The notes beneath the pieces were generated by a model, which worked only from the letters and a program-made list of their open reading frames with translations, was not told the origin of the DNA and did not search any database. Of a DNA stretch of 64,000 bases, positions 1 through 64,000 are shown one piece after another. The stretch spans positions 66,126 through 130,125 of the forward strand of contig CAWFNT010000003.1 of assembly GCA_963817255.1 (NCBI GenBank), in the 5' to 3' direction. A program made the position numbers and the translations under genes. Position 1 is the stretch's first letter. Each line of letters opens with the position of its first letter. The stretch comes from an uncultured Actinomycetes bacterium (GTDB lineage Bacteria; Actinomycetota; Coriobacteriia; Anaerosomatales; CAVRZR01).

Positions 1-1
1 G

Positions 2-619
2 ATCGCCACCGAGGAGTACTTCGATCGCGCGATCGCGTTCGCCCACGAGCACGACATCCTGCTCGTTCACGACAACGCGTACTCCGAGATCGGCTACGAC
101 GGCTACGTGGCGCCGTCCATTCTCGAGCGCCCCGGGGCTCGAGACGTCGCCATCGAGCTGTTCAGCTGCTCGAAGGCGTACAACATGACCGGCTGGCGTG
201 TCGCGTTCGCATGCGGCAACTCCACCGCGATCAAGGCACTCGGTACGGTGAAGAGCAACATCGACTCGGGAGTGTTCACCGCCGTCCAGGACGCCGCCAT
301 CGAGGCCATGCTCGGCCCGCAGGATTCCATCCAGACCCTCTGTGCCCTCTACCAGCGCCGTCGCGACCTTGTGGTCGGCGCTCTGGGCAAGATCGGCATG
401 CACGCGGCCACACCGAAAGCGACGATCTACGTCTGGGCCGGGGTGCCCCAGGGTTACACTTCCGCGTCGTTCGCCGAGAAGATGCTCGAGGAGGCAAACG
501 TCATCGTCGCCGCCGGCACCGCCTACGGGCCGAGCGGCGAGGGCTTCGTCCGCATCTCGCTCACCACGCCCGACGACCGCCTCGAAGAGGCCGTTCGCCG
601 GATCGAAGCGACCCTGTAG
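2..619 (+). CDS. Class I/II PLP-dependent aminotransferase, C-terminal part (5' end outside the window)
   Basis: The frame is open from the window edge. The translation contains NAYSEIGYDGY and SCSKAYNMTGWRVAF, the Schiff-base lysine context typical of AspC/DapL-type aminotransferases. Stop at 617-619. Confidence 0.8.
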   Translation: MATEEYFDRAIAFAHEHDILLVHDNAYSEIGYDGYVAPSILERPGARDVAIELFSCSKAYNMTGWRVAFACGNSTAIKALGTVKSNIDSGVFTAVQDAAIEAMLGPQDSIQTLCALYQRRRDLVVGALGKIGMHAATPKATIYVWAGVPQGYTSASFAEKMLEEANVIVAAGTAYGPSGEGFVRISLTTPDDRLEEAVRRIEATL

Positions 620-643
620 CGCCGAGCGCCCTCGGTCATCGAT

Positions 644-1978
644 ATGAGTGGACGCTTTCAGCCCGAGGAAGTTGCCTCAAAGGTAGTCGAGCGAGCCGTT
701 CTGGTCGGAGTCGACCGTGGCCGACGCGACTGGCCCCTTGATGAGTCTCTAGCCGAACTCGAGCGTTTGTCAGACACGGCCGGCCTCGACGTCGCGGGCG
801 TCGTCACACAGCGCCTCGACAAGCCCCATCCGCGCACGTTCATCGGGTCCGGCAAGGCCGAAGAGGTCGCAGCGCTCGTCGGCGCCCAGCAGGGGAGCGT
901 TGTCGTCTTCGACGACGACCTTACCCCCTCCCAGCAGGCGAATCTCGAGACACTCCTGCCCGAAACCAAGGTCCTGGACCGAACCGCGCTCATCCTGGAC
1001 ATCTTCGCCCTCCATGCGACGAGCCGTGAAGGTAAACTCCAGGTCGAGCTTGCGCAACTGGAGTACGTGCTCCCGCGACTCAAGGGCATGTGGGGCCACT
1101 TGGAGGCGGAGCGTCTCGGCGGAGGCAGGGGAGCGCGATTCGGAGCAGGAGAGTCGCAGTTGGAGACCGACAGGCGGCTCACTCGGCGAAGGATCGCCGA
1201 GGTCAGGCGCGATCTCAAGGCCGTCTCCGCGGAACGCGACCTGCAGCGAAAGCGCCGCTCGCGGAGCGGCGTCTACCGCGTCTCGCTGGTGGGGTACACG
1301 AACGCGGGCAAGTCCACTCTGCTGAACAGGCTCACGGACGCCGGCGTGGTCGTCGCGGACATGCTCTTCGCCACCCTGGACTCCACCACGCGCCGCATGG
1401 ACCTGCCCGAGGGCAGAGAGATCACGCTCACCGATACGGTCGGGTTCATCAACAAGCTTCCGCACGGGCTCGTCGAGGCGTTCAAGTCCACGCTGGACGA
1501 GGTTCGCGAAGCCGACCTGCTGCTACAGGTCACCGATGCGTCGCACCCGCAACTCGACGCCCAGATGCAGGCGGTGCGCGAGGTCCTGGCCGAGATCGAT
1601 TCGGCCGGCAAGCCCTACGTCCTCGTGCTCAACAAGGCGGATCTGCTCTCGCCTGAGCAGCGCGCCGTTCTCGGCTCCCGGCATCCGCGCGCGGTGTTCG
1701 TCTCGGCGGCAACCGGCGAAGGCGTGGAAGCGCTCGTCACGCGCATCGCCGAGGAGGCGGCGCGCGACACCGTCAGCCTCACCGTGCTCGTGCCCTACGC
1801 AAGGGGTGACCTGGTGCGACTGGCCCACGAGCGCGGCCAGATCCTCTCGGAGCGGCACACCGAGTCGGGGACGCGACTCGTGGTCAGGATGCCCTCGGAG
1901 AGTGCGCACGAGCTGCAGCCGTTCTGCGAGGCAGGATCGGATGGGCCCGGGTCTGACGGGGGCGACCACGGAGAGTAG
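644..1978 (+). CDS. hflX: GTPase HflX
   Basis: 444-aa ORF with an HflX-type N-terminal domain and G-domain motifs GYTNAGKST (G1), DTVGF (G3) and NKAD (G4). Confidence 0.9.
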   Translation: MSGRFQPEEVASKVVERAVLVGVDRGRRDWPLDESLAELERLSDTAGLDVAGVVTQRLDKPHPRTFIGSGKAEEVAALVGAQQGSVVVFDDDLTPSQQANLETLLPETKVLDRTALILDIFALHATSREGKLQVELAQLEYVLPRLKGMWGHLEAERLGGGRGARFGAGESQLETDRRLTRRRIAEVRRDLKAVSAERDLQRKRRSRSGVYRVSLVGYTNAGKSTLLNRLTDAGVVVADMLFATLDSTTRRMDLPEGREITLTDTVGFINKLPHGLVEAFKSTLDEVREADLLLQVTDASHPQLDAQMQAVREVLAEIDSAGKPYVLVLNKADLLSPEQRAVLGSRHPRAVFVSAATGEGVEALVTRIAEEAARDTVSLTVLVPYARGDLVRLAHERGQILSERHTESGTRLVVRMPSESAHELQPFCEAGSDGPGSDGGDHGE

Positions 1979-2060
1979 TCCGTGGGAGCAGAGCCGACGT
2001 CTGCTCGGCTGACTTCGGTCCGGGTGACGCGTAGGTAGGCGAGTGGCGCGCGCGAATCGC

Positions 2061-2687
2061 CTAGAGACGGCGGAAGAGCGCCACGACCTTTCCGAGAACG
2101 GTCACATCGCGGGCGTAGATGGGATCCATCGCCGCGTTCTCGGGCTGCAGTCTGATGCGGTCGGCCTCGCGGTAGAAGGTCTTGACCGTCGCATCCTCGT
2201 CCCCGACGAGGGCGACGACGATGTCGCCGTTGCTGGCGGTGCTTTGCTGGCGAACCACAACGAAGTCGCCATCGAAGATGCCCGCCTCGATCATGCTTTC
2301 GCCCCGCACCCGCAGAACGAAGGCGGACTCGTCCGCGACTTCAGCCGGGAGGGGCATCGTCCCCTCGATGTTCTCCGACGCGAGCAGGGGAGAGCCGGCG
2401 GCGACGTGACCCACGAGCGGAAGAGCGCGGACCTGCCCGTAGTCTATAGCTCGCTCGCTATCCCGGTAGTCGAGCACCTCGAGGGCTCTCGGCTTGCTCG
2501 GATCGCGGCGGATGAACCCCTTCTTCTCCAGTGCGGCCAGATGTGAGTGCACCGTGGACGAACTCGAGAGTTCGACCGCCTCGCCGATCTCTCTGACCGA
2601 CGGCGGAAAGCCCTTGCGGTGGATCTCCGACCTGATGAAGTCGAGGATCTGCTGCTGCCGAGACGTCAGCTCACGCTTATAGGCCAT
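2061..2687 (-). CDS. lexA: LexA repressor (SOS regulator)
   Basis: I trimmed the 441-aa ORF to the ATG at 2687-2685 ([18 protein letters not shown]...). It has a wHTH domain, an Ala-Gly cleavage site (VAAGSP), catalytic Ser (GESM) and Lys (ATVKTF). SOS boxes lie upstream. Confidence 0.93.
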
Positions 2688-2703
2688 CACGACCCCCTGG
2701 ATG

Positions 2704-2717
2704 CGAACGTATGTACG
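2704..2717. promoter_or_regulatory. SOS (LexA) box, one mismatch: cGAACgtatGTACg, in the lexA 5' leader
   Basis: GAAC-N4-GTAC lies 17 nt upstream of the lexA start and just downstream of the putative lexA -10. This matches the Gram-positive/actinobacterial GAAC-N4-GTTC consensus. Confidence 0.6.
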
Positions 2718-2722
2718 CCCCG

Positions 2723-2751
2723 AGTGTAGTCCAGCAGCGTAAGACGTGCAA
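2723..2751 (-). promoter_or_regulatory. Putative lexA promoter (-35 TTGCAC, 17-nt spacer, -10 TACACT on the minus strand)
   Basis: Read directly on the minus strand. The hexamers are 17 nt apart and are followed by the SOS box at 2704-2717. Confidence 0.45.
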
Positions 2752-2824
2752 ACACGCGTTCGGTTGGGCGTCGGAAGTACCTGCGCGGCGGTCTTGTTCG
2801 GATCGGCACGCGTGCCGCACCATA

Positions 2825-2853
2825 CTTGCAATCGAACGTATGTTCGGTATAGC
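2825..2853 (+). promoter_or_regulatory. Putative SOS-controlled promoter of the LysM gene (-35 CTTGCA, 17-nt spacer, -10 TATAGC)
   Basis: The spacer contains the SOS box at 2833-2846, and a second identical box follows at 2861-2874. Confidence 0.45.
2833..2846. promoter_or_regulatory. SOS (LexA) box cGAACgtatGTTCg
   Basis: Perfect GAAC-N4-GTTC palindrome in the lexA/LysM divergent intergenic region. Confidence 0.75.
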
Positions 2854-2860
2854 ATCATCT

Positions 2861-2874
2861 CGAACGTATGTTCG
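2861..2874. promoter_or_regulatory. SOS (LexA) box cGAACgtatGTTCg (second identical copy)
   Basis: Identical 14-mer located 28 nt from the first copy. Confidence 0.75.
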
Positions 2875-2967
2875 TATCGCCCGGACCGGACTCCGGAAGA
2901 CGTGTCACACCCGGGCGATAGGGTGCACGCAGTCGCAGCAGATCGAGGAAGAAGGAGTGACCCAATC

Positions 2968-3390
2968 GTGACAACGTTCGCAGTACTCCCGGCCACCACA
3001 ACCGGCCTCGCGCCACGGGGCTCTCGCCAGACCGCCGCAACCGAGGGTGCGGCGGACCCGCCCAGCGCGGGTCCCGCGACCCCGAGGCCGCGAGGGTTGA
3101 GCGGCCCGGAGCGGGCGGGCCTGGTCTTCCTCGCCGTCGCGCTGGCGATCTGTGCCCTCGCCTCACGTCCGCGCACTCCCGACGTGGTCCGCACAGCGAG
3201 CGTGCGGGTGTGTGCCGGAGACACTCTGTGGGGTATCGCACAAGCGAACCAGGTCGCCGGTCTGACAACAGCGCAGACCGCCCAGCTCATCGCGACGCTC
3301 AACGGCCTGGGCTCATCGTCGCTCGCACCGGGTCGCACCTTGCAGGTCCCTGCGCCTGCAGCGATACCGGCGCAGGTTGCCTTCAAATAG
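2968..3390 (+). CDS. Membrane-anchored LysM-domain protein divergent from lexA (YneA/ChiZ-like candidate SOS cell-division inhibitor)
   Basis: GTG at 2968 is preceded by GAAGGAG (2951-2957). The protein is Pro/Ala-rich at the N-terminus, has one TM segment ([14 protein letters not shown]), then a LysM-like segment [34 protein letters not shown]...GRTLQVP. Confidence 0.7.
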
Positions 3391-3409
3391 AACGCCGACT
3401 GCCGTTGTT

Positions 3410-3456
3410 GCCCTATATCTTGTGTGCTAGTGTGCAGAGCGGGCTAGATATAGGGG
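3410..3456. promoter_or_regulatory. Two NrdR-box-like elements (gccctatatcttgtgt, gggctagatatagggg), about 31 bp centre to centre, directly upstream of nrdR
   Basis: By my count the first element matches the remembered consensus acaCwAtATaTwGtgt at 13/16 positions and the second at 10/16. The outer 10-mers ccctatatct and agatataggg are perfect inverted repeats. Confidence 0.4.
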
Positions 3457-3462
3457 TGGTTC

Positions 3463-3909
3463 ATGCGTTGCCCGTTCTGCGGTCACGACGAAACGAAGGT
3501 CGTCGATTCGCGCGTCTCCGAGTCACAGGACGCGATACGTCGGCGACGCGAGTGCCTGTCGTGTCAGCAGCGCTTCACAACCTACGAGCGCCGCGAGGAA
3601 ATGCCGCTCATGGTCGTCAAGCGGGACGGGACGGCGGAGCCCTTCGATCGCGCGAAGCTGCTGCGGGGATTGATCGTTGCGACGGCAAAGCGCAATGTGG
3701 CGATCGAGCAGCTCGAGGCACTCATCGACGACATCGAGGGCGAACTTCACAACGCGTTCCGCTATGAGGTCTCTTCCAGGCAACTCGGCGACATGGTGCT
3801 CGCTCGACTCAAGGACCTCGACAAGGTCGCCTACGTCCGATTCGCGTCCGTATACAAGTCGTTCCAGGATCTCGATGAGTTCACTTCGGAACTCAAAGGT
3901 CTCAGCTAG
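3463..3909 (+). CDS. nrdR: Transcriptional repressor NrdR
   Basis: 148 aa with an N-terminal zinc ribbon (CPFCG...CLSCQ) followed by an ATP-cone. [17 protein letters not shown] is the typical NrdR start. Confidence 0.93.
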
Positions 3910-3911
3910 AC

Positions 3912-4367
3912 GTGATGTCAGCCGACCCACTCCGGATCACGCTGCCGATCAAGAGGATCGACCCTCAGCTTCCCCTTCCCACCTACGCACACGAAGGCGA
4001 CGCGGGCCTTGACCTTCGTTCGGCTGAGGACGTGAGCCTCCCGCCGCTCGGCAGGGCGCTCGTGAGCACTGGCGTCGCCATCGCCGTACCGGCGGGCTAC
4101 GCGGGATTCGTCCAGCCGCGTAGCGGGCTCGCACTCACGCAGGGCTTGAGCCTCGCGAACACCCCCGGGCTCATCGACAGCCACTATCGCGGCGAGGTCA
4201 AGGTCGTCCTCGTGAACCTCGATGCGGCGACGCCGATCGACATCCGACGAGGCGACAAGATCGCTCAACTCGTCGTCCAACCGGTTGCCGAGTGCACGCT
4301 GTCCGAAGTCACCGCACTAGACGTGACCGGCCGAGGGGAGGGCGGCTTTGGCAGCACCGGCATCTGA
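3912..4367 (+). CDS. dut: dUTP diphosphatase
   Basis: 151 aa with dUTPase motifs [20 protein letters not shown] and a C-terminal GFGSTG. Confidence 0.92.
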
Positions 4368-4866
4368 GGTGCCGCGCGTGCGCGTCGCGGCCCTGATGTG
4401 CGTCGATGGCCGCATCGTGTGCGTTCGTCACAGAGCCGGCTCGAGGACCTACCACTTGCTCCCCGGCGGGGGCGTGATGTATCGCGAGACCATCCGACAC
4501 GCTCTCGAGCGCGAAGTTCGCGAAGAGACCGGCCTCGAGATCGCGATCGGCGATCCGCTCTTCATAAGCGACACGATCGATCCGAACGGCTCGCGGCACG
4601 TCGTGAACCTCACCTTCGGCGCCGAGGTGACGGGCGGCAGCATCACGTCGAGTCCTGATGACCACCGGGTCGAGGCCGTCGACCTCATCGAACCCGCCGA
4701 CCTGCCGTCGCTCGATCTGCGTCCGCCGCTCGCCCCGCATATCCTCCGCGTCCTGCAGGACCCGACGGCGCCGAGAGCCGCATACCTCGGACCGCTCTTC
4801 ACCGGAGCATCGACCACGTCGGCCGTAGAGCCAACCGGCCGCCGCCAGCAGAAGGGTGACGCGTGA
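4348..4866 (+). CDS. NUDIX hydrolase
   Basis: Nudix box [24 protein letters not shown]. The start is uncertain; in-frame GTGs at 4369 and 4378 would avoid the overlap with dut. Confidence 0.8.
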
Positions 4867-5006
4867 GCAGCCTTCCCGGGTTCACAGATCGAGGAACGAA
4901 TCTGGGCGCCGAGATGCTCGCCGGCGTCACGACGTTCGAGACATCACCGGCCGTCGACGCCGAGGTTCAGGCGCCGGCCGCGAAGGAGGCGACCGCCGAG
5001 GCTTAG
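4863..5006 (+). pseudogene. 47-codon remnant resembling the N-terminus of an NCS2/AzgA-type purine permease
   Basis: GTG overlaps the NUDIX stop (GTGA). FTDRGTNLGAEMLAGVTTF resembles the conserved permease N-terminus (..GTtvrtEilAGlTTFltmaY) but then runs into unrelated sequence and a stop. Not in the ORF track because it is under 60 aa. Confidence 0.35.
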
Positions 5007-5086
5007 ACACCAGCGGTCGCAGCTGCTAACAGCACACGTCGTACTCGGTCTGTCAGCAGTCACCGTACACGCCTCGGTCGCATAGA

Positions 5087-5122
5087 CGGCCCCGGGCTGC
5101 GCCAATGCGCGGTCCGGGGCCG
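5087..5122. terminator. Strong GC hairpin between convergent genes (possible bidirectional terminator, no T tract)
   Basis: cggccccgg ... ccggggccg outer stem with an inner ctgcgc/gcgcgg stem and a caat loop. Confidence 0.35.
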
Positions 5123-5330
5123 CTTCACGCAGGGGTGCAGGGCGGGCCGTCTTGCACGCTTCCACCACCGATCCCTGCGCACCGCAAATGTCCGATAATG
5201 TATCTTATGTCATTTAGAGGTGATGGCGCCCTCATCCCCCCAACAAGGGCCACCGGCCGCGAGCACCCGACACTGCAAGCGCCCGTTTGCCGGCAGTGTG
5301 AACGGCGCAGGCGATTCCGACAGCAAGGAC

Positions 5331-5690
5331 TCAGCAGTCCGGCGGTGCTCCGGGCAGACCGTCGATCTCGTGGTCGGCGTCCGGTGCGGGTCCACTCAGG
5401 TACTCGGCGTCGAACTCGCGTCGCGTCATTCCATCGAGATCCCGCCGCGACTCTGCCAGCGCCTCCTCGGCAGCATCGCGCTCGCAAAAGGCCGCGATGG
5501 AGGTGACTGCCTCGTCTTCGTCCAGTGAGACCGCCTGAAGCACCCAGACATCCGACTCCTGCGCGGCGTCGGGAGGTCCCTCACGCCACAACACGTCGTC
5601 GCGCCAGTCGAACTCGAGGTCGCCGTCGACGTCGATGTGGGTGAGACGCAGGCGATAGAAGTCCGCCGCAGGACCGATGGTTCTTCCCAT
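5331..5690 (-). CDS. Hypothetical acidic protein
   Basis: Trimmed to the ATG at 5690 (MGRTIGPAADFY...), 7 nt after the upstream stop. It has strong GC3 codon bias. I recognise no domain. Confidence 0.55.
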   Translation of the reverse strand: MGRTIGPAADFYRLRLTHIDVDGDLEFDWRDDVLWREGPPDAAQESDVWVLQAVSLDEDEAVTSIAAFCERDAAEEALAESRRDLDGMTRREFDAEYLSGPAPDADHEIDGLPGAPPDC

Positions 5691-5697
5691 GGATGCG

Positions 5698-6117
5698 CTA
5701 CTTCTGCAGGTCAGTGTACGTCGGACTTGAGGTGATGTAGCCGACGATCTGGTTGCTGTCCCGCACCTTGTACCAGTCACCCTCGGTGGCAAGCAGCGTC
5801 AGTTTCTCGCCTTTGGACAGTCCCCGCCTGGCTCGGGACTGACCGTTCGGCTCGGCTCGGAAGTTCAGACCGTCCACTGCAACGACAAGCACTTGCACTT
5901 TGGGCTGGTCCGCGGACGTTCCCTTAGCGGGTGTCTTGTTCACTGACTTCGAGGACTCGTCGGAGGTGGGAGTGGATTGTGGCGTCTCACTGGCAGACGC
6001 TTTGTCCACGCTCGACGCTGCCTGCCGATAGTCACCGACCCAGTTGAGCACGAGAGCGAAGACGACGATGACCGCCACAACGCCGGCCAAGCCCCTGATG
6101 ATCTTGCCTGTGTTCAT
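5698..6117 (-). CDS. Membrane-anchored SH3b-domain protein
   Basis: N-terminal TM (LAGVVAVIVVFALVL), a Ser/Thr/Pro linker, and a C-terminal SH3_3-like segment (GLNFRAEPNGQS...LSKGEKLTLLATEGDWYKVRD..GYI). Confidence 0.65.
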   Translation of the reverse strand: MNTGKIIRGLAGVVAVIVVFALVLNWVGDYRQAASSVDKASASETPQSTPTSDESSKSVNKTPAKGTSADQPKVQVLVVAVDGLNFRAEPNGQSRARRGLSKGEKLTLLATEGDWYKVRDSNQIVGYITSSPTYTDLQK

Positions 6118-6659
6118 CAGACGTAGAGTCCCTTTACATCCACATCCTGCTCGTCTATGTCGTACTCGGCGATCAGAGGTCCTACGTGCTCATCGGCGTA
6201 TGAGAACGCTCGATCCACGCGGTTCAAGTCCGCAGACACCAGCGCCTCGAGGCTCTCATCACCGATACTACCCTCTCCTGCCCTCTCTGCCTCCTCGGCG
6301 AGGATGTCGCTCGCGTCGGCAAGCGCTTCAGCCGCACCAACGAATCGCTGCGGCATGGGCGCGGTGTTGAGCTCCTCGGCCAGAGCACGGGCGCGACCCG
6401 AGAGATCGGCCAGGGAGTGCCTCTCTATCGCCTCCGGATCGTCGGCGAACATCGCCCTCCGCTCGTGCGTGCCCTGCTGGAGACCCCCCACAAGCTCGTC
6501 GAACGCGCGCTTGAGTGCCTTGGCCTCTTCCCGGCTGCCCGCGAGTCGTCGCAGGTAACGAGCCTGAGCGCGCCTCAATACGGCGAAAACGGCGACGGCC
6601 ACCGCCGCGATCGCGACGGTGGTGAGCACCGCGATCAGGATCCAGGCCCAAACTGGCAT
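6117..6659 (-). CDS. Hypothetical single-pass membrane protein
   Basis: N-terminal TM (WAWILIAVLTTVAIAAVAVAVFAVL) followed by a helical acidic domain. Its stop overlaps the next start. Confidence 0.55.
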   Translation of the reverse strand: MPVWAWILIAVLTTVAIAAVAVAVFAVLRRAQARYLRRLAGSREEAKALKRAFDELVGGLQQGTHERRAMFADDPEAIERHSLADLSGRARALAEELNTAPMPQRFVGAAEALADASDILAEEAERAGEGSIGDESLEALVSADLNRVDRAFSYADEHVGPLIAEYDIDEQDVDVKGLYV

Positions 6660-6701
6660 TCGTTTCCAGTGTCCTTTCAGTGACTCGCGCAGCGCCCACT
6701 C

Positions 6702-8019
6702 TTAGACGCCCGACCCGTCCGTGCGCAAATCCAATACCCGCTTTGATTTCCCTGCAGTGCGCTCTATGGTCCCGGGTTCCACGAGCGTGATCTTCGCTCG
6801 GAGCCCGAGAACCGACTGCAGCCGGTCGGCGACGTTTCGCTGGAACGCCACCATGTCGGCCATGATATCGGAAAAGACCGCATCCTCGACTTCGAGGCGC
6901 ACCTCGAGGTCGTCGAGGCCCTTCTTTCGCTCCACCACGATGAGGTAGTGCGGACGCACGCCTTCGATCTTGAAGAGCACGTCCTCGACCTGGCTTGGGA
7001 AGACGTTCACCCCGCGGATGATGAGCATGTCGTCCGTTCGCTGACGCACCGTCTCCATGCGCGCCATCGTTCTGCCGCACTCGCAGCGGTCGGTGTTCAC
7101 GCGTGTGAGGTCGTGCGTCCTGAACCGCAGGACGGGGAACGCCTCCTTGGTGAGCGTCGTGAGCACGAGCTCCCCCACCTCGCCCGGTCCGACCGGCTCG
7201 CCGGTCTGCGGATCCAGGACTTCCCACAGGAGGTGGTCTTCGGCAAGATGAAGCCCGCACGCGCACTCGCATTCCCCCGACACGCCCGGACCCATGACCT
7301 CGGACAAGCCGTAGTTGTCGGTCGCGCGTATTCCCAGACGATCCTCTATCTCGCGCTTGGCGGCAGTCGAGGTCGGCTCGCCGCCGAAGAGCCCCAGCCG
7401 AAGCGGCAGCTCACGGATGTCGACGCCCATGGAATCGGCGATCTCGGCAAGGTAGAGAGCGTACGACGGCGTCGACACGAACACCGTGCTGCCAAAATCT
7501 TGCATCATCATGATGTGCCGCTCGGTGTTGCCGCTACCTGCAGGAATGACCGTGGCGCCGATACGCTCGATGCCGTAGTGCATGCCCCACCCGCCGGTGA
7601 ACATGCCGTAGAGGAACGCCATCTGCGCGAGATCGCCGCGGTGCACGCCCGCTGCAGATGCGACGCGGCCGGTGCACTCCGTCCATGTGTTGATGTCACC
7701 GCGCGTGTAGCCGACGACGATGGGCTTGCCCGTCGTTCCGGACGAGGAGTGCACTCTGCACGACCTCGTCCAGCGGCACGGCGAACATGCCGAACGGATA
7801 GGTGTCGCGAAGCGCCGACTTGTCGGTGAACGGGAGCTTGCGGACATCCTCCAGTGTACGCACGTCACGAGGGCGCACTCCCCGCTCCTCGAGCTGGGTC
7901 CGGTAGTACGGCACCCGCTCCCAGACCCAGGAGATGGTCATCTGCACTCTTCGCAGCTGCAAGTCGTGAAGCGCGCTGCGGTCCATGCATTCGTACTCGG
8001 GGTTCCAGATCGGGCTCAT
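6702..8019 (-). pseudogene. paaK: Phenylacetate-CoA ligase family (PaaK-like) gene with an apparent +1 frameshift near 7758
   Basis: The N-terminal part (ORF 7696-8040, MSPIWNPEYE...FAVPLDEVV) continues in another frame (RVHSSSGTTGKPIVVGYTRGD..., ORF 6702-7868). The reading is GTC GTG [C] AGA GTG CAC. The protein is collinear with the intact paralog at 32137-33444. Confidence 0.85.
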
Positions 8020-8765
8020 GCGGTGTCCTCCCCACGCCACGTGCCGAGGTAGATCATCCTGACGTCATCGTTCTCAAGGAGCTCAGCAGCGGGACCCTCC
8101 GTCGCGATCCGCCCCGTGCGCATGACGTAGCCCCGATCGGCATGCTTGAGGGCAAGGCGCGCGTCCTGCTCGACGAGCAGAATGGTCACCCCCTGCTGTC
8201 TGAGCGCGTCCAAGACCCCGAAGATCTCGGCGATGACGCGCGGAGCAAGGCCAAGCGAGGGCTCATCGAGGAGCAGCAACCGCGGTCTGGACATCAAAGC
8301 GCGGCCGACCGCGAGCATCTGCTGCTCGCCTCCCGACAGCGTCTCGGCGGTCTGGTTCGCGCGCTCGCCGAGGACCGGGAAGAGCGTCACGACGCGCTCC
8401 ATGCCCTCAGCCACCGCCGCCCGCCGCTCGCGGGCCGGTAAGGCGTACGCGCCCAGCTCAAGGTTCTCTCTGACGCTCATCGGGCCGAACAGGAGCCGGC
8501 CCTCGGGCACGAGCGCGATCCCGTCCCGCACGAGACGCTCGGGACGGGCGTTTCCTACCTCGTGGCCCTCGTAGAGCACCGTGCCCTTCGTCGGATGAAC
8601 GAGACCGACGATCGTCTTGAGGAGCGTCGACTTGCCGGCCCCGTTCGAGCCGATGATCGTCACAAGCTCGCCCGCCCTCACGGAGACGTCGATGCCTCGC
8701 AAGACCGAGACGTGCCCGTATCCCGAATGGATGCCCTCGAGGCTGAGCATCGGTGTGTCAGACAT
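8016..8765 (-). CDS. livF: Branched-chain-amino-acid-type ABC transporter, ATP-binding protein (LivF family)
   Basis: Walker A GSNGAGKST, signature LSGGEQQ, Walker B LLLLDEP. Confidence 0.85.
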   Translation of the reverse strand: MSDTPMLSLEGIHSGYGHVSVLRGIDVSVRAGELVTIIGSNGAGKSTLLKTIVGLVHPTKGTVLYEGHEVGNARPERLVRDGIALVPEGRLLFGPMSVRENLELGAYALPARERRAAVAEGMERVVTLFPVLGERANQTAETLSGGEQQMLAVGRALMSRPRLLLLDEPSLGLAPRVIAEIFGVLDALRQQGVTILLVEQDARLALKHADRGYVMRTGRIATEGPAAELLENDDVRMIYLGTWRGEDTA

Positions 8766-9528
8766 CGGTCGCCTCCTCTCCGAGGTAGGCGGCGATGACC
8801 GCTGGGTCCTTCTGGATGAGCCGCGGAGGGCCCTCCGCGATCTTGCATCCCCTGTCCAGGACGACGATCTCGTCGGAGACCTCCATGACCAGTCCCATGT
8901 CGTGCTCGACCACGACGACAGTCACGCCCAGGCCGCGGATCCGGTAGAGCACCTCGGCGAGTTCCGCCGTCTCCGTTCCGTTGAGCCCCGCGGCCGGTTC
9001 GTCGAGGAGCAGCAACCGCGGGCCTGCGCCGAGCGCCCGCGAGATCTCGAGGAGCCTGCGCGTGCCGGCAGGCAGATCGCCCGCGCGCAAGGACGCCCAC
9101 TCATCGATGCCGAGGAGTCTGAGGAGCCGGCTCGCCTCGGCCGACGCTTCGCGATCGCGACGGATCTCGGCCGGAGCACGGACGGCGGCAGAGAGGAAGC
9201 CGACCCGGCGGGATCCCTGCACGCCGACCATGACGTTCTCGAGAGCGGACATCTCGTCGAAGAGCTGCGTGTTCTGGAAGGTGCGGGACATGCCGGCGCG
9301 CACGATGTCGCGCGGCTTTCGGCCAACGATCTCAGCGCCATCGAACATGACCGAACCGCTGTTAGGACGATCGAATCCGGTCAGCAGGTTGAACAGCGTG
9401 GACTTCCCTGCCCCGTTCGGGCCGATGAGTGCCTTGATGGCGCCCTCGTGCACGTCGAACGTCACGTCGTCGACCGCGGTGAGACCGCCGAAGCGCCTCG
9501 TGACGCCTTTGACCGCGAGGAGCGTCAC
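8758..9528 (-). CDS. livG: Branched-chain-amino-acid-type ABC transporter, ATP-binding protein (LivG family)
   Basis: Walker A GPNGAGKST, Walker B LLLLDEPAAG, and the typical C-terminal LivG extension. Confidence 0.85.
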   Translation of the reverse strand: MTLLAVKGVTRRFGGLTAVDDVTFDVHEGAIKALIGPNGAGKSTLFNLLTGFDRPNSGSVMFDGAEIVGRKPRDIVRAGMSRTFQNTQLFDEMSALENVMVGVQGSRRVGFLSAAVRAPAEIRRDREASAEASRLLRLLGIDEWASLRAGDLPAGTRRLLEISRALGAGPRLLLLDEPAAGLNGTETAELAEVLYRIRGLGVTVVVVEHDMGLVMEVSDEIVVLDRGCKIAEGPPRLIQKDPAVIAAYLGEEATDV

Positions 9529-10505
9529 GGCGTGTCACCGGCCTTGGACCGCGCCCGGAACAGGGCCCCTACCCCACCCGGAGCGAACAGCACCACCAGG
9601 ATGATCGCGAGCCCGTAGATGTCGGCTTGATATGACTGCACGAGCTGGGCCGTGTCCTGCGAGATCCCGGGAAGCAGCGCGCCGAGGTACTGGAGGAGTG
9701 TGAGCAGCGCTGCGGCCACGATCGGCCCGGCGAGCGAGTTCGACCCGCCGATGACCGCCATCGCCACGAACGTGACCGACGCGCCCAGGGTGAACACCGA
9801 GGGCGAGACGAAGCCGACGACCGAGGCGTACAGAGCGCCCGCGAGTCCGGCAAAGAGCGCAGAGATGACGAACGCACCGATCTTGATGCCCACGACATCG
9901 ACGCCACTCGCCTGCGCACCGGGCAGGCTACCGTGCAGCGCGCGCATCAGCCGGCCCGGGCGCATCGACACGATGTTCGCCGAGACGAGGATCGCCGCCC
10001 CGGCGACGCCCCACACGAGCCAGTACAGCGTCGATGGCTCCCTCAATACGAACGATCCGATCTTGGGCAACGGGATCCCTGTGAAACCGTTCACTCCGCC
10101 CGTGATGAACTGCGCCTCCACGAAAGCGAGGAAGGCGAGCTCACCGAAGCCGAGCGTTGCCATGGCGAGATAGTGCCCCTTGAGCCTGAGGCTCGGGAGC
10201 GCAAGGAGCAGTCCGCCGAACGCCGACACGATGCCGGCCGCCGCGAAGGCGACGATCCACGGCACGTCCAGGCGCGCGGTCAGGTACGCGCACGTATAGG
10301 CCCCGATGCCCATGAACGCCGCATTGCCGAGTGAGATCTGCCCCGCGTAGCCCAGGAGCACAGCGAGTCCGACCACGACAAGCACGTTCAGGCCGACGAA
10401 GGTGAATATCCTGAGCAAGAAGCGATCGGTCAGCACGAGCGGGAGCGCGGCCAGGACACACGCGGCCACGAACGCTGCTATGCGTCTCCAGCCGAAGCCC
10501 CCCAT
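9525..10505 (-). CDS. livM: LIV-type ABC transporter permease (LivM family)
   Basis: 326-aa polytopic membrane protein positioned between the livH-like and livG-like genes. Confidence 0.8.
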   Translation of the reverse strand: MGGFGWRRIAAFVAACVLAALPLVLTDRFLLRIFTFVGLNVLVVVGLAVLLGYAGQISLGNAAFMGIGAYTCAYLTARLDVPWIVAFAAAGIVSAFGGLLLALPSLRLKGHYLAMATLGFGELAFLAFVEAQFITGGVNGFTGIPLPKIGSFVLREPSTLYWLVWGVAGAAILVSANIVSMRPGRLMRALHGSLPGAQASGVDVVGIKIGAFVISALFAGLAGALYASVVGFVSPSVFTLGASVTFVAMAVIGGSNSLAGPIVAAALLTLLQYLGALLPGISQDTAQLVQSYQADIYGLAIILVVLFAPGGVGALFRARSKAGDTP

Positions 10506-11380
10506 CAGGTCTTCTCCCTCCGCGACGAGCCGAAGAGCCCCTGCGGACGCACGAAGAGGACGACGAGCAGCACGACGAGCGCGACTGCATCCTTGTAGGT
10601 GGGGTTGATGTAGCCGGCGGTAAGCGACTCGAGCACGCCGAGGATAAGGCCCCCGCCTACCGCCGCGACCGGGTTGCCGAGTCCGCCGAGGATCGCCGCG
10701 GCGAAGCCCTTCACACTGATGCCCGGGCCTACAGAGAACGCAGTCTGCGTGAGCGGCGCGACGGCGAGGCCGGCAAGCGCGCCGAGAGCGCCCGCCAGAG
10801 CGAACGAGGCCGACACCATCAGACGGACGTCAACGCCGGTCAGGCGCGCCGCGTCCCGCTGCAGCGACGTCGCACGCATGGCGCGGCCAAAGGCGGTTCG
10901 CCGGTATAGGAACGCCAGACCCGCAACCGAAGCCGCCGTGAGCACCCAGATCCAGACCGTCTGTCGCTCGATGGCAGCACCAAGGAATCTCAGCGACGGC
11001 CCGGCCCAGAAAGCAGGCAGCGGCCGCTCGTCGGGTCCGAATAGGTGAAGCGCGACTTGGCTGAGCACGAGCGAAGCGCCGATAGTGACGATGATGATCC
11101 GCAGAGGGTTGGCATCGGTGATCCGCCTGATCGCCAGTATGTCCAGAAGAACGCCGACCAGGGCGGTCGCAGCGATAGCGAGCAGCGCCGCAACCGGCAG
11201 CGGAAGGCCGTGCGTCGTGAACCACACGCCCAGCATCCCGCCGAGCATGTAGAACTCGCCCTGCGCGAAGTTGATCGCGCCCGTCGAGGCGAAGACGATC
11301 GTGAACCCCAGCGCCAGAAGCGCGTAGATGGAACCGTTCTTCAACCCCGCCACGACGAACTGCGCGAGCGCCTCGTCCAT
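10505..11380 (-). CDS. livH: LIV-type ABC transporter permease (LivH family)
   Basis: 291-aa polytopic protein with a typical LivH start (...GLKNGSIYALLALGFTIVF). Confidence 0.8.
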   Translation of the reverse strand: MDEALAQFVVAGLKNGSIYALLALGFTIVFASTGAINFAQGEFYMLGGMLGVWFTTHGLPLPVAALLAIAATALVGVLLDILAIRRITDANPLRIIIVTIGASLVLSQVALHLFGPDERPLPAFWAGPSLRFLGAAIERQTVWIWVLTAASVAGLAFLYRRTAFGRAMRATSLQRDAARLTGVDVRLMVSASFALAGALGALAGLAVAPLTQTAFSVGPGISVKGFAAAILGGLGNPVAAVGGGLILGVLESLTAGYINPTYKDAVALVVLLVVLFVRPQGLFGSSRREKT

Positions 11381-11412
11381 GCGTCAGTCCGTTGCGCCGA
11401 TGTCGGACAGGG

Positions 11413-12600
11413 TCACTGGAGCGGGACCCACGTTCCGCCTTCGATCTTGTAGAGCGTGAGGTCCCCCTCGGTCAGACCGTTGTGGTCCGTCGCCGAGAAC
11501 GTGTAGTTGCCGCCGAATCCGATGAGGTCCTTGGTCGCCTCGATCGCGGTGTTCAGCTTCTCGCCATCCGCGTCCGCGCCCGCGCGCTTGAGCGCGTCTT
11601 GCAGGATGTTCATCGCGTCGAACGCGTGCCCCGCGAAGATGTCGGGGTCCTCGCCGTACGCCGCCTTGTAGTTGCCCGCGAAGGCGCTCACGACTGTGTA
11701 CTCGTCGCTGTCCTGGCCCCAGGTTGAGGGTACGAGGCTCTTGCCCGTGCCGAACACGAATCCCTCGGCAGCGGCGCCCGCGCCGGTCGGGAACTCCTTG
11801 CGAGCCTGACCCGACCCGCCGTACCAGGGCAGCGTGATGCCGAGCTGCTCCTTGTTCTTGGCGATGGTCACGGCTTCCTTGCCGGCGGTCCACATCAGGA
11901 TCGCTTGGACCCCTGCCTTGGAGATGTTGGTGAGCTGGGCGGACATGTCGGTGTCGCCCGCGTTGAACGTCTGGTCGGAAACGACCTCGATGCCAAGCGT
12001 CGGCGCCGTCTTCAGGATCACGTCGCGGCCGTCTTTGCCATAGCCTCCGCTGTCCGAGATGAGGCCGATCTTCGTGAAACCGTCGGCCTTGATCTTGTTC
12101 ATCACGAAGGGGACGACGATCGTGTTGGACCACGGCGTCTGATAGACGAGCGGATTGAAGGTGGCCGTGATGGCCGTGCCGCCGGCCATCGAGATCTGCG
12201 GGATGCCCGCTCGGTCGATGTCGCCCCGGATGGCCATGGACTGCCCGGTGCCGGTGGCGCCGAGGATCGCGATGACACCGTCCTGGTCGATGAGCTTCGT
12301 AGCGGCCGCGACCGCCTTGGCTTCGTCCGTGGCGTCGTCTTCGATGATGACCTCGATCTGGCGTCCGTTGATGCCGCCGGCATCGTTGATGCGCTTGACT
12401 TCCATCTCGATGGTCTTCTTCTCGGGTCCGCCGAGTCCGGCGTAGGTGCCGGTGAGGGAGAGGATCGCTCCCACCTTGTAGGGTTCCGTCGAGGAACTCG
12501 TACTACCGCCGGACGAACTCCCCTTCCCACACCCTGCGAGTGACGCGAGAACAACGCCCGCGAGCACCAGCCCCGCTACCCGACCCGGCCAACCCCTCAT
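11413..12600 (-). CDS. LIV/aromatic-acid-type ABC substrate-binding lipoprotein (paralog 2)
   Basis: Lipobox LAGCGK and a type-I periplasmic-binding fold. It aligns along its whole length with the SBP at 12680-13876. Confidence 0.85.
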   Translation of the reverse strand: MRGWPGRVAGLVLAGVVLASLAGCGKGSSSGGSTSSSTEPYKVGAILSLTGTYAGLGGPEKKTIEMEVKRINDAGGINGRQIEVIIEDDATDEAKAVAAATKLIDQDGVIAILGATGTGQSMAIRGDIDRAGIPQISMAGGTAITATFNPLVYQTPWSNTIVVPFVMNKIKADGFTKIGLISDSGGYGKDGRDVILKTAPTLGIEVVSDQTFNAGDTDMSAQLTNISKAGVQAILMWTAGKEAVTIAKNKEQLGITLPWYGGSGQARKEFPTGAGAAAEGFVFGTGKSLVPSTWGQDSDEYTVVSAFAGNYKAAYGEDPDIFAGHAFDAMNILQDALKRAGADADGEKLNTAIEATKDLIGFGGNYTFSATDHNGLTEGDLTLYKIEGGTWVPLQ

Positions 12601-12623
12601 GCAGACCCTCTCCTTCCCGAGGA

Positions 12624-12649
12624 GGCCGGGGCGCCTGCACGCCCCGGCC
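12624..12649 (-). other. Perfect 10-bp GC hairpin between the two SBP genes (intercistronic stem-loop)
   Basis: ggccggggcg-cctgca-cgccccggcc lies between the stop of SBP1 (12680) and the RBS/start of SBP2 (12600). Confidence 0.5.
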
Positions 12650-12679
12650 CTCCATTGGACACGACCAACTGAAAGCGAC

Positions 12680-13876
12680 CTACTGCGGCGCCAGAGTCCA
12701 GGTGTTGTCCTTGATCTCGTACATCACGATGTCCTTCTGAGTCAGACCGTTGTGGTCGGTCGGACTCATGGTGAAGGTGCCACCGATGCCGATAAAGCCG
12801 CTCGTCTTCTCGATCTCGTCCCTGAGCGCCGCCGGCGTGATGTCGCCGTCGATGCGCTTGGCAGCTTCGGCGATGATGTGAATCGCGTCGTACGCGTGCC
12901 CGGCGAACGTGCTGGGAGTTGCGCCGAACTCGGCCTTGTACCGGGTCACGAAGTCGGTGGCGATCTGGTACTCCTCTGTGTCCTTGCCATATGTCTCGGG
13001 AATGAGGATCTTGCCCGCGGCAAAGCGAACGCCGTTGGCATCCCCGCCGGCCCCGTCGATGAACTCCTGGCGCGCGTTGCCGTGGGTGCCGTAGAGCGGA
13101 GTCTTGATGCCCAGGGCAACGCGGTTCTTGGCGACCGTAGAAGCCTCCTTGCCGGCGCTGACCATGAGAATGGCGTCGGGGTTGGACTTTTGGATGTTGG
13201 TGAGTTGCGCAGACATGTCGGTGTCGCCCGGGTTGAACGTCTGCTCTGCGACGATGGTCATGCCGTAGTTCGGCGCGAACTCCTTGATGACTGCCGCACC
13301 GTCCTTGCCGAAACCGCCGGTGTCGCTGATGAGGCCCACCTTGGCGATCCCTTGCCTCTTCATGTAGTCAAGAGTGAACGGGACCACGATGGTGTTCGAC
13401 CACGGCATCTGGAAGACGAGCGGGTCGAACTGCTTCGTGATCACAGTCGCGCCAGCCATGGAGACCTGCGGGATCTGCGCGCGATCGATCTCACCGCGCA
13501 TGGCCATGCTCTGACCGGAACCCGTGGCGCCGATGATCGCGACGACCTTGTCCTGGTCGATGAGCTTGGTGGTCGCCGATACGGCCTTTGCCTCGTCGGT
13601 GGCGTCGTCTTCGATCGTGAGCTCGATCTGCTGGCCGTTGATGCCGCCGGCATCATTGATCCGCTTGACCTCCATGTCCAGCGTGTTCTTCTCCGGCTCG
13701 CCGAGCCCGGCGTACGTACCGGTCAGCGAGACCACCGCGCCGATCTTGATCGGCTCCTTGGTCGTGGACGACGTCCCGCCGTCCGTCGTGCTCGACTTGC
13801 ATCCCGCCACCAGCGTCAGCGCCAGCACCGCGATGAGGACGAGCGCGAGCGTCACGTGCCTGCGTGAAACGCTCAT
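12680..13876 (-). CDS. LIV/aromatic-acid-type ABC substrate-binding lipoprotein (paralog 1)
   Basis: Lipobox VAGCKS, and the same domain organisation as 11413-12600. Confidence 0.85.
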   Translation of the reverse strand: MSVSRRHVTLALVLIAVLALTLVAGCKSSTTDGGTSSTTKEPIKIGAVVSLTGTYAGLGEPEKNTLDMEVKRINDAGGINGQQIELTIEDDATDEAKAVSATTKLIDQDKVVAIIGATGSGQSMAMRGEIDRAQIPQVSMAGATVITKQFDPLVFQMPWSNTIVVPFTLDYMKRQGIAKVGLISDTGGFGKDGAAVIKEFAPNYGMTIVAEQTFNPGDTDMSAQLTNIQKSNPDAILMVSAGKEASTVAKNRVALGIKTPLYGTHGNARQEFIDGAGGDANGVRFAAGKILIPETYGKDTEEYQIATDFVTRYKAEFGATPSTFAGHAYDAIHIIAEAAKRIDGDITPAALRDEIEKTSGFIGIGGTFTMSPTDHNGLTQKDIVMYEIKDNTWTLAPQ

Positions 13877-13911
13877 GTTCCGGCCCCCTTACCTTTCTCC
13901 CTTGATCCTGT

Positions 13912-14328
13912 TCACGACTGCGCGATCTCCTCTTGAGATACAAGCCGCACGGGTTGGTCCCGCAACAGCTGCAGCGCCTTATCGACATCGGCGACGTTGA
14001 TGACCACGTTCGTCGCGATGAGGGAGTAGACGTATTCGATATTCACGCCCGCGTCCGAGACGGACTTGAGGACACCGGCGAGCCCGCCCGGTACGTCGGG
14101 CAGCTCGATGCAGATGACATCGCTTTCCTTGACGGTGAAACCGGCGTCGTGCAGGGCGTCCTTGCCCACGTCAGGCTTGTCGACGACGAGGCGGACGATT
14201 CCATAGTCGGCGGTGTCGGAAACGGAGAAACCGCGGATGTTCACGCCGGCCTTGCCCAAGACGTCTGTGACCTCGCTCACCCTGCCGGCCTTGTTCTCGA
14301 TGAACACCGACAGCTGCCTCACGTTCAC
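13912..14328 (-). CDS. Stand-alone tandem-ACT-domain protein
   Basis: Trimmed to the GTG that overlaps the iorB stop (GTGA). The protein (V)NVRQLSVFIENKAGRVSEVTDVLGKAGVNIRGFSV... is a paralog of 31683-32135. Confidence 0.8.
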   Translation of the reverse strand: MNVRQLSVFIENKAGRVSEVTDVLGKAGVNIRGFSVSDTADYGIVRLVVDKPDVGKDALHDAGFTVKESDVICIELPDVPGGLAGVLKSVSDAGVNIEYVYSLIATNVVINVADVDKALQLLRDQPVRLVSQEEIAQS

Positions 14329-14915
14329 AGGTCGCACACCCCCCGTTCGCATGCATCGCGCCCGAGTTCGAACGCGCGCACATTGGCGTCTACGGTCTTG
14401 GGCGGGACCCTCGCCGAGATGACCTCGCGCCAGAGCTCGACCGGGAAATCGAGTCCCGTCGAGAGGGCGCCCATGAGCACTATGTTCGCAGACTTTGGGC
14501 TTCCCGCCTCGCACGCGATCTCTTCGGCGTCGATGAAGATCGCTCCCTCGCCGGCAAGCAGGGCCTCGAGATCCGATGCGGGCTCCACCGCGCCGATGAG
14601 AACTGGAAGCGGCTGGATGACTCGCGCGTTCACAAGCAGTCGTCCGTCCGGCCGCAGATAGTGGATGCGCCGTGCGGCCTCGATCATCTCGAACGCAACG
14701 AGATGGTCTGCCCCGCCCGGGTCGGTGATCGGCGCGAACACCTCATCGCCGAACCGCACGATCGTGTCGACCGAGCCTCCTCGCTGAGCCATGCCGTGAA
14801 CCTCGGAGAGCTTGACGTCCAGACCCGCCGCGGCTGCCGTCTTTGCGAGCACGTCGGCCGCGAGGATCGTGCCTTGCCCGCCCACTCCGCAGAGCATGAC
14901 CGTCGACGTCGTCAC
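14325..14915 (-). CDS. iorB: Indolepyruvate:ferredoxin oxidoreductase, beta subunit
   Basis: MLCGVGGQGTILAADVLAK is typical of IorB. The GTG start overlaps the iorA stop (GTGA). Confidence 0.85.
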   Translation of the reverse strand: MTTSTVMLCGVGGQGTILAADVLAKTAAAAGLDVKLSEVHGMAQRGGSVDTIVRFGDEVFAPITDPGGADHLVAFEMIEAARRIHYLRPDGRLLVNARVIQPLPVLIGAVEPASDLEALLAGEGAIFIDAEEIACEAGSPKSANIVLMGALSTGLDFPVELWREVISARVPPKTVDANVRAFELGRDACERGVCDL

Positions 14916-16729
14916 CGCGCACCGCCCAGATCGCACGAAGGACCGACGTGCACGATCGCGTCAGACGCGCAGACTTGGGGGCACTGCCCGCATCCGACAC
15001 ACACCGACACATCGATGACCGCCATGCCGTCATCGCGCTTCTCGATGGCCGGACAGCCGAGCTTGATGCACGCACCGCACGCTGTACAGAGCTCTTCGTC
15101 GACTGCGTAGGGGTCGCCATACTCGCGCACGAGCAGCGCGCAGGGCGCCTTCGTCACAAGCACGGACAGCTCGTCCGCAGCGATCTCCTCGCGAATCGCC
15201 GCCTCCGTGGCTGCGATGTCTTGAGGGTCGACCGTCCGCACGCGCGGCACGCCAAGCGCGCGAGCGAGCGCCTCGATATCCATGGCCGCACCCGGGCGAC
15301 CTGAAAGTGTGAGTCCGTTCACGGGGTTGCCCTGATGGCCCGTCATTGCGGTGATGCGGTTGTCGAGGACGATGATCGTGCCTCCGCCCCCGTTGTAGGC
15401 GGTACCCGCGAGTCCGGTGATGCCCGAGTGCGCGAACGTCGAGTCGCCGATCACAGCCACGACCGGGCGAGACCCGGTGCCGCCCGCAAGCTCGATCCCG
15501 TGCGCCATGCTCACGCTCGCGCCCATGCAGACACACGTGTCCATCGCCGAGAGGGGCGGAAGGGCTCCGAGCGTGTAGCAACCGATGTCGCCCGACACGA
15601 CGGCTCTCACGCGCCGAAGCGCTCGGAAGACCGGCCGGTGCGGACAACCCGGGCACATGAGCGGCGGCCTTGGCGGCAGACCCTCGACCAGGCGCCTGCC
15701 TTCGCCGGGCGAACCGCCGAGGGCACCTCTCACGATGCCCGGCGAGAGCTCTCCGGCGATGGGGAGCACGCCCGGGGTCTTTGAGAGTGTGATGCCGAGC
15801 GCGCGCAACGAGCGAGCGAGGTAGTCGTCAGCCTCCTCGACGACGTAAAGGTCGTCGACGGACTCCGCGAAGTCCGAGACCTTGCCTTCGGGAAGGGGGA
15901 AGCTCATGCCGATCTTGAGCGTCGACGCCTCAGGCATCGCTTCTCGCACGTACTGGTAGACCACGCCGGAACAGATGACCCCGATCGACGTTTCGCGCAT
16001 CTCGACACGGTTGAGGCCGGTCTGCTCGGCGAACACCGCCAACGCTCCGATCCTCCGGTCGAGCTCACCACGCCGGGTCTTCGCGTTCGCGGGCAACATG
16101 ACCCATTTGGCGAACTGCGACTCGTAGGCCGGACGCTCCGCCGGCACGACCCGCTCCCCAACCTCCACAAGCCCCTTCGAGTGCGAGAGGCGGGTCGTCG
16201 ATCGGATCAGCACGGGTGTGTCGAACTCCTCGGAGATCTCAAAGGCACGCCGGGTGAACTCGAGGGCCTCCTGGCTGTCAGAGGGCTCGAGCATCGGCAC
16301 GTGCGCGAAGGCAGCGTAGTTGCGCGAGTCCTGTTCGTTTTGGGAGGAGTGCATGCCCGGATCGTCGGCGACGAGGATGACGAGGCCTGCCCCGACGCCG
16401 GTATAGGCGAGCGTGAAGAGCGGGTCGGCGGCGACGTTCAGACCTACATGCTTCATGGTCGCGAGTGCGCGAGCGCCGGCGAGGCTCGCGCCTGCCGCCA
16501 CCTCGAGGGCGACCTTCTCGTTGGGCGCCCATTCGGCGTACACGTCCGTGTACTTCACGAACGACTCGAGGGTCTCGGTCGAAGGCGTGCCCGGGTACCC
16601 CGCGCCTACGCGCGCACCAGATTCCCAGGCGCCACGGGCGATGGCTTCATTGCCTGACAGAAGGACGCGGGCCACATAGGTCCTCTCGACTGCATGGGCA
16701 TCCAGAATGCCGCATAAAGGTGCACGCAT
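14912..16729 (-). CDS. iorA: Indolepyruvate:ferredoxin oxidoreductase, alpha subunit
   Basis: LLSGNEAIARGAWESG N-terminus, a TPP-binding region (GDSTFAHSG), and C-terminal 2x[4Fe-4S] motifs (CTACGAC...CVGCGQCPQVC). The exact start is uncertain; an alternative is near 16675. Confidence 0.88.
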   Translation of the reverse strand: MRAPLCGILDAHAVERTYVARVLLSGNEAIARGAWESGARVGAGYPGTPSTETLESFVKYTDVYAEWAPNEKVALEVAAGASLAGARALATMKHVGLNVAADPLFTLAYTGVGAGLVILVADDPGMHSSQNEQDSRNYAAFAHVPMLEPSDSQEALEFTRRAFEISEEFDTPVLIRSTTRLSHSKGLVEVGERVVPAERPAYESQFAKWVMLPANAKTRRGELDRRIGALAVFAEQTGLNRVEMRETSIGVICSGVVYQYVREAMPEASTLKIGMSFPLPEGKVSDFAESVDDLYVVEEADDYLARSLRALGITLSKTPGVLPIAGELSPGIVRGALGGSPGEGRRLVEGLPPRPPLMCPGCPHRPVFRALRRVRAVVSGDIGCYTLGALPPLSAMDTCVCMGASVSMAHGIELAGGTGSRPVVAVIGDSTFAHSGITGLAGTAYNGGGGTIIVLDNRITAMTGHQGNPVNGLTLSGRPGAAMDIEALARALGVPRVRTVDPQDIAATEAAIREEIAADELSVLVTKAPCALLVREYGDPYAVDEELCTACGACIKLGCPAIEKRDDGMAVIDVSVCVGCGQCPQVCASDAIVHVGPSCDLGGAR

Positions 16730-16898
16730 GATACCACAGCACCGCAGGTCAGAACGGCAAGAGACTCGTCAGGCCGGGCGAGCGGCGCGCGCCGGGCGGC
16801 AGGCGGCGGATGTCGCCTCCGACCTCTTGGGCCTCGAGGCGGTGGTACCCGAGATGCCGACGTCGGGAGTGCCGCCGCTCCGAACTCCCGGCCGCGTC

Positions 16899-18023
16899 TT
16901 AGAAGCGGCGACCGCCGACGTAGTCACCACGCGATGCGATGCGCCCGTTCAGGGACGCGACCTGCACGTTCTCGCCCGTTTGGGGTGCGTGCAGGAAACT
17001 GCCGTCGCCGATGTAGATACCAACGTGGTGCACTTGGTTCGAATCGCCACCATAGCCGAAGAAGACGAGATCGCCCGCGCTGAGCAAGTCGAGCCGGTCG
17101 GGTGGGATGTAGGCGCCGGCCGTGAACTGAGATCGGCTCGTTCGAGGTATGTCGATTCCTGCTTGGGCGTAGACGTACTGGGTGAGGCCCGAGCAGTCGA
17201 AGCCGACCGGCGATGAGCCACCCCACACGTACGGCACTCCGAGGTACTTGAGCCCGATCTCCACGACTTCGGGGTGCCCTGTCCCGAGCGTGCCCGCGTC
17301 GAAGTGCCGCTCGTTCGCCGCGTTGACCGCCTTGCGGCTCGCCGCGGCCCTGGCTGCGGCAGCTGCTGCAATAGCAGCGCGCCGCGCTCGCTCGGCAGCT
17401 ATCCGCGCCTGCCTCGCTCGCTCCTCACGAATGAGCTGCGCGACCTCGGCGTTCAGTCCGCGCAGGTAGTCGTCCTGACGCTTGACCGCGATCTGCACCT
17501 CGGCGTGTTTGAGGCGTGCGCGCTCCCTGAGGGCCGTCTGCTCGGCCTCGCGCGTTTCGAGCATCCGCTCGGCGCTCTCGACGCGTTTGACGGCTGTCTT
17601 CACCGAGGAGACCGCCTGCGCGTCGGAGCGGGCCACATGTCTCATGAAGTCGAGCAGCGACAGCAGATCGCCGAAGTCTCGCACGCCGAAGAACACCTCA
17701 ACGATGCCCACGTTGCCCGCTCGGTAGATCTTCGCCGCGCGATCGGACAGAGCCGTCTGCGCCTGGTTCAATTGCCCGCGCGCCGCCTCGAGATCCGCTT
17801 GCGTATCGGCAACCCGGATCCGGGTCTTGGCGAGATCCTCGGTGATCTGCTGATACTCCTCGCCCCGAAGCTCGAGTTGTGCTGCCAAGTCATCGAGACG
17901 TTCCTGAGCCGCAGCGGCCTCACGACTCTTCTCCTCGATCTGAGGCGTCGAAGGCGTCGCGCGAGCAGTCGCAGACGTGCCGACCAGGGCCGCGAGCGCG
18001 CAGGCGGTCACGGCGAGCCGCAT
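16899..18023 (-). CDS. Secreted coiled-coil NlpC/P60 (C40) peptidoglycan endopeptidase (RipA/CwlO-like architecture)
   Basis: Signal peptide MRLAVTACALAALVGTSATARA, a long coiled coil, and a C-terminal NlpC/P60 domain (GVPYVWGGSSPVGFDCSGL...HVGIYIG). The start is taken at the ATG at 18023; a GTG at 18050 is possible. Confidence 0.85.
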   Translation of the reverse strand: MRLAVTACALAALVGTSATARATPSTPQIEEKSREAAAAQERLDDLAAQLELRGEEYQQITEDLAKTRIRVADTQADLEAARGQLNQAQTALSDRAAKIYRAGNVGIVEVFFGVRDFGDLLSLLDFMRHVARSDAQAVSSVKTAVKRVESAERMLETREAEQTALRERARLKHAEVQIAVKRQDDYLRGLNAEVAQLIREERARQARIAAERARRAAIAAAAAARAAASRKAVNAANERHFDAGTLGTGHPEVVEIGLKYLGVPYVWGGSSPVGFDCSGLTQYVYAQAGIDIPRTSRSQFTAGAYIPPDRLDLLSAGDLVFFGYGGDSNQVHHVGIYIGDGSFLHAPQTGENVQVASLNGRIASRGDYVGGRRF

Positions 18024-18201
18024 TAGGGATGTGCCGGCGGTCGTTCTCACGCGTCTCCTGCTGGGTATGTGCTGCGATGCCTGCTGGTCCGTGCATGGCT
18101 TCTTGGTGAGTATCGGCGGCAACCCTATGCTACCATAGATGCCACTCTACCTGCGGCAACGACCCGATTCGGCCGCACATCCAGGGATTCCGGAAGAGAC
18201 A

Positions 18202-19494
18202 GTGAGGGCTACCCGCCGCCGCATAGTCGTGACCACTGTTCTCGCGTGCGCGGTTGCCGTCGCCTGCCCCCTTCCCCAGCGATACGATGCCTACGCCGCC
18301 GGAAGCGACCGCCGCCCGGTCCAAGCCCCGCCTGCGATCTACATCGAGACGGCCGTCTCCGCGCTTTCGACCGCGACACCGCTCCCCCGCCCGAGCACGA
18401 ACCCGACCGACACGGCAAGACGGCAGGCAACGCCGCTCCCTTCTGTGTCGATCGGAATCGGCCGAGGCACCGTCGTGAGACCGTCGACCGTCGTCGATCC
18501 CTCGACCGGCGCGGTGACTGAGGTCATCCCCCCTGGTCTGGACGCCGCGACCGAAAGAGCATTTCGCCTGCAAGGCCAAGTCGACCGGGCACAGGAGGAC
18601 GCGCTCGCGCTCGAAGAGCGCGTCGCCGTCACGAACGTTCGCGTTCTCGCGCAGATGGACGAGCTCGAGCGGGCTCGGCTCGAGTACGACCGCACCCGGG
18701 AACGGTTCGAGCAGCGTCTCGTCGAGATGTACAAGTCTGGCTTCTCGAGCCCCATCGTGTTGCTTCTGACGGCCCGCTCGCTCGCCGACTTCTACACGCG
18801 AGCCATCTTGCTCTCACGGATCCTCGCCGACGACTCCGCAATCTACCGGGAAGCCGAGGTCGCGTCGCGCGAGGCAGAGTACGTCTCGAGCGTGCTCGAC
18901 GACATGAGGGCGGAACTCGTCGACATGCGGCGCCTCTACGATGCACGCATTGAGACCGCCAGGAGCGCCCTTGCCGAGGAGCAGGCGCTTATCGCCACCC
19001 TCTCGGCGAAGGGCCGGAAACTCGTCGCGGCGCGGCAAGCCGCCACGACGCTTACGCGAAAGCAATGGCGCTCCAGCTCGATCCCGGTGGGCACGCCCAT
19101 CCGCTTCGTTCCCGCGATCCTCGAAGCGAGCGGCCGAACGTATCTCGTATCCGAGCATCAGCCGCTGCGCTACACGACGCTGGGCGAACCGTTCTCCGCA
19201 GTGTGTTCGTGGTATGGCGACGAGTTCAACGGACGCGGGACTGCGTCCGGTCAGATCTTCAACGAGGACGATCTGACGTGCGCGTCCCGGACGCTGCCGT
19301 TCGGCACGCGGCTCGCCCTCGCTCGCGGAAACCGCCGAATCATCGTCATGGTGACCGACAGGGGGCCGTTCATCGCCGGCAGGGATCTCGACCTCTCCAA
19401 GGCAGCCGCGCGCGCACTCGGATTCTCGGGAGTCGAGCCGGTGACGGCCGTGTTCGTACGCCCGGCGAACGAGGTGCCGCGGACCGCCAGGTGA
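18202..19494 (+). CDS. Secreted coiled-coil protein with a C-terminal RlpA-like double-psi beta-barrel (lytic transglycosylase-like) domain
   Basis: The C-terminus CSWYGDEFNGRGTASGQIFNEDDLTCASRTLPFGTRL...VMVTDRGPF is RlpA/DPBB-like. The GTG at 18202 gives a signal-like N-terminus; the ORF is open from 18139. Confidence 0.75.
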   Translation: MRATRRRIVVTTVLACAVAVACPLPQRYDAYAAGSDRRPVQAPPAIYIETAVSALSTATPLPRPSTNPTDTARRQATPLPSVSIGIGRGTVVRPSTVVDPSTGAVTEVIPPGLDAATERAFRLQGQVDRAQEDALALEERVAVTNVRVLAQMDELERARLEYDRTRERFEQRLVEMYKSGFSSPIVLLLTARSLADFYTRAILLSRILADDSAIYREAEVASREAEYVSSVLDDMRAELVDMRRLYDARIETARSALAEEQALIATLSAKGRKLVAARQAATTLTRKQWRSSSIPVGTPIRFVPAILEASGRTYLVSEHQPLRYTTLGEPFSAVCSWYGDEFNGRGTASGQIFNEDDLTCASRTLPFGTRLALARGNRRIIVMVTDRGPFIAGRDLDLSKAAARALGFSGVEPVTAVFVRPANEVPRTAR

Positions 19495-19523
19495 CGTCAC
19501 CCGGGGTCAACCTCGAGGTGCTT

Positions 19524-20042
19524 CTAGGTCACGCGGATGAGCGAGAGGATCTTGGCGCCGTCGGGCAGCTTCTCACGCCCCGACAGGAAGTCGAGTTCGA
19601 TCAGGAACGCGAACCCCGCCACTTTCGCCCCCGTGCTCACGATGAGCTCGTGTTTCGCCGCTGCCGTCCCGCCGGTGGCGAGCACGTCGTCGACGATGAG
19701 CACGACGTCGTCCGGACCGAGAGCGTCAGCGTGCACCTCGAGCGAGTTCGTGCCGTACTCCAGGGCATAGTCGGCGCGCGTCGTGGTCCACGGGAGCTTG
19801 CCAGGCTTGCGGGCGGGAACGAACCCGGCGTCCAGAACATAGGCCAGCGCACCGCCGAAGATGAAGCCGCGTGCCTCGGCGCCGACGACCTTCGTCACCC
19901 CATACTCCGCGAAATCGTCGGCAATCGTGTCGACCGCCTGGCGAAACGCCGCTGCGTCGGCCAGAAGCGGCGTGATGTCCTTGAAGACGATGCCCTTCTC
20001 GGGGAAGTCCGGGATGTCCCGGATGTATGACGCAAGGTCCAC
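19524..20042 (-). CDS. apt: Adenine phosphoribosyltransferase
   Basis: Trimmed to the GTG at 20042, preceded by GAGGAGG. The protein shows DLASYIRDIPDFPEKGIVFKDITPLL and a PRPP motif VLIVDDVLATGGT. Confidence 0.9.
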   Translation of the reverse strand: MDLASYIRDIPDFPEKGIVFKDITPLLADAAAFRQAVDTIADDFAEYGVTKVVGAEARGFIFGGALAYVLDAGFVPARKPGKLPWTTTRADYALEYGTNSLEVHADALGPDDVVLIVDDVLATGGTAAAKHELIVSTGAKVAGFAFLIELDFLSGREKLPDGAKILSLIRVT

Positions 20043-20124
20043 GCTTGTCCTCCTCAGTCGCCTGTCTGCCTTGCCAGCGTAGCCGTTTCCCCGCCGGCGC
20101 TCCACACTCCGAACCAAGACCCCG

Positions 20125-21111
20125 TCACACGGCCTGCGCGAGCGCCGAAAGCTGCTCGTTCGTGCCGAGCACGACGAGTCGGTCCCCTGCCATCAGAACC
20201 CGGTCGAACGAAGGGTTCGTGTCGATGGCTCCGTCCGAGCCGCGTATTGCCAGGATGAACGCCCCGAAGCGGTCGCGAACGGCCGACTGCCGGATCGACT
20301 GCCCGACGATCGGAGACGATGGGGGGAGGTCCATCTCCTGCAGCCGGTACTCGACCCCGGCATCGTGCGTCACGAGGTCGAGGTAGTCCGCCACGAACGG
20401 ATGCAGCACGAGGCTCGCCATTCGGCGGCCGCCGATGACGGTCGGCGTGATGACCCTGTCGACGCCCGCCTTGATGAGCTTCGACTCGGAGGACTCGGTC
20501 GCCGAGCGTGAAACCACGAACAGCCCGGGATTGAGTGTCTTGGCCGTCACCGTCACGAAGAGGTTGTCGGCGTCTTGATCGAGCGCGGTGATGAGACTCG
20601 CCGCCCGTGCGATCCCCGCGGCCTGCAGAGTCTCCTCCTCGGTCGCGTCTCCCTGGACGTAGAGCCAACCCTCCGCCTTCGCCTGTTGTATCCGGGCGTC
20701 GGCAGACTCGACGACCACGAACGGTGCGCCCTCCTCGGCGAGTTCTCTGGCGACCACCTTACCCACCCGCCCGATACCCGCAATGATGTGGTGCCCCGAG
20801 AGCTGGTCGATCTCCTTGCTCATGCGACGTCCCTCCAACATACCCTTGAGGTGCCCCTCGACGAAGAAGTCGATGAGAGTACCGAACGAGAAACCGATAG
20901 CGCCGACGCCGACGATCACGAGCGCCATCGTGAAGGCGCGACCGGCGTCGGAGAGCCTGTGGACCTCGGTGAATCCCACCGTGCCCACGGTGATCACGGT
21001 CATGTACAGCGCATCGAAGACGGGCCAGCGCTCGATCAGCGCGTAGCCGAGCGTGCCGAACACGACGACGGCGACCAGGAGGAATCCGGCGACGACGAGT
21101 CTGCGCGTCAT
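20125..21111 (-). CDS. Two-TM pore + RCK (TrkA-N/TrkA-C) channel protein, MthK-like, with an atypical selectivity filter
   Basis: Trimmed to the ATG that overlaps the hpt stop. Two TM segments flank the pore sequence TVITVGTVGFTEV, followed by a Rossmann GIGRVG motif and a TrkA-C domain. Confidence 0.8.
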   Translation of the reverse strand: MTRRLVVAGFLLVAVVVFGTLGYALIERWPVFDALYMTVITVGTVGFTEVHRLSDAGRAFTMALVIVGVGAIGFSFGTLIDFFVEGHLKGMLEGRRMSKEIDQLSGHHIIAGIGRVGKVVARELAEEGAPFVVVESADARIQQAKAEGWLYVQGDATEEETLQAAGIARAASLITALDQDADNLFVTVTAKTLNPGLFVVSRSATESSESKLIKAGVDRVITPTVIGGRRMASLVLHPFVADYLDLVTHDAGVEYRLQEMDLPPSSPIVGQSIRQSAVRDRFGAFILAIRGSDGAIDTNPSFDRVLMAGDRLVVLGTNEQLSALAQAV

Positions 21112-21659
21112 CACCGGTGAAGCGCTTCCTCTTTGAGGGTCGCGATGTAGGGCAGGTTGCGGTAACGGCCCCGAAGATCCAGCCCGTAGCCCACCACGAA
21201 GTGGTCGGGGATCTCGAAGCCGAGGTGCGCGATGGGCACGTCCGCGATGCGGCGCACGTCCTTGTCGAGCAACGCACATACCTCGAGGCTCGCCGGATTG
21301 CGGGCCCTCAGAAGCCGAAGCACGTAGTTCACCGTGAGTCCGGTGTCGATGACGTCTTCTACGAGGATGACCGCCTTGCCCGAAATGTCCTCGTCCAAGT
21401 CCTTGGTGACTCGCACGACGCCGCCTTGCCCGGGCGCATATGGAGTGACCGCCATGAAGTCGAGGTGGAGGGGCGCGTCGATGGCCCGCACCAGGTCGGC
21501 GAGGAAGACGATCCCGCCCCTGAGCACGGTCACCAGACGGAGTTCGCGCCCGGCGTACTCGGACGTGAGGGCCTCGCCGAGTTCGGCCACACGTCTGCCG
21601 ATGTCCTCCTGGGTCAGAAGGACCGCATCGCAGACGTCCGGGAGGGCCGGTGTGGCCAT
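21111..21659 (-). CDS. hpt: Hypoxanthine(-guanine) phosphoribosyltransferase
   Basis: 182 aa with PRPP motif VILVEDVIDTGLT and a typical C-terminus (FVVGYGLDLRGRYRNLPYI). Confidence 0.9.
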   Translation of the reverse strand: MATPALPDVCDAVLLTQEDIGRRVAELGEALTSEYAGRELRLVTVLRGGIVFLADLVRAIDAPLHLDFMAVTPYAPGQGGVVRVTKDLDEDISGKAVILVEDVIDTGLTVNYVLRLLRARNPASLEVCALLDKDVRRIADVPIAHLGFEIPDHFVVGYGLDLRGRYRNLPYIATLKEEALHR

Positions 21660-21662
21660 GGG

Positions 21663-22103
21663 CTACTGCTCCGCGTCCGGGTCCTTGACCACGACTCCGC
21701 CCCCGACTCGCTGCGGCTGATCCTCCGCAGCCAGGCCGAAGCGGTGAAGCAGGCGGCGGAAGTCTTTCTGGTAGAAGATCTTGATGTTCACGTCGGGGTA
21801 GAGTTCCTTCAACCGCCTGACCTTGCGGTTCTTCTTGGTCACAAGCTTCTGGTTCATGGTCGTGAGCTCGATGTAGAGATCGAAATCGGGCAGGTAGAAG
21901 TCCGGGCTGAACGACGCGATGACGTTGCCGTTCGAATCCCACTCGATGGGAAACGTGGTCGGCTCGTATTCCCATCTCACCTGATAGAACTCCAGGATCT
22001 CAGCGGCAACCCGCTCGCTCGGATGAGCGAAGTCGATCTCCTCGACCGAGGCGTGGGAAGGCGCGTCGGTCATCTGCTCGTCGTCCCCGGGCTCGGAGGC
22101 CAT
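21663..22103 (-). CDS. Hypothetical protein, possible PD-(D/E)XK nuclease-like fold
   Basis: 146 aa. The segment SPDFYLPDFDLYIELTT...K resembles the D..(D/E)xK core of restriction-endonuclease-like proteins. This is a weak, pattern-only call. Confidence 0.5.
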   Translation of the reverse strand: MASEPGDDEQMTDAPSHASVEEIDFAHPSERVAAEILEFYQVRWEYEPTTFPIEWDSNGNVIASFSPDFYLPDFDLYIELTTMNQKLVTKKNRKVRRLKELYPDVNIKIFYQKDFRRLLHRFGLAAEDQPQRVGGGVVVKDPDAEQ

Positions 22104-22106
22104 TCC

Positions 22107-22814
22107 CTAGCCAAGGTCCTCGAAGACCCGACCGAGCGCTCGCCTCAGCAAGCTACCCTTCAGTTCGTTCGTGAGCGACGTGAGTTCTGCGAGGTTCTCC
22201 ATCAGTTTCTGACGGGCCTCAGGCGTCCGGTGCAGGGCGCCGGGCATCAGGATCTGTGAGAAGAACGCTGCCTCCCTGTCGGCGAAGGTCTCGTAGATCC
22301 GAAGGTGGCGCGGTTCGACGCCGAAACGCCTCAAGTCCCATGTGGCGTGAACGATGGCCGCGTCCCCGCGGGCTACTTCGTCGCCGCGATCGCCCTTCGC
22401 TATCTCGATGAGGCCGAATTCGGCGAGCTCGCGCACGAACGACTCGGGCACGCCGAGCGCGGCGGGAATCTCGCCGACAAGTATCGCCTGCACCTCGTCG
22501 AGCGGGAGTGAGATCGGCTCGGCGATCGATGCGTTCGTTTGGCGCAACTCCGGCGGGACGCGGCCGCGGTCGAAGTCGGCAAGCTTCTCCCGAATGACGG
22601 CCAAAGGCAGGAAGTGGTCGCGCTGCAATCTCAGCACGAGCTCCACTCGTTGCAGATCTGCCTGAGTGAACTTGCGATACCCGCCCGGCGTGCGCTCCGG
22701 AGAGACGAGACCCTCGTCTTCGAGGAACCGGATCTTGGAGATGCTCAGGTCCGGATACGACCCTACCAGGCGATCTACGACCTCGCCTATCGTCATGTAG
22801 TCGCGTCCGCTCAT
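22107..22814 (-). CDS. MerR-family transcriptional regulator (FtsR-like by synteny)
   Basis: N-terminal MerR HTH (MTIGEVVDRL...ISKIRFLEDEGLVSPERTPGGYRKFT). It sits immediately downstream of the FHA gene, as in the actinobacterial gcvH-garA-ftsR neighbourhood. Confidence 0.8.
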   Translation of the reverse strand: MSGRDYMTIGEVVDRLVGSYPDLSISKIRFLEDEGLVSPERTPGGYRKFTQADLQRVELVLRLQRDHFLPLAVIREKLADFDRGRVPPELRQTNASIAEPISLPLDEVQAILVGEIPAALGVPESFVRELAEFGLIEIAKGDRGDEVARGDAAIVHATWDLRRFGVEPRHLRIYETFADREAAFFSQILMPGALHRTPEARQKLMENLAELTSLTNELKGSLLRRALGRVFEDLG

Positions 22815-23260
22815 AGCGGCTCCCCCCCGGATATGTAGAGCATCTGGAATCTGCCGACTTGCACGACATCGCCGGTCGAAAGGCGCGCCGAGTCGACCAG
22901 CACCCCGTTCACGTACGTCCCATTGAGAGAGCCCGCGTCGGTGATCTTGACCTCTCCCCCGCCGGTCTCGACGACCGCGTGATTGCGTGAGACGGTCACG
23001 TCGTTGAGGAAGACGTCGCTGTCCGGGTCCCGGCCCAGAGTGAGTCGCGGACGGTCCACGTAGAAGCGTTCTCCCAGCTCGGGTCCCTTGCGCACGACCA
23101 GCAGCGGACCCTCGGCATACTCGAGCTGCTCGCCCGATTCATCGAGACCGGTCTCGATGGGCGGGAAGGATTCGGTGATCCCCTCCACGCGCGCACCACA
23201 CGCGGGGCACAAGGCCTCGCCCGGGGTGACATCGCGACCACACGCGGGGCACTCGGACAT
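22811..23260 (-). CDS. FHA-domain protein with an N-terminal zinc ribbon (GarA/OdhI-like position)
   Basis: CPACG...CPACG zinc ribbon followed by an FHA core (TLGRDPDSDVFLNDVTVSRNHA...SLNGTYVNG). Confidence 0.85.
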   Translation of the reverse strand: MSECPACGRDVTPGEALCPACGARVEGITESFPPIETGLDESGEQLEYAEGPLLVVRKGPELGERFYVDRPRLTLGRDPDSDVFLNDVTVSRNHAVVETGGGEVKITDAGSLNGTYVNGVLVDSARLSTGDVVQVGRFQMLYISGGEPL

Positions 23261-23283
23261 CTCAGGCTCCGTCCTGCACGAAC

Positions 23284-23550
23284 TCAGCCCTGGTCTTCGA
23301 AGCCGAATTCGCGACGCTCGAACGCATCGGAGATCTGGGCTTCGAGGGCCTCCAGGACCTCCGGCTGCTCCATCACGTGCCGGACACGCTCGTCGCTGAG
23401 CCGATTCCGCACAAACGGGTCTTGCAGCACCTCGGTCAGCCGACGGCCGTTGTTGACCTCACGGATCACGTACTCGACGACGCGCTGCTCGGCCTCGTCG
23501 GTAGCCAGTTCATCCAGTAATGCCTTCACTCGCTCGCTGATCGTGGGCAC
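23284..23550 (-). CDS. Small hypothetical helical protein
   Basis: GTG at 23550 with GAGGAG 8 nt upstream. The protein is 88 aa and acidic, with no recognised domain. Confidence 0.5.
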   Translation of the reverse strand: MPTISERVKALLDELATDEAEQRVVEYVIREVNNGRRLTEVLQDPFVRNRLSDERVRHVMEQPEVLEALEAQISDAFERREFGFEDQG

Positions 23551-23673
23551 TCCACCACTCCTCGTGTCTCCGTCGACGGCTGCCGAGCCGGTCGCCCTCG
23601 GCCCGCGTTCACGCCGGGCAGCGCGCAACGGCGTGTCGGCTCGTCGTGAATGACCACCCGGGTACGATCTCTG

Positions 23674-24003
23674 TCATTCCTCCGAGCCGAGATCGAGGTC
23701 ATCGTCCTGCAGAGGTGCGGTGACGTCGAAGCGAGACGCCCCCCGCAGGTCGCTCGCGAGGATGTTGATGAGGCGGTCGACGTCCCGGCCGGTGATGACG
23801 TCCGCGCCCGCTTCTCGCTCACCTTTCATGCGGTTCACGAGCTCGGCTCTGAGGATGTCGATCTTCCCGTGGAGCACCCGGCGTCTGTACGAGATCTTCT
23901 GCTCCTCCTCGTACAGCTCGTCAAGCAAAGCCCTGAGCTCCTCGTTGGTCTTGTTCTCGAGGTCGAGCAGGGCGTCCTCGCCCGGGTCAGAATGCGCAGA
24001 CAT
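23674..24003 (-). CDS. Small coiled-coil protein with an RsiG-like c-di-GMP-binding motif (single copy)
   Basis: ATG at 24003 preceded by GGAGGA. The segment EQKISYRRRVLHGKID fits E-x3-S-x2-R-x3-(Q>H)-x3-D. Confidence 0.45.
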   Translation of the reverse strand: MSAHSDPGEDALLDLENKTNEELRALLDELYEEEQKISYRRRVLHGKIDILRAELVNRMKGEREAGADVITGRDVDRLINILASDLRGASRFDVTAPLQDDDLDLGSEE

Positions 24004-24131
24004 GCATCCTCCGCTCACCAGCGGCGCCAACACAGACGTCGCCTCGTCGTACAAGCCTCTTGGGCCGATTGTAACCTATACCGAGGCAGCCGACCCCCGT
24101 TCTCATGAGAGTATTCAGCGCACCTCGACGT

Positions 24132-24956
24132 CTACTCTAGGCTGATACTACGAGAGTGGTGGCCGAGCGGGACCGCGATCAAACCCGAGTCGGCTATGGC
24201 CTGCGCGTACGCCTCCTCGACGAGCGAGGGCGTGCCCGGCGCGAACGTGCCGCCGAATAGACGCTCGAAGGCGACGCGAACCGCCTCTGTGATGTTCTCC
24301 GAGGACGGAACGCGCTCGGCGAGATCGGCGAGCGTGGCGGTCCTGGTGCGGAGCGCTTCCGCCTCCTCGGGCGACAGGCGGAACACACGGGCCTCTCGCT
24401 CGACGTCGCGCGCGAACACGAACGATCCGTGCTGAAGGACCGTGTCCTTGTGCCAGACCTGCGCGCTGCCGCTCAGCTTGAGCGTGCCCGCCGAGACGTC
24501 GGCGTGCGTTGCGTGCAGGTAGCATGCGCCGGAGGATCTGGGACCCCGGGGCCTGTGCGTGAGACCGGCATCCACGCCAAGCAGCGCATAGGCTTCGACG
24601 AGCGCGGCGCACAGGTACCGGTAACTGGCCGCCGTGCCTCTGGGCACGCCGTCCTCGATACCGGCCACCACGGAGTAGGTGACCTCCGCGTCGTGCAGCA
24701 CGCCGCGGCCCCCCGTGAAGCGCCGCACGACGTCGATACCCTCGTCGCGGCACGCTTCGAGGTCAACGGAGTCGAGTGGCTGGAAACGGCCGAGCGTGAC
24801 CGTCGGCCGGCTCCATCGGTAGAGTCGCAACGTGGCCGGCGAACGACCGGCAGCGCGCTCTAGGAGGATCGCGCGGTCCAGCGCCATGTTGCGCACGCCG
24901 TCGTTCGGCGCATCCTCGGCGATGAGGCGCAACGAACCTCGTGCGAGAGAAGTCAT
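24132..24956 (-). CDS. Lipoate-protein ligase / octanoyltransferase family protein (LplA/LipM-like)
   Basis: Trimmed to the ATG that overlaps the gcvPB stop. It has a BPL/LPL catalytic domain (RRFTGGRGVLHD, KLSGSAQ) and sits downstream of gcvH/P. Confidence 0.8.
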   Translation of the reverse strand: MTSLARGSLRLIAEDAPNDGVRNMALDRAILLERAAGRSPATLRLYRWSRPTVTLGRFQPLDSVDLEACRDEGIDVVRRFTGGRGVLHDAEVTYSVVAGIEDGVPRGTAASYRYLCAALVEAYALLGVDAGLTHRPRGPRSSGACYLHATHADVSAGTLKLSGSAQVWHKDTVLQHGSFVFARDVEREARVFRLSPEEAEALRTRTATLADLAERVPSSENITEAVRVAFERLFGGTFAPGTPSLVEEAYAQAIADSGLIAVPLGHHSRSISLE

Positions 24957-26473
24957 TCTTGACCGGGCCGCCACCGCACGTCTACCTGCTTCGCCGCACG
25001 CGCCTCGTCGAGCCTCCGCACCGGGGTCGTGAACGGAGCCTCGCGAACCAAGTCGGGATCGGAGGCTGCCTCGTCGCCGATCGCGGCGAGCGCGAGAACG
25101 AGGGATTCGAGGGCGTCGAGCCCTTCGGTCTCCGTGGGCTCTATCATCATCGCTTCGTCCACGATCAACGGAAAGTAGACGGTTGGCGGGTGGATCCCGT
25201 AGTCGAGAAGTCTCTTGGCGACGTCGAGGGTTCTGATCCCATGCTCGGCGCGGAGACGCTTGCCCGAGATCACGAACTCGTGCATGCAGGTCCGGTCGTA
25301 GGGAAGGTCCCACGCGCTGTGGCGCAATCGCTCCTTCAGGTAGTTCGCCGAAAGGACGGCCTGTTCGGCGACCTCCTCCAGGCCGTCGGCTCCGAGCGCG
25401 CAGATGTAGGCGTACGCACGCACGAGGACGCCGACATTCCCGAGGAAGGAGCGCACCCTGCCGATAGAGAGAGCGGGCATCGCAAGCCCGTACGTGCCGT
25501 CGCCCGAACGCTCGACCACCGGTCCGGGCAGGTAGGGTGCGAGGATGTCGCGCACAGCCACCGGGCCCGCACCGGGACCTCCCCCGCCGTGAGGCGTCGA
25601 GAACGTCTTGTGGACGTTGATGTGCATGACGTCGAAGCCCATGTCCCCCGGACGCGCCTTGCCGAGGATGGCGTTCAGGTTCGCGCCGTCGCCGTACGCA
25701 AGGGCCCCGACGGCGTGGACGGCATCCGTGATCTCAAGGATGTGCTCGTCGAACAGCCCGAGGGTGTTCGGGTTGGTGAGCATGATCGCCGCGACATCGG
25801 TGTCGAGCGCCGTCTTCAGCGCGTCGACGTCAACACCTCCGCGCTCGTTCGACGGCACTTGCGTGACCTCGTAGCCGCACATCGTCACCGTCGCGGGGTT
25901 GGTGCCATGTGCGGTGTCGGGGATCAGGACCCGGCGCCGGACATCGCCTTGGTCCCGGAGGTACGCACGAATGGCCAGCAGGCCAGTGAGCTCACCGTGG
26001 GCTCCTGCCGCCGGCTGCAGGGACACCGCGTGCAGCCCCGCTATCTCGGCGAGAGCATTCGAAAGGCCCCAGAGCAGCTCCAGGAGGCCCTGCACTGATT
26101 CGACGGGCTGGTAGGGGTGCACCGCGGCGAAGCCAGGTAGCCTCGCTGCCCATTCGTTCAGCCTGGGGTTGTACTTCATCGTGCACGAGCCGAGCGGGTA
26201 GAACCCGGAATCCACGCCGAAGTTCGCGTTCGCCAGCGCCTCGAAGTGCCTTGCGATCTCGACCTCGGTCACGTGCGGCAGCATTGGGAGTCGCGCGCGA
26301 ACCTGTCCCGCGAGCGCCGGATCGAGGTCGAGAGAGGGCACATCGAGGGCGGGTGCCATGACGCAACGCGATTCGGGCGCGCCCATCTCAAAGATCAGCG
26401 GGCGCGGACGCCTCGGCACCGAGAACCCGTCGGCCGTGTCGGCCCTGTGGGAGGAGTGCTCCTCGGCGTCCAC
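24953..26473 (-). CDS. gcvPB: Glycine dehydrogenase (decarboxylating), subunit 2
   Basis: 506 aa. It carries the PLP-lysine region (HINVHKTFSTPHGGGGPG), which is typical of GcvPB. Confidence 0.92.
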   Translation of the reverse strand: MDAEEHSSHRADTADGFSVPRRPRPLIFEMGAPESRCVMAPALDVPSLDLDPALAGQVRARLPMLPHVTEVEIARHFEALANANFGVDSGFYPLGSCTMKYNPRLNEWAARLPGFAAVHPYQPVESVQGLLELLWGLSNALAEIAGLHAVSLQPAAGAHGELTGLLAIRAYLRDQGDVRRRVLIPDTAHGTNPATVTMCGYEVTQVPSNERGGVDVDALKTALDTDVAAIMLTNPNTLGLFDEHILEITDAVHAVGALAYGDGANLNAILGKARPGDMGFDVMHINVHKTFSTPHGGGGPGAGPVAVRDILAPYLPGPVVERSGDGTYGLAMPALSIGRVRSFLGNVGVLVRAYAYICALGADGLEEVAEQAVLSANYLKERLRHSAWDLPYDRTCMHEFVISGKRLRAEHGIRTLDVAKRLLDYGIHPPTVYFPLIVDEAMMIEPTETEGLDALESLVLALAAIGDEAASDPDLVREAPFTTPVRRLDEARAAKQVDVRWRPGQE

Positions 26474-27837
26474 TACTCCCCCGCTTCTTCGGCGCAGAAC
26501 TCCACGAAGGCGTCCATCTGCGAACGTGTGCGACGCTCAGTGACTGCAAGGAGCAGCAGGTCATGGGCATTGCCGAGACCCTCGTCCGGTCGCTCCATAT
26601 AGGAGAGCGCGTAGCCGGCAAGGAAGCCGCGCTCGAGCGCCCGCGACTGCAGCCGCTCGACGTCTCCGCGGTATCGCAGCACGAATTCGTGTGCGAACGG
26701 CGTATCCCACACCGCCTCGAACAGGTCCGTGGCCAGCAGCCGATCTCGCAGGTAGTGAGCCCTGGTGACGCACGACGTGGCGATGTCCGCGAGCCCGCTC
26801 GCGCCGACCGAGGCCAGATAGACGCTTGCCGCCAGCGCCGTCAGCGCGTGGTTCGAGCAGATATTGCTCGTCGCACGCTCGCGGCGGATGTGTTGCTCGC
26901 GCGTCTGCAGCGTCAGCACGAAGCCCGTGCGCCCGTCGACGTCCACCGTTCTGCCGACTACTCGACCCGGCATCTGGCGTGCGTGATTCTCGCGGCAGGT
27001 GAAGTAGCCGAATCCGGGACCGCCGAACGACATGGGCACGCCGAGAGGCTGTCCCTCACCGACCACGATGTCCGCGCCGAACGACCCAGGAGGTTCGAGC
27101 ACGCCAAGGAGAAGCGGGTTCGAGGCCACCACGAGCAGCGCCCCGACGGCGTGCGCGATCTCGGCCAACGCGGCCAGGTCTTCGAGGCACCCGTAGAACG
27201 TGGGATGCGATACGAGCACCGCGGCGGTGCTGTCGTCGACGAGAGCGGCGAGACGTTCGAGATCGGTGCGACCTCGTGCGGTGGGACACTCGGTGGCGTC
27301 GAGCACGCCAGCATCCGCGTAGGTCGCAAGCGTGCTTCTCCACTCAGGATGAACGCCCGCGGATACCACCACCGACGTGCGCCTGGTGACGCGCGCCGCC
27401 ATCAAGGCCGCTTCGGCCAAGGCGGTGGCGCCGTCGTACATCGACGCGTTCGCGATCTCCATCCCCGCGAGCTCGGCCATCATCGTCTGGAACTCGTAGA
27501 TAGCCTGCAGCGTGCCCTGGCTCACTTCGGCCTGGTAGGGCGTGTATGCGGTGAAGAACGCCGGCTTCGAGATCATCGCGTCGACCACCGGCGGCACGTA
27601 GTGGTCGTAGCACCCGGCGCCGAGGAAGCTCACGATGCGGTCGGCGTCGAGATTCCCGGCCGAGAGGGACTTCAGGCGTTCGGCGAGCTCGGGCTCGGCC
27701 ATCGCAGGCGGCAACGCGAGCGAGCGGTTGAGCCGAGCGGCCTCGGGGATGTCGTCGAAGAGCTCGTCAACGCTTCCAGCCCCGACAGCGCGAAGCATCG
27801 CTTCGCGTTGCTCGCACGAGACAGGAATGAAGCGCAT
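26473..27837 (-). CDS. gcvPA: Glycine dehydrogenase (decarboxylating), subunit 1
   Basis: 454 aa with the typical motifs FLGAGCYDHYVP and YTPYQAEVSQGTLQ. Confidence 0.92.
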   Translation of the reverse strand: MRFIPVSCEQREAMLRAVGAGSVDELFDDIPEAARLNRSLALPPAMAEPELAERLKSLSAGNLDADRIVSFLGAGCYDHYVPPVVDAMISKPAFFTAYTPYQAEVSQGTLQAIYEFQTMMAELAGMEIANASMYDGATALAEAALMAARVTRRTSVVVSAGVHPEWRSTLATYADAGVLDATECPTARGRTDLERLAALVDDSTAAVLVSHPTFYGCLEDLAALAEIAHAVGALLVVASNPLLLGVLEPPGSFGADIVVGEGQPLGVPMSFGGPGFGYFTCRENHARQMPGRVVGRTVDVDGRTGFVLTLQTREQHIRRERATSNICSNHALTALAASVYLASVGASGLADIATSCVTRAHYLRDRLLATDLFEAVWDTPFAHEFVLRYRGDVERLQSRALERGFLAGYALSYMERPDEGLGNAHDLLLLAVTERRTRSQMDAFVEFCAEEAGE

Positions 27838-27843
27838 GGACGC

Positions 27844-28230
27844 CTAAGCGCCTTCGGAGATGAACGCCTCGTACTCCTCGGCAGACAGCAACGCGTCCAG
27901 CTCTGCGGGATTGTCGATGCTCACCTTGATCATCCAGCCCGCGCCGTAGGGATCCGAGTTGACGATCTCCGACTCGTCGGCGAGCGCCTCGTTGAGCGCG
28001 CTCACCTCTCCGGTCAGAGGGCTGTAGAGTTCCGAGACGGACTTGACCGACTCGATCTCACCGAACGTCTCACCCACGGCGACAGCGTCACCGGCATCGA
28101 CCTGCAGCTCGAGGTATACGACGTCGCCGAGCTGGTCTTGCGCGAAGTCGGTGATGCCAACGATGGCGGTGTCACCTTCCACCCGAACCCACTCGTGCTC
28201 CTTGGAGTACTTGAGATCGCTCGGATACAT
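27844..28230 (-). CDS. gcvH: Glycine cleavage system H protein
   Basis: Trimmed to MYPSDLKYSKEHEWV. The lipoyl-lysine motif ESVKSVSELYSP is present. Confidence 0.93.
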   Translation of the reverse strand: MYPSDLKYSKEHEWVRVEGDTAIVGITDFAQDQLGDVVYLELQVDAGDAVAVGETFGEIESVKSVSELYSPLTGEVSALNEALADESEIVNSDPYGAGWMIKVSIDNPAELDALLSAEEYEAFISEGA

Positions 28231-28270
28231 GCGGTGAAGCTCCTTTCGGTCGCTATCGATGCGCGCCACC

Positions 28271-29458
28271 TCAACGCGTCAGGGACGTGCTCTGCACGAA
28301 GGGCATCTTCTCCACGACCGCGCTTACGGCCTTGCGCCGCACCTGAACCTCGAGGCGCGTGCCGACCGCGGCGAGTTCGCTCGGCACGTATGCCGTCGCG
28401 ATTCCTGTCCCGAGGCTCGGAGAGAAGCTCCCGGATGCCACCTTACCGACCTCGTTCCCCTCGTGCAACACGGCAAAACCGCTGCGCGCTATGCCTTCGG
28501 CGAGGACGAGTCCGACGAGTCTCCTTCGGGGTCCTTGCTCGCGGATCTTCGCGATGGCCTCGCGGCCGACGAACTCGCTCTTGTCACCGGACACGACCCA
28601 ACCGAGTCCAGCGGAGATCGGATCGACGCCCCGGTCCATGTCGGTGCCGTGGAGGCGATAGCCCATCTCCAGGCGGAGCGTGTCCCGCGCCCCAAGCCCC
28701 GCGGGCGTGACCTGTTCGAAACTCAGGATCGCGCGCCACAGAGCGACGGCCTGAGAAGCGTGGCAGATCAACTCAACGCCGTCCTCCCCCGTGTACCCGG
28801 TCCGCGCCACGAGCACGGGTACCGAGCCGATGCGGGCCTCGGCGATATGGAAGCGTGGCGGAACGTCCACGGCTGCCCCGTCACCCGCGAGTTCCTCGAA
28901 GACGCCGAGAGCGGCGGGGCCCTGCAGGGCGATGAGAGCCGTGCGATCCGATTCGTCTGCGAGTTCCACGAGTCCCTGGGCGGGCGTCACGCCCTCGCTG
29001 CCGCCCACGATGCGCAGGCCTTCAGGGCAGTGTCGCTCGAGCCAGTCCAAGTCGGTCGTGCGGTTCGCGGCGTTGGCGATGACGAGGTACTCCAAATCGC
29101 CCGAGTGGTACACGAAGAGGTCGTCGATGATGCCGCCGTCCTCGTCGCACATGAGGGTGTACTGCGCCGACCCAAGATCGGCGATACGTCGCAGGTCGTT
29201 CGTGAGCAGCGACTGCAGGAAGTCGAAGGCGCCGAAGCCGAAGACGCGGAACGTTGCCATGTGCGAGATGTCGAACACCCCGGCCGAGGAGCGGACCGCG
29301 CGGTGCTCCTCGAGGATGCCGCCGTACTGGATGGGCATCTCGTACCCGGCAAATGGCACCATTCGAGCGCCCAGTGCGAGATGCTCCTCATACAGCGGCG
29401 TTCTTCTCAGCAATTCGGCCACGTCAGGCCTCCCGTTCCGCGGTGTTCGTGCCGTCAT
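28271..29458 (-). CDS. gcvT: Glycine cleavage system aminomethyltransferase T
   Basis: The protein shows RRTPLYEEHLALGARMVPFAGYEMPIQY. The start is taken at the ATG at 29458; the ORF is open to 29545. Confidence 0.9.
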   Translation of the reverse strand: MTARTPRNGRPDVAELLRRTPLYEEHLALGARMVPFAGYEMPIQYGGILEEHRAVRSSAGVFDISHMATFRVFGFGAFDFLQSLLTNDLRRIADLGSAQYTLMCDEDGGIIDDLFVYHSGDLEYLVIANAANRTTDLDWLERHCPEGLRIVGGSEGVTPAQGLVELADESDRTALIALQGPAALGVFEELAGDGAAVDVPPRFHIAEARIGSVPVLVARTGYTGEDGVELICHASQAVALWRAILSFEQVTPAGLGARDTLRLEMGYRLHGTDMDRGVDPISAGLGWVVSGDKSEFVGREAIAKIREQGPRRRLVGLVLAEGIARSGFAVLHEGNEVGKVASGSFSPSLGTGIATAYVPSELAAVGTRLEVQVRRKAVSAVVEKMPFVQSTSLTR

Positions 29459-29523
29459 ATACCCGAATAGCGCCGTGTGTCCGGCGGCGGACCCGGCGTC
29501 GCCTTCAATTCCGGTCGAGATCC

Positions 29524-30723
29524 TCAGCCGAAGATGCTCCGCCACCAGCGTCCGACGTCGATGCGGATGCGTTCGAAGAACCCGGGGGCTTCGACAGAGG
29601 CGCCGGCGACGAGCGGAACGGTCGCCACCATGCGTCCGCCCTGCGTGAACACGAGCACGCCGAGTGTCTCGTCCCGACTGACCGGCGCCTCGATCCGCGA
29701 GTTGTAGCGTGCCGTCGCTTCGACCGGGCCGTCGACCGTGAATACCGGTGCGGTCGCGGCCTGCGACGCGACGACGGGCACGGAGCGGTCGTCAAAGTCC
29801 GTCACTCGCGCGCGACCGACAACGGTTCCGGTGGCTATGAGACTCCGGCTGCGGTAGCGCGCAAAGCCCCAGTCGAGAAGGGCCGCTGCCGTGTCGAAGC
29901 GCTCTCGTTCCGAGTGGGCGCCGAGGACGACGGCGATCAGCTCCTCGCGGCCACGACGCGCCGAGGCGATGACGTTGTATCCCGCATCGCTCGTCCAACC
30001 GGTCTTGATGCCGTTGGCGCCGCGGTAAGTACCGAGCAGCTTGTTGGTCGTCTCGAGAGTGTGCCGGTCCGCTCCTTGGCCGATGACCGCCGTGCGCTTC
30101 CTGACGATCTCGCGAATGGCCCGGTAGGTCATGGCGTACCTCGCGAGCGTGGCGAGATCGGCTGCCGTGCTGTAGTGCCCGGGCTCGTCGAGCCCGTAGG
30201 AGTTGGCGAACTTCGTATCGTTGAGACCGAGCTCGGCGGCCTTCTGATTCATCATGCTCACGAAAGCGTTCTCGTTCTTCGACGTCCGAAGAGCCAGAGC
30301 GAGCGCCGCCTCGTTGCCCGACTTGACCAGCGCGGCGTCGAGCGCCTCACGAACGGTGAGCGTTTCTCCCGCGCGAAGCCCGGCTTCCGACTCCCCTATT
30401 TCCATCGCGCTCGACGGAACCCTGAGCGTGTCATCGAGGGAGAGCCGGTCGAGCACTACGATCGCGGTCATGAGCTTGGTCACGCTCGCGATCGCTCGCC
30501 TATCGGAGGCGTCGCGCGACCATAGAACGCGCCCATCTGAGGTCACGAGCGCGCCCGCCGGGATGTTGACGTCTGGCGCCAGCTGGGCGAGGCTGCCAGT
30601 GCCGACCTTTCTTTCCGAGACGACGTCGGCCGGGAGCACCTCCGCCCGTGCGGGAAGCGGCGTGCATATAGCCGCACTCGCAAGGAGGCAAGCGACGAGT
30701 GTGCGAGCCACAAAATGCTTCAT
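29524..30723 (-). CDS. D-alanyl-D-alanine carboxypeptidase (S11, PBP5-type)
   Basis: Signal peptide MKHFVARTLVACLLASA..., plus SxxK (SVTKLM), SxN (SGNEAA) and KTG (KTGWT) motifs. Confidence 0.88.
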   Translation of the reverse strand: MKHFVARTLVACLLASAAICTPLPARAEVLPADVVSERKVGTGSLAQLAPDVNIPAGALVTSDGRVLWSRDASDRRAIASVTKLMTAIVVLDRLSLDDTLRVPSSAMEIGESEAGLRAGETLTVREALDAALVKSGNEAALALALRTSKNENAFVSMMNQKAAELGLNDTKFANSYGLDEPGHYSTAADLATLARYAMTYRAIREIVRKRTAVIGQGADRHTLETTNKLLGTYRGANGIKTGWTSDAGYNVIASARRGREELIAVVLGAHSERERFDTAAALLDWGFARYRSRSLIATGTVVGRARVTDFDDRSVPVVASQAATAPVFTVDGPVEATARYNSRIEAPVSRDETLGVLVFTQGGRMVATVPLVAGASVEAPGFFERIRIDVGRWWRSIFG

Positions 30724-30909
30724 TCGTCGCCGCACGATGCCGATGAACCGACTGGAGGCTCGGATGCGACGCTCGGCCCGCGATCTCTCCTCGTGCGGCC
30801 GGCACGATCCGAACGATGTGGTGTCTGGAGTAAGGCTGGTCATGGTCACGGCCATGATAGCGGGTGGGCAACCTGGCCGCGGGCGCGGCCCGAACATGGT
30901 GGGGAGCAG

Positions 30910-31722
30910 ATGAAATACGCGACCTTTGAACGCCTGGTGCTGGTACTCGGCGGAGCATCGGTTCTCGCAACCTTAGCTCTCGCATCCCGCACGCCGCTGC
31001 TCAGGCAGGAAGTCATCGCTCAGCTCCTGGTCTTCTTCGTGCTCTTCGGGGCCGTGCACTGGGGTCGACGCGGCGGGTTCGCGACGGCAGTCATCGCCTC
31101 GGTCACCTATGTGGCCTTGTGGATCCCGGAACTCGAGCCGGGCATGTGGACCACGCAGATCCTCGGTCTAATCCTCCTGCGCGTGGTCGCATACGGACTC
31201 ATAGGCATCGTGGGCGGCGCTCTCTGTTCGAGGATGAAGTACGTGCTCGCGAGCTTGGAGCAGGCGTCGGGAGTCGACGACGTCAGCGGCGTCTACTCCG
31301 AACAGATGTTGGCGAGACTCCTCGACGGAGCCATGGGTCGCTTCGAGCGCTACCAGGAACCGTTCTGCGTCGTGGTCCTCGAGCCGAAGGTCGAATCGCT
31401 GCGCGCGCCCTCAACCAACCGCGAGCGTGCCTTGGTGCGCCACATCGCCGGGCACATCCGGGGCGACATCCGCATGGTGGACGAGGCGGCCCGTACGTCC
31501 GACGGGCGTCTCGTGGTGCTCCTGCCGCACACGCCCAAGGAAGGCGGCATCGTCGTCCTCGACCGGCTGACGAAGGGCGTCAACAGACTGGCCGGAGATG
31601 TGGGCCAGCAGGACGCCTTCACGCTCCGCTGCCTGGGCGCTGCCGAGGACGGAGAGTCGATCGCGACGATTCGCGGCGGTCTTCAGCTTCCGTCCGAAGT
31701 GCCGGCGTTGTCTCCGGCGTAG
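30910..31722 (+). CDS. Membrane protein with a degenerate GGDEF-like domain
   Basis: ATG at 30910 follows GGGGAG. There are about four TM segments, then a GGDEF-fold-like region in which the GGDEF position reads SDGRL (ARTSDGRLVVLLPHT). Confidence 0.6.
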   Translation: MKYATFERLVLVLGGASVLATLALASRTPLLRQEVIAQLLVFFVLFGAVHWGRRGGFATAVIASVTYVALWIPELEPGMWTTQILGLILLRVVAYGLIGIVGGALCSRMKYVLASLEQASGVDDVSGVYSEQMLARLLDGAMGRFERYQEPFCVVVLEPKVESLRAPSTNRERALVRHIAGHIRGDIRMVDEAARTSDGRLVVLLPHTPKEGGIVVLDRLTKGVNRLAGDVGQQDAFTLRCLGAAEDGESIATIRGGLQLPSEVPALSPA

Positions 31723-32135
31723 AGGTCGTTCGGTTCGAGCACGCGGTAGCCTCTGGCGCGCAGCACCTCGGCCGCACCCGCGTCGTCGACCTTGAACACG
31801 TCCACCGCGGCCTTGCCAGAGGGCTCCACGAAACAGTAGGCGTACTCGACGTTCATCGAGCGGGCGCCCAAGGCGTCGAGGACGTCGGCCAGCCCGCCCG
31901 GGACGTCAGGGATCTCGACGGCGACCACGGGGGTCGCGGAGACGCCGAATCCGTTCGTCTCGAGTGCCTCGCGCGCCTTCCCAGGATGGTCGCAGATGAT
32001 CCGGACGACGCCGAACTCCTCGGTATCCGCGACCATCAGCGCCCGCATGTTGATGCCGGCGTCGCCGAGTGCGCGGCAGAGTTCCGCCAGGCGGCCGGTC
32101 TTGTTCTCCAAGAAGACGGACAACTGCTCGATCAC
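31683..32135 (-). CDS. Stand-alone tandem-ACT-domain protein (paralog of 13912-14328)
   Basis: MIEQLSVFLENKTGRLAELCRALGDAGINMRAL... It lies directly downstream of paaK. Confidence 0.8.
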   Translation of the reverse strand: MIEQLSVFLENKTGRLAELCRALGDAGINMRALMVADTEEFGVVRIICDHPGKAREALETNGFGVSATPVVAVEIPDVPGGLADVLDALGARSMNVEYAYCFVEPSGKAAVDVFKVDDAGAAEVLRARGYRVLEPNDLYAGDNAGTSDGS

Positions 32136-32136
32136 G

Positions 32137-33444
32137 TCACACCCCTCCCTGCTCGGCCCGAAGATCCAAGACGCGCTTCGCCTTGCCCTCGCTGCGAGCG
32201 ATGGACTTCGGCTCCACGAGCTTCACGTCGATGGATACGGCGAGTGCCGACTGTATATCTGTCTTCACGCGCTTCTGAAGACGCTCGAGTTCGCGCACCT
32301 CGTCGAACGCGATGTCCGGCGAAACCTCGACGTGGACTTCCACATGGTCGAGCGACCCGCGCTTCGTGAGCACGACCTGATAGTGAGGCGCAACACCGGG
32401 GACGCCGGCGAGAACCTGCTCGATCTGGCTCGGGAAGACGTTCACTCCGCGAATGATCAACATGTCGTCGGTCCGTCCCGTGACGCGTTCCATCTTGCGG
32501 AACGTCCTTCCGCACGGACACTGCTCTGGGATGATCCGCGAAAGGTCGCGCGTGCGGTATCGCACGACCGGGATGCCTTCCTTCGTGAGCGTGGTGAAGA
32601 CGACCTCGCCCATCTCTCCGTCAGGAACGGGCTCGAAGGTCTCAGGGTCAAGGATCTCGAGCAGGAAGTGGTCCTCGAAGACGTGCAGGCCGTTCTGGTG
32701 GACGCACTCGGACGCGACGCCCGGGCCCATGACTTCCGACAGGCCGTAGATGTCGATCGCCGTAAGACCCATCGCGTGCTCGATCTGCTTTCGCATGTTC
32801 TCCGACCAGGGCTCGGCTCCGAACACTCCGACCCTGAGCGGCAGGTCCCGCACGTCGATGCCCATGTCTGCCGCGGTCTCGGCGATGAGCAACGCGTAAC
32901 TGGGCGTACACGCCAGCACCGTCACGCCGAAGTCCTTCAGGATCTGCACCTGGCGTTTGGTATTGCCGCCGGAGACCGGGATCGTCAGCGCACCGAGGCG
33001 CTCGGATCCGTAATGCGCGCCCAGGCCTCCCGTGAACAGGCCGTACCCGTACGTGACCTGTACGACGTCGTCGGGCGTCGCGCCGGCGCATGCGTACGTT
33101 CGCGCCATGAGATCGGACCAGGTGTCGATGTCCCCGCGCGTGTAGCCGACGACGGTGACCTGTCCCGTCGTGCCCGAAGAGGAGTGCACCCGGACGATGT
33201 CGCGCAGCGGCGCCGCGAACATGCCGTAAGGGTATGCGGCGCGCAGGTCATCCTTGACGGTGAACGGCACGCGAGCGACGTCGTCGAGCGACGAGAGCGA
33301 CGAGGGCACGAAGCCGGCCTCGTCGAACTTCGTCTTGTACATCGGCACGCGCTCGTAGACGCGCTGCACGAGACCCTTCATGCGCTCGAGCTGCACTGCC
33401 TCAAGCTCGGCACGAGGCATCGATTCGAGTTCCGGCTGAAACAC
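32137..33444 (-). CDS. paaK: Phenylacetate-CoA ligase family protein (intact)
   Basis: 435 aa with motifs SSGTTGQVTVVGYT and YGLSE, and a C-terminal PaaK-type domain. Confidence 0.88.
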   Translation of the reverse strand: MFQPELESMPRAELEAVQLERMKGLVQRVYERVPMYKTKFDEAGFVPSSLSSLDDVARVPFTVKDDLRAAYPYGMFAAPLRDIVRVHSSSGTTGQVTVVGYTRGDIDTWSDLMARTYACAGATPDDVVQVTYGYGLFTGGLGAHYGSERLGALTIPVSGGNTKRQVQILKDFGVTVLACTPSYALLIAETAADMGIDVRDLPLRVGVFGAEPWSENMRKQIEHAMGLTAIDIYGLSEVMGPGVASECVHQNGLHVFEDHFLLEILDPETFEPVPDGEMGEVVFTTLTKEGIPVVRYRTRDLSRIIPEQCPCGRTFRKMERVTGRTDDMLIIRGVNVFPSQIEQVLAGVPGVAPHYQVVLTKRGSLDHVEVHVEVSPDIAFDEVRELERLQKRVKTDIQSALAVSIDVKLVEPKSIARSEGKAKRVLDLRAEQGGV

Positions 33445-33475
33445 GTGCCCCCCTCTCCCCTCGGCGCCGCCGACG

Positions 33476-35394
33476 CTATGGCGCGGGCGACACTGACGTG
33501 GTCGTCACCTTCGAGGGTACCGGCTTCGTACCGACCCTCACGACCTCGGTCTTCGGACGGTACACGGAACGGAACGAGTCCGTCCGAACGACTTGACCGT
33601 CTTTCTTGACGATACGCTTCACGGTACAGCTTCGCCCGGTGACGCCTCCATCCTCCACGACGCGTGCGCCTTGGGGAAGCGTCGGGTCCTTCGTCTCCTC
33701 CGTGCCAAAGGGCTTCTCGTTCTCCCAGGAGCCCGTCTGTGCCGAGACCTCGTATCCGGAGTCCGTTCCGTACAGGGCGATCGTCAGCGACGAATCGGAG
33801 TACGCGGTCACCAGGAGAACCCAGTGACCGGTATCGTTCTTGAACTTGAAGTCCGGTCCACCCCAGGACACGGTCGCGTCCCGACCCTTGGGATAGTGCG
33901 AGATATAGAAGGAGTGGTTGTGGCGTTCGACAACCGGTAGCCCCGACTCGAAGATCGTGTTGAAGAGCGTGGTGCCGACCTGGCAGATGCCGCCGCCGAG
34001 CTGAGGCACGAGCTTGCCGTCGACGATGGCCGGAGCCTCCTGGTAGCCCTTCTCCGCGGTGCGCGGTCCCACCGTGCCGTTGAACGAGAACGTCCCCCCG
34101 GGCGGCACGAGCGTCCCATCGATGGCGTCGGCGAGAGTATGGATGTTGGATACGCGCGGCCTGTTGCCCGCCGAGTAGGTCGTTGTGTAGCGCGATAAGC
34201 GCTCCTTGATGCCCATCGTCTGGGCCTTCGAGGTCGTGATCTTCGGTGAGACGCGGCTCGTGCGCAGAACGACGCTCCTCGTGCTCTCGGGCTCTGTGAG
34301 GACCGCTGTGAGCTCACGTGCGAGTCGTTCCATGTCCGGACCGATGCCGTCAAGAGAAGGAACGATGGTGACATCGCCACCCGAGACCTTGAATTCGGCG
34401 TTCCTTGCGGGTCTTCCAACCGCGCCGATCGTCGGCAAGATATGCTTGCGCGCCTTCGCGGGGTCTACGTACGCGACAAGCGCCGCTCTCGGGGTCCCGC
34501 CAGCCCCGTCGGAGGTCTCCTCCCTGGCCGACGCCGATGTCGCCGACGTCTGCTCCGCTTGCTGCGAGACACCCGTCGCCGAGACTTCGTCGCTTCGTCC
34601 GAATGAGATCCAGGTGGAGATGTCGGCCGGCGTGAACTCCCACCGAGACGTGTCGTGCGCGACCTCGACGTTCGAGGACAGCATCTCCCGGGCGTCGTCT
34701 GCGGCAGCGTTCGCCGCCGCGTCGTTCACCTCGGGCTCGTCGGTGATCACCGGCACCTCGATCGTCCGGTCGGCTCGAGCGAACGCGCTCATCAGGAGCG
34801 TCCGTGCAGCGTCTCGGTCGACCGCCCGCCCCGCCGACGAGGGCCGGACACTCACTGTCACGCCGTCGACGACGACGCGTGGCGTCCTTGGCGGGGACGT
34901 CCACCTTCCGGGCGAAGGTCGAGATCACGGCAGCGACCCGCTCGGCATTCGCCGTGGGCTGGGCCGGGAGGTCGGTGCGCACCACGAGCGCCCGGAGACG
35001 TTCGGCGACATCTTGCAGGATGTTCCCGGAGCGGCCGTACGCGTACGCCTCTTCGGCCAACGCCACAGTGTCGTATGACAGGACCACTTCGGTCGCGGTC
35101 ACCGAGGCGGTCTTCCCGCTCGCACTCAGGAGCACAGGCTTGGCAGCTCGAAGCGCCAGCTCGCGGTCGAGGTACGTCGCGGCCTCGGCCAGGCGCTTCC
35201 CACCAAGTGACACGCCGCCCACACTCACGCCACGATGCACTCGTCCGGAGCTCACCGTGACATCCACGCTGACCAGCGACTGCGACGAGCAACACGGCGA
35301 CGATAGCGGTCAGCGCAGCCCGCATGCGCCAACGAGAGCGCGCCAGCGCGCGCTCTCGGGCACGACTACGACCGTTTGTCGTGTCTGGATTCAA
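33476..35394 (-). pseudogene. VanW + G5 domain membrane protein with two apparent +1 frameshifts (near 35268 and near 34877)
   Basis: Three consecutive frames carry (i) MNPDTT...TM helix, (ii) VDVTVSSGRVH...VDVPAKDAT, and (iii) VVVDGVTVSVRPSS...VanW core (GGGICQVGTTLFN) plus a G5-like C-terminus. Confidence 0.8.
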
Positions 35395-35610
35395 CCCTGC
35401 TCCTGTCGGATATCAACTGCTCCCGTGACGGGCGCGGCACTAAGCGCCCCGCAAGCCCTCGCGAGAGTAGAAACAAGTCCCGTGCCGCGCGCTCGGGCAG
35501 GTGGACCCGAACGTGCGCGAGAGGCGATCCCGCTACGTAACGGCACGAATGGTCAGTATAGCGAGGCCGAGGACACGCACGGCCTGCCCGGGTCAGCGTT
35601 TGCACAGCCG

Positions 35611-38115
35611 TTACGCTGCGGCGATAGCACTCACAACGATGCTCTTCCATTCGGCGGCCGCTGCGTCGGCACTCTCGGAGCTGTCCCCCTCCGAGTAGAT
35701 CGACACCAGAGGCTCGCTCGAGTGGGGCAACACGAGCACCCATCCACCGTCCAGGCTGACCCGCACGCCCTCGGTGTAGTTGGCATCCAGGCTCGCTGCC
35801 GCCTCGGTCACCGCGCGCATGACTGCGCCCTTCCGCTCGATCGGGCAGAAGACGGGCAACTCGCGCTTGTAGAACGGCGGCAGGTCCGCGACCACGTCGT
35901 CCATCGTGGTATCGAGACAGTCGAGCATCCTCACGATCATGCCGAGGGAGAGGATGCCGTCGTAGGCCGCGATGAAGTCCGCGAAGATGTAACCCCCGGT
36001 GGTCGACCCTGCGAAGCCCACTGCGTCCGAGAGTGCCAGTGCGGCCAGCGAGCGTCGCGAACGACCGGGCCTCATGACCTCGCGACCGTGGGCCTTCGCG
36101 ATGCGCTCGACGACCTGCGAGGCCTGCAGCGGCACGGCGATCGGGCGGCCGGAGGAGTCAGTCCTGCACCAGAGCTCGACCACCGCGTGCAACGCTGTGT
36201 CCCCGTCGAGTGCCCTGCCCTTCGGCGTCACGAGGCGAATCCGTTCGGCATCGGCATCGAAGCGCACGCCCAGATCGGCCTGGAACAGCTCGACGGAGTG
36301 CCTGAGGATCTCGAGGCCCGTGCCGCCCTCCTCCGTCATCTGGACGGTCGCCTCGGCGTCGTTGAACGCGTTCAAGCCGACGAGGTTGATGTGCCATCCG
36401 CTCGAGACCTGCGGGAGGACGATCGACGCCGAGCCTCCGGCAAGGTCGGCGACGACCTTGCGCCAGGTGTCCCGAAACTGCTGGCGCTGCATGGCTTCGG
36501 CGAGCCCGGCCGCGTAGTACTCCAGCGCGCGCGGTGGGTAGATGATGTCGCCCACCTCGTCGAAGAACGCGCGCCGAAACTCCCCGCGGAAGTAGAGTCG
36601 CTCGACCTTCTTCTCGTCGCCGGTGGCAATGTCGAGCCCGGTCTTGTCGAACAGGTGTATCTCGACCGACTGCGGGTCGGTGGGTGACGCGCAGACGTGG
36701 ATGCCCGCGACGCACCTCGTCTCTCGCGTGGTGAACCGGTTCACCGCCGAGGAAGCGACCCGCAAGTCGCGCACGTTGATGCCTGCCGAGTTGAGGCCCG
36801 CAACCATCGCGCGCTTGACCATCCTCGACGGGCGCGCCACGTCTCTGCTCACAATGACGTGGCCTCCCTTCGGCAGGGTGCTCCCGAACGCCTGAGCCAC
36901 CTTCAGAGCGAGCTCCGGAGTGATGTCCACGCCCACGAGCCCCGCGATGCCGTTGTCGCCGAAGAGCGCGTGCACGCCCGTGCTCTCCCAGATGAGCGAG
37001 GACGACACGATGGCGGCGGGCTCGATACGCTTGTAGGGGTAGACCTGGACGTCGGTGAGCACGTGCGCTCCCCTGCCCACCATGGTCTCGTCACCGATGA
37101 CCGCGCCGATGTCCACCTGCGCCCGCGCGCGCACGTCGACGCGACGGCAGAGCACCGCGCCGGAGACCTGCGCGCCCATGCCCACGAACGTGTCGCTCCA
37201 CAACACCGAATGACTCACCCGGGTGTCGGTTCCGATGACGCAGTTGTCGCCGATGACCGTGTATTCGCCGATGATGGCGCCTGCGCGTACGTTGACGTTC
37301 GAGCCGATGACGACGTGGTTGCCAAGCTTCGTATCCGGGTCGATCTTGGCTCCCTCGCCGATCCAGAGGTCCTCACGCGCTCGTACGCCGGGCACGTAGA
37401 CCATCGCGTCACCGTTGAGGATGTCGCGGTGGGCTTGGACGTAGGTCTCCCGACTGCCGATATCGCACCAGTAGCCGTCGAGCACGCATCCGTAGAGCGC
37501 GTGGCCCTGCTCCATGAGCAGCGGAAACAGATCCGCCGAGAAGTCGAAAGACACGTCCTTCGGCACCAGATCCAGCACCCACGGCTCGACGACGTAGATG
37601 CCGGTATTGATCGTGTCCGAGAAGACCTGGCCCCACGTGGGCTTCTCCAAGAAGCGCTCGATGCGGCCGTCCTCGGCGGTGATGACGACGCCATACTCGA
37701 GAGGGTCCGGAACGCTCTTGAGCGCGATGGTGACCGCGCCGCCCTTCTTGCGGTGGAACTCGATCACCTCGGTCAAGTCGAAGTCGGTGAGAGCGTCGCC
37801 CGAGATGACGAGGAAGGTCTCGCGCTCGAGCAGCGATTCCGCGTTCTTCACCGAACCGGCCGTCCCGAGAGGCGTCTCCTCGAGCGCGTAGGCGATCTTG
37901 ATCCCCCACTCTTCGCCGTCGCCGAAGTAGTCCTGAATGACCTTCGGCAAGAACGCGAGTGTCGCGACAACGCTGTCGATGCCGTGATGCCTGACGAGGC
38001 CGATGATGTGTTCCATGACCGGCTGGTTCACGATGGGCACCATCGGTTTTGGCCGAAGGCTCGTGAGAGGCCGAAGCCGGGTACCTTCACCACCCGCCAT
38101 GATCACAGCTTGCAT
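35611..38115 (-). CDS. Bifunctional sugar-1-phosphate nucleotidylyltransferase (with LbH domain) / phosphohexomutase
   Basis: The N-terminus [13 protein letters not shown] is NTP-transferase-like, followed by a hexapeptide-repeat region. The C-terminal ~450 aa are PGM/PMM-like. Confidence 0.8.
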
Positions 38116-38181
38116 GCGTGCCCCCTGTTCGCGTGGGCCTGAGAGTCGAGAAACGTCTGGACACGCTGTCGGCGCGCCTAC

Positions 38182-38892
38182 CTAGGTTTGTGCCCGTCCG
38201 ACGCCTTGTTCCGACTCGGCCGCCCGTATCTCTCGCGAGAGCCTTCGAGCGGCAACCGTGTACTGAGCCGCAGCCCAGAACGACAGGACCAGACCGGCGT
38301 AGACGAACCAGATACCCAGCGGCGCGGGAGCCGATCCGAATCCCGGCAGCGCTTTCTCCGCGGCAGGCGAGGTCACGATGCCCAGTCCGGGAACCATCGG
38401 CCAGTTCAGGATCAGGAGGGAGAAGCCCGCGAGCAGTACGGCGGTCGTGGCCTTACCGGTGCGGTTGACCGGGACGCGCCTGTGGTGGCCCTCGAGGCGC
38501 CACGAGCCGTAGAGGAGGTACGCATCGCGCGCCACCAAGGCTACCAAGATCCAGAGCGGCAGGCGGTCCTCTAGGAAGAGCCCTATCACCCCCGCGGCGA
38601 TGAGAAGCCGATCGACGAGCGGATCGATCGCCTTCCCGATCTCGGTCACGGTGCCGGTGCGCCTGGCGATCTGACCGTCGAGCCAGTCCGTCGATGCGGC
38701 TGCCACGAAGAGCAGGAACGCGAGCGTGTCCGAGCGATCGGTCAGGAAGACCGAGAAGAAGATGGGCACGAGGATGAGCCGAAGGACCGTGATGATGTTG
38801 GCCACCGTGTAGATCTCGTGGCTGTGGTCCTCTGCGGAAGTCGGGCCGGCCTTCGACTCCGGCGCGTCGGGTGTCGGGGAGTCGCCTACCAC
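38182..38892 (-). CDS. pgsA: CDP-alcohol phosphatidyltransferase (PgsA-like)
   Basis: Motif DWLDGQIARRTGTVTEIGKAIDPLVD (D-x2-DG-x2-AR...G-x3-D-x3-D). The GTG at 38892 overlaps the corA stop. Confidence 0.8.
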   Translation of the reverse strand: MVGDSPTPDAPESKAGPTSAEDHSHEIYTVANIITVLRLILVPIFFSVFLTDRSDTLAFLLFVAAASTDWLDGQIARRTGTVTEIGKAIDPLVDRLLIAAGVIGLFLEDRLPLWILVALVARDAYLLYGSWRLEGHHRRVPVNRTGKATTAVLLAGFSLLILNWPMVPGLGIVTSPAAEKALPGFGSAPAPLGIWFVYAGLVLSFWAAAQYTVAARRLSREIRAAESEQGVGRAQT

Positions 38893-39848
38893 CAGTTCTT
38901 CCTCCGGAAATACGCTGCCATGACGGTCGCGATCACGAGCATGCTGCCGACAACCACGGCGAAGGACCACATGGCCGAGATCGGTGGCCACATGCCTCTG
39001 ACGACGTTCATCCCGTAGATTCCCGAGATGAGTGTCAGCGGCATGAAGATCGTCGCGACGACGGTGAGCTGCTTCATGATCTCGTTCATGCGGTTGTTGA
39101 TCGAGGACAGGTAGATGTCCATGACCGCGGCAGCGACCTCGCGGGCGGTCTCGATGGAGTCCTCGGCTCGTGCGAGGTGATCGCCTACGTCCTGAAGGTA
39201 GCGGTACGCCTCGTCGTCGACGATCTCGGGGACGCGCACGACCGCCCTCAGCACGTCCCTCTCGGGGCTGATCACGCGGTGCAGCGACACGAGCTCCCGT
39301 CTGAGCGTATACAGGCGCTGAACGTCTTCCTTTCGCGGATTGTCGAGCATGATGTCTTCGATGTCCTCGAGCCTGTCGGCGATGTCGTCGACGAGCGGCA
39401 TCACCGAGTCCACAAGTCGGTCGACGATCTCGTAGAAGAGTCCGGCCTCACCGCGCTCGAGAACGTGCATCCCCTCTTCGACGGTGTTGTCGATCGCCCA
39501 GAGCCGCTCCTCGTGCACGGTGATCACGAAGTCCTTGCCGATAAAGACGTCGACCTCGGCCAGATGGACGCCGTCGTGGTCCTCTCTGACCGGCGTCAAC
39601 CACACGAGGAACCAGCTTGAGGCGTACTCGTTGATCTTCGGGCGCTGCGGGAAATGCAGCGTGTCCTCCACCGCCAGGGGATGCAGATCGAAGACGCGCT
39701 GGAGTTCTTGGAGAGGCTGGTCTTCGACTCCCAGGACGTCGACCCACACGAGCCCGTGGCGACGTGCTTCGTCGAGCTGGGCGAGCCCGCCGGTCTGCAT
39801 CTGACCATCGGCGACCCATCGGACTGATGTCTGCGCGTTCTCAGCCAC
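38886..39848 (-). CDS. corA: Magnesium/cobalt transporter CorA
   Basis: 320 aa with a C-terminal TM pair carrying the YGMNV (GMN) motif. Confidence 0.9.
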   Translation of the reverse strand: MAENAQTSVRWVADGQMQTGGLAQLDEARRHGLVWVDVLGVEDQPLQELQRVFDLHPLAVEDTLHFPQRPKINEYASSWFLVWLTPVREDHDGVHLAEVDVFIGKDFVITVHEERLWAIDNTVEEGMHVLERGEAGLFYEIVDRLVDSVMPLVDDIADRLEDIEDIMLDNPRKEDVQRLYTLRRELVSLHRVISPERDVLRAVVRVPEIVDDEAYRYLQDVGDHLARAEDSIETAREVAAAVMDIYLSSINNRMNEIMKQLTVVATIFMPLTLISGIYGMNVVRGMWPPISAMWSFAVVVGSMLVIATVMAAYFRRKNWW

Positions 39849-40085
39849 TCGTGCGCCCCTCCTCGCGTCGCCCCGGCAGACTCAGGATAACGCGAAACCG
39901 GGCGAGGGATGATGGGCCCGATCGTCCGATGCGGCGCGTTCCCGCTGCTCTGAACGTTTCCGGCTATGTTTCGAGATCGTAGGCCCGCGACAACCCCGGC
40001 ACAGTCAGGCCCGACGACACTCGCTGTGGAGGGCAACCCGGGAAGCTCACCACGACAAACGTCAACCAGACTGAAGGAGAGACCA

Positions 40086-40650
40086 ATGAACAACAGGAAG
40101 GTACTTGGGTTCATCGCAGTGGGGCTCGTCGCGGGTCTCGCACTCGGATCGCTCGGCATAGCCAGCGCAGCGAACCTGACGGGCAGTTCAGCGGCCACAT
40201 CGTCAACGGCCCCCACGGCGTCGGCTCGGCCCGGACCCGGCGGTCCCGGAGGGCCTGCTGGCGGCGTGATCGGCAAGCCCGGCTACGGAGGCGAGGGCGA
40301 CATTGCCGAGGCGCTCGCCGCAGCTCAGCGGCCTGAGTGTCGACGAGATCAACGCGCAGCGCGCGGCGGGAACGAGCTACGCCGCGATCGCGAAGGCCGA
40401 GGGCGTGTCCACCGACGATCTGATCGCCAAGACGGTCGAGATCGAGAAGAAGGAGTGCAGCGCAGGCGTCACGAGCGGCCAGATCACGTCGGCCGAAAGC
40501 GCGAAGGCCATGGCCGACATCGAGACACGACTCACGACCGCGATCAACGATACCTCGGCGATGCCCGCGCACGGGCCCGGTGGGCCTGGCGGACCCGGCG
40601 CGCCTGCCGGAACGCGCACGTCCACGGGCTCGTCGACCGCGACGCAGTGA
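40086..40650 (+). pseudogene. Small secreted Gly/Pro-flanked protein with an apparent +1 frameshift at 40320
   Basis: GAAGGAGAG RBS and signal peptide MNNRKVLGFIAVGLVAGLALGSLGIASA. Frame A becomes Arg-rich nonsense after ...IAEALA. Frame B (ORF 40303-40650) continues sensibly: QLSGLSVDEINAQRAAGTSYAAIAKAEG... Confidence 0.6.
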
Positions 40651-40707
40651 CCTCAGACCGTGAGGAGCCCGCGTCGAGAGCGCGAGGCGGTCGGACAGCG
40701 ACAAACG

Positions 40708-40737
40708 GCAGCGGGCGGTGGATGTCCACCGCCCGCT
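40708..40737 (-). terminator. 14-bp perfect hairpin downstream of paralog A (cagcgggcggtgga-tg-tccaccgcccgctg)
   Basis: Located ~110 nt after the stop of 40849-43101 on the minus strand and followed by ccgTTTGtcg. An identical copy sits at 43541-43570. Confidence 0.6.
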
Positions 40738-40848
40738 GCATCGAAACCGCCTCTCCCCCTCCGGGCATCTTAGCCTTCGCAGAGAGGGCGCTTCCGGATA
40801 TTCAGGTTGCGAACACCCGGAATGCCTGGTTCATCGTGTCAAAGAGGC

Positions 40849-43101
40849 CTATGGATGGGGGGTCTCCCAGAAGGCGTACACGTGGTCGTCGGGCGACGGG
40901 CCGAGTGGCTGGCCGGATGCGTCCGCCCAGATAGCGTGCACGAAGTCGTGGTGCTCGCAGTGCTTTGGCGGCTGGATGACGTCGACACCGTGACCGATCT
41001 CGATTGCCAGTTTGTAGACATTGGCGGCCGTTTGACCGTCGAAGTTGCTCCACATATGACCCTCGAAGGTATTGGAGTTGCCCACCATGATGCCGCTCGT
41101 CTGACAGACGACGTCACCCTTCCAAGTTCCTCCAAGAATGTAGAACCCGTGGGGGTTGGCCGTCGTGCCTGTCCACAGCGACTCGACGCGGATGTCGCTC
41201 GCGTCGCCGCCGTTGACGGTCACGTTGATCGTGCCGGTTACCCACCGGTTCTTGACGTAGATATGGATTGGCCCCGCGGTCACGTTCATGACCAGCTTGG
41301 TGCCATTGTTCAACGACAGGGCGTCGAGGAAGTAGAGACCCGAACCGTTAAACGTGAGCGTGTCTCCGCCACCACCGTTGATTGCCGCCCAGTACCCGGG
41401 AGTGAGGGTCGCGCTCTTGCCGTTTCCGGGCGGGAGCGGGTTGGGGGTAGGCGGACCAGCAGGGAACGGGGGCGGGGGCACGAACGTCGGCTTGAAGTAC
41501 GTGCCGAGCAGCCCGACCGCCGGCCAAGCGGGATTGTTGACGATGAAGTCTCCCGAGACCTGAGATGGGAACTGCCCGAACTTCGAGTCGGTGATCATGG
41601 AGCCCCAGATGTGGGTCTGACCCCCGCCGTTTGCGTAGATGTTGCCCACGCTGCCGACGTTGCCGTAGATCTGAGTCCCGGTCCCGAGCTTTACGGTCAG
41701 TCTCACGGTAGGAGCCAAGGTCGTGTACATGCCCTTGCCCCACACAAGAAACTCGCCGTTCGCGCAGGGGAAGAGGCTGAAGAAGCTCACCGGTCCGTAC
41801 TGGTAGACAAGCGTGGTGTTGCCCGGAATTGGATTGGGGAACGGGGTGGGATCGAACGCGGGCGTCGACCCGGCATTGAAGACCGAGTCGGTGAGTGTGA
41901 CGTTGTACGCTGGCTCACTGCCCACGTTCTGAACCACGAACGCAAACCAGATGGGGGTGCCGAAGGGCACGAACGGGCCGGGATAGGTGTCCGCGTCCAG
42001 GTACTCCTTCGTCGGATCGCTCGGGTCCTTGCCGTCGATCGAGATCATCTTCTTGACGATGATGACCGGCGGGGTGCCGGTGGGATCCCTGTGGGGGATT
42101 ATGCTGACGCCGACGTTGTCGGTGAGCGGATTGGCGCCAGTCCCACCACCAGGTACATTCACACCGTCAGAGAAGCTCTCGGGGGTCAGTGCGATGAGCC
42201 CGACCTCGCCGGGAGTGGCAGGGCTCTTCCCTGCCAGATCACCGACACCCAGGGTACCGCTCCAAGCCAGGTCGGTGATCTTGAGCGCCAGGGTCTCTGT
42301 CGCGCTGCTCGGGTCCGTAGGATCCGCATGGTTGTAGAACGACCCGGTCACGGCGACTTGGTCGCTGTTCGCACCCGTGACCGAGACATTCATCACGAGC
42401 CGATACCAGTGATCTCCCGATGTCGAACCGATCCGCTGCGTGAGCGAGAGACCCGGGTTGGTGTCTGCCTCGAAGAGTTGGTCAACGTCGATGGACGCGA
42501 GTTCCGTGCCGGTCCCCGCGATCTGGTAGACGAGGCTCAACCTGGCATGGTCGTGATTGTTGCCGCCACCGTGCTGGGCAAGCAGTGCCAGTCCGTCCAT
42601 GGCGTCTTCGTCATACATCGCGAGGATCCCGCCGGAGGAGTTGTGTCCGGGTGAGGCGAACAGCACGTCCGCCTTGAGCGTGACGCCCCCGGGCACGGTG
42701 AAGTCGACCAGACTCCGCGTGCCCGCGGTCTTGTCGGCGGGTGTCGTGTCATAGACCGTGATCCAGCTCTGGCCGGCTGCTGGAGGACCACCGCTCCTTT
42801 GACCGGTGAAGTTGATCGCGAAGTCGTCCCCGCCAACGACGGCGCGCGAAGGGGAACCGGCAGTCGCGATCAGGTTGGGGTTCGCGTTGATGTAGTCCTG
42901 CTCGTACGGGTCGGCCTTCCCCCACCAGATGACGTCCCGATACAGGCCGGTCGTCTGGTTGTTCACGGCGGTGTTCACCGTGTTGTCGTAGTCAGCCGGC
43001 AACAGCGCGTTCGCCGAAACGACCGCCGGACCAGCGACTATCGCGGCGATGGCCATCACCGCTATGCCGAACGTAAGTACCCTCCGCAATCTGTTCTTCA
43101 T
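40849..43101 (-). CDS. Large secreted protein, paralog A (750 aa): signal peptide, ConA/LamG-like N-domain, Ig-like middle domain, Gly/Asn/Thr-rich beta-helix-like region, His/Cys-rich tail
   Basis: ATG at 43101 preceded by GAGGAGG. Signal peptide MKNRLRRVLTFGIAVMAIAAIVAGPAVVSANA. The domain labels are pattern-based guesses only. Confidence 0.85.
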   Translation of the reverse strand: MKNRLRRVLTFGIAVMAIAAIVAGPAVVSANALLPADYDNTVNTAVNNQTTGLYRDVIWWGKADPYEQDYINANPNLIATAGSPSRAVVGGDDFAINFTGQRSGGPPAAGQSWITVYDTTPADKTAGTRSLVDFTVPGGVTLKADVLFASPGHNSSGGILAMYDEDAMDGLALLAQHGGGNNHDHARLSLVYQIAGTGTELASIDVDQLFEADTNPGLSLTQRIGSTSGDHWYRLVMNVSVTGANSDQVAVTGSFYNHADPTDPSSATETLALKITDLAWSGTLGVGDLAGKSPATPGEVGLIALTPESFSDGVNVPGGGTGANPLTDNVGVSIIPHRDPTGTPPVIIVKKMISIDGKDPSDPTKEYLDADTYPGPFVPFGTPIWFAFVVQNVGSEPAYNVTLTDSVFNAGSTPAFDPTPFPNPIPGNTTLVYQYGPVSFFSLFPCANGEFLVWGKGMYTTLAPTVRLTVKLGTGTQIYGNVGSVGNIYANGGGQTHIWGSMITDSKFGQFPSQVSGDFIVNNPAWPAVGLLGTYFKPTFVPPPPFPAGPPTPNPLPPGNGKSATLTPGYWAAINGGGGDTLTFNGSGLYFLDALSLNNGTKLVMNVTAGPIHIYVKNRWVTGTINVTVNGGDASDIRVESLWTGTTANPHGFYILGGTWKGDVVCQTSGIMVGNSNTFEGHMWSNFDGQTAANVYKLAIEIGHGVDVIQPPKHCEHHDFVHAIWADASGQPLGPSPDDHVYAFWETPHP

Positions 43102-43252
43102 GATTACCTCCTCTGTGCCTCCACGAGTGAAGATGTGGCGATACGACTCGCCCGTTGGTGTTTCATCGAATGGCATACCCCCAAACAGCGTGCCTCCCCA
43201 GTTGCCTTCCACGATTGCGACTGGATTCGCGTCTTCTGTCCCAAGAACGCGA

Positions 43253-43278
43253 AAACCGGCCAGTTACCAGGCCGGTTT
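43253..43278 (-). terminator. Hairpin aaaccggcc-N8-ggccggttt followed by TTTTCGCG on the minus strand, ~150 nt upstream of paralog A
   Basis: 9-bp stem plus a 4-U tract, so it is intrinsic-terminator-like. It is duplicated at 46088-46113. Confidence 0.55.
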
Positions 43279-43540
43279 GACTAGTAGCTCCCCGTCGCCA
43301 AAGTCACCATGTTGCGGCCACGGATCAACGCTTCCTGATTTCCGAGCTATGCAATTGAGTGACTGTTGCTATCCTCCCCCGAGCCCTGTGCCCTCAAACA
43401 CCCGGCAGCTGATGAGCGGCATGCGCCCGGGCGAAACAACCACTATCCACCCCAACATTCACCGTCCGAGTCTCAGTCCGAATCGACTCGCGGCTCCCCG
43501 TCACCATGATCGCCGCCGCGCGGCGACGGACTAGCGCTCG

Positions 43541-43570
43541 CAGCGGGCGGTGGATGTCCACCGCCCGCTG
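43541..43570 (-). terminator. 14-bp perfect hairpin downstream of paralog B (identical to 40708-40737)
   Basis: Same sequence, in the same position relative to the stop codon. Confidence 0.6.
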
Positions 43571-43680
43571 CATCGAAATCGCTTCTCCCCCTCCGGGCAT
43601 CTCAGCCTTCGCAGAGAGGGCGCTTCCGGACCTTCAGGTCGCGAGGACCCGGGAAGCCTGGTTCGTCGTGTCAAAGTGGC

Positions 43681-45927
43681 CTATGGATGCGGCGTCTCCC
43701 AGTAGGCGTACACGTGGTCGTCGGGCGACGGGCCAAGCGGCTGGCCCGCTGCGTCGGCCCAGATGGCGTGCACGTAGTCGTGGTGCTCGCAGTGCACCGG
43801 CGGCGGGATGACGTCGGCGCCGTGCTGGATGTCTATCGAGAGCGCGATTGCGCTCGCGGCAGGACCGTACTTGCCGTTCCAGTCGCTCCACATATAGCCC
43901 TCGAAGGTGCCCGAGTTCTGGCCGGTGCCGAACTTGATACCGCTCGTCCGGCAGATGACGGTGCCTGCCCAGTAGCCTCCCGCGTGCGAGAAGCCGTAGG
44001 GCTGGCTGCCGGTCCCGGTCCACTGCGACTCGAGAGAGATCATGCTGGCGTCGCCGCCGGTGAGGAAGCTCTTCGTGCCGCTTCCCCAGCTCGCCTGGTT
44101 GAGCACGTAGATCTTGACCGGGCCGTTCGTCAGGTCGAAGTAGAGCTTCCCGGCGTTGGCGAAGCTCAGGGACTTGAAGAAGTAGACCGCACCTCCGGGC
44201 GCGCCGGTGAAGTAGAGCTTCACCCCGCCGCCGCCCTTGATGTCGCCATAGGAGTTGCTCAGCCCGTTCCAGGCCAGCGGGGTGAAGCTGCCGTTGTTGC
44301 CGATGTTCGGCACGACGGGCTGGTCCACGGCCGGTATGGCAACGGAAGGCGGCAGCACCGGCGGCGTGGGCACGCCGGGCACGTTGAAGGCGCCCGCCAC
44401 GTGCGGCGGAGACTGTCCGATGAACTGAGACATCGTGGTGAGGTCGCCGTGGATCCAACCGGTGCCGTTGATATCCACGTCACCGACTGCTTCCACGTTG
44501 CCCCACACGTCCGACCCCTGTCCGATGTGGACGGCGGACTTCCACAGGCTCGATGTCGTCTGCGTGCCCCTGCCCCACACGAGCGTGTTGCTCGCGCAGG
44601 GGAAGAGGCTGAAGAAGCTCACGGGGCCGTACTCGTATACAAGCGTGGTATTGCCCGGGAAAGGATTGGGGAACGGGGTGGGATCGAACGGGGGCGTCGA
44701 TCCGGCATTGAAGACGGAGTCCGTCAGTGTGACGTTGTATGCCGGCTCATCGCCCAGGTTCTGGACCACGAACGCGAACCAGATGGGCGTGCCGAAGGGC
44801 ACGAACTCACCGGGATAGGTGTCCGCGTCCAGGTACTCCTTCGTCGGATCGCTCGGGTCCTTGCCGTCGATGGAGATCATCTTCTTGACGATGATCAACG
44901 GGTCGGTGCCGTGGGTTTCCGAGAACGGGATGATGCTGATGCCGACGTTGTCGGTGTGCGGATCGGCACCTGTCCAACCGTTCGCCACACCATCACTGAA
45001 GTTCTCAGGGGTCATCGCGATGAGCCCCACCTCGCCGGGAGTAGCGGGGCTCTTCCCTGCCAGGTCACCGACACCCAGAGTACCGCTCCAAGCCAGGTCG
45101 GTGATCTTGAGCGCCAGGGTCTCTGTCGCGCTGCTCGGGTCCGTGGGATCCGCATGGTTGTAGAACGACCCGGTCACGGCGACTTGGTCGTTGTTCGCAC
45201 CCGTGACCGAGACATTCATCACGAGCCGATACCAGTGATCTCCCGATGTCGAACCGATCCTCTGCGTGAGCGAGAGACCCGGGTTGGTGTCTGCCTCGAA
45301 GAGTTGGTCAACGTCGATGGACGCGAGTTCCGTGCCGGTCCCCGCGATCTGATAGACGAGGCTCAACCGGGCATGGTCGTGATTGTTGCCGCCGCCGTGC
45401 TGGGCAAGCAGTGCCAGGCCGTCCATGGCGTCTTCGTCATACATCGCGAGGATCCCGCCGGAGGAGTTGTGTCCGGGTGAGGCGAACAGCACGTCCGCCT
45501 TGAGCGTGACGCCCCCGGGCACGGTGAAGTCGACCAGACTCCGCGTGCCCGCGGTCTTGTCGGCGGGTGTCGTGTCATAGACCGTGATCCAGCTCTGGCC
45601 GGCTGCTGGAGGACCACCGCTCCTTTGCCCGGTGAAGTTGATCGCGAAGTCGTCCCCGCCAACGACGGCGCGCGAAGGGGAACCGGCAGTCGCGATCAGG
45701 TTGGGGTTCGCGTTGATGTAGTCCTGCTCGTACGGGTCGGCCTTCCCCCACCAGATGACGTCCCGATACAGGCCGGTCGTCTGGTTGTTCACGGCGGTGT
45801 TCACCGTGTTGTCGTAGTCAGCCGGCAACAGCGCGTTCGCCGAAACGACCGCCGGACCAGCGACTATCGCGGCGATGGCCATCACCGCTATGCCGAACGT
45901 AAGTACCCTCCGCAATCTGTTCTTCAT
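43681..45927 (-). CDS. Large secreted protein, paralog B (748 aa)
   Basis: ATG at 45927 preceded by AAGGGAGG. The N-terminal ~330 aa are almost identical to paralog A, the C-terminal half is diverged, and the last ~40 aa are conserved again. Confidence 0.85.
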   Translation of the reverse strand: MKNRLRRVLTFGIAVMAIAAIVAGPAVVSANALLPADYDNTVNTAVNNQTTGLYRDVIWWGKADPYEQDYINANPNLIATAGSPSRAVVGGDDFAINFTGQRSGGPPAAGQSWITVYDTTPADKTAGTRSLVDFTVPGGVTLKADVLFASPGHNSSGGILAMYDEDAMDGLALLAQHGGGNNHDHARLSLVYQIAGTGTELASIDVDQLFEADTNPGLSLTQRIGSTSGDHWYRLVMNVSVTGANNDQVAVTGSFYNHADPTDPSSATETLALKITDLAWSGTLGVGDLAGKSPATPGEVGLIAMTPENFSDGVANGWTGADPHTDNVGISIIPFSETHGTDPLIIVKKMISIDGKDPSDPTKEYLDADTYPGEFVPFGTPIWFAFVVQNLGDEPAYNVTLTDSVFNAGSTPPFDPTPFPNPFPGNTTLVYEYGPVSFFSLFPCASNTLVWGRGTQTTSSLWKSAVHIGQGSDVWGNVEAVGDVDINGTGWIHGDLTTMSQFIGQSPPHVAGAFNVPGVPTPPVLPPSVAIPAVDQPVVPNIGNNGSFTPLAWNGLSNSYGDIKGGGGVKLYFTGAPGGAVYFFKSLSFANAGKLYFDLTNGPVKIYVLNQASWGSGTKSFLTGGDASMISLESQWTGTGSQPYGFSHAGGYWAGTVICRTSGIKFGTGQNSGTFEGYMWSDWNGKYGPAASAIALSIDIQHGADVIPPPVHCEHHDYVHAIWADAAGQPLGPSPDDHVYAYWETPHP

Positions 45928-46087
45928 GATTACCTCCCTTGTGCCCCCACTAGCTATGCTGTGGCGAGACTACTCGCCCATTGGTGACTGTACCCCGATG
46001 CCGCCCATCCAAACGGTGTGTCACCCCCCGGTTGCCCGTCCGCCCCTGATTCAGCTGGCCTCGCGCTTCTGCCCCCAAGAAGCGCGA

Positions 46088-46113
46088 AAACCGGCCAGTT
46101 ACCAGGCCGGTTT
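46088..46113 (-). terminator. Terminator-like hairpin + TTTTCGCG, ~160 nt upstream of paralog B (copy of 43253-43278)
   Basis: Identical stem and loop sequence. Confidence 0.55.
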
Positions 46114-46412
46114 GACTAGTAGCTCCCCGTCGCCAAAGTCACCATATTCCGGCTGCGGATCGTCGCTCCCTGGAACACCAGTCTGCCGAGACAGTCCTGC
46201 GTTGTCAATTGAACCCGGCCGCAGGTCAGGCCCAACGTTGATCGCCTCGCACAAGCACGGCCGGGAATCCTGGTGGCGACGTGTTCCCGGATGCAACTAG
46301 GAACGTCGGTGGGCCGCCATGAGGACGGTCAAGGACCAGTCCCCCGCGATGCGAAGACCATCTGACAAGTCCGCCCAGGGGGACAGGCAACGGCAGAGTC
46401 CTCGAGATGAGG

Positions 46413-46450
46413 GAGAGGCCGCGTCTCGGCTTCCCGAAACACGGCCTCTC
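46413..46450 (-). terminator. Hairpin immediately downstream of tRNA-Pro (gagaggccg ... cggcctctc)
   Basis: 9-bp GC stem with a structured 20-nt loop, starting 15 nt after the tRNA CCA end. Confidence 0.45.
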
Positions 46451-46464
46451 ACCTGCAAGAATTC

Positions 46465-46541
<77 letters not shown>

Positions 46542-46588
46542 TTCACGTGCCCGGGTGGCCTCTGACCCTGCCCGAGCGGCAACGCAAC

Positions 46589-46617
46589 ATACTACGTTCC
46601 GCTCACCGCGCGTTCAA
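46589..46617 (-). promoter_or_regulatory. Putative tRNA-Pro promoter (-35 TTGAAC, 17 nt, -10 TAGTAT)
   Basis: Read on the minus strand, ~45 nt upstream of the mature tRNA 5' end. Confidence 0.5.
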
Positions 46618-46657
46618 GCCCACGCGCAGCTCGTCGCCGGCAGCGCTCAGCCCGCGG

Positions 46658-47008
46658 CTACTCCTCCCCCCTAACGACGCCGCCGCGGTAGAGCACCACG
46701 TTGACGTCCTCGACGGTGATGAGGCCGGCGTTCACCATCGCACTCCAGACCTCGGCAAGCGCGGTGATCTTCACAGGCTCGTCGATGACCGATACGACGA
46801 CCGGCAGGTCCACCGACATCCTCAGCGCGTGCTTAGCGTGCTCGCGGCTCGTCGCCCCGTAACCGGTCAGGCCGCGCAGCACGGTCGAACCGGCGCACCC
46901 CTGGATCCGCGCCTGGTCGACGAGCGCCTGGTAGAGCGGACGCTCGTCGTAGAGGTCGGCCTCGCCCACATATGCCGAGAGCTTCTTGGCTCGTCCTTCG
47001 AAGTCCAT
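46658..47008 (-). CDS. DUF190-type (PII-like) small protein
   Basis: Trimmed to the ATG at 47008, preceded by CAGGAGG. KLSAYVGEADLYDERPLYQALVDQAR..GCAGSTVLRGLTGYG is typical of DUF190. Confidence 0.7.
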   Translation of the reverse strand: MDFEGRAKKLSAYVGEADLYDERPLYQALVDQARIQGCAGSTVLRGLTGYGATSREHAKHALRMSVDLPVVVSVIDEPVKITALAEVWSAMVNAGLITVEDVNVVLYRGGVVRGEE

Positions 47009-47033
47009 ACGTGCCTCCTGGTCCAAACGCTCG

Positions 47034-48254
47034 CTAGTCCGCCCGCTGGCTGGCCGCGGCACGTGCCTGTTCCGCGATGCCGTCCCAGAGCGTTCGTGCG
47101 ATCGAGCGCTTGCTCTGCAACTCGAGCGCCTCTTCCCTACCCGGCCACACGAACGTGACGCGGTTGCTGTCAGAGCCGAAGCCGAGCCCCTCCGCCGATA
47201 CGTCGTTCGCCACCACGAGATCGAGGTTCTTGTCGGCAAGTTTCGCTCGAGCGTGTTCGAGTAGATCAGACGTTTCCGCGGCGAACCCAACGAGCATGCG
47301 ATCGCCCTTGCGGGCACCCAGCTCGGCGAGAATGTCAGGGCTTCGCGCCAGAGAGATCGTGTCCGGTGCACCGTCCTTCTTGATCTTGAAGCCCGCAGCT
47401 TCGGCCGGCCGAAAGTCTGAGACGGCAGCTGTCGCGACCACGACATCGCTCGCCTCGTAGGCGTCCCCGACCGCCGCCCGCATCTCGAGCGCGGTCGTCA
47501 CGCGCACGGTGCGCACGCCGAACGGATCCGGCAGCGTCGTCGGCCCGCTCACGAGCGTCACCGCCGCGCCCCGGCGCGCGGCTTCCTCGGCGACGGCGTA
47601 GCCTGTCTTGCCGCTGCTCGCGTTGGAGATGAAGCGCACGGAATCGATGGCCTCGCGAGTGGGACCCGCGGTCACCAACACAGTCACGCCCGCGAGCTCG
47701 CGTGAACGCCGCGCCTCGGCGAGAACCGCCTGAGCGATCGCATCGACCTCGGCCAGCCTGCCCTCGCCCACGTCACCGCAGGCAAGATCGCCCTCGACGG
47801 GTTCGACGATCACGGTTCCGCGGTCGCGAAGCGTCGCGATGTTGCGGGAGGTAGCCTCGGCACGCCACATATGCGTATTCATGGCCGGCGCGACCACGAT
47901 CGGCGCCTGGGTCGCGAGCGCGACGGTCGTGAGCAGGTCATCGGCTCGACCGCACGCGACTTTCGCGATGACGTTCGCAGTGGCGGGCGCGACGACGAGC
48001 ACGTCGGCCTCCTGAGCAAGCGAGACGTGGAAGACACGGGCCGAGGCAGGATCGTCCCAAAGCGAAACCGCGACCGGCTCGCCCGTGAGTGCGCTGAACG
48101 TCGCAGGACCCACGAAGTGCGTCGCGGCCTCGGTCATGACGACCTTCACCCGGCAACCCGCCCGCATGAGCGCGCGCGCGAGCTCGCATGCCTTGTAGGC
48201 TGCGATGCAGCCGGTGACGCCGAGGACGACCGTGGGTGTATCCGACGTGGTCAT
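47034..48254 (-). CDS. coaBC: Bifunctional phosphopantothenoylcysteine decarboxylase / phosphopantothenate-cysteine ligase
   Basis: Trimmed to MTTSDTPTVVLGVTGCIAAYKACELAR (flavoprotein domain). The C-terminal CoaB domain shows FISNASSGKTG. Confidence 0.9.
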   Translation of the reverse strand: MTTSDTPTVVLGVTGCIAAYKACELARALMRAGCRVKVVMTEAATHFVGPATFSALTGEPVAVSLWDDPASARVFHVSLAQEADVLVVAPATANVIAKVACGRADDLLTTVALATQAPIVVAPAMNTHMWRAEATSRNIATLRDRGTVIVEPVEGDLACGDVGEGRLAEVDAIAQAVLAEARRSRELAGVTVLVTAGPTREAIDSVRFISNASSGKTGYAVAEEAARRGAAVTLVSGPTTLPDPFGVRTVRVTTALEMRAAVGDAYEASDVVVATAAVSDFRPAEAAGFKIKKDGAPDTISLARSPDILAELGARKGDRMLVGFAAETSDLLEHARAKLADKNLDLVVANDVSAEGLGFGSDSNRVTFVWPGREEALELQSKRSIARTLWDGIAEQARAAASQRAD

Positions 48255-48390
48255 GGGTGCGATTATCGCACGCGTGGCCTGCCCCGCCGCTGCGCGAAGG
48301 TCCGATGCACCCGCCGCTCGCACTCGACAGGGGAATACGGGAAGAATCAGGTGGATACGCGGCCACCAAGTGAGGATCCGAGGGAGACAG

Positions 48391-50247
48391 ATGAGCGCAT
48401 CACAACGCACGACCTTTGGCGAGGTGCGCATGCGCATCGGCGGGCCCGCGGGCTTCGGCATCAAAGCGGCAGGCCAGTCCCTCGCACGCGTCTTCGCGCA
48501 CTCGGGATTCCACACCTTCGACCTCACCGAGTACCCATCGCTCATCAAGGGCGGGCACAACACGATCCACCTGCGCGTGAGCGAGAGCCCGATCAACAGC
48601 CACGTGCTGCCCACCGACATTCTCGTGTGTCTGGACCACGACACCGTCGCGCTCCATTCGCACGAGCTGACAGAGGGCGCGGCCGTCATCTTCGACCCCA
48701 ACGATCTCGACGTCGCCGAGACGCACCTCGACCCCGACCGCTACTGCCTCACGCCGGTGCCGCTCACGCAGGTGGTGCGCGACGCAGGCGGTCCCAAGAT
48801 CATGCGCAACGTCGCCGCGCTGGGCGCCGTGCTCGGCCACATGGGCTTCCCCCTCGCGCCGCTCGAGGAGTCGATCAAGGCACAGTTCGCTCACAAGGCG
48901 CCCGAGATCGCCGAGCAGAACATCACCGTCGCCCGTGCCGGCTACCAGTACGCGCAGGAGCACGCCTGCTCCTTCCCGCACCATCTCACCCCACCGTCGA
49001 AGCCCGACCACCACATGCTCGTCGACGGCAACGAGGCCATCGGCCTCGGCGCACTGGCTGCGGGCTTGGGTCTCTACTGCGCCTACCCCATGACACCCGC
49101 GTCGTCGCTGCTGAGCTTCATGGCTGCGCACGGCGACGCAGCCGAGGTGGTCGTGAAGCACACCGAGGACGAGATCGCCGCCATGAACATGGTCGTCGGC
49201 GGAGCGTTTGGCGGGACGCGCTCGATGTGCGCGACGTCCGGAGGCGGTTTCTCGCTCATGGTCGAGGCGCTCGGCCTTGCCGGGGTGAGCGAGTCGGCGG
49301 TGGTCGTGGGGGTGTTCACGCGCCCCGGGCCGGCTACCGGCCTTCCTACCTGGACCGAGCAGAGCGACCTACGCTTCGTCATGCATGCCGCGCAGGGCGA
49401 GTTCCCGAGGGTCGTCCTCGCCCCAGGTGACCATACCGAGGCCTTCGAACTCACGTGGCAGGCATTCAACCTTGCCGACGTCCTTCAGACCCCGGTGTTG
49501 ATCCTTGGCGATTCGTACCTCTCGGACAACAGACGCACCGTCGATCCGTTCGACCTCAAGGCTGTCACGGTCGAGCGCGGCAAGCTCGTCACCGAAGGCG
49601 ACATCGCCGACCACCCCGATGCGCTCGGCGAGGATGGTCAGTACGCAGGCCAGTACCTGCGCTACAAGCTCGCCGAGGACGGCGTCTCGGTCCGCGCGCT
49701 TCCGGGCGTCAAGGGCGCGACCCAGGTCGTCAACTCCTACGAACACGACGAGAAGGGCTACGGGGCTCAAGGCGAGATCGCGGCGGTGCGCGTCGGCCAG
49801 AACGAGAAGCGTCTGCGTAAGCTCGAGAAGGCACGCGAGCTCGTGCCCGCCCCCAGGCGCTACGGTCCCGACGACGCCGCCGTCTCCCTCGTCGTCTTCG
49901 GCACGACGAAACAGCCGGCGCTCGAGGCGATGACGTGGCTCGCCGCCGAGGGCATCGAAGCGAACATGCTCCAACTCGTCACGCTTTGGCCCTTCCCCGC
50001 CGAGCAAGTCGCTGCGTTCCTCGGCGCGGCGAGGCGCAGCCTCATCGTGGAGGGCAACGCAACCGGCCAGCTCGAGGGACTCGTCCGTCAGGAGTGCCTC
50101 CGTGGTGTCGACGACCGACTACACCGCTACGACGGCCGGCCGTTCTCGCCCGAACAGATCTATGCGCACGTGAAACGCTCGCTCGGGATGGACGTGGACT
50201 CACTGCCTTCCGGCGCGTCGCTCGAGGAGGTGGCAGCCAATGCCTGA
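48391..50247 (+). CDS. korA: 2-oxoacid:ferredoxin (acceptor) oxidoreductase, fused gamma/alpha subunit
   Basis: ATG at 48391 follows GAGGGAGA. The N-terminal gamma-like domain shows GGPAGFGIKAAG. The alpha domain shows GNEAIGLGALAAG...YPMTPAS. Confidence 0.85.
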   Translation: MSASQRTTFGEVRMRIGGPAGFGIKAAGQSLARVFAHSGFHTFDLTEYPSLIKGGHNTIHLRVSESPINSHVLPTDILVCLDHDTVALHSHELTEGAAVIFDPNDLDVAETHLDPDRYCLTPVPLTQVVRDAGGPKIMRNVAALGAVLGHMGFPLAPLEESIKAQFAHKAPEIAEQNITVARAGYQYAQEHACSFPHHLTPPSKPDHHMLVDGNEAIGLGALAAGLGLYCAYPMTPASSLLSFMAAHGDAAEVVVKHTEDEIAAMNMVVGGAFGGTRSMCATSGGGFSLMVEALGLAGVSESAVVVGVFTRPGPATGLPTWTEQSDLRFVMHAAQGEFPRVVLAPGDHTEAFELTWQAFNLADVLQTPVLILGDSYLSDNRRTVDPFDLKAVTVERGKLVTEGDIADHPDALGEDGQYAGQYLRYKLAEDGVSVRALPGVKGATQVVNSYEHDEKGYGAQGEIAAVRVGQNEKRLRKLEKARELVPAPRRYGPDDAAVSLVVFGTTKQPALEAMTWLAAEGIEANMLQLVTLWPFPAEQVAAFLGAARRSLIVEGNATGQLEGLVRQECLRGVDDRLHRYDGRPFSPEQIYAHVKRSLGMDVDSLPSGASLEEVAANA

Positions 50248-51127
50248 GGTCAAGGACTTCGTGACGTCGAACAAGCCCACGTGGTGTCCCGGCTGCGGCA
50301 ACTTCGGCATGTGGGAGGCGCTCAAGCGGGCACTCGCCGAGCTCGGGTGGCACAAGCACGAGTTCAGCGTCGTGTGGGGCATCGGATGCCACGGAAACGG
50401 CGCCGACTTCCTCGACGTGCAGGGGTTCCACGCGCTCCACGGGCGAGCGCTGCCCCCCGCCACGGGACTTGCGCTCACGCGACCCGACCTCAAGGTCGTC
50501 GTCGAGATGGGAGACGGAGACGGCTACGGCATCGGCCTCGGCCACTTCGTCCATTCGGTCCGTCGCAACGTCAACATCACCTGCATCGCGCACAACAACC
50601 AGATCTACGGACTCACGACCGGGCAGGCGTCGCCCACTACCGAGCACCTCATGAAGACGGTCTCGACGCCACAAGGCGTGTTGGAGGAGCCGGTCAACCC
50701 CATCGGGCTCGCTCTGGCCGAAGGAGCGACGTTCGTTGCACGAGGCTTTGCAGGCGACATTCCCCACCTGGCGTCGCTCTACGTCGAGGCGCTGCAACAC
50801 CGCGGATTCGCGCTCGTCGACGTGTTCCAGCCCTGCGTCACGTGGAACCACCTGAACACGTTCCAGTGGTTCCGCGACAGGGTCTACAAGCTCGAGGAGA
50901 GCGGCTGGGACGCCTCGGACAAGGTGAAAGCGTTCGAGCTCTCGCTCACGGCCTTCCACGAGATGACGTGCACGCCTGAGGAGTGTCGCGTGCCCATCGG
51001 CACCTACTATCGCGAGGAGGGCACGCCGGCCTACGAGGACGGAGTGTCGGCAGCCAAGGAGCCCGGTTGGAGGCGCGCGACAGGCCCCAGAGACATCTCA
51101 GCGATCGCAGCGTCGATGACCGGCTAA
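50240..51127 (+). CDS. korB: 2-oxoacid:ferredoxin oxidoreductase, beta (TPP-binding) subunit
   Basis: Motifs TWCPGCGNFG and GDGDGYGIG. It overlaps korA by 8 nt. Confidence 0.88.
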   Translation: MPEVKDFVTSNKPTWCPGCGNFGMWEALKRALAELGWHKHEFSVVWGIGCHGNGADFLDVQGFHALHGRALPPATGLALTRPDLKVVVEMGDGDGYGIGLGHFVHSVRRNVNITCIAHNNQIYGLTTGQASPTTEHLMKTVSTPQGVLEEPVNPIGLALAEGATFVARGFAGDIPHLASLYVEALQHRGFALVDVFQPCVTWNHLNTFQWFRDRVYKLEESGWDASDKVKAFELSLTAFHEMTCTPEECRVPIGTYYREEGTPAYEDGVSAAKEPGWRRATGPRDISAIAASMTG

Positions 51128-51131
51128 TGTC

Positions 51132-53303
51132 CTAGACGTCCGGGACTTCTGGCGGCGCGCTACGCATCGAGCTCCGCAACCGAAGCTCCACGAACGCGAG
51201 CGCCAGCCTGGGTTCGAACTGCGTCCCGGCGTTCGCCTCGATCTCGGCCAGCGCGCGCTCCGTGTCGAGTGCCTCGGGGGCCGAGATGCCCGAGGTCATG
51301 GCGTCGTACGCGTCGCACACGGCGAGGATCCTGGCCTCCAGTGGTATTTGCTCGCCGGCGAGGCCGTCGGGGTAGCCCGCGCCGTCCCAACGCTCGTGAT
51401 GGGCGCGCACCCACGGCAGGATGAATCCGAGCTCGGTCGAACGCAGGATCCGCTCCCCCATCTCCACGTGCTCGCGCAACCGCGCCTTGTCGTTCTCGTC
51501 CAGATCGCCGTGTTTCCAGAGAAGCTCGTCGGGCAATGCGAGCTTGCCGATGTCGTGAACCAGCCCTGCGGTCTCGATCGCCGACGCTTGTTCGGCGCTC
51601 GCTCCCAGCTCTGCCGCAAGTTCGCGAGCCAGCGAACCGACCCTCCGGGAGTGTTCTCGGGACGCCGGGTCGCGCGCGTCGACGGCGGCGGCGAGCGCCC
51701 GTACGGTGGCGCGATAGGCCTCCTTGCGTGCCAGGTCGAGTCGTTCCTCAGGCAGCTGCGGACGCACGACATCCGGTCCGTAGACCACGACAGAGCCGCG
51801 CCGTTGGATCTTCGCGGTCTGCAGGGCCGAGAAGGCTTCACGGATCATAGAGGCAGCGTCTCGAGACGACGTAGACGCCGTCACGCCCGCCGACACCGTG
51901 ATCGGCAGGTCGCCGACCAACACCCGATGCTCGACGTGCCTGGCGAGCTCGTCGGCGAACCGTGCGCCGGATTCCGAGGACTCCCCGGGCGCGATGACGA
52001 CGAATTCGTCGCTGCCTGCCCGGTAGAGATCGCATCGTTGACCACATTGCTCGCGGAGCACGCCCGCTACGCCGCGAAGAACGTCATCCCCCGACCGATG
52101 TCCGAACAACTCGTTCACGCGCGTCAAGTCGTCGATGTCCAGCGCGATGAGCGCGACATCGCCGCCCCACCGTGTGGCCTCGGCAATGCCCTTCTCGAGA
52201 TCCCGTTTGAGAACGCGCTCGTCCTTGAGCCCCGTCACCGAGTCCGTGGACGAGGCGATTCGGCCCCGTTGCAGCTCCAACGCTGAGAGCCAGCTGCGTG
52301 TCAGCAACAGGGCCGCGAGGATGATGTCGGCACCAAGGATCACCGCTGTCCGCGCCGACCCCGCGTAGTGGCGCGCGCGAGCCCCGAACAGCGCCATCGC
52401 GGACACGAGGACGAGGGGGTACACGATGTGCAGCCACATCGGAGGATTGTCGAGGCGCGGTCTCGATCCGAGGGCGTCCGAGTCCAGGTCGGCGGTGATC
52501 CTGTAGATCGATGCCAGGAAGAACAGGTACGGGCCGAGACCGAGGCCCAGTTCGGTGAGCGCCATCAGCGACGAGGGGCCGGCGTCCCTGAGCCCGAAGA
52601 TCCACATCGGCATGGCTGCGAGGCCAATGGCGCTCAACGTTAGCCCGGCCCCGGCGTACTTCTGCCAAGTCCTCCAGCGGGTGACTTTCGCTCCAAAGAC
52701 GACGCCGAACGTGCCGAGTACGATCACCAAGCCGAGCACCGGGTACGCGGCACCGACCGCCGCCGCCCCGATTCCGAAACCCCCTGCCAGCAGAACAGCC
52801 GGCGCAACGACGAACTCGAACACGACGATGTAGACCGCGACCGCACCGGCAGCTGCAGCCGCGAAGAAGCGGAACCGCGAGACGGCTGGCTCTGATCCGA
52901 AGTTGGCAGTGGACACGATCATCGCGAGCAGGGCCAGCACCGCGCCGACGTGCAGAAGCTCGAAGGCCGAGGGCACTGTTGGCCCGCGCGCATCGATGGC
53001 CAAGAGGTAGTACGAGTAGTAGAGCTCGGCCGCAAGCGACAGTCCGACGGCAGCCGCGAGCAGCGCCCAGAATCGACGTTCGTAGCCACGCGCACGTGTG
53101 AATGCCACCAGACATCCGCCACAGGCAAGGAAGAGGGGTGCGAGGTACAGGGCTTCGCCGAACACCGTCGGCCCGTCGGTTGGCGATCCGGTCAACTGAA
53201 GCCATACCCGGACGAGAACGAGCGCTGCCAGTCCTCCCAGGACGGAGCCTCGGACGATCCGAGTCCCCAACAGGGCGCGCGGCTCGCCCTTCACGACAAC
53301 CAC
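51132..53303 (-). CDS. Polytopic membrane sensor - GGDEF(variant GSDEF) - HD-GYP protein
   Basis: An N-terminal region of ~330 aa carries multiple TM helices. The GGDEF domain has RAGSDEF at the active-site position. The HD-GYP domain shows HDIGK and HHERWDGAGYPDG. Confidence 0.85.
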   Translation of the reverse strand: MVVVKGEPRALLGTRIVRGSVLGGLAALVLVRVWLQLTGSPTDGPTVFGEALYLAPLFLACGGCLVAFTRARGYERRFWALLAAAVGLSLAAELYYSYYLLAIDARGPTVPSAFELLHVGAVLALLAMIVSTANFGSEPAVSRFRFFAAAAAGAVAVYIVVFEFVVAPAVLLAGGFGIGAAAVGAAYPVLGLVIVLGTFGVVFGAKVTRWRTWQKYAGAGLTLSAIGLAAMPMWIFGLRDAGPSSLMALTELGLGLGPYLFFLASIYRITADLDSDALGSRPRLDNPPMWLHIVYPLVLVSAMALFGARARHYAGSARTAVILGADIILAALLLTRSWLSALELQRGRIASSTDSVTGLKDERVLKRDLEKGIAEATRWGGDVALIALDIDDLTRVNELFGHRSGDDVLRGVAGVLREQCGQRCDLYRAGSDEFVVIAPGESSESGARFADELARHVEHRVLVGDLPITVSAGVTASTSSRDAASMIREAFSALQTAKIQRRGSVVVYGPDVVRPQLPEERLDLARKEAYRATVRALAAAVDARDPASREHSRRVGSLARELAAELGASAEQASAIETAGLVHDIGKLALPDELLWKHGDLDENDKARLREHVEMGERILRSTELGFILPWVRAHHERWDGAGYPDGLAGEQIPLEARILAVCDAYDAMTSGISAPEALDTERALAEIEANAGTQFEPRLALAFVELRLRSSMRSAPPEVPDV

Positions 53304-55456
53304 GCCTCAGACCAGCCAAGGGCATGGTCGGTACTCACGATCTCTATGAGTATCTCCGCCATGTCCGGATCGAGGCGCCTGCCCATGCTTTGATCGAGTT
53401 CCTGGATGGCGGCCGGCCGGGAGAGCGGACCTCGCTCCGGAGTCCCGGACACCATTTGGTCGTACATGTCGCAGGCCGCGATGATTCGCGCCTCCATCGG
53501 GATAGCGGGCCCGGCGATTCCGTCGGGATATCCCGAGCCGTCCCACGACTCGTGATGCGCGCGCACCCACGGGGCCATGTAGGCGAGATCGGTCCCGGCC
53601 AGGATGCGAGCGCCCAACTCGGCGTGTTCCATCAGCACCGCACGCTCGGCTGGAGAAAGTCGGGACCGCTTGCGCAGAACGGAGTCAGGGACCGCCACCT
53701 TGCCGACGTCGTGAAGAAGGGCCGCCATTTGCACGTCTTGAGCCCTCTCAGTGCCAAGCCCCACGGCCTCCGCGAGAAGGAAGGCGAGCGCCGCAACCTG
53801 ACGCGAGTGATAAGCGGTCGCGCTGTCGCGAGCATCCGTGGCAGTCGCGAGAGCGCGCACGATGTCGCTTCGGGACTTCCGCGCTATCCCGCGGGCACGC
53901 TCATCCACGTCGAGCGCGCGCACGACCGTCTCGTTGTAAGCCTCGACACGGCGCTTGCCTTGGCACTTCGCCCAATAGAGCGCAGCATCGGCTGCTGCGA
54001 GCAACTCCTCGCTACTCATGGCATCGGTCGGCCATGAAGACACGCCCGCAGAGAGGTGGATCGGCTCCGGGGTGGACTCAATGCTCTCCGCGGCGGACAG
54101 GAGCCGCTGAACTCGGGCCGGCGCCTTTGTCTCACCGACACCATCGAGGATGACTGCGAACTCATCGCCTCCGAGGCGCGCGACGGAGTCGCCGTCGCCC
54201 GCCGCCTCTCGAAGCGCGTGCGCGATGGCCACCAAGGCCGCGTCCCCTTCGTCCCGGCCGTGCACGACGTTGAAACGCGCGAAATCGTCGACGTCGACGA
54301 CTGCAAGCGACATCTCGCTGGCGTACGTCTGGGCCCTCGCAATGCCGTCACGGAGATCCTCTTCGAACGTCACGCGGTTGAGGACCGCCGTCAGCGGGTC
54401 GGACGCAGCGCTCGCCCTGAGCCCCATCTTCTCGGCGTCCGCGAGCGCGGTTCTCAAGACGATCGCGAGTGTCGTGACGGCCAAGCCCAAGAAGTAGAAC
54501 ACACGATCGAACGAACCGGGTTCCGACCCGTAGAGAGCAAACGCGAGCAGAGGGACCGTCGCCAGCGCGAATGTCGTGATGGCGACTGACGTCGCGTTGG
54601 CCGCCGACTTCGGCTTCGGTTCGACCGCCCTCGCCCACGGCGTCGGATCCGTCGTCAGCCAGTAGATGCTCGCCATGAAGAGGACGAAGTACCCGGCCAT
54701 GTAGCCGAGGTTTATCAGGAGTTCGGATGCGTCGTCACCCGTCGATGCAGTTCCCACGTACCAAACGGGCCAGAGGAAGACGACCAGTGCGTATCCCGAT
54801 ACGGCGGCCATTCCGAGCACCTGCCACGTCACCCAGCGCACGCCGCGATGTCTCATGAGGCCCCAGGCACAACCCACCAGCAGCGCGCCGCCAACGGTTG
54901 AGTAGCACGCCCACACGAAGGCCTCGAGCGCCGAGTGGCCCGTTGCGGCCGCGAGTGGGCCTGTGAACCATCGATAGAGCACCGTGTTCGCGGCGACGAG
55001 GAACGTCACCGCACCGCAGACCAGCTGAAGCACACCGCTGGGTGTCGCGAAACGGAGCCGCGACATGAAGACCAGGAGTGCGAAGAACGACAGTGCCGCA
55101 ACGAGGTTCAGAGCGTCGAACACAGAGGGGGTAGACGGCCCGGCGGGGCTCACCAGGAGCTGATAGGCCGCGTAGTAGGCCTCGCTCACAAACAGACACG
55201 CCGCAGCGAGCGCGAACCCGCCCCACATGACCCTGGCTCGGGTTCCTCGATCAGACGCGCTCCACGCGGCGAGCGACCCGAGCACCGGAAGCATCGTCGG
55301 CACCATGAACGCGAGCACTTGTACGGCGACGGACGCCTGTGAATCGGCTGCCCAGGCCCAGACGTAGACCAGCGAGCTGATCGGCAGGATCGCCCATGCG
55401 ATGAGTCGCGCACGATGCTCGTGACCACGGAGTCGCTGTCTCAGGTTCAGAGCCAT
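53291..55456 (-). CDS. Polytopic membrane sensor - GGDEF - HD-GYP protein (paralog)
   Basis: Same architecture with canonical RLGGDEF, and HD-GYP motifs HDVGK and HHESWDGSGYPDG. It overlaps the downstream paralog by 13 nt. Confidence 0.85.
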   Translation of the reverse strand: MALNLRQRLRGHEHRARLIAWAILPISSLVYVWAWAADSQASVAVQVLAFMVPTMLPVLGSLAAWSASDRGTRARVMWGGFALAAACLFVSEAYYAAYQLLVSPAGPSTPSVFDALNLVAALSFFALLVFMSRLRFATPSGVLQLVCGAVTFLVAANTVLYRWFTGPLAAATGHSALEAFVWACYSTVGGALLVGCAWGLMRHRGVRWVTWQVLGMAAVSGYALVVFLWPVWYVGTASTGDDASELLINLGYMAGYFVLFMASIYWLTTDPTPWARAVEPKPKSAANATSVAITTFALATVPLLAFALYGSEPGSFDRVFYFLGLAVTTLAIVLRTALADAEKMGLRASAASDPLTAVLNRVTFEEDLRDGIARAQTYASEMSLAVVDVDDFARFNVVHGRDEGDAALVAIAHALREAAGDGDSVARLGGDEFAVILDGVGETKAPARVQRLLSAAESIESTPEPIHLSAGVSSWPTDAMSSEELLAAADAALYWAKCQGKRRVEAYNETVVRALDVDERARGIARKSRSDIVRALATATDARDSATAYHSRQVAALAFLLAEAVGLGTERAQDVQMAALLHDVGKVAVPDSVLRKRSRLSPAERAVLMEHAELGARILAGTDLAYMAPWVRAHHESWDGSGYPDGIAGPAIPMEARIIAACDMYDQMVSGTPERGPLSRPAAIQELDQSMGRRLDPDMAEILIEIVSTDHALGWSEAWLS

Positions 55457-55486
55457 ACGTCTCCGGTTCGTTCCGTCGTGCGGCTG

Positions 55487-56701
55487 CTAGATCAGGCCGA
55501 GCGCCTTGCCCGCTTCTTCGAAGGCGTCGAGTGCCTGCGCGATATCCTCATCAGTGTGCGTCGCCATCAGGCACGTGCGCAAGCGATCGGTGCCTCGAGG
55601 CACGGCGGGATGAACGATGGGGCACACGAACACGCCCCGGTCGAAGAGCATCCGCGTCAGGTCCATGGTCTTGCCCTCGTCGCCGACGAACACGGGCACC
55701 ACACACGTCGACGCTTCCATCGTGTTCCAGCCCTGCGCTCTCAGACCGTCGGCGTAGGCGGACTGCACCTTGTGCAGCTGCGCCACCCGCCAAGGCTCGT
55801 CCTCGATGACGTTGAAAGCCTCGAGTGCGGCCGCGGTCTGGGCGGGTGGAAGCGCCGCCGAGAAGATGAACGGGCGGGAGAAGTGGCGCTGGTAGCCGAT
55901 GAGGTCGCGCTCGCCCGCAAGATAGCCGCCCACCGAAGGGATCGACTTGGAGAGCGTGCCCATCTTCAGGTCGATGGACCCGACCATATCGAAGTGCTCT
56001 TCGATGCCATGCCCGGTGGCGCCGAGCGAGCCGATGGAGTGGGCCTCGTCGACCATGAGCCGAGCGCCGTAGCGGTCGCACAAGCGACGGGTGGCCGGGA
56101 GATCCATGACGTCACCGTCCATCGAGAAGACCGAGTCCGCGACGACGAGAACGGTGTTGTACTCGCCTGCCGCGTCTGAGAGCAGCTTCTCCAGATGCGC
56201 CATGTCGTTGTGCCGGTAGGTCTTCCACTTCGCGCCCGAGAGCAGCACTCCGTCGACGATGGACGCGTGATCGAGCTTGTCCATCAAGACGAGGTCGCCC
56301 GGACCGGTGAGCCCGGTGATGATGGCGATGTTGGCGACGTAGCCGCTCGAGTACACGCACGCATCCTCGCGCTTGGTGAACTCGGCGATGCGCGCTTCGA
56401 GCCGCTCGTGCAGATCCATGGTGCCCGTGAGCAGCCGAACCCCCCCTGCGCCGGTACCGTAGTCGTCAATTGCCTGCTTGGCGGCAGCCTCGATACGCGG
56501 ATGGCCAATGAGCCCCAGGTAGCTGTACGACGCAAGCATGACCATCTCTCGCCCGTCGGCGAGGGTGACGCGATGGTTGGTCGGTCCTTTGATGGCCTGG
56601 AGGTAGAAATAGCGGTCGGCCCTCTTCATCGCGTCACGACGCTCGCGATACATCGCCAACCGGTCGGTGATGCCGTCGCGCAGAAGCTCGACGGTCTCCA
56701 T
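55487..56701 (-). CDS. Alpha-oxoamine synthase family PLP enzyme (BioF / Kbl / serine-palmitoyltransferase-like)
   Basis: 404 aa with motifs SYSYLGL, DEAHSIGSLGATGHG and GTLSKSIPSVGGY (PLP lysine). Substrate specificity cannot be read from the sequence. Confidence 0.8.
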   Translation of the reverse strand: METVELLRDGITDRLAMYRERRDAMKRADRYFYLQAIKGPTNHRVTLADGREMVMLASYSYLGLIGHPRIEAAAKQAIDDYGTGAGGVRLLTGTMDLHERLEARIAEFTKREDACVYSSGYVANIAIITGLTGPGDLVLMDKLDHASIVDGVLLSGAKWKTYRHNDMAHLEKLLSDAAGEYNTVLVVADSVFSMDGDVMDLPATRRLCDRYGARLMVDEAHSIGSLGATGHGIEEHFDMVGSIDLKMGTLSKSIPSVGGYLAGERDLIGYQRHFSRPFIFSAALPPAQTAAALEAFNVIEDEPWRVAQLHKVQSAYADGLRAQGWNTMEASTCVVPVFVGDEGKTMDLTRMLFDRGVFVCPIVHPAVPRGTDRLRTCLMATHTDEDIAQALDAFEEAGKALGLI

Positions 56702-56740
56702 AGGTGACTCCCCTCGCTACCCGGCATCGTTCGCCGCAGT

Positions 56741-56764
56741 TGTTTACAAACTTGTGTACAAACT
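56741..56764. promoter_or_regulatory. AT-rich tandem 12-mer (tgtTtacaaact tgtGtacaaact) in a divergent promoter region
   Basis: Two adjacent 12-mers differ at one base. They stand out against the high-GC background, between the AOS operon start (56701) and the DJ-1 gene (56919). Confidence 0.4.
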
Positions 56765-56918
56765 AGCACATGCTCCGGCGACTGACCACGAGCATGCATC
56801 GGAACGGTGGAGTACCGTGCGAGCTGCAGACGAACGCGGCGTGGTCACCTCGCTGCCGGGCTGTGTCCGCGCGCCTGACCGCAGGTATACTCGGCCGGAA
56901 GCAGCAGGGAGGGATCAC

Positions 56919-57455
56919 ATGCCAAAGGCGTTGCTCGTCATCGCGCCCACAACCTTTCGGGACGAGGAGTACGCCGAGCCGAGAGACGTTCTCGAGCGGG
57001 CGGGATACCGAGTCACCACGGCCAGCGTCGAAGCGGGCACGTGCACCGGCAAGTTCGGGATGGAGGCGAAGGCTGACGTAGCCTTGCGCGACGTCGACAG
57101 CGCGCGCTTCGATGTCGTGGCGTTCGTCGGCGGCGCTGGTGCGCGCGTCTACTTCGACGACCCCGTGGCACATCTCGTCGCGTTCGACGCGGTCGACGCC
57201 GGGAAGGTGCTCGGGGCGATCTGCATCGCTCCTTCGATCCTCGGACACGCCGGGTTGCTCCGCGGCGTTTCGGTCACCTCGTTTCCCTCGGAGGAGGCCG
57301 ATCTCGTGGCGCACGGCGCCGCGTGGGCCCACGGCCCGGTGCGGGTCGATGGATCGATCGTGACCGCCGACGGACCCGAGTCCGCTACCGCCTTCGGCGA
57401 GGCGCTCGTTCGTGCCGCGGGTGGCGAACGGCTCGCCAGCCACGGCACGCTGTAG
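56919..57455 (+). CDS. DJ-1/PfpI family protein
   Basis: ATG at 56919 follows GGGAGGGA. Nucleophile-elbow cysteine in GAICIAPSIL. 178 aa. Confidence 0.85.
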   Translation: MPKALLVIAPTTFRDEEYAEPRDVLERAGYRVTTASVEAGTCTGKFGMEAKADVALRDVDSARFDVVAFVGGAGARVYFDDPVAHLVAFDAVDAGKVLGAICIAPSILGHAGLLRGVSVTSFPSEEADLVAHGAAWAHGPVRVDGSIVTADGPESATAFGEALVRAAGGERLASHGTL

Positions 57456-57520
57456 GTAAGCGCGCAGACGACTCCCCCGGGGTGTCCGATGCGATCCAAC
57501 GACGTACGGGAGGCATCCTC

Positions 57521-58060
57521 ATGAAGATGTACCGCTGTCGCATCTGCGGCGAGACCCATCTCGGCTATGACAAGCCGAGCAACTGCCCGTTTTGCGGAGC
57601 GCACGCCGACCTCATCGTCCAGAGCCCCGACTTCCCGGCCGGCATCAACGACGTCGCACTCACCGAAACCGAGCAGGCCGATGTCCTCGAGGCCATCGAG
57701 CTCGAGCGCAGCAATGCGCGCTTCTACCTCGCGATGGCGGCGCACAAGGACAACGACGGGCTGTCCTCGGCGTACAAGCGGCTCGCGAAGATCGAAGCCG
57801 AGCATTGTTCCGTCTTCTGCAAGCTCGCCCGCGTGCCAAAGCCCGCGGACATCACCGAAGCCTCTGAGGCCGCCGACGACTGGTGCGCGAACATAGAGGA
57901 GTCGCTCGCCCGAGAGCAGCGCGCCTCGCGGTTCTACGCGCAGGTCTCAGGACGCGCGACGACGCCGCGGATCCAAGAGGTGTTCGCGGCCGTGAGCGAC
58001 GTCGAGTCGGACCACATCGACTTGGACAACCTCGCAAAGGGCTACGCCGGCTGCGTGTAG
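57521..58060 (+). CDS. Rubrerythrin-like (reverse order: N-terminal rubredoxin-type Cys4 + ferritin-like di-iron domain) protein
   Basis: CRICG...CPFCG is followed by a four-helix region with two ExxH motifs (EAEH, ESDH) and partner glutamates (ELERSNARFY, EESLAREQRASRFY). Confidence 0.75.
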   Translation: MKMYRCRICGETHLGYDKPSNCPFCGAHADLIVQSPDFPAGINDVALTETEQADVLEAIELERSNARFYLAMAAHKDNDGLSSAYKRLAKIEAEHCSVFCKLARVPKPADITEASEAADDWCANIEESLAREQRASRFYAQVSGRATTPRIQEVFAAVSDVESDHIDLDNLAKGYAGCV

Positions 58061-58111
58061 ATGCCGGGAGGCGGGCGCGGCAGTCCCCGGATCGCCCCGA
58101 GGGCGGTAGGC

Positions 58112-58873
58112 CTAGAGCTCCTGCCGTCTGAACACCCAGATCGCAGCCAGGACGAGCAGGGGAATCGCGACAGCTGCGGCCACAAGCGGTCCTGTGGCCT
58201 GAGCGGACTGACTTTGGAGGATCCGAGACGGCGCGCCGATGAGCCCCACCGGCGTGTTCCGAACAGCGGGCCCCCAGATGGTGAGGATGCCGAGTGCCGC
58301 GAACACACCCACGCCCGCACCGACAGCCGCCAGCGTGGAGAAAGCTGCCGAGAGCAGCACCATCGCCGCCAGCAGCACGAGTGCGAACACCAGCCAGACG
58401 GCGGTCGCCGAGACCAGTGGCTCCGGGGGCGCCTCGCCGAAGATTGCAGCGGTGACCGCCCAGGTCACCACGGTGTTGGCAACGATCGCGAGGACGAGCA
58501 GCCCCGCATGCACGAGGTACTTCGCCACCACGAACCCGCCGCGCGAGACGGGCTTGGTGAGCACGAGTGCGGCCGTCCCGCTCGCCCGCTCGCCCGCAAT
58601 GATCCCCGCGCTCACTCCGATGAGGAGGAACACGCCGATCTGCCCGAGGTTCTTGATCCACTGGGTGTAGGCGTCCAGGTACGTCGGCTTCGGGATCGTG
58701 ATGGAGATGCCTTGCTGCGACGCACCCAGCGACTGGATCAGTTGCGGCGTAAACTTCGCGAGGATCGGCCCGGTCACCGCGAAGAACAGCAGGACTCCCG
58801 GAAGCACCCAGATCCGCCACGTCCTCAGGATCTCGGTTACTTCCTTGCCCGCGAACCGCGCGAAGCCCCTCAT
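58112..58873 (-). CDS. ABC-2-type transporter permease (fused in frame to the upstream ATPase in this assembly)
   Basis: MRGFARFAGKEVTEILRTWRIW... with six TM segments. The ATG at 58873 would overlap the ATPase's native stop (ATGA). Confidence 0.75.
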   Translation of the reverse strand: MRGFARFAGKEVTEILRTWRIWVLPGVLLFFAVTGPILAKFTPQLIQSLGASQQGISITIPKPTYLDAYTQWIKNLGQIGVFLLIGVSAGIIAGERASGTAALVLTKPVSRGGFVVAKYLVHAGLLVLAIVANTVVTWAVTAAIFGEAPPEPLVSATAVWLVFALVLLAAMVLLSAAFSTLAAVGAGVGVFAALGILTIWGPAVRNTPVGLIGAPSRILQSQSAQATGPLVAAAVAIPLLVLAAIWVFRRQEL

Positions 58874-59863
58874 CTCGAGACCTCGCTCACGAGGTCCACG
58901 AACACTTGCTTCGAGGGTGACCTCTCCCCCCTCGAACCGTCTGAGCGCAAGGCCGCGCTCGGCAACCATCGCGGGTACCTCGCGTTGCGCCGTGTCCACA
59001 TCCGATACCGACAGCTCCACAACACCGTTCTCGAGCTCGACGCTCGTCGCCCATTCACGTTGCCCGAGCGCATCGGCGAACTCCTGTACTGCGCGGTCGA
59101 CCTCGACGACGAGGCGATGCGCGGAATACCTGGCCTTCAGCTCGTCGATCGGCGCCTGCGCGACGATGCGACCGCGGTCGAGGATCGCGACCGTGTCGCA
59201 CACGCGCTCGACGTCGGCAAGGATGTGCGTCGAGAAGAACACGGTGGTGCGACCGCCGAGCGACGCGATCATCTCCAGGACTTCCTTGCGCCCAATCGGA
59301 TCCAAGGCGCTCGTGGGTTCGTCGAGCATGAGCAGCTTCGGGGCGTTGACGAGCGCCTGGGCAACGCCGAGGCGCTGTTTCATGCCTCGCGAGTAGCCGC
59401 CGACGCGGGTCTTCACGCCGGCAAGCCCCGCGAGGTCGAGCAGCGCCTTCGTGCGCTCCTCGAGCACGCGGTCGTCCAGTCCGAACAAGCCGCCTGCGAA
59501 GCGCAGGAACTCCTCGGCAGTCATCCAGTCGTAGAACCCCGGGACGTCGGGCAAGAAGCCGACGAGCGAGCGGGCCGCCGTGGTCGTGCTGGTCACGTCG
59601 TTTCCGAAGATGCGCGCCGAGCCGCTCGTGGGCCGCGCGAGGCCCGTGAGGATGCGTAGCGCGGTCGTCTTGCCGGCCCCGTTCGGGCCGAGGAAGCCGA
59701 ACACCGAACCGACCGGGACAGCGAGGTCGACGCCGTCGAGCGCTCGGACCTCGCGGTACTGTTTGACCAGGCCGCGTGCCTCGAGCGCGAGAGGACGCTC
59801 GTCGGGGCCCTTCGTCGCCGAAGCGGCCTGGACCCGCTCTTCCGATACGGCGAGCGAGATCAT
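58870..59863 (-). pseudogene. ABC transporter ATP-binding protein; a +1 indel near 58909 replaces the native C-terminus and fuses it to the permease frame
   Basis: Walker A GPNGAGKTT, signature YSRGMKQR, Walker B LLMLDEP. After ...GGEVTLE the conserved ending QVFVDLVSEVSR-stop is in the adjacent frame (ORF 58870-59073). Confidence 0.75.
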
Positions 59864-60189
59864 CGCTGCTGATCGACGGGAGTCGTGTCGCCGTACAGCA
59901 CGTCAGCGACCGATTCCGAGCGCGCGGCCTGGTCGTCTCTCGGCGAAACGGGGATGTCGACCTGCACCGGCTTGCGCGCGACGAGGAAGTAGATGATCGG
60001 TCCGACGGTGTTGACGAAGAGCACGAGCACCACCCATAGCCACTTGGGTCCGTTCAAGGATTCCGCGGGCCTTCGCGCGATACTCACCAGCGCCGAGATC
60101 AACAGTACCAGCTCGACGACCACGAGCACTCCCAGGCCGACGAGCAACCCGGGGCTCATTGCCTCGAACGTCGACGTTATGTCGTTCAT
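59860..60189 (-). CDS. PLDc_N (PLD-nuclease N-terminal) small membrane protein
   Basis: Two TM helices with the typical KWLWVVLVLFVNTVGPIIYFL motif. Its stop overlaps the ABC ATPase start. Confidence 0.75.
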   Translation of the reverse strand: MNDITSTFEAMSPGLLVGLGVLVVVELVLLISALVSIARRPAESLNGPKWLWVVLVLFVNTVGPIIYFLVARKPVQVDIPVSPRDDQAARSESVADVLYGDTTPVDQQR

Positions 60190-60363
60190 GGAACCACGCC
60201 TGCCTCTCGTGTCGGGAGCGAGTACCCGGGGCGCACCGCCCGTCGCGTAGCGATGGACCGATGCAATCGTTCGACCGCGGCCGCTGTCGTCCTGCAGGAT
60301 ACCGCTCTGCGCTGAGAGATGCTGCCAATTGAAACGATCACCCTGCGGGGCAATAACGCTCGT

Positions 60364-61485
60364 CTATCGGACGTGGCGCCGTGCGACGCGCTGAAAGAGC
60401 GACGAGTACTCGGGTGCGAGCCGATCGAACGTGAACGCCTCGGCGATATCACGCGCGGCACCAGGGCGCGGCCGCTCGATCACCAGGGCCCTCAACCGCG
60501 CAACCAGCTCGTCGTGCGTGCGATATCGCATTTCTGCGGGGTAGAGCTCGGTATACGCGAGGCGGTCGGGAACGAGCAGCGTGCAGCCTGCGTACGCCGC
60601 TTCGATCATCGCAATGCCGAAGAACTCGTTCTCAGCCGTCGAGACCGAGACGTCGCACGTGGCGAGCAGATGCGCGTAGTCCGCGCGCGACGCGGGTTCG
60701 TCGCAGTGGACCAGCCGCCCTCTCAGCAGTGCCTCCGCGCGTTCAAACACCTCGGGACGATCCGAGAAGGCCTGTCCGGCCACCGCGACCTCGAAATCGA
60801 GTCCCTCGGCAGCCAGGACGCCGACTGCCTCGAAGAAGGCGTCGGGGTTCTTGTCGTGCTCCCAACGGTGAGGCCACACGATCCGGGCGCGCGGCCCACG
60901 TCGAGCGTCCTCGACGCCCGGCCCTCCAAGCACCTCGTCAAAGGGCGCCGGGTCGAACGGCGGGTGCACGACGAGCGACTTCTCGGCGATCGACTCGGCG
61001 ACGTGTCTGGGCTGATGATCCGGGAACTGCCCGAGGAACGCAGGGATCCCGGCCAGGAACTCACGCATGTTCCACTCGGTGTTGAAGGCGCAGCACTGTG
61101 CCGAGAGCGCGCTCGTGATGTTGGTGAGCGGGAACTGGAAGTCCCACTCGGCTGTGTGTCTGTTGGGGTAGACGAGCTGGTTCTCGTGGAAGTAGACGAT
61201 CGCGGGGATCGCGGCGACAGTCGGCCCCGCCAACCCTCTGAATTCTGCGAGGTTCAGGAAGGTGGAGGCGAAGACGAGGTCGAAACGCTCGCCTGCGTCG
61301 GCGCGGGCGCGAACCTCCGCGGCCATGGTGATCGCCGCCCCCCGCATACGCCACTTCCACTTTCGCGCCGGGAGCGTCACAAGCGTCCACTCCGCGTCCA
61401 CATGGGATGCCAAGCCATCCAACACCGCCCGGTGCGAGCCGCCGTAGTAGGGCTCGAGCGCGAGGATCCTCAGGCGCTCAGGCAT
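60364..61485 (-). CDS. DUF3524-type GT4 glycosyltransferase, homologue of eukaryotic GTDC1 (tRNA-queuosine alpha-mannosyltransferase family)
   Basis: 373 aa with motifs EPYYGGSH, LPARKWKWRMRG, YFHENQLVYP, PDHQPRHV, IVWPHRWEHDKNPDAFF and STAENEFFGIAMIEAAYAGC. From memory, these match the GTDC1 family blocks. Confidence 0.75.
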   Translation of the reverse strand: MPERLRILALEPYYGGSHRAVLDGLASHVDAEWTLVTLPARKWKWRMRGAAITMAAEVRARADAGERFDLVFASTFLNLAEFRGLAGPTVAAIPAIVYFHENQLVYPNRHTAEWDFQFPLTNITSALSAQCCAFNTEWNMREFLAGIPAFLGQFPDHQPRHVAESIAEKSLVVHPPFDPAPFDEVLGGPGVEDARRGPRARIVWPHRWEHDKNPDAFFEAVGVLAAEGLDFEVAVAGQAFSDRPEVFERAEALLRGRLVHCDEPASRADYAHLLATCDVSVSTAENEFFGIAMIEAAYAGCTLLVPDRLAYTELYPAEMRYRTHDELVARLRALVIERPRPGAARDIAEAFTFDRLAPEYSSLFQRVARRHVR

Positions 61486-62712
61486 CGGTCTGTTGCTCGG
61501 GGGTCGGTGCGGCCGGCCAAGCCTTGGGCGCCCGGTACGAGGGGCACGCGAAGTCGACCCAGGACAGCGCGCTCATGGCATCGGCGACCATCCGTGCGAG
61601 GTCGAGCTCGCTCTCCCCCGCGTGGACCTGGTCGACCGTCGCATGCGTCTCGGGCGTGCGCGGCATGAAGAGCGTGCAGCAGTCGTCATGCTCCTGGGTG
61701 GAGATCTCGTACGTACCGATGGCACGCGCCTCGCCGATGATCTCGAGCTTGTCGTTGCCGACGAGCGGGCGAAGCACCGGGAGCGTGGCGGCATCGTCGA
61801 CCGCTGCAATGTTGTCGAGCGTCTGCGACGCGACCTGCCCCAGTGACTCGCCGGTCACAAGCGCCTTCGCTCGTTCGACGCTCGCGATCGCTTCGGCGAC
61901 GCGCACCATCAGACGGCGGTAGAGCAGCACTCTGAGGTCCGGCGGTGCATGGAGCGAGATCTCTTTCTGGAGGTCGCCGAATGGCACGACGTAGATCCGC
62001 CCGAGCCCCCCGGTGCTCTCGAGCGACCTGCCGATCTCTTCGACGAGCCGCTCTGAGAGGTCGTTGGTCTGTGGACGTCCGGAGAAGTGAACGCCGACGA
62101 TGACGGCTCCTCGGCGGATCATCCGCCACGCGGCGACCGGAGAGTCTATGCCGGCCGAGAGCAGCCCGACGATCTTTCCGGCGGTGCCCACGGGCAGCCC
62201 GCCGATGCCCCGAACCTTGCGGGAGTATACGTAGGTGTCGCCTTGGACGACCTCGATGTGACACGTGACGTCCGGTTTCGAGAGGTCGACCTGCTTGCCC
62301 GTCGTGTTGTCGAGGACGTGCTGCCCGACCTCGCGGTTGATCTCCATGCTCGAGCGCGCGTAGTCGGTGTTCGAGCGGCGTGCCTCCACCTTGAACGTCC
62401 GGTAGGGCTCGGCCTCCTCGAGCGTCAGAAGCGCGGCCCTGTCGATGTCGTGGTCGAGACGCGAAGTCTTGAGCGCTGGCGAGGCGTTGCTGATCCCCGG
62501 GAATCGCGCACGACACGGTCCAGCACCCGCTCGGTCGACGCCGGCTCCAGCACCGGCACGGCGAGGCGGCTCGCGATCCGCTCGACAGGCGCGACGGGCA
62601 GACCGGTCAGCGCGGCGTCGAGATTGTCTTTGAGACGTCGCTCGAAGACGGAGCGGTTGCGCCCCTTGAGGCCGATCTCGTGGTAGTGGATGAGGATGGC
62701 GCGCTCGAACAT
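61478..62712 (-). pseudogene. thiI: tRNA 4-thiouridine synthase ThiI with an apparent 1-nt deletion near 62503
   Basis: The N-terminus (MFERAILIHYHEIGLKGRNR...VLDRVVR) is in ORF 62425-62712. The continuation FPGISNASPALK...THUMP...PP-loop (LLSAGIDSPVAAW) is in the frame of ORF 61478-62389. Confidence 0.85.
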
Positions 62713-62722
62713 GCGCGCCGGC

Positions 62723-62980
62723 TTACTTGAAGCTTTCCTTGACCCGCTCGTAGCTCACGTCGCCCTCGGCGATCTCGTCGAGCGCGAGGGTGAGCGGCTT
62801 GGTGCTCGTGAGCTGCGCCACCTGGCTGGTGGCCATGGCGGCCATGGAAAGCAGGGCCTGATCGCGCATCCCGTGGACCATGTCGTTGATCTGGCGGGCG
62901 CGCCGGGCCGAAACGATGCAGAGGGTGTACTTGGAATCGACCTTCGAGAGAAGCTCGTCGATCTCGGGCTTGATGACCAT
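62723..62980 (-). CDS. rpoZ: DNA-directed RNA polymerase subunit omega
   Basis: 85 aa. IDELLSKVDSKYTLCIVSARRARQIN is the typical RpoZ core. Confidence 0.9.
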   Translation of the reverse strand: MVIKPEIDELLSKVDSKYTLCIVSARRARQINDMVHGMRDQALLSMAAMATSQVAQLTSTKPLTLALDEIAEGDVSYERVKESFK

Positions 62981-62994
62981 GTAGCTACGCTTCC

Positions 62995-63588
62995 TTAGAG
63001 TTCGCCTGATGCGGCGTCGGATTCGATGATGCTCACGAGCTCGTCTTCTGCTCGGCGCACGTCGTCGTTTTGTACCACATGATCGTAGGTACCCGCAACG
63101 AGCAGCTCTCGTTCGGCGGTCCGAAGTCGCTCCTCTACCTCGCCCTTCGTCTCGCTGCCCCTGCCCTCCAGGCGCCGGCGAAGCTCCTCGAGCGACGGGG
63201 CCGTGACGAAGATGCGCACCGCCGAAGGCATCGCCTCCTTGACCTGAGCAGCCCCTTGCGGATCGATCTCCAAGACGACGTCTATGCCGTGTTCCAGCTT
63301 GGATACGACCTGGTCGCGAAGGGTTCCGTAGCAGTTGCCGTGGACCTCAGCCCACTCGAGGAGACCGCCATCACGCTTGAGAGCTTCGAACCGCTCGGGT
63401 CCGACGAAGAAGTACTCTCGCCCTTCCACCTCTCCGGGTCGCGGCCCCCTGGTGGTCGCGGAGATCGAGAGCCACAAGCGTGGAACCCTCGCCACCAATC
63501 GCTTGACGAGGGTTCCCTTACCCGCGCCGGACGGACCGGAGACGATGAACAGCCTTCCGGTTCGCTCGTGCGCGGGCGTCTGCTTCAG
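62995..63588 (-). CDS. gmk: Guanylate kinase (start codon unresolved)
   Basis: The P-loop GRLFIVSGPSGAGKGT lies upstream of the first ATG/GTG/TTG (63498). The frame is open up to the mihF stop. The proposed start is CTG at 63588, preceded by GAAGGA, and is tentative. Confidence 0.8.
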   Translation of the reverse strand: MKQTPAHERTGRLFIVSGPSGAGKGTLVKRLVARVPRLWLSISATTRGPRPGEVEGREYFFVGPERFEALKRDGGLLEWAEVHGNCYGTLRDQVVSKLEHGIDVVLEIDPQGAAQVKEAMPSAVRIFVTAPSLEELRRRLEGRGSETKGEVEERLRTAERELLVAGTYDHVVQNDDVRRAEDELVSIIESDAASGEL

Positions 63589-63610
63589 ATACAGGTCCTT
63601 CGGCCGACGA

Positions 63611-63919
63611 TCAGCCGAGACGCTTCATGAGCATCTCGCGCTGACGGGCGCCCAGACCCTGAACTCGACGGCTCTCGGAGATCTCCAGCTCGGCCATGAT
63701 CTTGGCGGCCTTCGCCTTGCCGTACCCGGGAAGGCTCTCGAGCAGGGTGGAGACCTTCATGCGGGCGACGATCGGATCGTCTGCCTTCTTCATGACCTCC
63801 GCGAAAGACATCTTGCCGGCCTTGATATCGGCCCTGAGCGCTGCGCGCTTCTGACGGGCTTCCGCGGCCTTCTTGAGCGCGGCCTGGCGATCCGCATCCG
63901 AAAGGTTGGGCAGTGCCAT
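63611..63919 (-). CDS. mihF: Actinobacterial integration host factor mIHF
   Basis: 102 aa. MALPNLSDADRQAALKKAAEARQKRAAL...LESLPGYGKAKAAKIMAEL is typical of mIHF, and the gene sits upstream of gmk-rpoZ. Confidence 0.88.
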   Translation of the reverse strand: MALPNLSDADRQAALKKAAEARQKRAALRADIKAGKMSFAEVMKKADDPIVARMKVSTLLESLPGYGKAKAAKIMAELEISESRRVQGLGARQREMLMKRLG

Positions 63920-64000
63920 GGTTCCTCCTCGTCTCGTTGCTCGGCGTACGCGCTACACCCTCCGCCGACCGCGCGGGTCGGCTCTTCCCCTGGCTAATCT

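Follow-up and report, generated by a model that had tools for sequence, protein, structure and literature searches.

To our knowledge, the switch formed by RsiG, c-di-GMP and the sigma factor WhiG is the sole known case in which a second messenger arms an anti-sigma factor. The classical anti-sigma-28 factor FlgM is likewise a small protein that holds a sigma-28-family factor inactive, as we propose for the protein described here, but it does not depend on a nucleotide and is released by secretion; it is unrelated in sequence to our rsiG-like protein, in which Pfam detected no FlgM match. Within the RsiG family, S. venezuelae RsiG (6PFJ and 6PFV, deposited as 'AmfC protein') is monomeric, about 176 aa long, and carries two motifs, joined by a loop that closes over the nucleotide, while R. 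radiotolerans RsiG (7LQ2, 7LQ3 and 7LQ4) is a homodimer of single-motif subunits. The published motif reads E(X)3S(X)2R(X)3[Q/H](X)3D (Schumacher et al. 2021, PMC8325347), the Gln being often replaced by a His that is able to make the same stacking contact (PMC8325347). The single-motif His form, E(X)3S(X)2R(X)3H(X)3D, has been characterised in C. woesei RsiG (RsiGCw, Cwoe_3492), a small helical protein that binds c-di-GMP and WhiG in vitro, with a Kd for fluorescent c-di-GMP of 25 uM alone and 1.7 uM with WhiG, and that does not bind a c-di-AMP probe (PMC8325347). Co-purification with the WhiG partner was observed for each of the five single-motif RsiGs (PMC8325347), and the RsiG-bearing genomes examined in published surveys also encode a WhiG homologue. 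In the Rubrobacter complex, where the switch governs type IV pili, most RsiG-WhiG contacts are non-specific and hydrophobic. Published surveys place single-motif RsiGs in Rubrobacteria and Thermoleophilia only, the latter being the class of three of the five, and do not mention Coriobacteriia; five single-motif proteins, drawn from two classes, are the basis of the evolutionary story in which the single-motif dimer came first and the twin-motif monomer later.

The window, by which we mean the whole 64-kb stretch of DNA that was analysed, encodes a genuine single-motif protein of the RsiG family, with the His form of the motif that has already been characterised (Table 1). Its ATG-initiated product comprises 109 codons (MSAHSDPGEDALLDLENKTNEELRALLDELYEEEQKISYRRRVLHGKIDILRAELVNRMKGEREAGADVITGRDVDRLINILASDLRGASRFDVTAPLQDDDLDLGSEE), and a product of 126 aa would result from an alternative TTG start 51 bases further upstream, at 24054. 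The ATG was preferred because a GGAGGA ribosome-binding site lies immediately 5' of it, because a public collection holds a 109-aa protein 100% identical to the product, and because the N-termini of the homologues coincide with it in the alignment. The gene heads a tightly packed same-strand run that includes the genes for an FHA protein and FtsR, and it appears to have a housekeeping-type promoter of its own. A TA[C/G]AAT hexamer is found upstream in 23 of 25 Coriobacteriia-like sequences (the window and 24 loci), carries a TGn extension in 18 of these 23, and is the sole well-conserved block in an otherwise diverged upstream region, which points to a candidate promoter of housekeeping type and not to a WhiG-dependent one. 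Between 21000 and 24400, a consensus promoter scan returned no promoter and a terminator scan a single match, at chance level.

Table 1. Features of the rsiG-like locus and of its c-di-GMP-related surroundings (coordinates are positions in the window).
Feature	Coordinates	Strand	Basis or remark
rsiG-like gene	23674..24003	minus	109-aa single-motif RsiG-family protein; ORF call
Candidate -10 hexamer TACAAT	24068..24073	minus	own housekeeping-type promoter of the rsiG-like gene; conservation-based
Long motif-bearing helix, residues 20-64 (45 residues)	23812..23946	minus	AlphaFold2; presumed coiled-coil dimerisation helix
c-di-GMP-binding motif E34-x3-S38-x2-R41-x3-H45-x3-D49	23857..23904	minus	regex
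C-terminal helix, residues 72-86, DVDRLINILASDL	23746..23790	minus	AlphaFold2; follows Gly-containing linker
Clade-specific conserved tail, DLRGxSRFDVT then acidic residues	23674..23745	minus	alignment
88-aa conserved helical protein	23284..23550	minus	GTG start; between rsiG-like and FHA genes
Zn-ribbon + FHA-domain protein	22811..23260	minus	positional counterpart of OdhI/GarA
ftsR, MerR-family cell-division regulator	22107..22814	minus	NCBIfam NF050798, 212 bits (cut-off 150)
Two tandem membrane GGDEF + HD-GYP proteins	51132..53303 and 53291..55456	minus	Pfam GGDEF + HD_5
c-di-GMP-II riboswitch, full-length	43261-43344		Rfam 57.2 bits, above gathering score 53.5
Second c-di-GMP-II riboswitch match	46096-46179		Rfam 45.3 bits, below gathering score 53.5; E = 6e-8

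Pfam assigned the protein to the RsiG-like family PF22802 with E = 9.8e-20 and 70.5 bits against a cut-off of 27, over profile positions 3-65 of 65, and its homologues carry the same assignment in precomputed annotations. A search of the PDB with the protein gave significant E-values for RsiG chains only, with both motif helices of S. venezuelae RsiG matched at E = 4.5e-11 (phmmer) and R. radiotolerans RsiG at E ~2e-9, while a search of the PDB with the family profile (hmmsearch) recovered RsiG chains at 2.6e-12 to 1.4e-11. In a profile comparison by hhalign with the single-motif family of Thermoleophilia, represented by an alignment of proteins of about 85 aa in which the members with a source name are labelled Solirubrobacterales and one sequence is a Rubrobacter-like Gln-type protein, homology was clear (probability 99.9%, E = 7.6e-32, residues 9-88), the match running from the N-terminal segment through the long helix and the Gly-containing linker and taking in the C-terminal helix. 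The initial annotation had proposed an RsiG-type protein from the motif, and with Pfam well above its cut-off and PDB RsiG chains at 1e-9 to 1e-12 this reading stands; judged from these similarities, the protein almost certainly belongs to the RsiG family. A homology search started from the 46-residue Rubrobacter PDB fragment returned a single 78-aa protein, from an 874-bp contig.

The motif that had been noticed in the 109-aa protein was located on the minus strand where Table 1 gives it. Spelled out, it is E34-QKI-S38-YR-R41-RVL-H45-GKI-D49, and in the alignment its five motif residues fall one by one opposite E59/S63/R66/Q70/D74 of R. radiotolerans RsiG. The 46-residue core of that protein aligns gap-free with ours, four of the five motif residues being identical and the fifth a Gln in place of His45, whereas outside the core helix the two show no detectable sequence similarity. 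This His had been taken for the one departure from the RsiG motif. Since the published motif already allows Gln or His, and the His-form C. woesei RsiG has been measured, His45 is not a deviation, and what had been called a near-perfect motif is a perfect match to a characterised variant. Exactly one motif, always of the His type, is present in each of the retrieved homologues (134/134); it is also kept in 79 of 80 genome loci, a count biased toward His, as these were scanned for with the peptide SYRRRVLHG. The bare motif is by itself weak evidence, since the same regular expression also matches a non-coding frame of the window (position 4788) and shuffled windows contain 0.1 bare-motif matches each, so that the case rests on homology. 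The reading that an unrelated helical protein carries the motif by chance, to which that non-coding match could lend some colour, is refuted by the homology results: the Pfam E-value together with the invariance of the motif among the homologues removes it, as do a PDB E-value of ~1e-12 and an hhalign match over 80 columns, and we regard it as practically out of the question.

With an alignment of 30 sequences, AlphaFold2 predicted helices at residues 7-13, 20-64 and 72-86 (mean pLDDT 68; 81-90 across the long helix), a three-helix layout that is the one described for R. radiotolerans RsiG, and the motif lies on the long helix, as had been anticipated. In the single-motif subtype, Gly-containing linkers connect the long helix to its short flanking helices, and our protein has G8, G61, G66 and G72; the last two are invariant and, with D74, L78, I79 and L82, are among the conserved positions of the linker and C-terminal helix. 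This helix is the counterpart of the WhiG-contacting C-terminal extension of single-motif RsiGs and, by analogy, may have a sigma-binding role (PMC8325347). Conservation is strong along nearly the whole protein in the retrieved homologues, and in the tail R87, G88, S90, R91, D93 and V94 are invariant in the alignment. The tail, of about 20 residues, is missing from the Thermoleophilia RsiGs, which are about 85 aa long and end near residue 88, and the characterised RsiGs have a counterpart neither of this tail nor of the neighbouring 88-aa protein. Thr95 (T-x-P-[LIV]) was considered as a phospho-site for the neighbouring FHA protein and rejected, as several homologues are without the Thr or the hydrophobic residue at +3, and Thermoleophilia retain the FHA neighbour without any tail. 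A Foldseek search of the monomer model against the PDB recovered no RsiG structure and no meaningful match, a result that is uninformative because the model is a single long helix.

The homology search yielded 2,534 clusters at E <= 1e-3, from which 134 sequences of 99-148 aa were retrieved, with identities down to about 66-68%. The genome-collection scan returned 80 loci, with taxon names that are the submitters' labels. The closest of them (54-90% identity) are MAGs labelled Coriobacteriia, Anaerosomatales, Actinomycetes or Actinomycetota, together with 'Coriobacteriaceae bacterium EMTCatB1', and the next tier, at 46-62%, is made up of Solirubrobacterales, Thermoleophilaceae and Conexibacter. 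Nearly all 80 are labelled Actinomycetota, as expected of a family confined to that phylum, the exceptions being two MAGs assigned to Eubacteriales and two without a phylum label; one database match carries the label Acidobacteria. The Thermoleophilia relatives, Conexibacter-labelled MAGs among them, share the rsiG-FHA-ftsR arrangement, and from these MAG relatives we infer that the rsiG-like gene is probably an orthologue of Cwoe_3492, a protein that does not appear by name among the 120 database matches listed. Genes of the window include those for pyruvate and indolepyruvate ferredoxin oxidoreductases and rubrerythrin, a content that fits an anaerobe such as Anaerosomatales (PMC9686372). 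The Coriobacteriia/Anaerosomatales-labelled lineage is a modest extension of the range of single-motif RsiGs: going by the submitters' MAG labels, they would gain a third deep-branching group through this gene and its metagenomic relatives, which number in the thousands, and this fits and extends the idea that the single motif is ancestral.

As the initial annotation had observed, the gene sits among gcv, FHA and MerR-type genes. The minus-strand order is gcvT, gcvH, gcvPA, gcvPB and lplA upstream, then the rsiG-like gene, the 88-aa gene, the Zn-ribbon + FHA gene and ftsR, followed by a PD-(D/E)XK-like 146-aa gene, hpt, a TrkA-type K+ channel gene and apt. The FHA protein scores 2.1e-18 with Pfam FHA and 116 bits with NCBIfam OdhI, under the cut-off of 200, and the start of ftsR overlaps the stop of the FHA gene by 4 bases. 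Orthologues of the 88-aa gene were found at 26 loci, all from the Coriobacteriia-like group; the Thermoleophilia loci have no such gene between rsiG and the FHA gene. Searches of Pfam, NCBIfam, PHROGs and, by profile, the PDB found nothing similar to the 88-aa protein, and Foldseek matches to its single-sequence AlphaFold2 model were all non-significant (E > 1), including several to the N-terminal domain of PilC/GspF, a likeness that we treated as noise. The order rsiG-like gene, FHA gene, ftsR was found in each of the 78 loci with enough downstream sequence (78/78) and is common to Thermoleophilia and the Coriobacteriia-like group. No paper naming RsiG and FtsR together was found in the literature searched, and the two RsiG papers do not discuss gene neighbourhood. 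This synteny is a real regularity, as yet unexplained; it could reflect an ancient tie of c-di-GMP to cell division, or no more than conserved gene order.

The proposed partner was looked for in several ways. (i) A Pfam scan of the ~60 ORFs of the window revealed no sigma-factor gene, and tblastn, queried with FliA of E. coli and SigD of B. subtilis, found no sigma-28 homologue in the window or in the 80 loci (+/-10 kb). (ii) No WhiG-type promoter (TMAA-N15/16-GCCGAWAA) was detected in the window, which is uninformative, since only 0.1-0.2 were expected. (iii) Strict matches to such a promoter were found in two loci only, L025 and L027, which belong to more remote relatives that share the rsiG-FHA-ftsR arrangement and have a comparable tail; both show an exact TMAA-N16-GCCGATAA at a syntenic site, with the -35 and -10 kept and the spacer diverged, where 0.1 strict matches were expected by chance. 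(iv) Among the polar residues by which R. radiotolerans RsiG contacts WhiG, D39 and R77 recur in our protein as the invariant D14 and R52, R72 is conservatively replaced by K47 and K60 is changed to Q35, while E91 falls outside the aligned region. Cultured Anaerosomatales are non-motile and bear pili-like appendages (PMC9686372), so that a flagellar sigma factor is not to be assumed. Indirect points in favour of a WhiG partner are its presence in the RsiG-bearing genomes of the published surveys, D14 and R52, the promoter matches of L025 and L027, and the pili-like appendages, given the control of type IV pili by the Rubrobacter switch; the negative searches of the window and of the 80 loci, Q35 and the lack of motility weigh on the other side, and WhiG may be absent from this genome.

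The best explanation of these data, and probably the right one, is that the protein is a c-di-GMP-armed anti-sigma factor of the RsiG family, with a single motif. Having one motif, the protein would have to dimerise, and by analogy with Rubrobacter two copies would pair through the long helix as an antiparallel coiled coil; such homodimerisation is what R. radiotolerans RsiG suggests, and the single-motif homodimeric type named in the initial annotation agrees with the published description (PMC8325347). R. radiotolerans RsiG and our protein would share this type. The two E34/S38/R41/H45/D49 motifs would jointly clamp a partly intercalated c-di-GMP dimer, presumably held in the same mode as in S. 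venezuelae RsiG, a member of the same family, with His45 stacking on guanine where the Streptomyces and Rubrobacter RsiGs have Gln. Binding of c-di-GMP is very likely, and is well grounded in the measurements on the His-form RsiG of C. woesei. The nucleotide-loaded dimer would then sequester, through its flexible N- and C-terminal helices, a WhiG-type sigma factor (sigma-28 family, 'WhiG2' clade) encoded elsewhere in the genome, and would release it when c-di-GMP falls; that a WhiG2-type factor is sequestered in this c-di-GMP-dependent manner seems to us a likely outcome.

A protein of this family might also act as a c-di-GMP receptor with a partner that is not, or not only, WhiG, working within the rsiG-FHA-ftsR module, for example by c-di-GMP-dependent binding to FtsR, to the FHA protein or to the 88-aa protein, and so tying the messenger to division. 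Such a role would accord with the invariable gene order in two classes (78/78 loci), with the tight packing of the genes on one strand, with the clade-specific DLRGxSRFDVT tail and the inserted 88-aa gene, which suggest added interactions, and with the result that no sigma-factor gene was detected nearby (window and 80 loci, +/-10 kb); RsiG and FtsR have moreover never been paired in the literature searched. We nevertheless hold it to be rather unlikely. The same synteny occurs in Thermoleophilia, where three single-motif RsiGs bind WhiG partners, and it is therefore no argument against WhiG; the garA/ftsR surroundings are a long-conserved gene order common in Actinomycetota; and the tail and the 88-aa gene are not strictly paired, L027 having the tail without the gene. 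A doubtful proposition, still further from what we would expect, is that, in anaerobic, apparently non-flagellated Coriobacteriia-like bacteria, an ancestral single-motif RsiG serves as a working part of the FHA-FtsR division module, which is conserved throughout the actinobacteria, and not, or not only, as an anti-sigma factor for WhiG. If it were true, RsiG dimers carrying c-di-GMP would use the tail to bind FtsR, the FHA protein or the 88-aa protein, linking c-di-GMP directly to division, and the 78/78 synteny would be the trace of an original job of RsiG that predates its sporulation role in Streptomyces. Least probable of the readings that grant membership of the family is that of a relic without physiological affinity for c-di-GMP, merely a small coiled-coil protein, to which we attach very little weight: single-motif RsiGs alone do bind c-di-GMP weakly (12-25 uM), but none of the five motif residues varies among the homologues (134/134), strong conservation extends over almost the entire protein, and the His variant is a proven c-di-GMP binder in C. 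woesei RsiG.

Under the preferred reading, that of a c-di-GMP-armed anti-sigma factor, the RsiG family and the His-type single motif are already known, and the picture of how the system works is unchanged. What is new here is the lineage, the strict rsiG-FHA-ftsR synteny, the conserved tail of about 20 residues and the inserted 88-aa gene. These elements merit the attention of specialists; with them a known family reaches a new anaerobic lineage, which does not amount to a new kind of system.

The wider context in the window shows that the organism clearly uses c-di-GMP signalling, as the initial annotation had also held. Two GGDEF/HD-GYP proteins and two c-di-GMP-II riboswitch matches, one of them above the gathering score, were found; three GGDEF-type proteins had been counted, of which our analysis recovered two. 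The active-site motif of the tandem pair is GGDEF in one protein and SDEF in the other, with HDxGK...GYP in both, and the pair is predicted to carry out c-di-GMP synthesis and breakdown. Each of the two riboswitch matches precedes a secreted protein; the two proteins, 787 and 748 aa long, are paralogues without a Pfam match.

In all related genome loci with enough sequence (78/78, among the 80 recovered from one genome-collection scan), an FHA-domain gene was found directly downstream of the gene for the single-motif RsiG-family protein (rsiG-like), with ftsR after it, an order common to the Coriobacteriia-like and the Thermoleophilia metagenome-assembled genomes (MAGs). In the literature that we searched, no paper naming RsiG and FtsR together was found. 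The gene of a conserved 88-aa all-helical protein, with the core ...EERVVEYVIREVxNGRKLTExLxDPYVKNRL..., is an insertion limited to the Coriobacteriia-like clade (26 loci); family and structure searches with this protein returned no match, and a relationship to the PilC/GspF N-terminal domain was discarded, the Foldseek matches being weak and not significant. Across the Coriobacteriia-like loci, a 146-aa gene without a Pfam match keeps its position after ftsR. On the other side of rsiG-like, the glycine-cleavage set is complete, with a split P protein (gcvPA, gcvPB), and no glycine riboswitch was detected at the Rfam gathering score.

Features of the window and of two more distant loci (L025 and L027, each in its own numbering)
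Feature	Position	Strand	Remarks
rsiG-like to ftsR span	22107-24003	-	
Clade-specific tail of rsiG-like, residues 87-109	23674-23745	-	DLRGxSRFDVT(A/x)P(L/I/V) and acidic end
TACAAT block	24068-24073	-	~65 nt upstream of rsiG-like start codon
88-aa all-helical protein gene	23284-23550	-	GTG start; between rsiG-like and FHA gene
146-aa gene	21663-22103	-	After ftsR; weak PHROGs likeness to PD-(D/E)XK nucleases / Holliday junction resolvases (1.2e-7)
gcvT, gcvH, gcvPA, gcvPB and lipoate-protein ligase	24132-29545	-	Directly upstream of rsiG-like, same strand
Two tandem membrane proteins, each GGDEF + HD-GYP	51132-55456	-	
c-di-GMP-II riboswitch aptamer 1	43261-43344	-	RF01786, 57.2 bits (above gathering score, 53.5)
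c-di-GMP-II riboswitch aptamer 2	46096-46179	-	RF01786, 45.3 bits (gathering score 53.5), E = 6e-8
Exact sigma-28/WhiG-type promoter consensus and the ~90-nt stretch behind it	L025, about 13650-13755; L027, about 13770-13875	-	Consensus: TAAA or TCAA, N16, GCCGATAA

The C-terminal tail of the RsiG-like protein is strongly conserved, with R87, G88, S90, R91, D93 and V94 invariant, whereas the characterised single-motif RsiGs, of ~85 aa, are devoid of it. Thr95 of this tail was weighed as an FHA phospho-peptide, and support for the idea was not found. A second match to E-x3-S-x2-R-x3-[QH]-x3-D lies at 4788 (minus strand) in a non-coding frame opposite a NUDIX gene, so that the bare RsiG-type motif can occur by chance at the scale of the window.

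In the spacer upstream of rsiG-like, compared among 25 sequences (the window and 24 loci), the TACAAT block is the sole well-conserved stretch; it is present in 23 of them and takes the extended form TGnTACAAT in 18 of those bearing it. Judged from sequence, this block is likely a housekeeping-type extended -10 promoter. In L025 and L027, the sigma-28/WhiG-type consensus precedes a conserved stretch of ~90 nt whose end is marked by the hairpin-forming sequence GACTGAG...CTCAGTC together with a T-run, the whole being located between a ~100-aa gene and a comM-like gene. This stretch, which matched no Rfam family at gathering score, is a candidate small RNA by its sequence features.

Three GGDEF proteins had been counted in the window by the initial annotation; our count is two, namely the tandem GGDEF + HD-GYP pair, which share ~31% identity, one keeping GGDEF at the active site and the other carrying SDEF. 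One c-di-GMP-II aptamer stands just upstream of each of two paralogous proteins of 787 aa (40849-43212) and 748 aa (43681-45927). Neither was matched by a Pfam search; both begin with a signal-peptide-like N-terminus, and their first ~330 residues are almost identical.

Follow-up and report, generated by a model that had tools for sequence, protein, structure and literature searches.

A QTMAN/GTDC1-family glycosyltransferase encoded behind thiI in a Coriobacteriia-like housekeeping operon and its possible action on tRNA queuosine

Organization of the locus

The transferase gene (60364..61485, minus strand) encodes, from an ATG start codon, a 373-aa GT-B glycosyltransferase of the QTMAN/GTDC1 family and is the last cistron of a housekeeping operon in the window (the whole 64-kb stretch of DNA that was analysed, from an actinobacterium of soil or sediment). 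The first gene of the conserved block encodes a mihF-like integration host factor of 102 aa with an H2TH_5 domain (63611..63919). It is followed by gmk for guanylate kinase (62995..63560, Guanylate_kin) and rpoZ for the RNA polymerase omega subunit (62723..62980, 85 aa, RNA_pol_Rpb6), all three closely packed on the minus strand. The listed open reading frame of gmk begins at 63498; the P-loop GPSGAGKGT is in frame upstream of that position, and no ATG, GTG or TTG precedes the P-loop. The next gene on the same strand is thiI for tRNA uracil-4 sulfurtransferase (61478..62712), whose product comprises ferredoxin-like, THUMP and PP-loop domains without a rhodanese domain. It is frameshifted in the window, most likely through an indel of the assembly, with the ferredoxin-like domain in 62425..62712 and the THUMP and PP-loop domains in 61478..62389. 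All three ThiI domains (PF22025, PF02926 and PF02568) are matched across the two frames, and TIGR00342 is matched at 298 bits. Pfam annotation thus agrees with the gene order and strand of the mihF-gmk-rpoZ-thiI operon proposed in the initial annotation, but thiI is split rather than a single open reading frame.

The transferase gene and thiI overlap by the 8 nt ATGCCTGA (61478..61485, minus strand), in which the transferase start codon lies at 61485-61483 and the thiI stop codon at 61480-61478. The thiI gene ends with ...cag acc gat gcc TGA and the transferase gene begins with ATG cct gag..., in agreement with the overlap noted initially. A GGAGG-like motif is absent from the 20 nt preceding the transferase ATG. 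A weak terminator-like hairpin (60337..60354, minus strand) is positioned 10 nt past the transferase stop codon. Such hairpins occur at chance level (3 observed vs. 2.1 expected), and the promoter and terminator scans showed no signal exceeding chance.

Family membership and fold of the transferase

The N-domain of the transferase (residues 6-176) matches the Pfam model PF12038 QTMAN_N, formerly DUF3524, with 201 bits (E=1.5e-59, cut-off 25) over model positions 1-167 of 168; against this model, a vertebrate QTMAN reaches 231 bits. The C-domain is a GT4-type Glycos_transf_1 domain (34.3 bits, Pfam cut-off 26.4) and carries R207/K212 and the E287-x7-E295 motif. The GTDC1-like blocks quoted in the initial annotation were all located in the 373-aa frame: LEPYYGGSH (10-18), LPARKWKWRMR (38-48), YFHENQLVYP (98-107), PDHQP (155-159), IVWPHRWEHDKNPDAFF (202-218) and STAENEFFGIAMIEAAYAGC (282-301).

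Named animal GTDC1/QTMAN proteins are among the top 150 matches of the transferase in a phmmer search of 1.84 billion representatives. The Polypterus GTDC1 (XP_039613302) was matched with E=5e-69 and 39% identity, and its BLASTP comparison gave two segments (1e-41 and 1e-38) that together span both domains. Identities to the animal proteins are 38-44% over both domains together, and bacterial members of other phyla fall in the same range. The N-domain, which corresponds to the acceptor side, is 37.6% identical to animals and 41.4% to bacteria, and the donor domain is 42.1% and 42.0% identical, respectively. By these identities, conservation is at about the same level in the acceptor domain and in the donor domain. 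Across the family, 43 positions are at least 90% conserved, and five animal sequences keep them, the only departures being R46K and F289Y (one sequence each) and Y270F (two sequences). R207, K212 and E295 do not vary, and conservation of E287 is 95%. In a neighbor-joining tree, the animal proteins form a single clade among the bacterial clades, and no paralogous subfamilies are seen. Judged from these sequence comparisons, the transferase genuinely belongs to the GTDC1/QTMAN family (PF12038 plus GT4-type domain) over its full length, and the homology that had been put forward from sequence motifs now stands on the profile match and on similarity to the animal proteins in both domains.

The family is large, with 923 clusters at 50% identity (E<1e-30) from many phyla, and the gene is carried by thousands of bacteria. 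The acceptor-side residues that are conserved in the animal enzyme are all kept in the family. The carriers include Coriobacteriia-like Actinomycetota, Planctomycetota, Desulfobacterota, Bacteroidota/Rhodothermia, Myxococcota, Verrucomicrobiota, Ignavibacteria, Nitrospirota and Spirochaetota. Pfam, UniProt and RefSeq already use QTMAN-derived names for bacterial members, and the homology as such is therefore not a new finding. A literature search found no study characterising a bacterial member of the family and no report of glycosyl-queuosine from bacteria.

The AlphaFold2 model of the transferase (pLDDT 95.3, pTM 0.93) shows the two Rossmann-like domains of the GT-B fold. The top PDB neighbours found by Foldseek are all GT-B proteins (TM 0.65-0.76, probability 1.00) and include the retaining enzymes MshA, GlgM, BshA, PimA and glycogen synthase. 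A solved structure of the family itself was sought: the PDB sequence search returned no entry matching the transferase, and Foldseek gave generic GT4/GT5 enzymes only. The hydrophobicity profile shows no membrane-type segment (maximum KD19 = 1.58), and the protein is cytoplasmic in character. It is acidic, with a pI of 5.7 compared with a family median of 6.3, and the animal enzymes are alike in this respect. The pI is uninformative as a clue to RNA binding, to which the acidic transferase lends no support.

Conservation of the thiI linkage

The thiI gene adjoins the transferase gene in 11 of the 12 informative loci of the Coriobacteriia-like clade, and in nine of these 11 the two genes overlap or lie no more than 7 nt apart. 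The equivalent junctions in relatives measure -4, -17, +6 and +7 nt. In one clade member (L008), the transferase gene is positioned immediately after rpoZ, without thiI. Near the family gene in the 70 loci from other phyla, thiI was found in none, and no conserved neighbour is common to these loci: their 118 immediate neighbours fall into 128 Pfam families, none of which is common to more than four. The linkage expected from the initial annotation is therefore conserved, but within one clade. As a feature of that clade and not of the family, the adjacency is weak evidence for an RNA substrate, and the earlier argument that co-transcription with thiI points to such a substrate was overstated.

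Copies of the gene on mobile elements were also considered, as they might hint at glycosylation of 7-deazaguanine in DNA. No plasmid copy and no full-length phage copy was found, and nothing of substance emerged. A weak Dus match (PF01207) on a 437-aa homologue does not indicate a neighbouring tRNA-modification gene.

Queuosine genes and donor supply

Pfam annotation of the 64-kb window found no tgt or que gene. The window and the flanks of 82 loci (1.1 Mb of related loci) were also probed, as a lead only, with the E. coli proteins Tgt, QueA, QueC, QueD and QueE. The sole match was a Pfam-confirmed QueC in a Desulfobulbia MAG (L024), located 2.3 kb from the family gene; chance alone would account for one match in 1.1 Mb. 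On the donor side, the window holds a fused sugar-1-phosphate nucleotidyltransferase/phosphomannomutase-like gene, whose best NCBIfam match is mannose-1-phosphate guanylyltransferase, below the cut-off.

A published COG census lists tgt in all 11 of its cultured Coriobacteriia, and it also records the gene for listed relatives of carrier lineages among the Planctomycetes, Desulfobulbaceae and Ignavibacteria (PMC10570037 Data S4). Most species without tgt are Actinobacteria (PMC10570037). Salinibacter ruber M8 is scored tgt=0, queA=1 and 'No-Q' in the same census (PMC10570037 Data S4), and the family gene was found in many S. ruber strains. If the tgt-negative score is correct, the family is not strictly queuosine-dependent. 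In the literature examined, sugar-modified queuosine is described for animals only and glutamyl-queuosine (gluQ) for bacteria only (PMC10690763), in line with the initial statement on the glycosylated form. The animal modifications are mannosyl- and galactosyl-queuosine.

Proposed function

By analogy with animal QTMAN, the most likely function of the transferase, at roughly even odds, is hexosylation of queuosine at position 34 (Q34) of tRNA. The transferase is a soluble retaining GT4-type GT-B enzyme and belongs with animal QTMAN to one orthologous family. It would draw a hexose from a nucleotide sugar, by analogy GDP-mannose, and place it on the cyclopentenediol of the queuosine that occupies position 34 in a tRNA with a GUN anticodon, by analogy tRNA-Asp, to give a bacterial glycosyl-queuosine. 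In favour of this function are the profile match, the similarity to animal proteins, the even conservation of the two domains, the fold with its donor-side motifs, the single-family tree, the absence of a hydrophobic segment, the neighbourhoods free of envelope clusters, the junction with thiI conserved in the clade, the tgt scores of the cultured Coriobacteriia and of the other listed relatives, and the nucleotidyltransferase gene of the window. Against it count the lack of tgt and que genes beyond the one QueC in the sequence covered, the many tgt-less Actinobacteria, the score of S. ruber M8, the restriction of the thiI linkage to one clade, the acidity of the protein and L303 in place of the proline of 69 of 71 clade members. 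In the Coriobacteriia-like lineage, where the transferase gene is the last cistron of the mihF-gmk-rpoZ-thiI operon, its translation would probably proceed by termination-reinitiation from thiI. In this proposal, the transferase would thereby be produced constitutively beside another tRNA-modifying enzyme.

The broader reading, that bacteria of many phyla glycosylate tRNA queuosine-34 by a QTMAN orthologue and that this is an old bacterial modification missed so far, is more tentative and somewhat short of even odds. If it is true, sugar-queuosine is no animal invention, the animal enzyme shares its ancestry with the bacterial ones, and one actinobacterial clade has its synthesis hard-wired to thiI within an operon of core housekeeping genes. 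Action of the family on queuosine would mean that an entire class of tRNA glycosylation in bacteria has gone unnoticed, and would make the evolutionary origin of the animal enzyme clearer. Should S. ruber truly be devoid of tgt, the family would need another acceptor, which would be equally informative on recognition by GTDC1-like enzymes. The question of function is cheap to test, since Salinibacter ruber, Longibacter salinarum and Desulfobulbus rhabdoformis are carriers available in culture.

Alternative explanations

The family and its chemistry could be unchanged while the bacterial enzymes use a different acceptor, the specificity for Q34-tRNA being an animal acquisition. Candidate acceptors would then be 7-deazaguanine or a queuosine precursor in free form, a modified nucleoside other than queuosine, or a small metabolite of the cytoplasm, as for the structural neighbours MshA and BshA. 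The nearest solved folds indeed belong to enzymes acting on small molecules (MshA, BshA, GlgM, trehalose-6-phosphate synthases and sucrose-phosphate synthase), and the acidity of the transferase, the lack of tgt/que linkage in the 83 loci, the tgt-negative score of the carrier S. ruber and the lack of reports of glycosyl-queuosine from bacteria are in keeping with such an acceptor. However, the N-domain motifs EPYxGGSH, KWKWR, YFHENQLxYP, FNS and PD vary little or not at all between bacteria and animals, and N-domain identity equal to that of the C-domain would be unexpected if the acceptors differed. The single animal clade is also as distant from the bacterial phyla as these are from one another, and the identity to small-molecule GT4 enzymes is only 11-16%. 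A different acceptor is considered unlikely, if still a serious candidate.

The locus could also be decaying, with thiI a real pseudogene and the transferase possibly non-functional in this organism. Residue 303 of the transferase is a leucine, whereas a proline is kept in 69 of 71 clade members, and the missing canonical start before the gmk P-loop and the thiI frameshift could be read in the same way, as could the nearby ABC ATPase and permease genes, which are frame-fused (junction around 58900). The thiI lesion is confined to two surplus G residues relative to relatives (62495..62505, minus strand; cgc[g]attcccggg[g]atc, surplus bases in brackets), one of which sits inside a G-run. Removal of G 62505 and one of 62495-62498 restores an intact 410-aa ThiI with 79.5% identity to its unbroken counterpart in a relative (L002). 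Beyond this 2-nt lesion, thiI is a clean frame of 410 codons with a GC3 of ~0.86. Residual assembly errors account better than decay for the presence of several indels in a 4.5-kb stretch of conserved genes. As the neighbouring ABC transporter genes are frame-fused too, the break in thiI most likely reflects an indel in the assembly rather than biology. The transferase frame itself is full length, with every catalytic residue present, and decay of the locus appears improbable.

An ordinary envelope or exopolysaccharide glycosyltransferase, resembling GTDC1 merely through shared GT4 ancestry, would suit the fit of the C-terminal domain to the generic Glycos_transf_1 model and the automatic JGI label of many members ('glycosyltransferase involved in cell wall biosynthesis'), but it is highly improbable given the 201-bit match to a family-specific N-domain model beyond the generic GT4 domain, a protein free of membrane segments, a place in a housekeeping operon in the Coriobacteriia-like clade, and neighbours that form no glycan cluster but are unrelated housekeeping genes, with glycosyltransferases making up 2 of 118 and wzx, wzy and polyprenyl genes not enriched.

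Comparison with known systems

Animal QTMAN (GTDC1) is described as the tRNA-queuosine alpha-mannosyltransferase (Zhao et al. 2023, Cell 186:5517, as cited in PMC11755703). Like the transferase, it combines a PF12038 N-domain with a GT4-type C-domain, is soluble and has the family motifs including R207, K212 and E287-x7-E295. The animal proteins differ in having ~90-120 extra residues between the two BLASTP-aligned halves, where the bacterial proteins show a gap. The activity of the animal enzyme has been demonstrated, whereas the bacterial function is predicted from sequence. Queuine is salvaged by animals, whereas bacteria make or salvage the precursors. The gene in the window differs further in being an operon cistron behind thiI.

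The bacterial proteins already named after QTMAN ('DUF3524 / tRNA-queuosine alpha-mannosyltransferase domain-containing'), such as WP_118830500.1 of Salinibacter ruber and WP_205225817.1 of Desulfobulbus rhabdoformis, resemble the transferase in family and length, with 35-46% identity, and are likewise encoded by single-copy, stand-alone genes for cytoplasmic proteins. However, their genes have no conserved neighbours, and placement after thiI in the mihF-gmk-rpoZ set is seen only in the Coriobacteriia-like clade. The retaining GT4 GT-B enzymes MshA (3c4q), BshA (5d00/6d9t), PimA (2gej) and GlgM (6tvp) share the fold, at the TM values given above, and the donor-side R/K and EX7E signature, but their sequences are as remote from the transferase as stated for the small-molecule enzymes, and the N-domain motifs are specific to its family.

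GluQRS (YadB) is the known bacterial enzyme that adds glutamate to Q34 of tRNA-Asp (PMC10690763, PMC3542578). It would share with the transferase, as proposed here, both the nucleoside and the cyclopentenediol hydroxyls acted upon, and it provides a non-essential addition to queuosine (PMC10690763, PMC3542578). In contrast to the transferase, GluQRS is a paralogue of aminoacyl-tRNA synthetases with an unrelated fold, and it makes an ester rather than a glycoside.

Identity of the transferase

The 373-aa transferase (60364-61485, minus strand) matches PF12038 in Pfam (QTMAN_N, 'tRNA-queuosine alpha-mannosyltransferase N-terminal', formerly DUF3524) at residues 6-176 with 201 bits (E=1.5e-59) and Glycos_transf_1 at residues 201-307. 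No NCBIfam model matched the protein, a PDB sequence search returned no relative, and no hydrophobic segment is present. phmmer, run exhaustively against 1.84 billion representatives, yielded 3124 relatives (923 at E<1e-30). Proteins named GTDC1 or tRNA-queuosine alpha-mannosyltransferase by NCBI or UniProt are among the best 150 of these 3124, and the named animal matches (Polypterus, Holothuria, Elysia, Anneissia and Saccostrea) have E-values of ~1e-62 to 1e-71 and identities of 39-43%. BLASTP aligned both domains of the Polypterus protein (1e-38 and 1e-41), with an animal-specific stretch separating the two aligned halves.

An alignment of 56 sequences showed 14 invariant columns (H100, E101, N102, Q103, Y106, N135, R207, D211, K212, G237, G290, E295, P306 and Y311) and 29 more that are ≥90% conserved. 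The five animal sequences retain all 43 positions except for R46K (one sequence), Y270F (two) and F289Y (one). R207 and K212, together with E287-x7-E295, match the donor-binding signature of GT4 enzymes. The AF2 model is of high confidence (pLDDT 95.3, pTM 0.93) and adopts a GT-B fold. The nearest solved structures are the retaining GT4/GT5 enzymes MshA, GlgM, BshA, PimA and glycogen synthase (TM 0.65-0.76), which have this fold in common with the transferase but share an identity of just 11-16%. The PF12038 match, the animal GTDC1 matches, the retained residues and the GT-B model thus establish the protein as a QTMAN/GTDC1 family member, bearing out the homology proposed in the initial annotation.

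Residue 303, in the motif GCxPLxP, is Leu in the window (codon at 60577-60579), whereas Pro occupies this position in 69 of 71 members of the clade and in 93% of family sequences; the change is a single-base difference.

The thiI-transferase junction

ORF listing and Pfam showed five tightly packed genes on the minus strand (60364-63919), encoding a MihF-like H2TH_5 protein (63611-63919), gmk, rpoZ (62723-62980), thiI (61478-62712) and the transferase. The 8-nt overlap between thiI and the transferase gene noted initially was confirmed by inspection of the sequence: ATGCCTGA contains both the thiI stop TGA (61480-61478) and the transferase ATG (61485-61483). No GGAGG-like motif was seen before this ATG, in keeping with a probable translation of the transferase by termination-reinitiation from thiI.

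ORF listing, Pfam and NCBIfam showed that thiI in the window is split over two ORFs. The upstream frame terminates in '...VLDRVVRDSRGS...*', and the conserved ThiI continuation 'IPG', then 'ISNASPALK...', is found in the other two frames. Compared with the closest intact relative (locus L002, 'VVRIPGIS'), the window thiI carries an additional two G, cgc[g]attcccggg[g]atc (62495-62505, minus strand), and once these are removed it encodes an unbroken ThiI of 410 aa with 79.5% identity to that of L002. Two more anomalies lie within 4.5 kb. An ABC ATPase and an ABC-2 permease are frameshift-fused into a 583-aa ORF (58112-59863, minus strand; junction near 58900), with the true ATPase C-terminus 'VFVDLVSEVSR*' in a different frame; in relatives these are two genes with an ATGA overlap. 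The gmk P-loop (GPSGAGKGT; 63498-63560, minus strand) lies in frame 5' of the first ATG/GTG/TTG with no canonical start before it. This placement implies a non-canonical start codon or, alternatively, an erroneous base. The thiI break may be a very recent pseudogene. The most economical reading is a residual indel error in the assembly, which probably explains the split.

Conservation of the thiI linkage

Exact-protein look-up found the mihF-gmk-rpoZ-thiI-transferase order with intact thiI in two close relatives, a 2.5-Mb chromosome (GCA_942493275.1) and a 1.44-Mb contig. When one genome per species was scanned, 80 family loci were obtained, and ten of them cluster with the window as one clade (60-69% identity); their source MAGs carry the label Coriobacteriia or Actinomycetota. 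Among 12 informative clade loci, window included, thiI lies 5' of the transferase gene in 11, and the junction spans -17 to +7 nt in nine, five of them with the classic ATGA/GTGA 4-nt overlap. A PIN-domain gene (9552-9983) intervenes in L004, a 522-nt gap separates the two genes in L010, and rpoZ is followed directly by the transferase gene, with no thiI, in L008 (9342-11089).

Outside this clade, the remaining 70 loci (35-48% identity) belong to Planctomycetota, Desulfobacterota, Bacteroidota, Myxococcota, Verrucomicrobiota, Ignavibacteria, Nitrospirota, Chloroflexota, Spirochaetota, TA06 and Zixibacteria. None has ThiI near the transferase (0/70; >1.5 kb of upstream sequence in 54), and no neighbour is conserved, each of the 128 Pfam families among 118 immediate neighbours occurring in at most four loci. 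Thus, the thiI adjacency is real and conserved, but as an operon arrangement at the level of one clade. It marks the transferase gene as housekeeping-like in the Coriobacteriia-like clade and does not amount to evidence across the family for an RNA substrate, to which the adjacency had initially been taken to point.

The gene is likewise isolated in Salinibacteraceae. A conserved 79-81-aa ORF with no Pfam match lies directly 5' of it on the same strand in these loci (L083, 9656-9901; L084, 9685-9924; L086, 1615-1854).

Predicted function

The N-domain of GT-B enzymes usually carries acceptor specificity. Here its conservation matches that of the donor domain in comparisons with animals (37.6% vs. 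42.1% identity) and among bacteria (41.4% vs. 42.0%), and its signature motifs EPYxGGSH, KWKWR, YFHENQLxYP, FNS and PD are common to bacteria and animals. Animals form a single clade in the family tree, separated from bacteria by about the same distance as one bacterial phylum from another. This pattern points to one substrate pair that would be conserved across the whole family. The sole assigned pair is GDP-mannose and Q34 of tRNA-Asp, according to the passages on Zhao et al. 2023 in PMC11755703 and, for the same assignment, in bioRxiv 10.64898/2026.03.22.713446. The transferase gene is chromosomal, with no plasmid copy and no full-length phage copy found, its product is cytoplasmic, and the locus lies outside glycan clusters. 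Together with the shared substrate-pair pattern, these features favour a predicted bacterial Q-glycosyltransferase, a reading we hold with even confidence.

An 834-aa protein in which a sugar-1-phosphate nucleotidyltransferase is fused to a phosphoglucomutase/phosphomannomutase (35611-38115, minus strand) is a possible GDP-mannose source; its best NCBIfam match is mannose-1-P guanylyltransferase (269 bits, below cut-off).

Queuosine pathway

The 64-kb window contains no tgt or que genes. A probe search around 83 family members found a single que gene, QueC (3610-4338, minus strand; PF06508, 6e-73) in a Desulfobulbia MAG (L024), 2.3 kb from the divergently oriented transferase gene (6669-7745, plus strand) with a hybrid sensor kinase in between. 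The tgt gene is present in 88.6% of species, and most exceptions are Actinobacteria (PMC10570037). In the COG census of that study (Data S4), tgt is scored as present in each of the 11 cultured Coriobacteriia on the list and in its entries for Planctomycetes, Desulfobulbaceae, Ignavibacterium and Phycisphaera.

The same census gives Salinibacter ruber M8 as tgt=0, queA=1 and 'No-Q', and S. ruber strains carry a QTMAN-family gene (proteins P0399-P0411, e.g., WP_118830500.1 on 3.5-Mb chromosomes). The presence of queA in a genome scored tgt-negative suggests a gap in the annotation. A genuine absence of tgt would be a counter-example to strict queuosine dependence.

Cyclic di-GMP elements

A c-di-GMP-II riboswitch (43261-43344, minus strand; 57.2 bits, gathering 53.5) is located 5' of a 787-aa ORF (40849-43212, minus strand) with no Pfam or NCBIfam match; the neighbouring 748-aa ORF (43681-45927, minus strand) is likewise unmatched. 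Two tandem paralogous GGDEF + HD-GYP (HD_5) proteins of ~720 aa each are encoded at 51132-55456 (minus strand). This pair and the riboswitch indicate active c-di-GMP signalling.

Comparison with known systems

Sugar-modified Q occurs in vertebrates and glutamyl-queuosine in bacteria only (PMC10690763). Literature searches turned up neither work on DUF3524 or bacterial QTMAN homologues nor a report of glycosyl-Q in a bacterium. The functional implication of family membership is attractive but putative, and widespread bacterial glycosyl-queuosine is a tentative prediction that we rate slightly below an even chance. The bacterial-animal homology is already present in public annotation: Pfam has renamed DUF3524 as QTMAN_N, and bacterial members are 'tRNA-queuosine alpha-mannosyltransferase domain-containing protein' in RefSeq/UniProt and 'glycosyltransferase involved in cell wall biosynthesis' at JGI. 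New here are the conserved, stop/start-overlapped position after thiI within the housekeeping operon of a single actinobacterial clade, and a quantitative case, from identity values, that the acceptor domain may face equal constraint in bacteria and animals.
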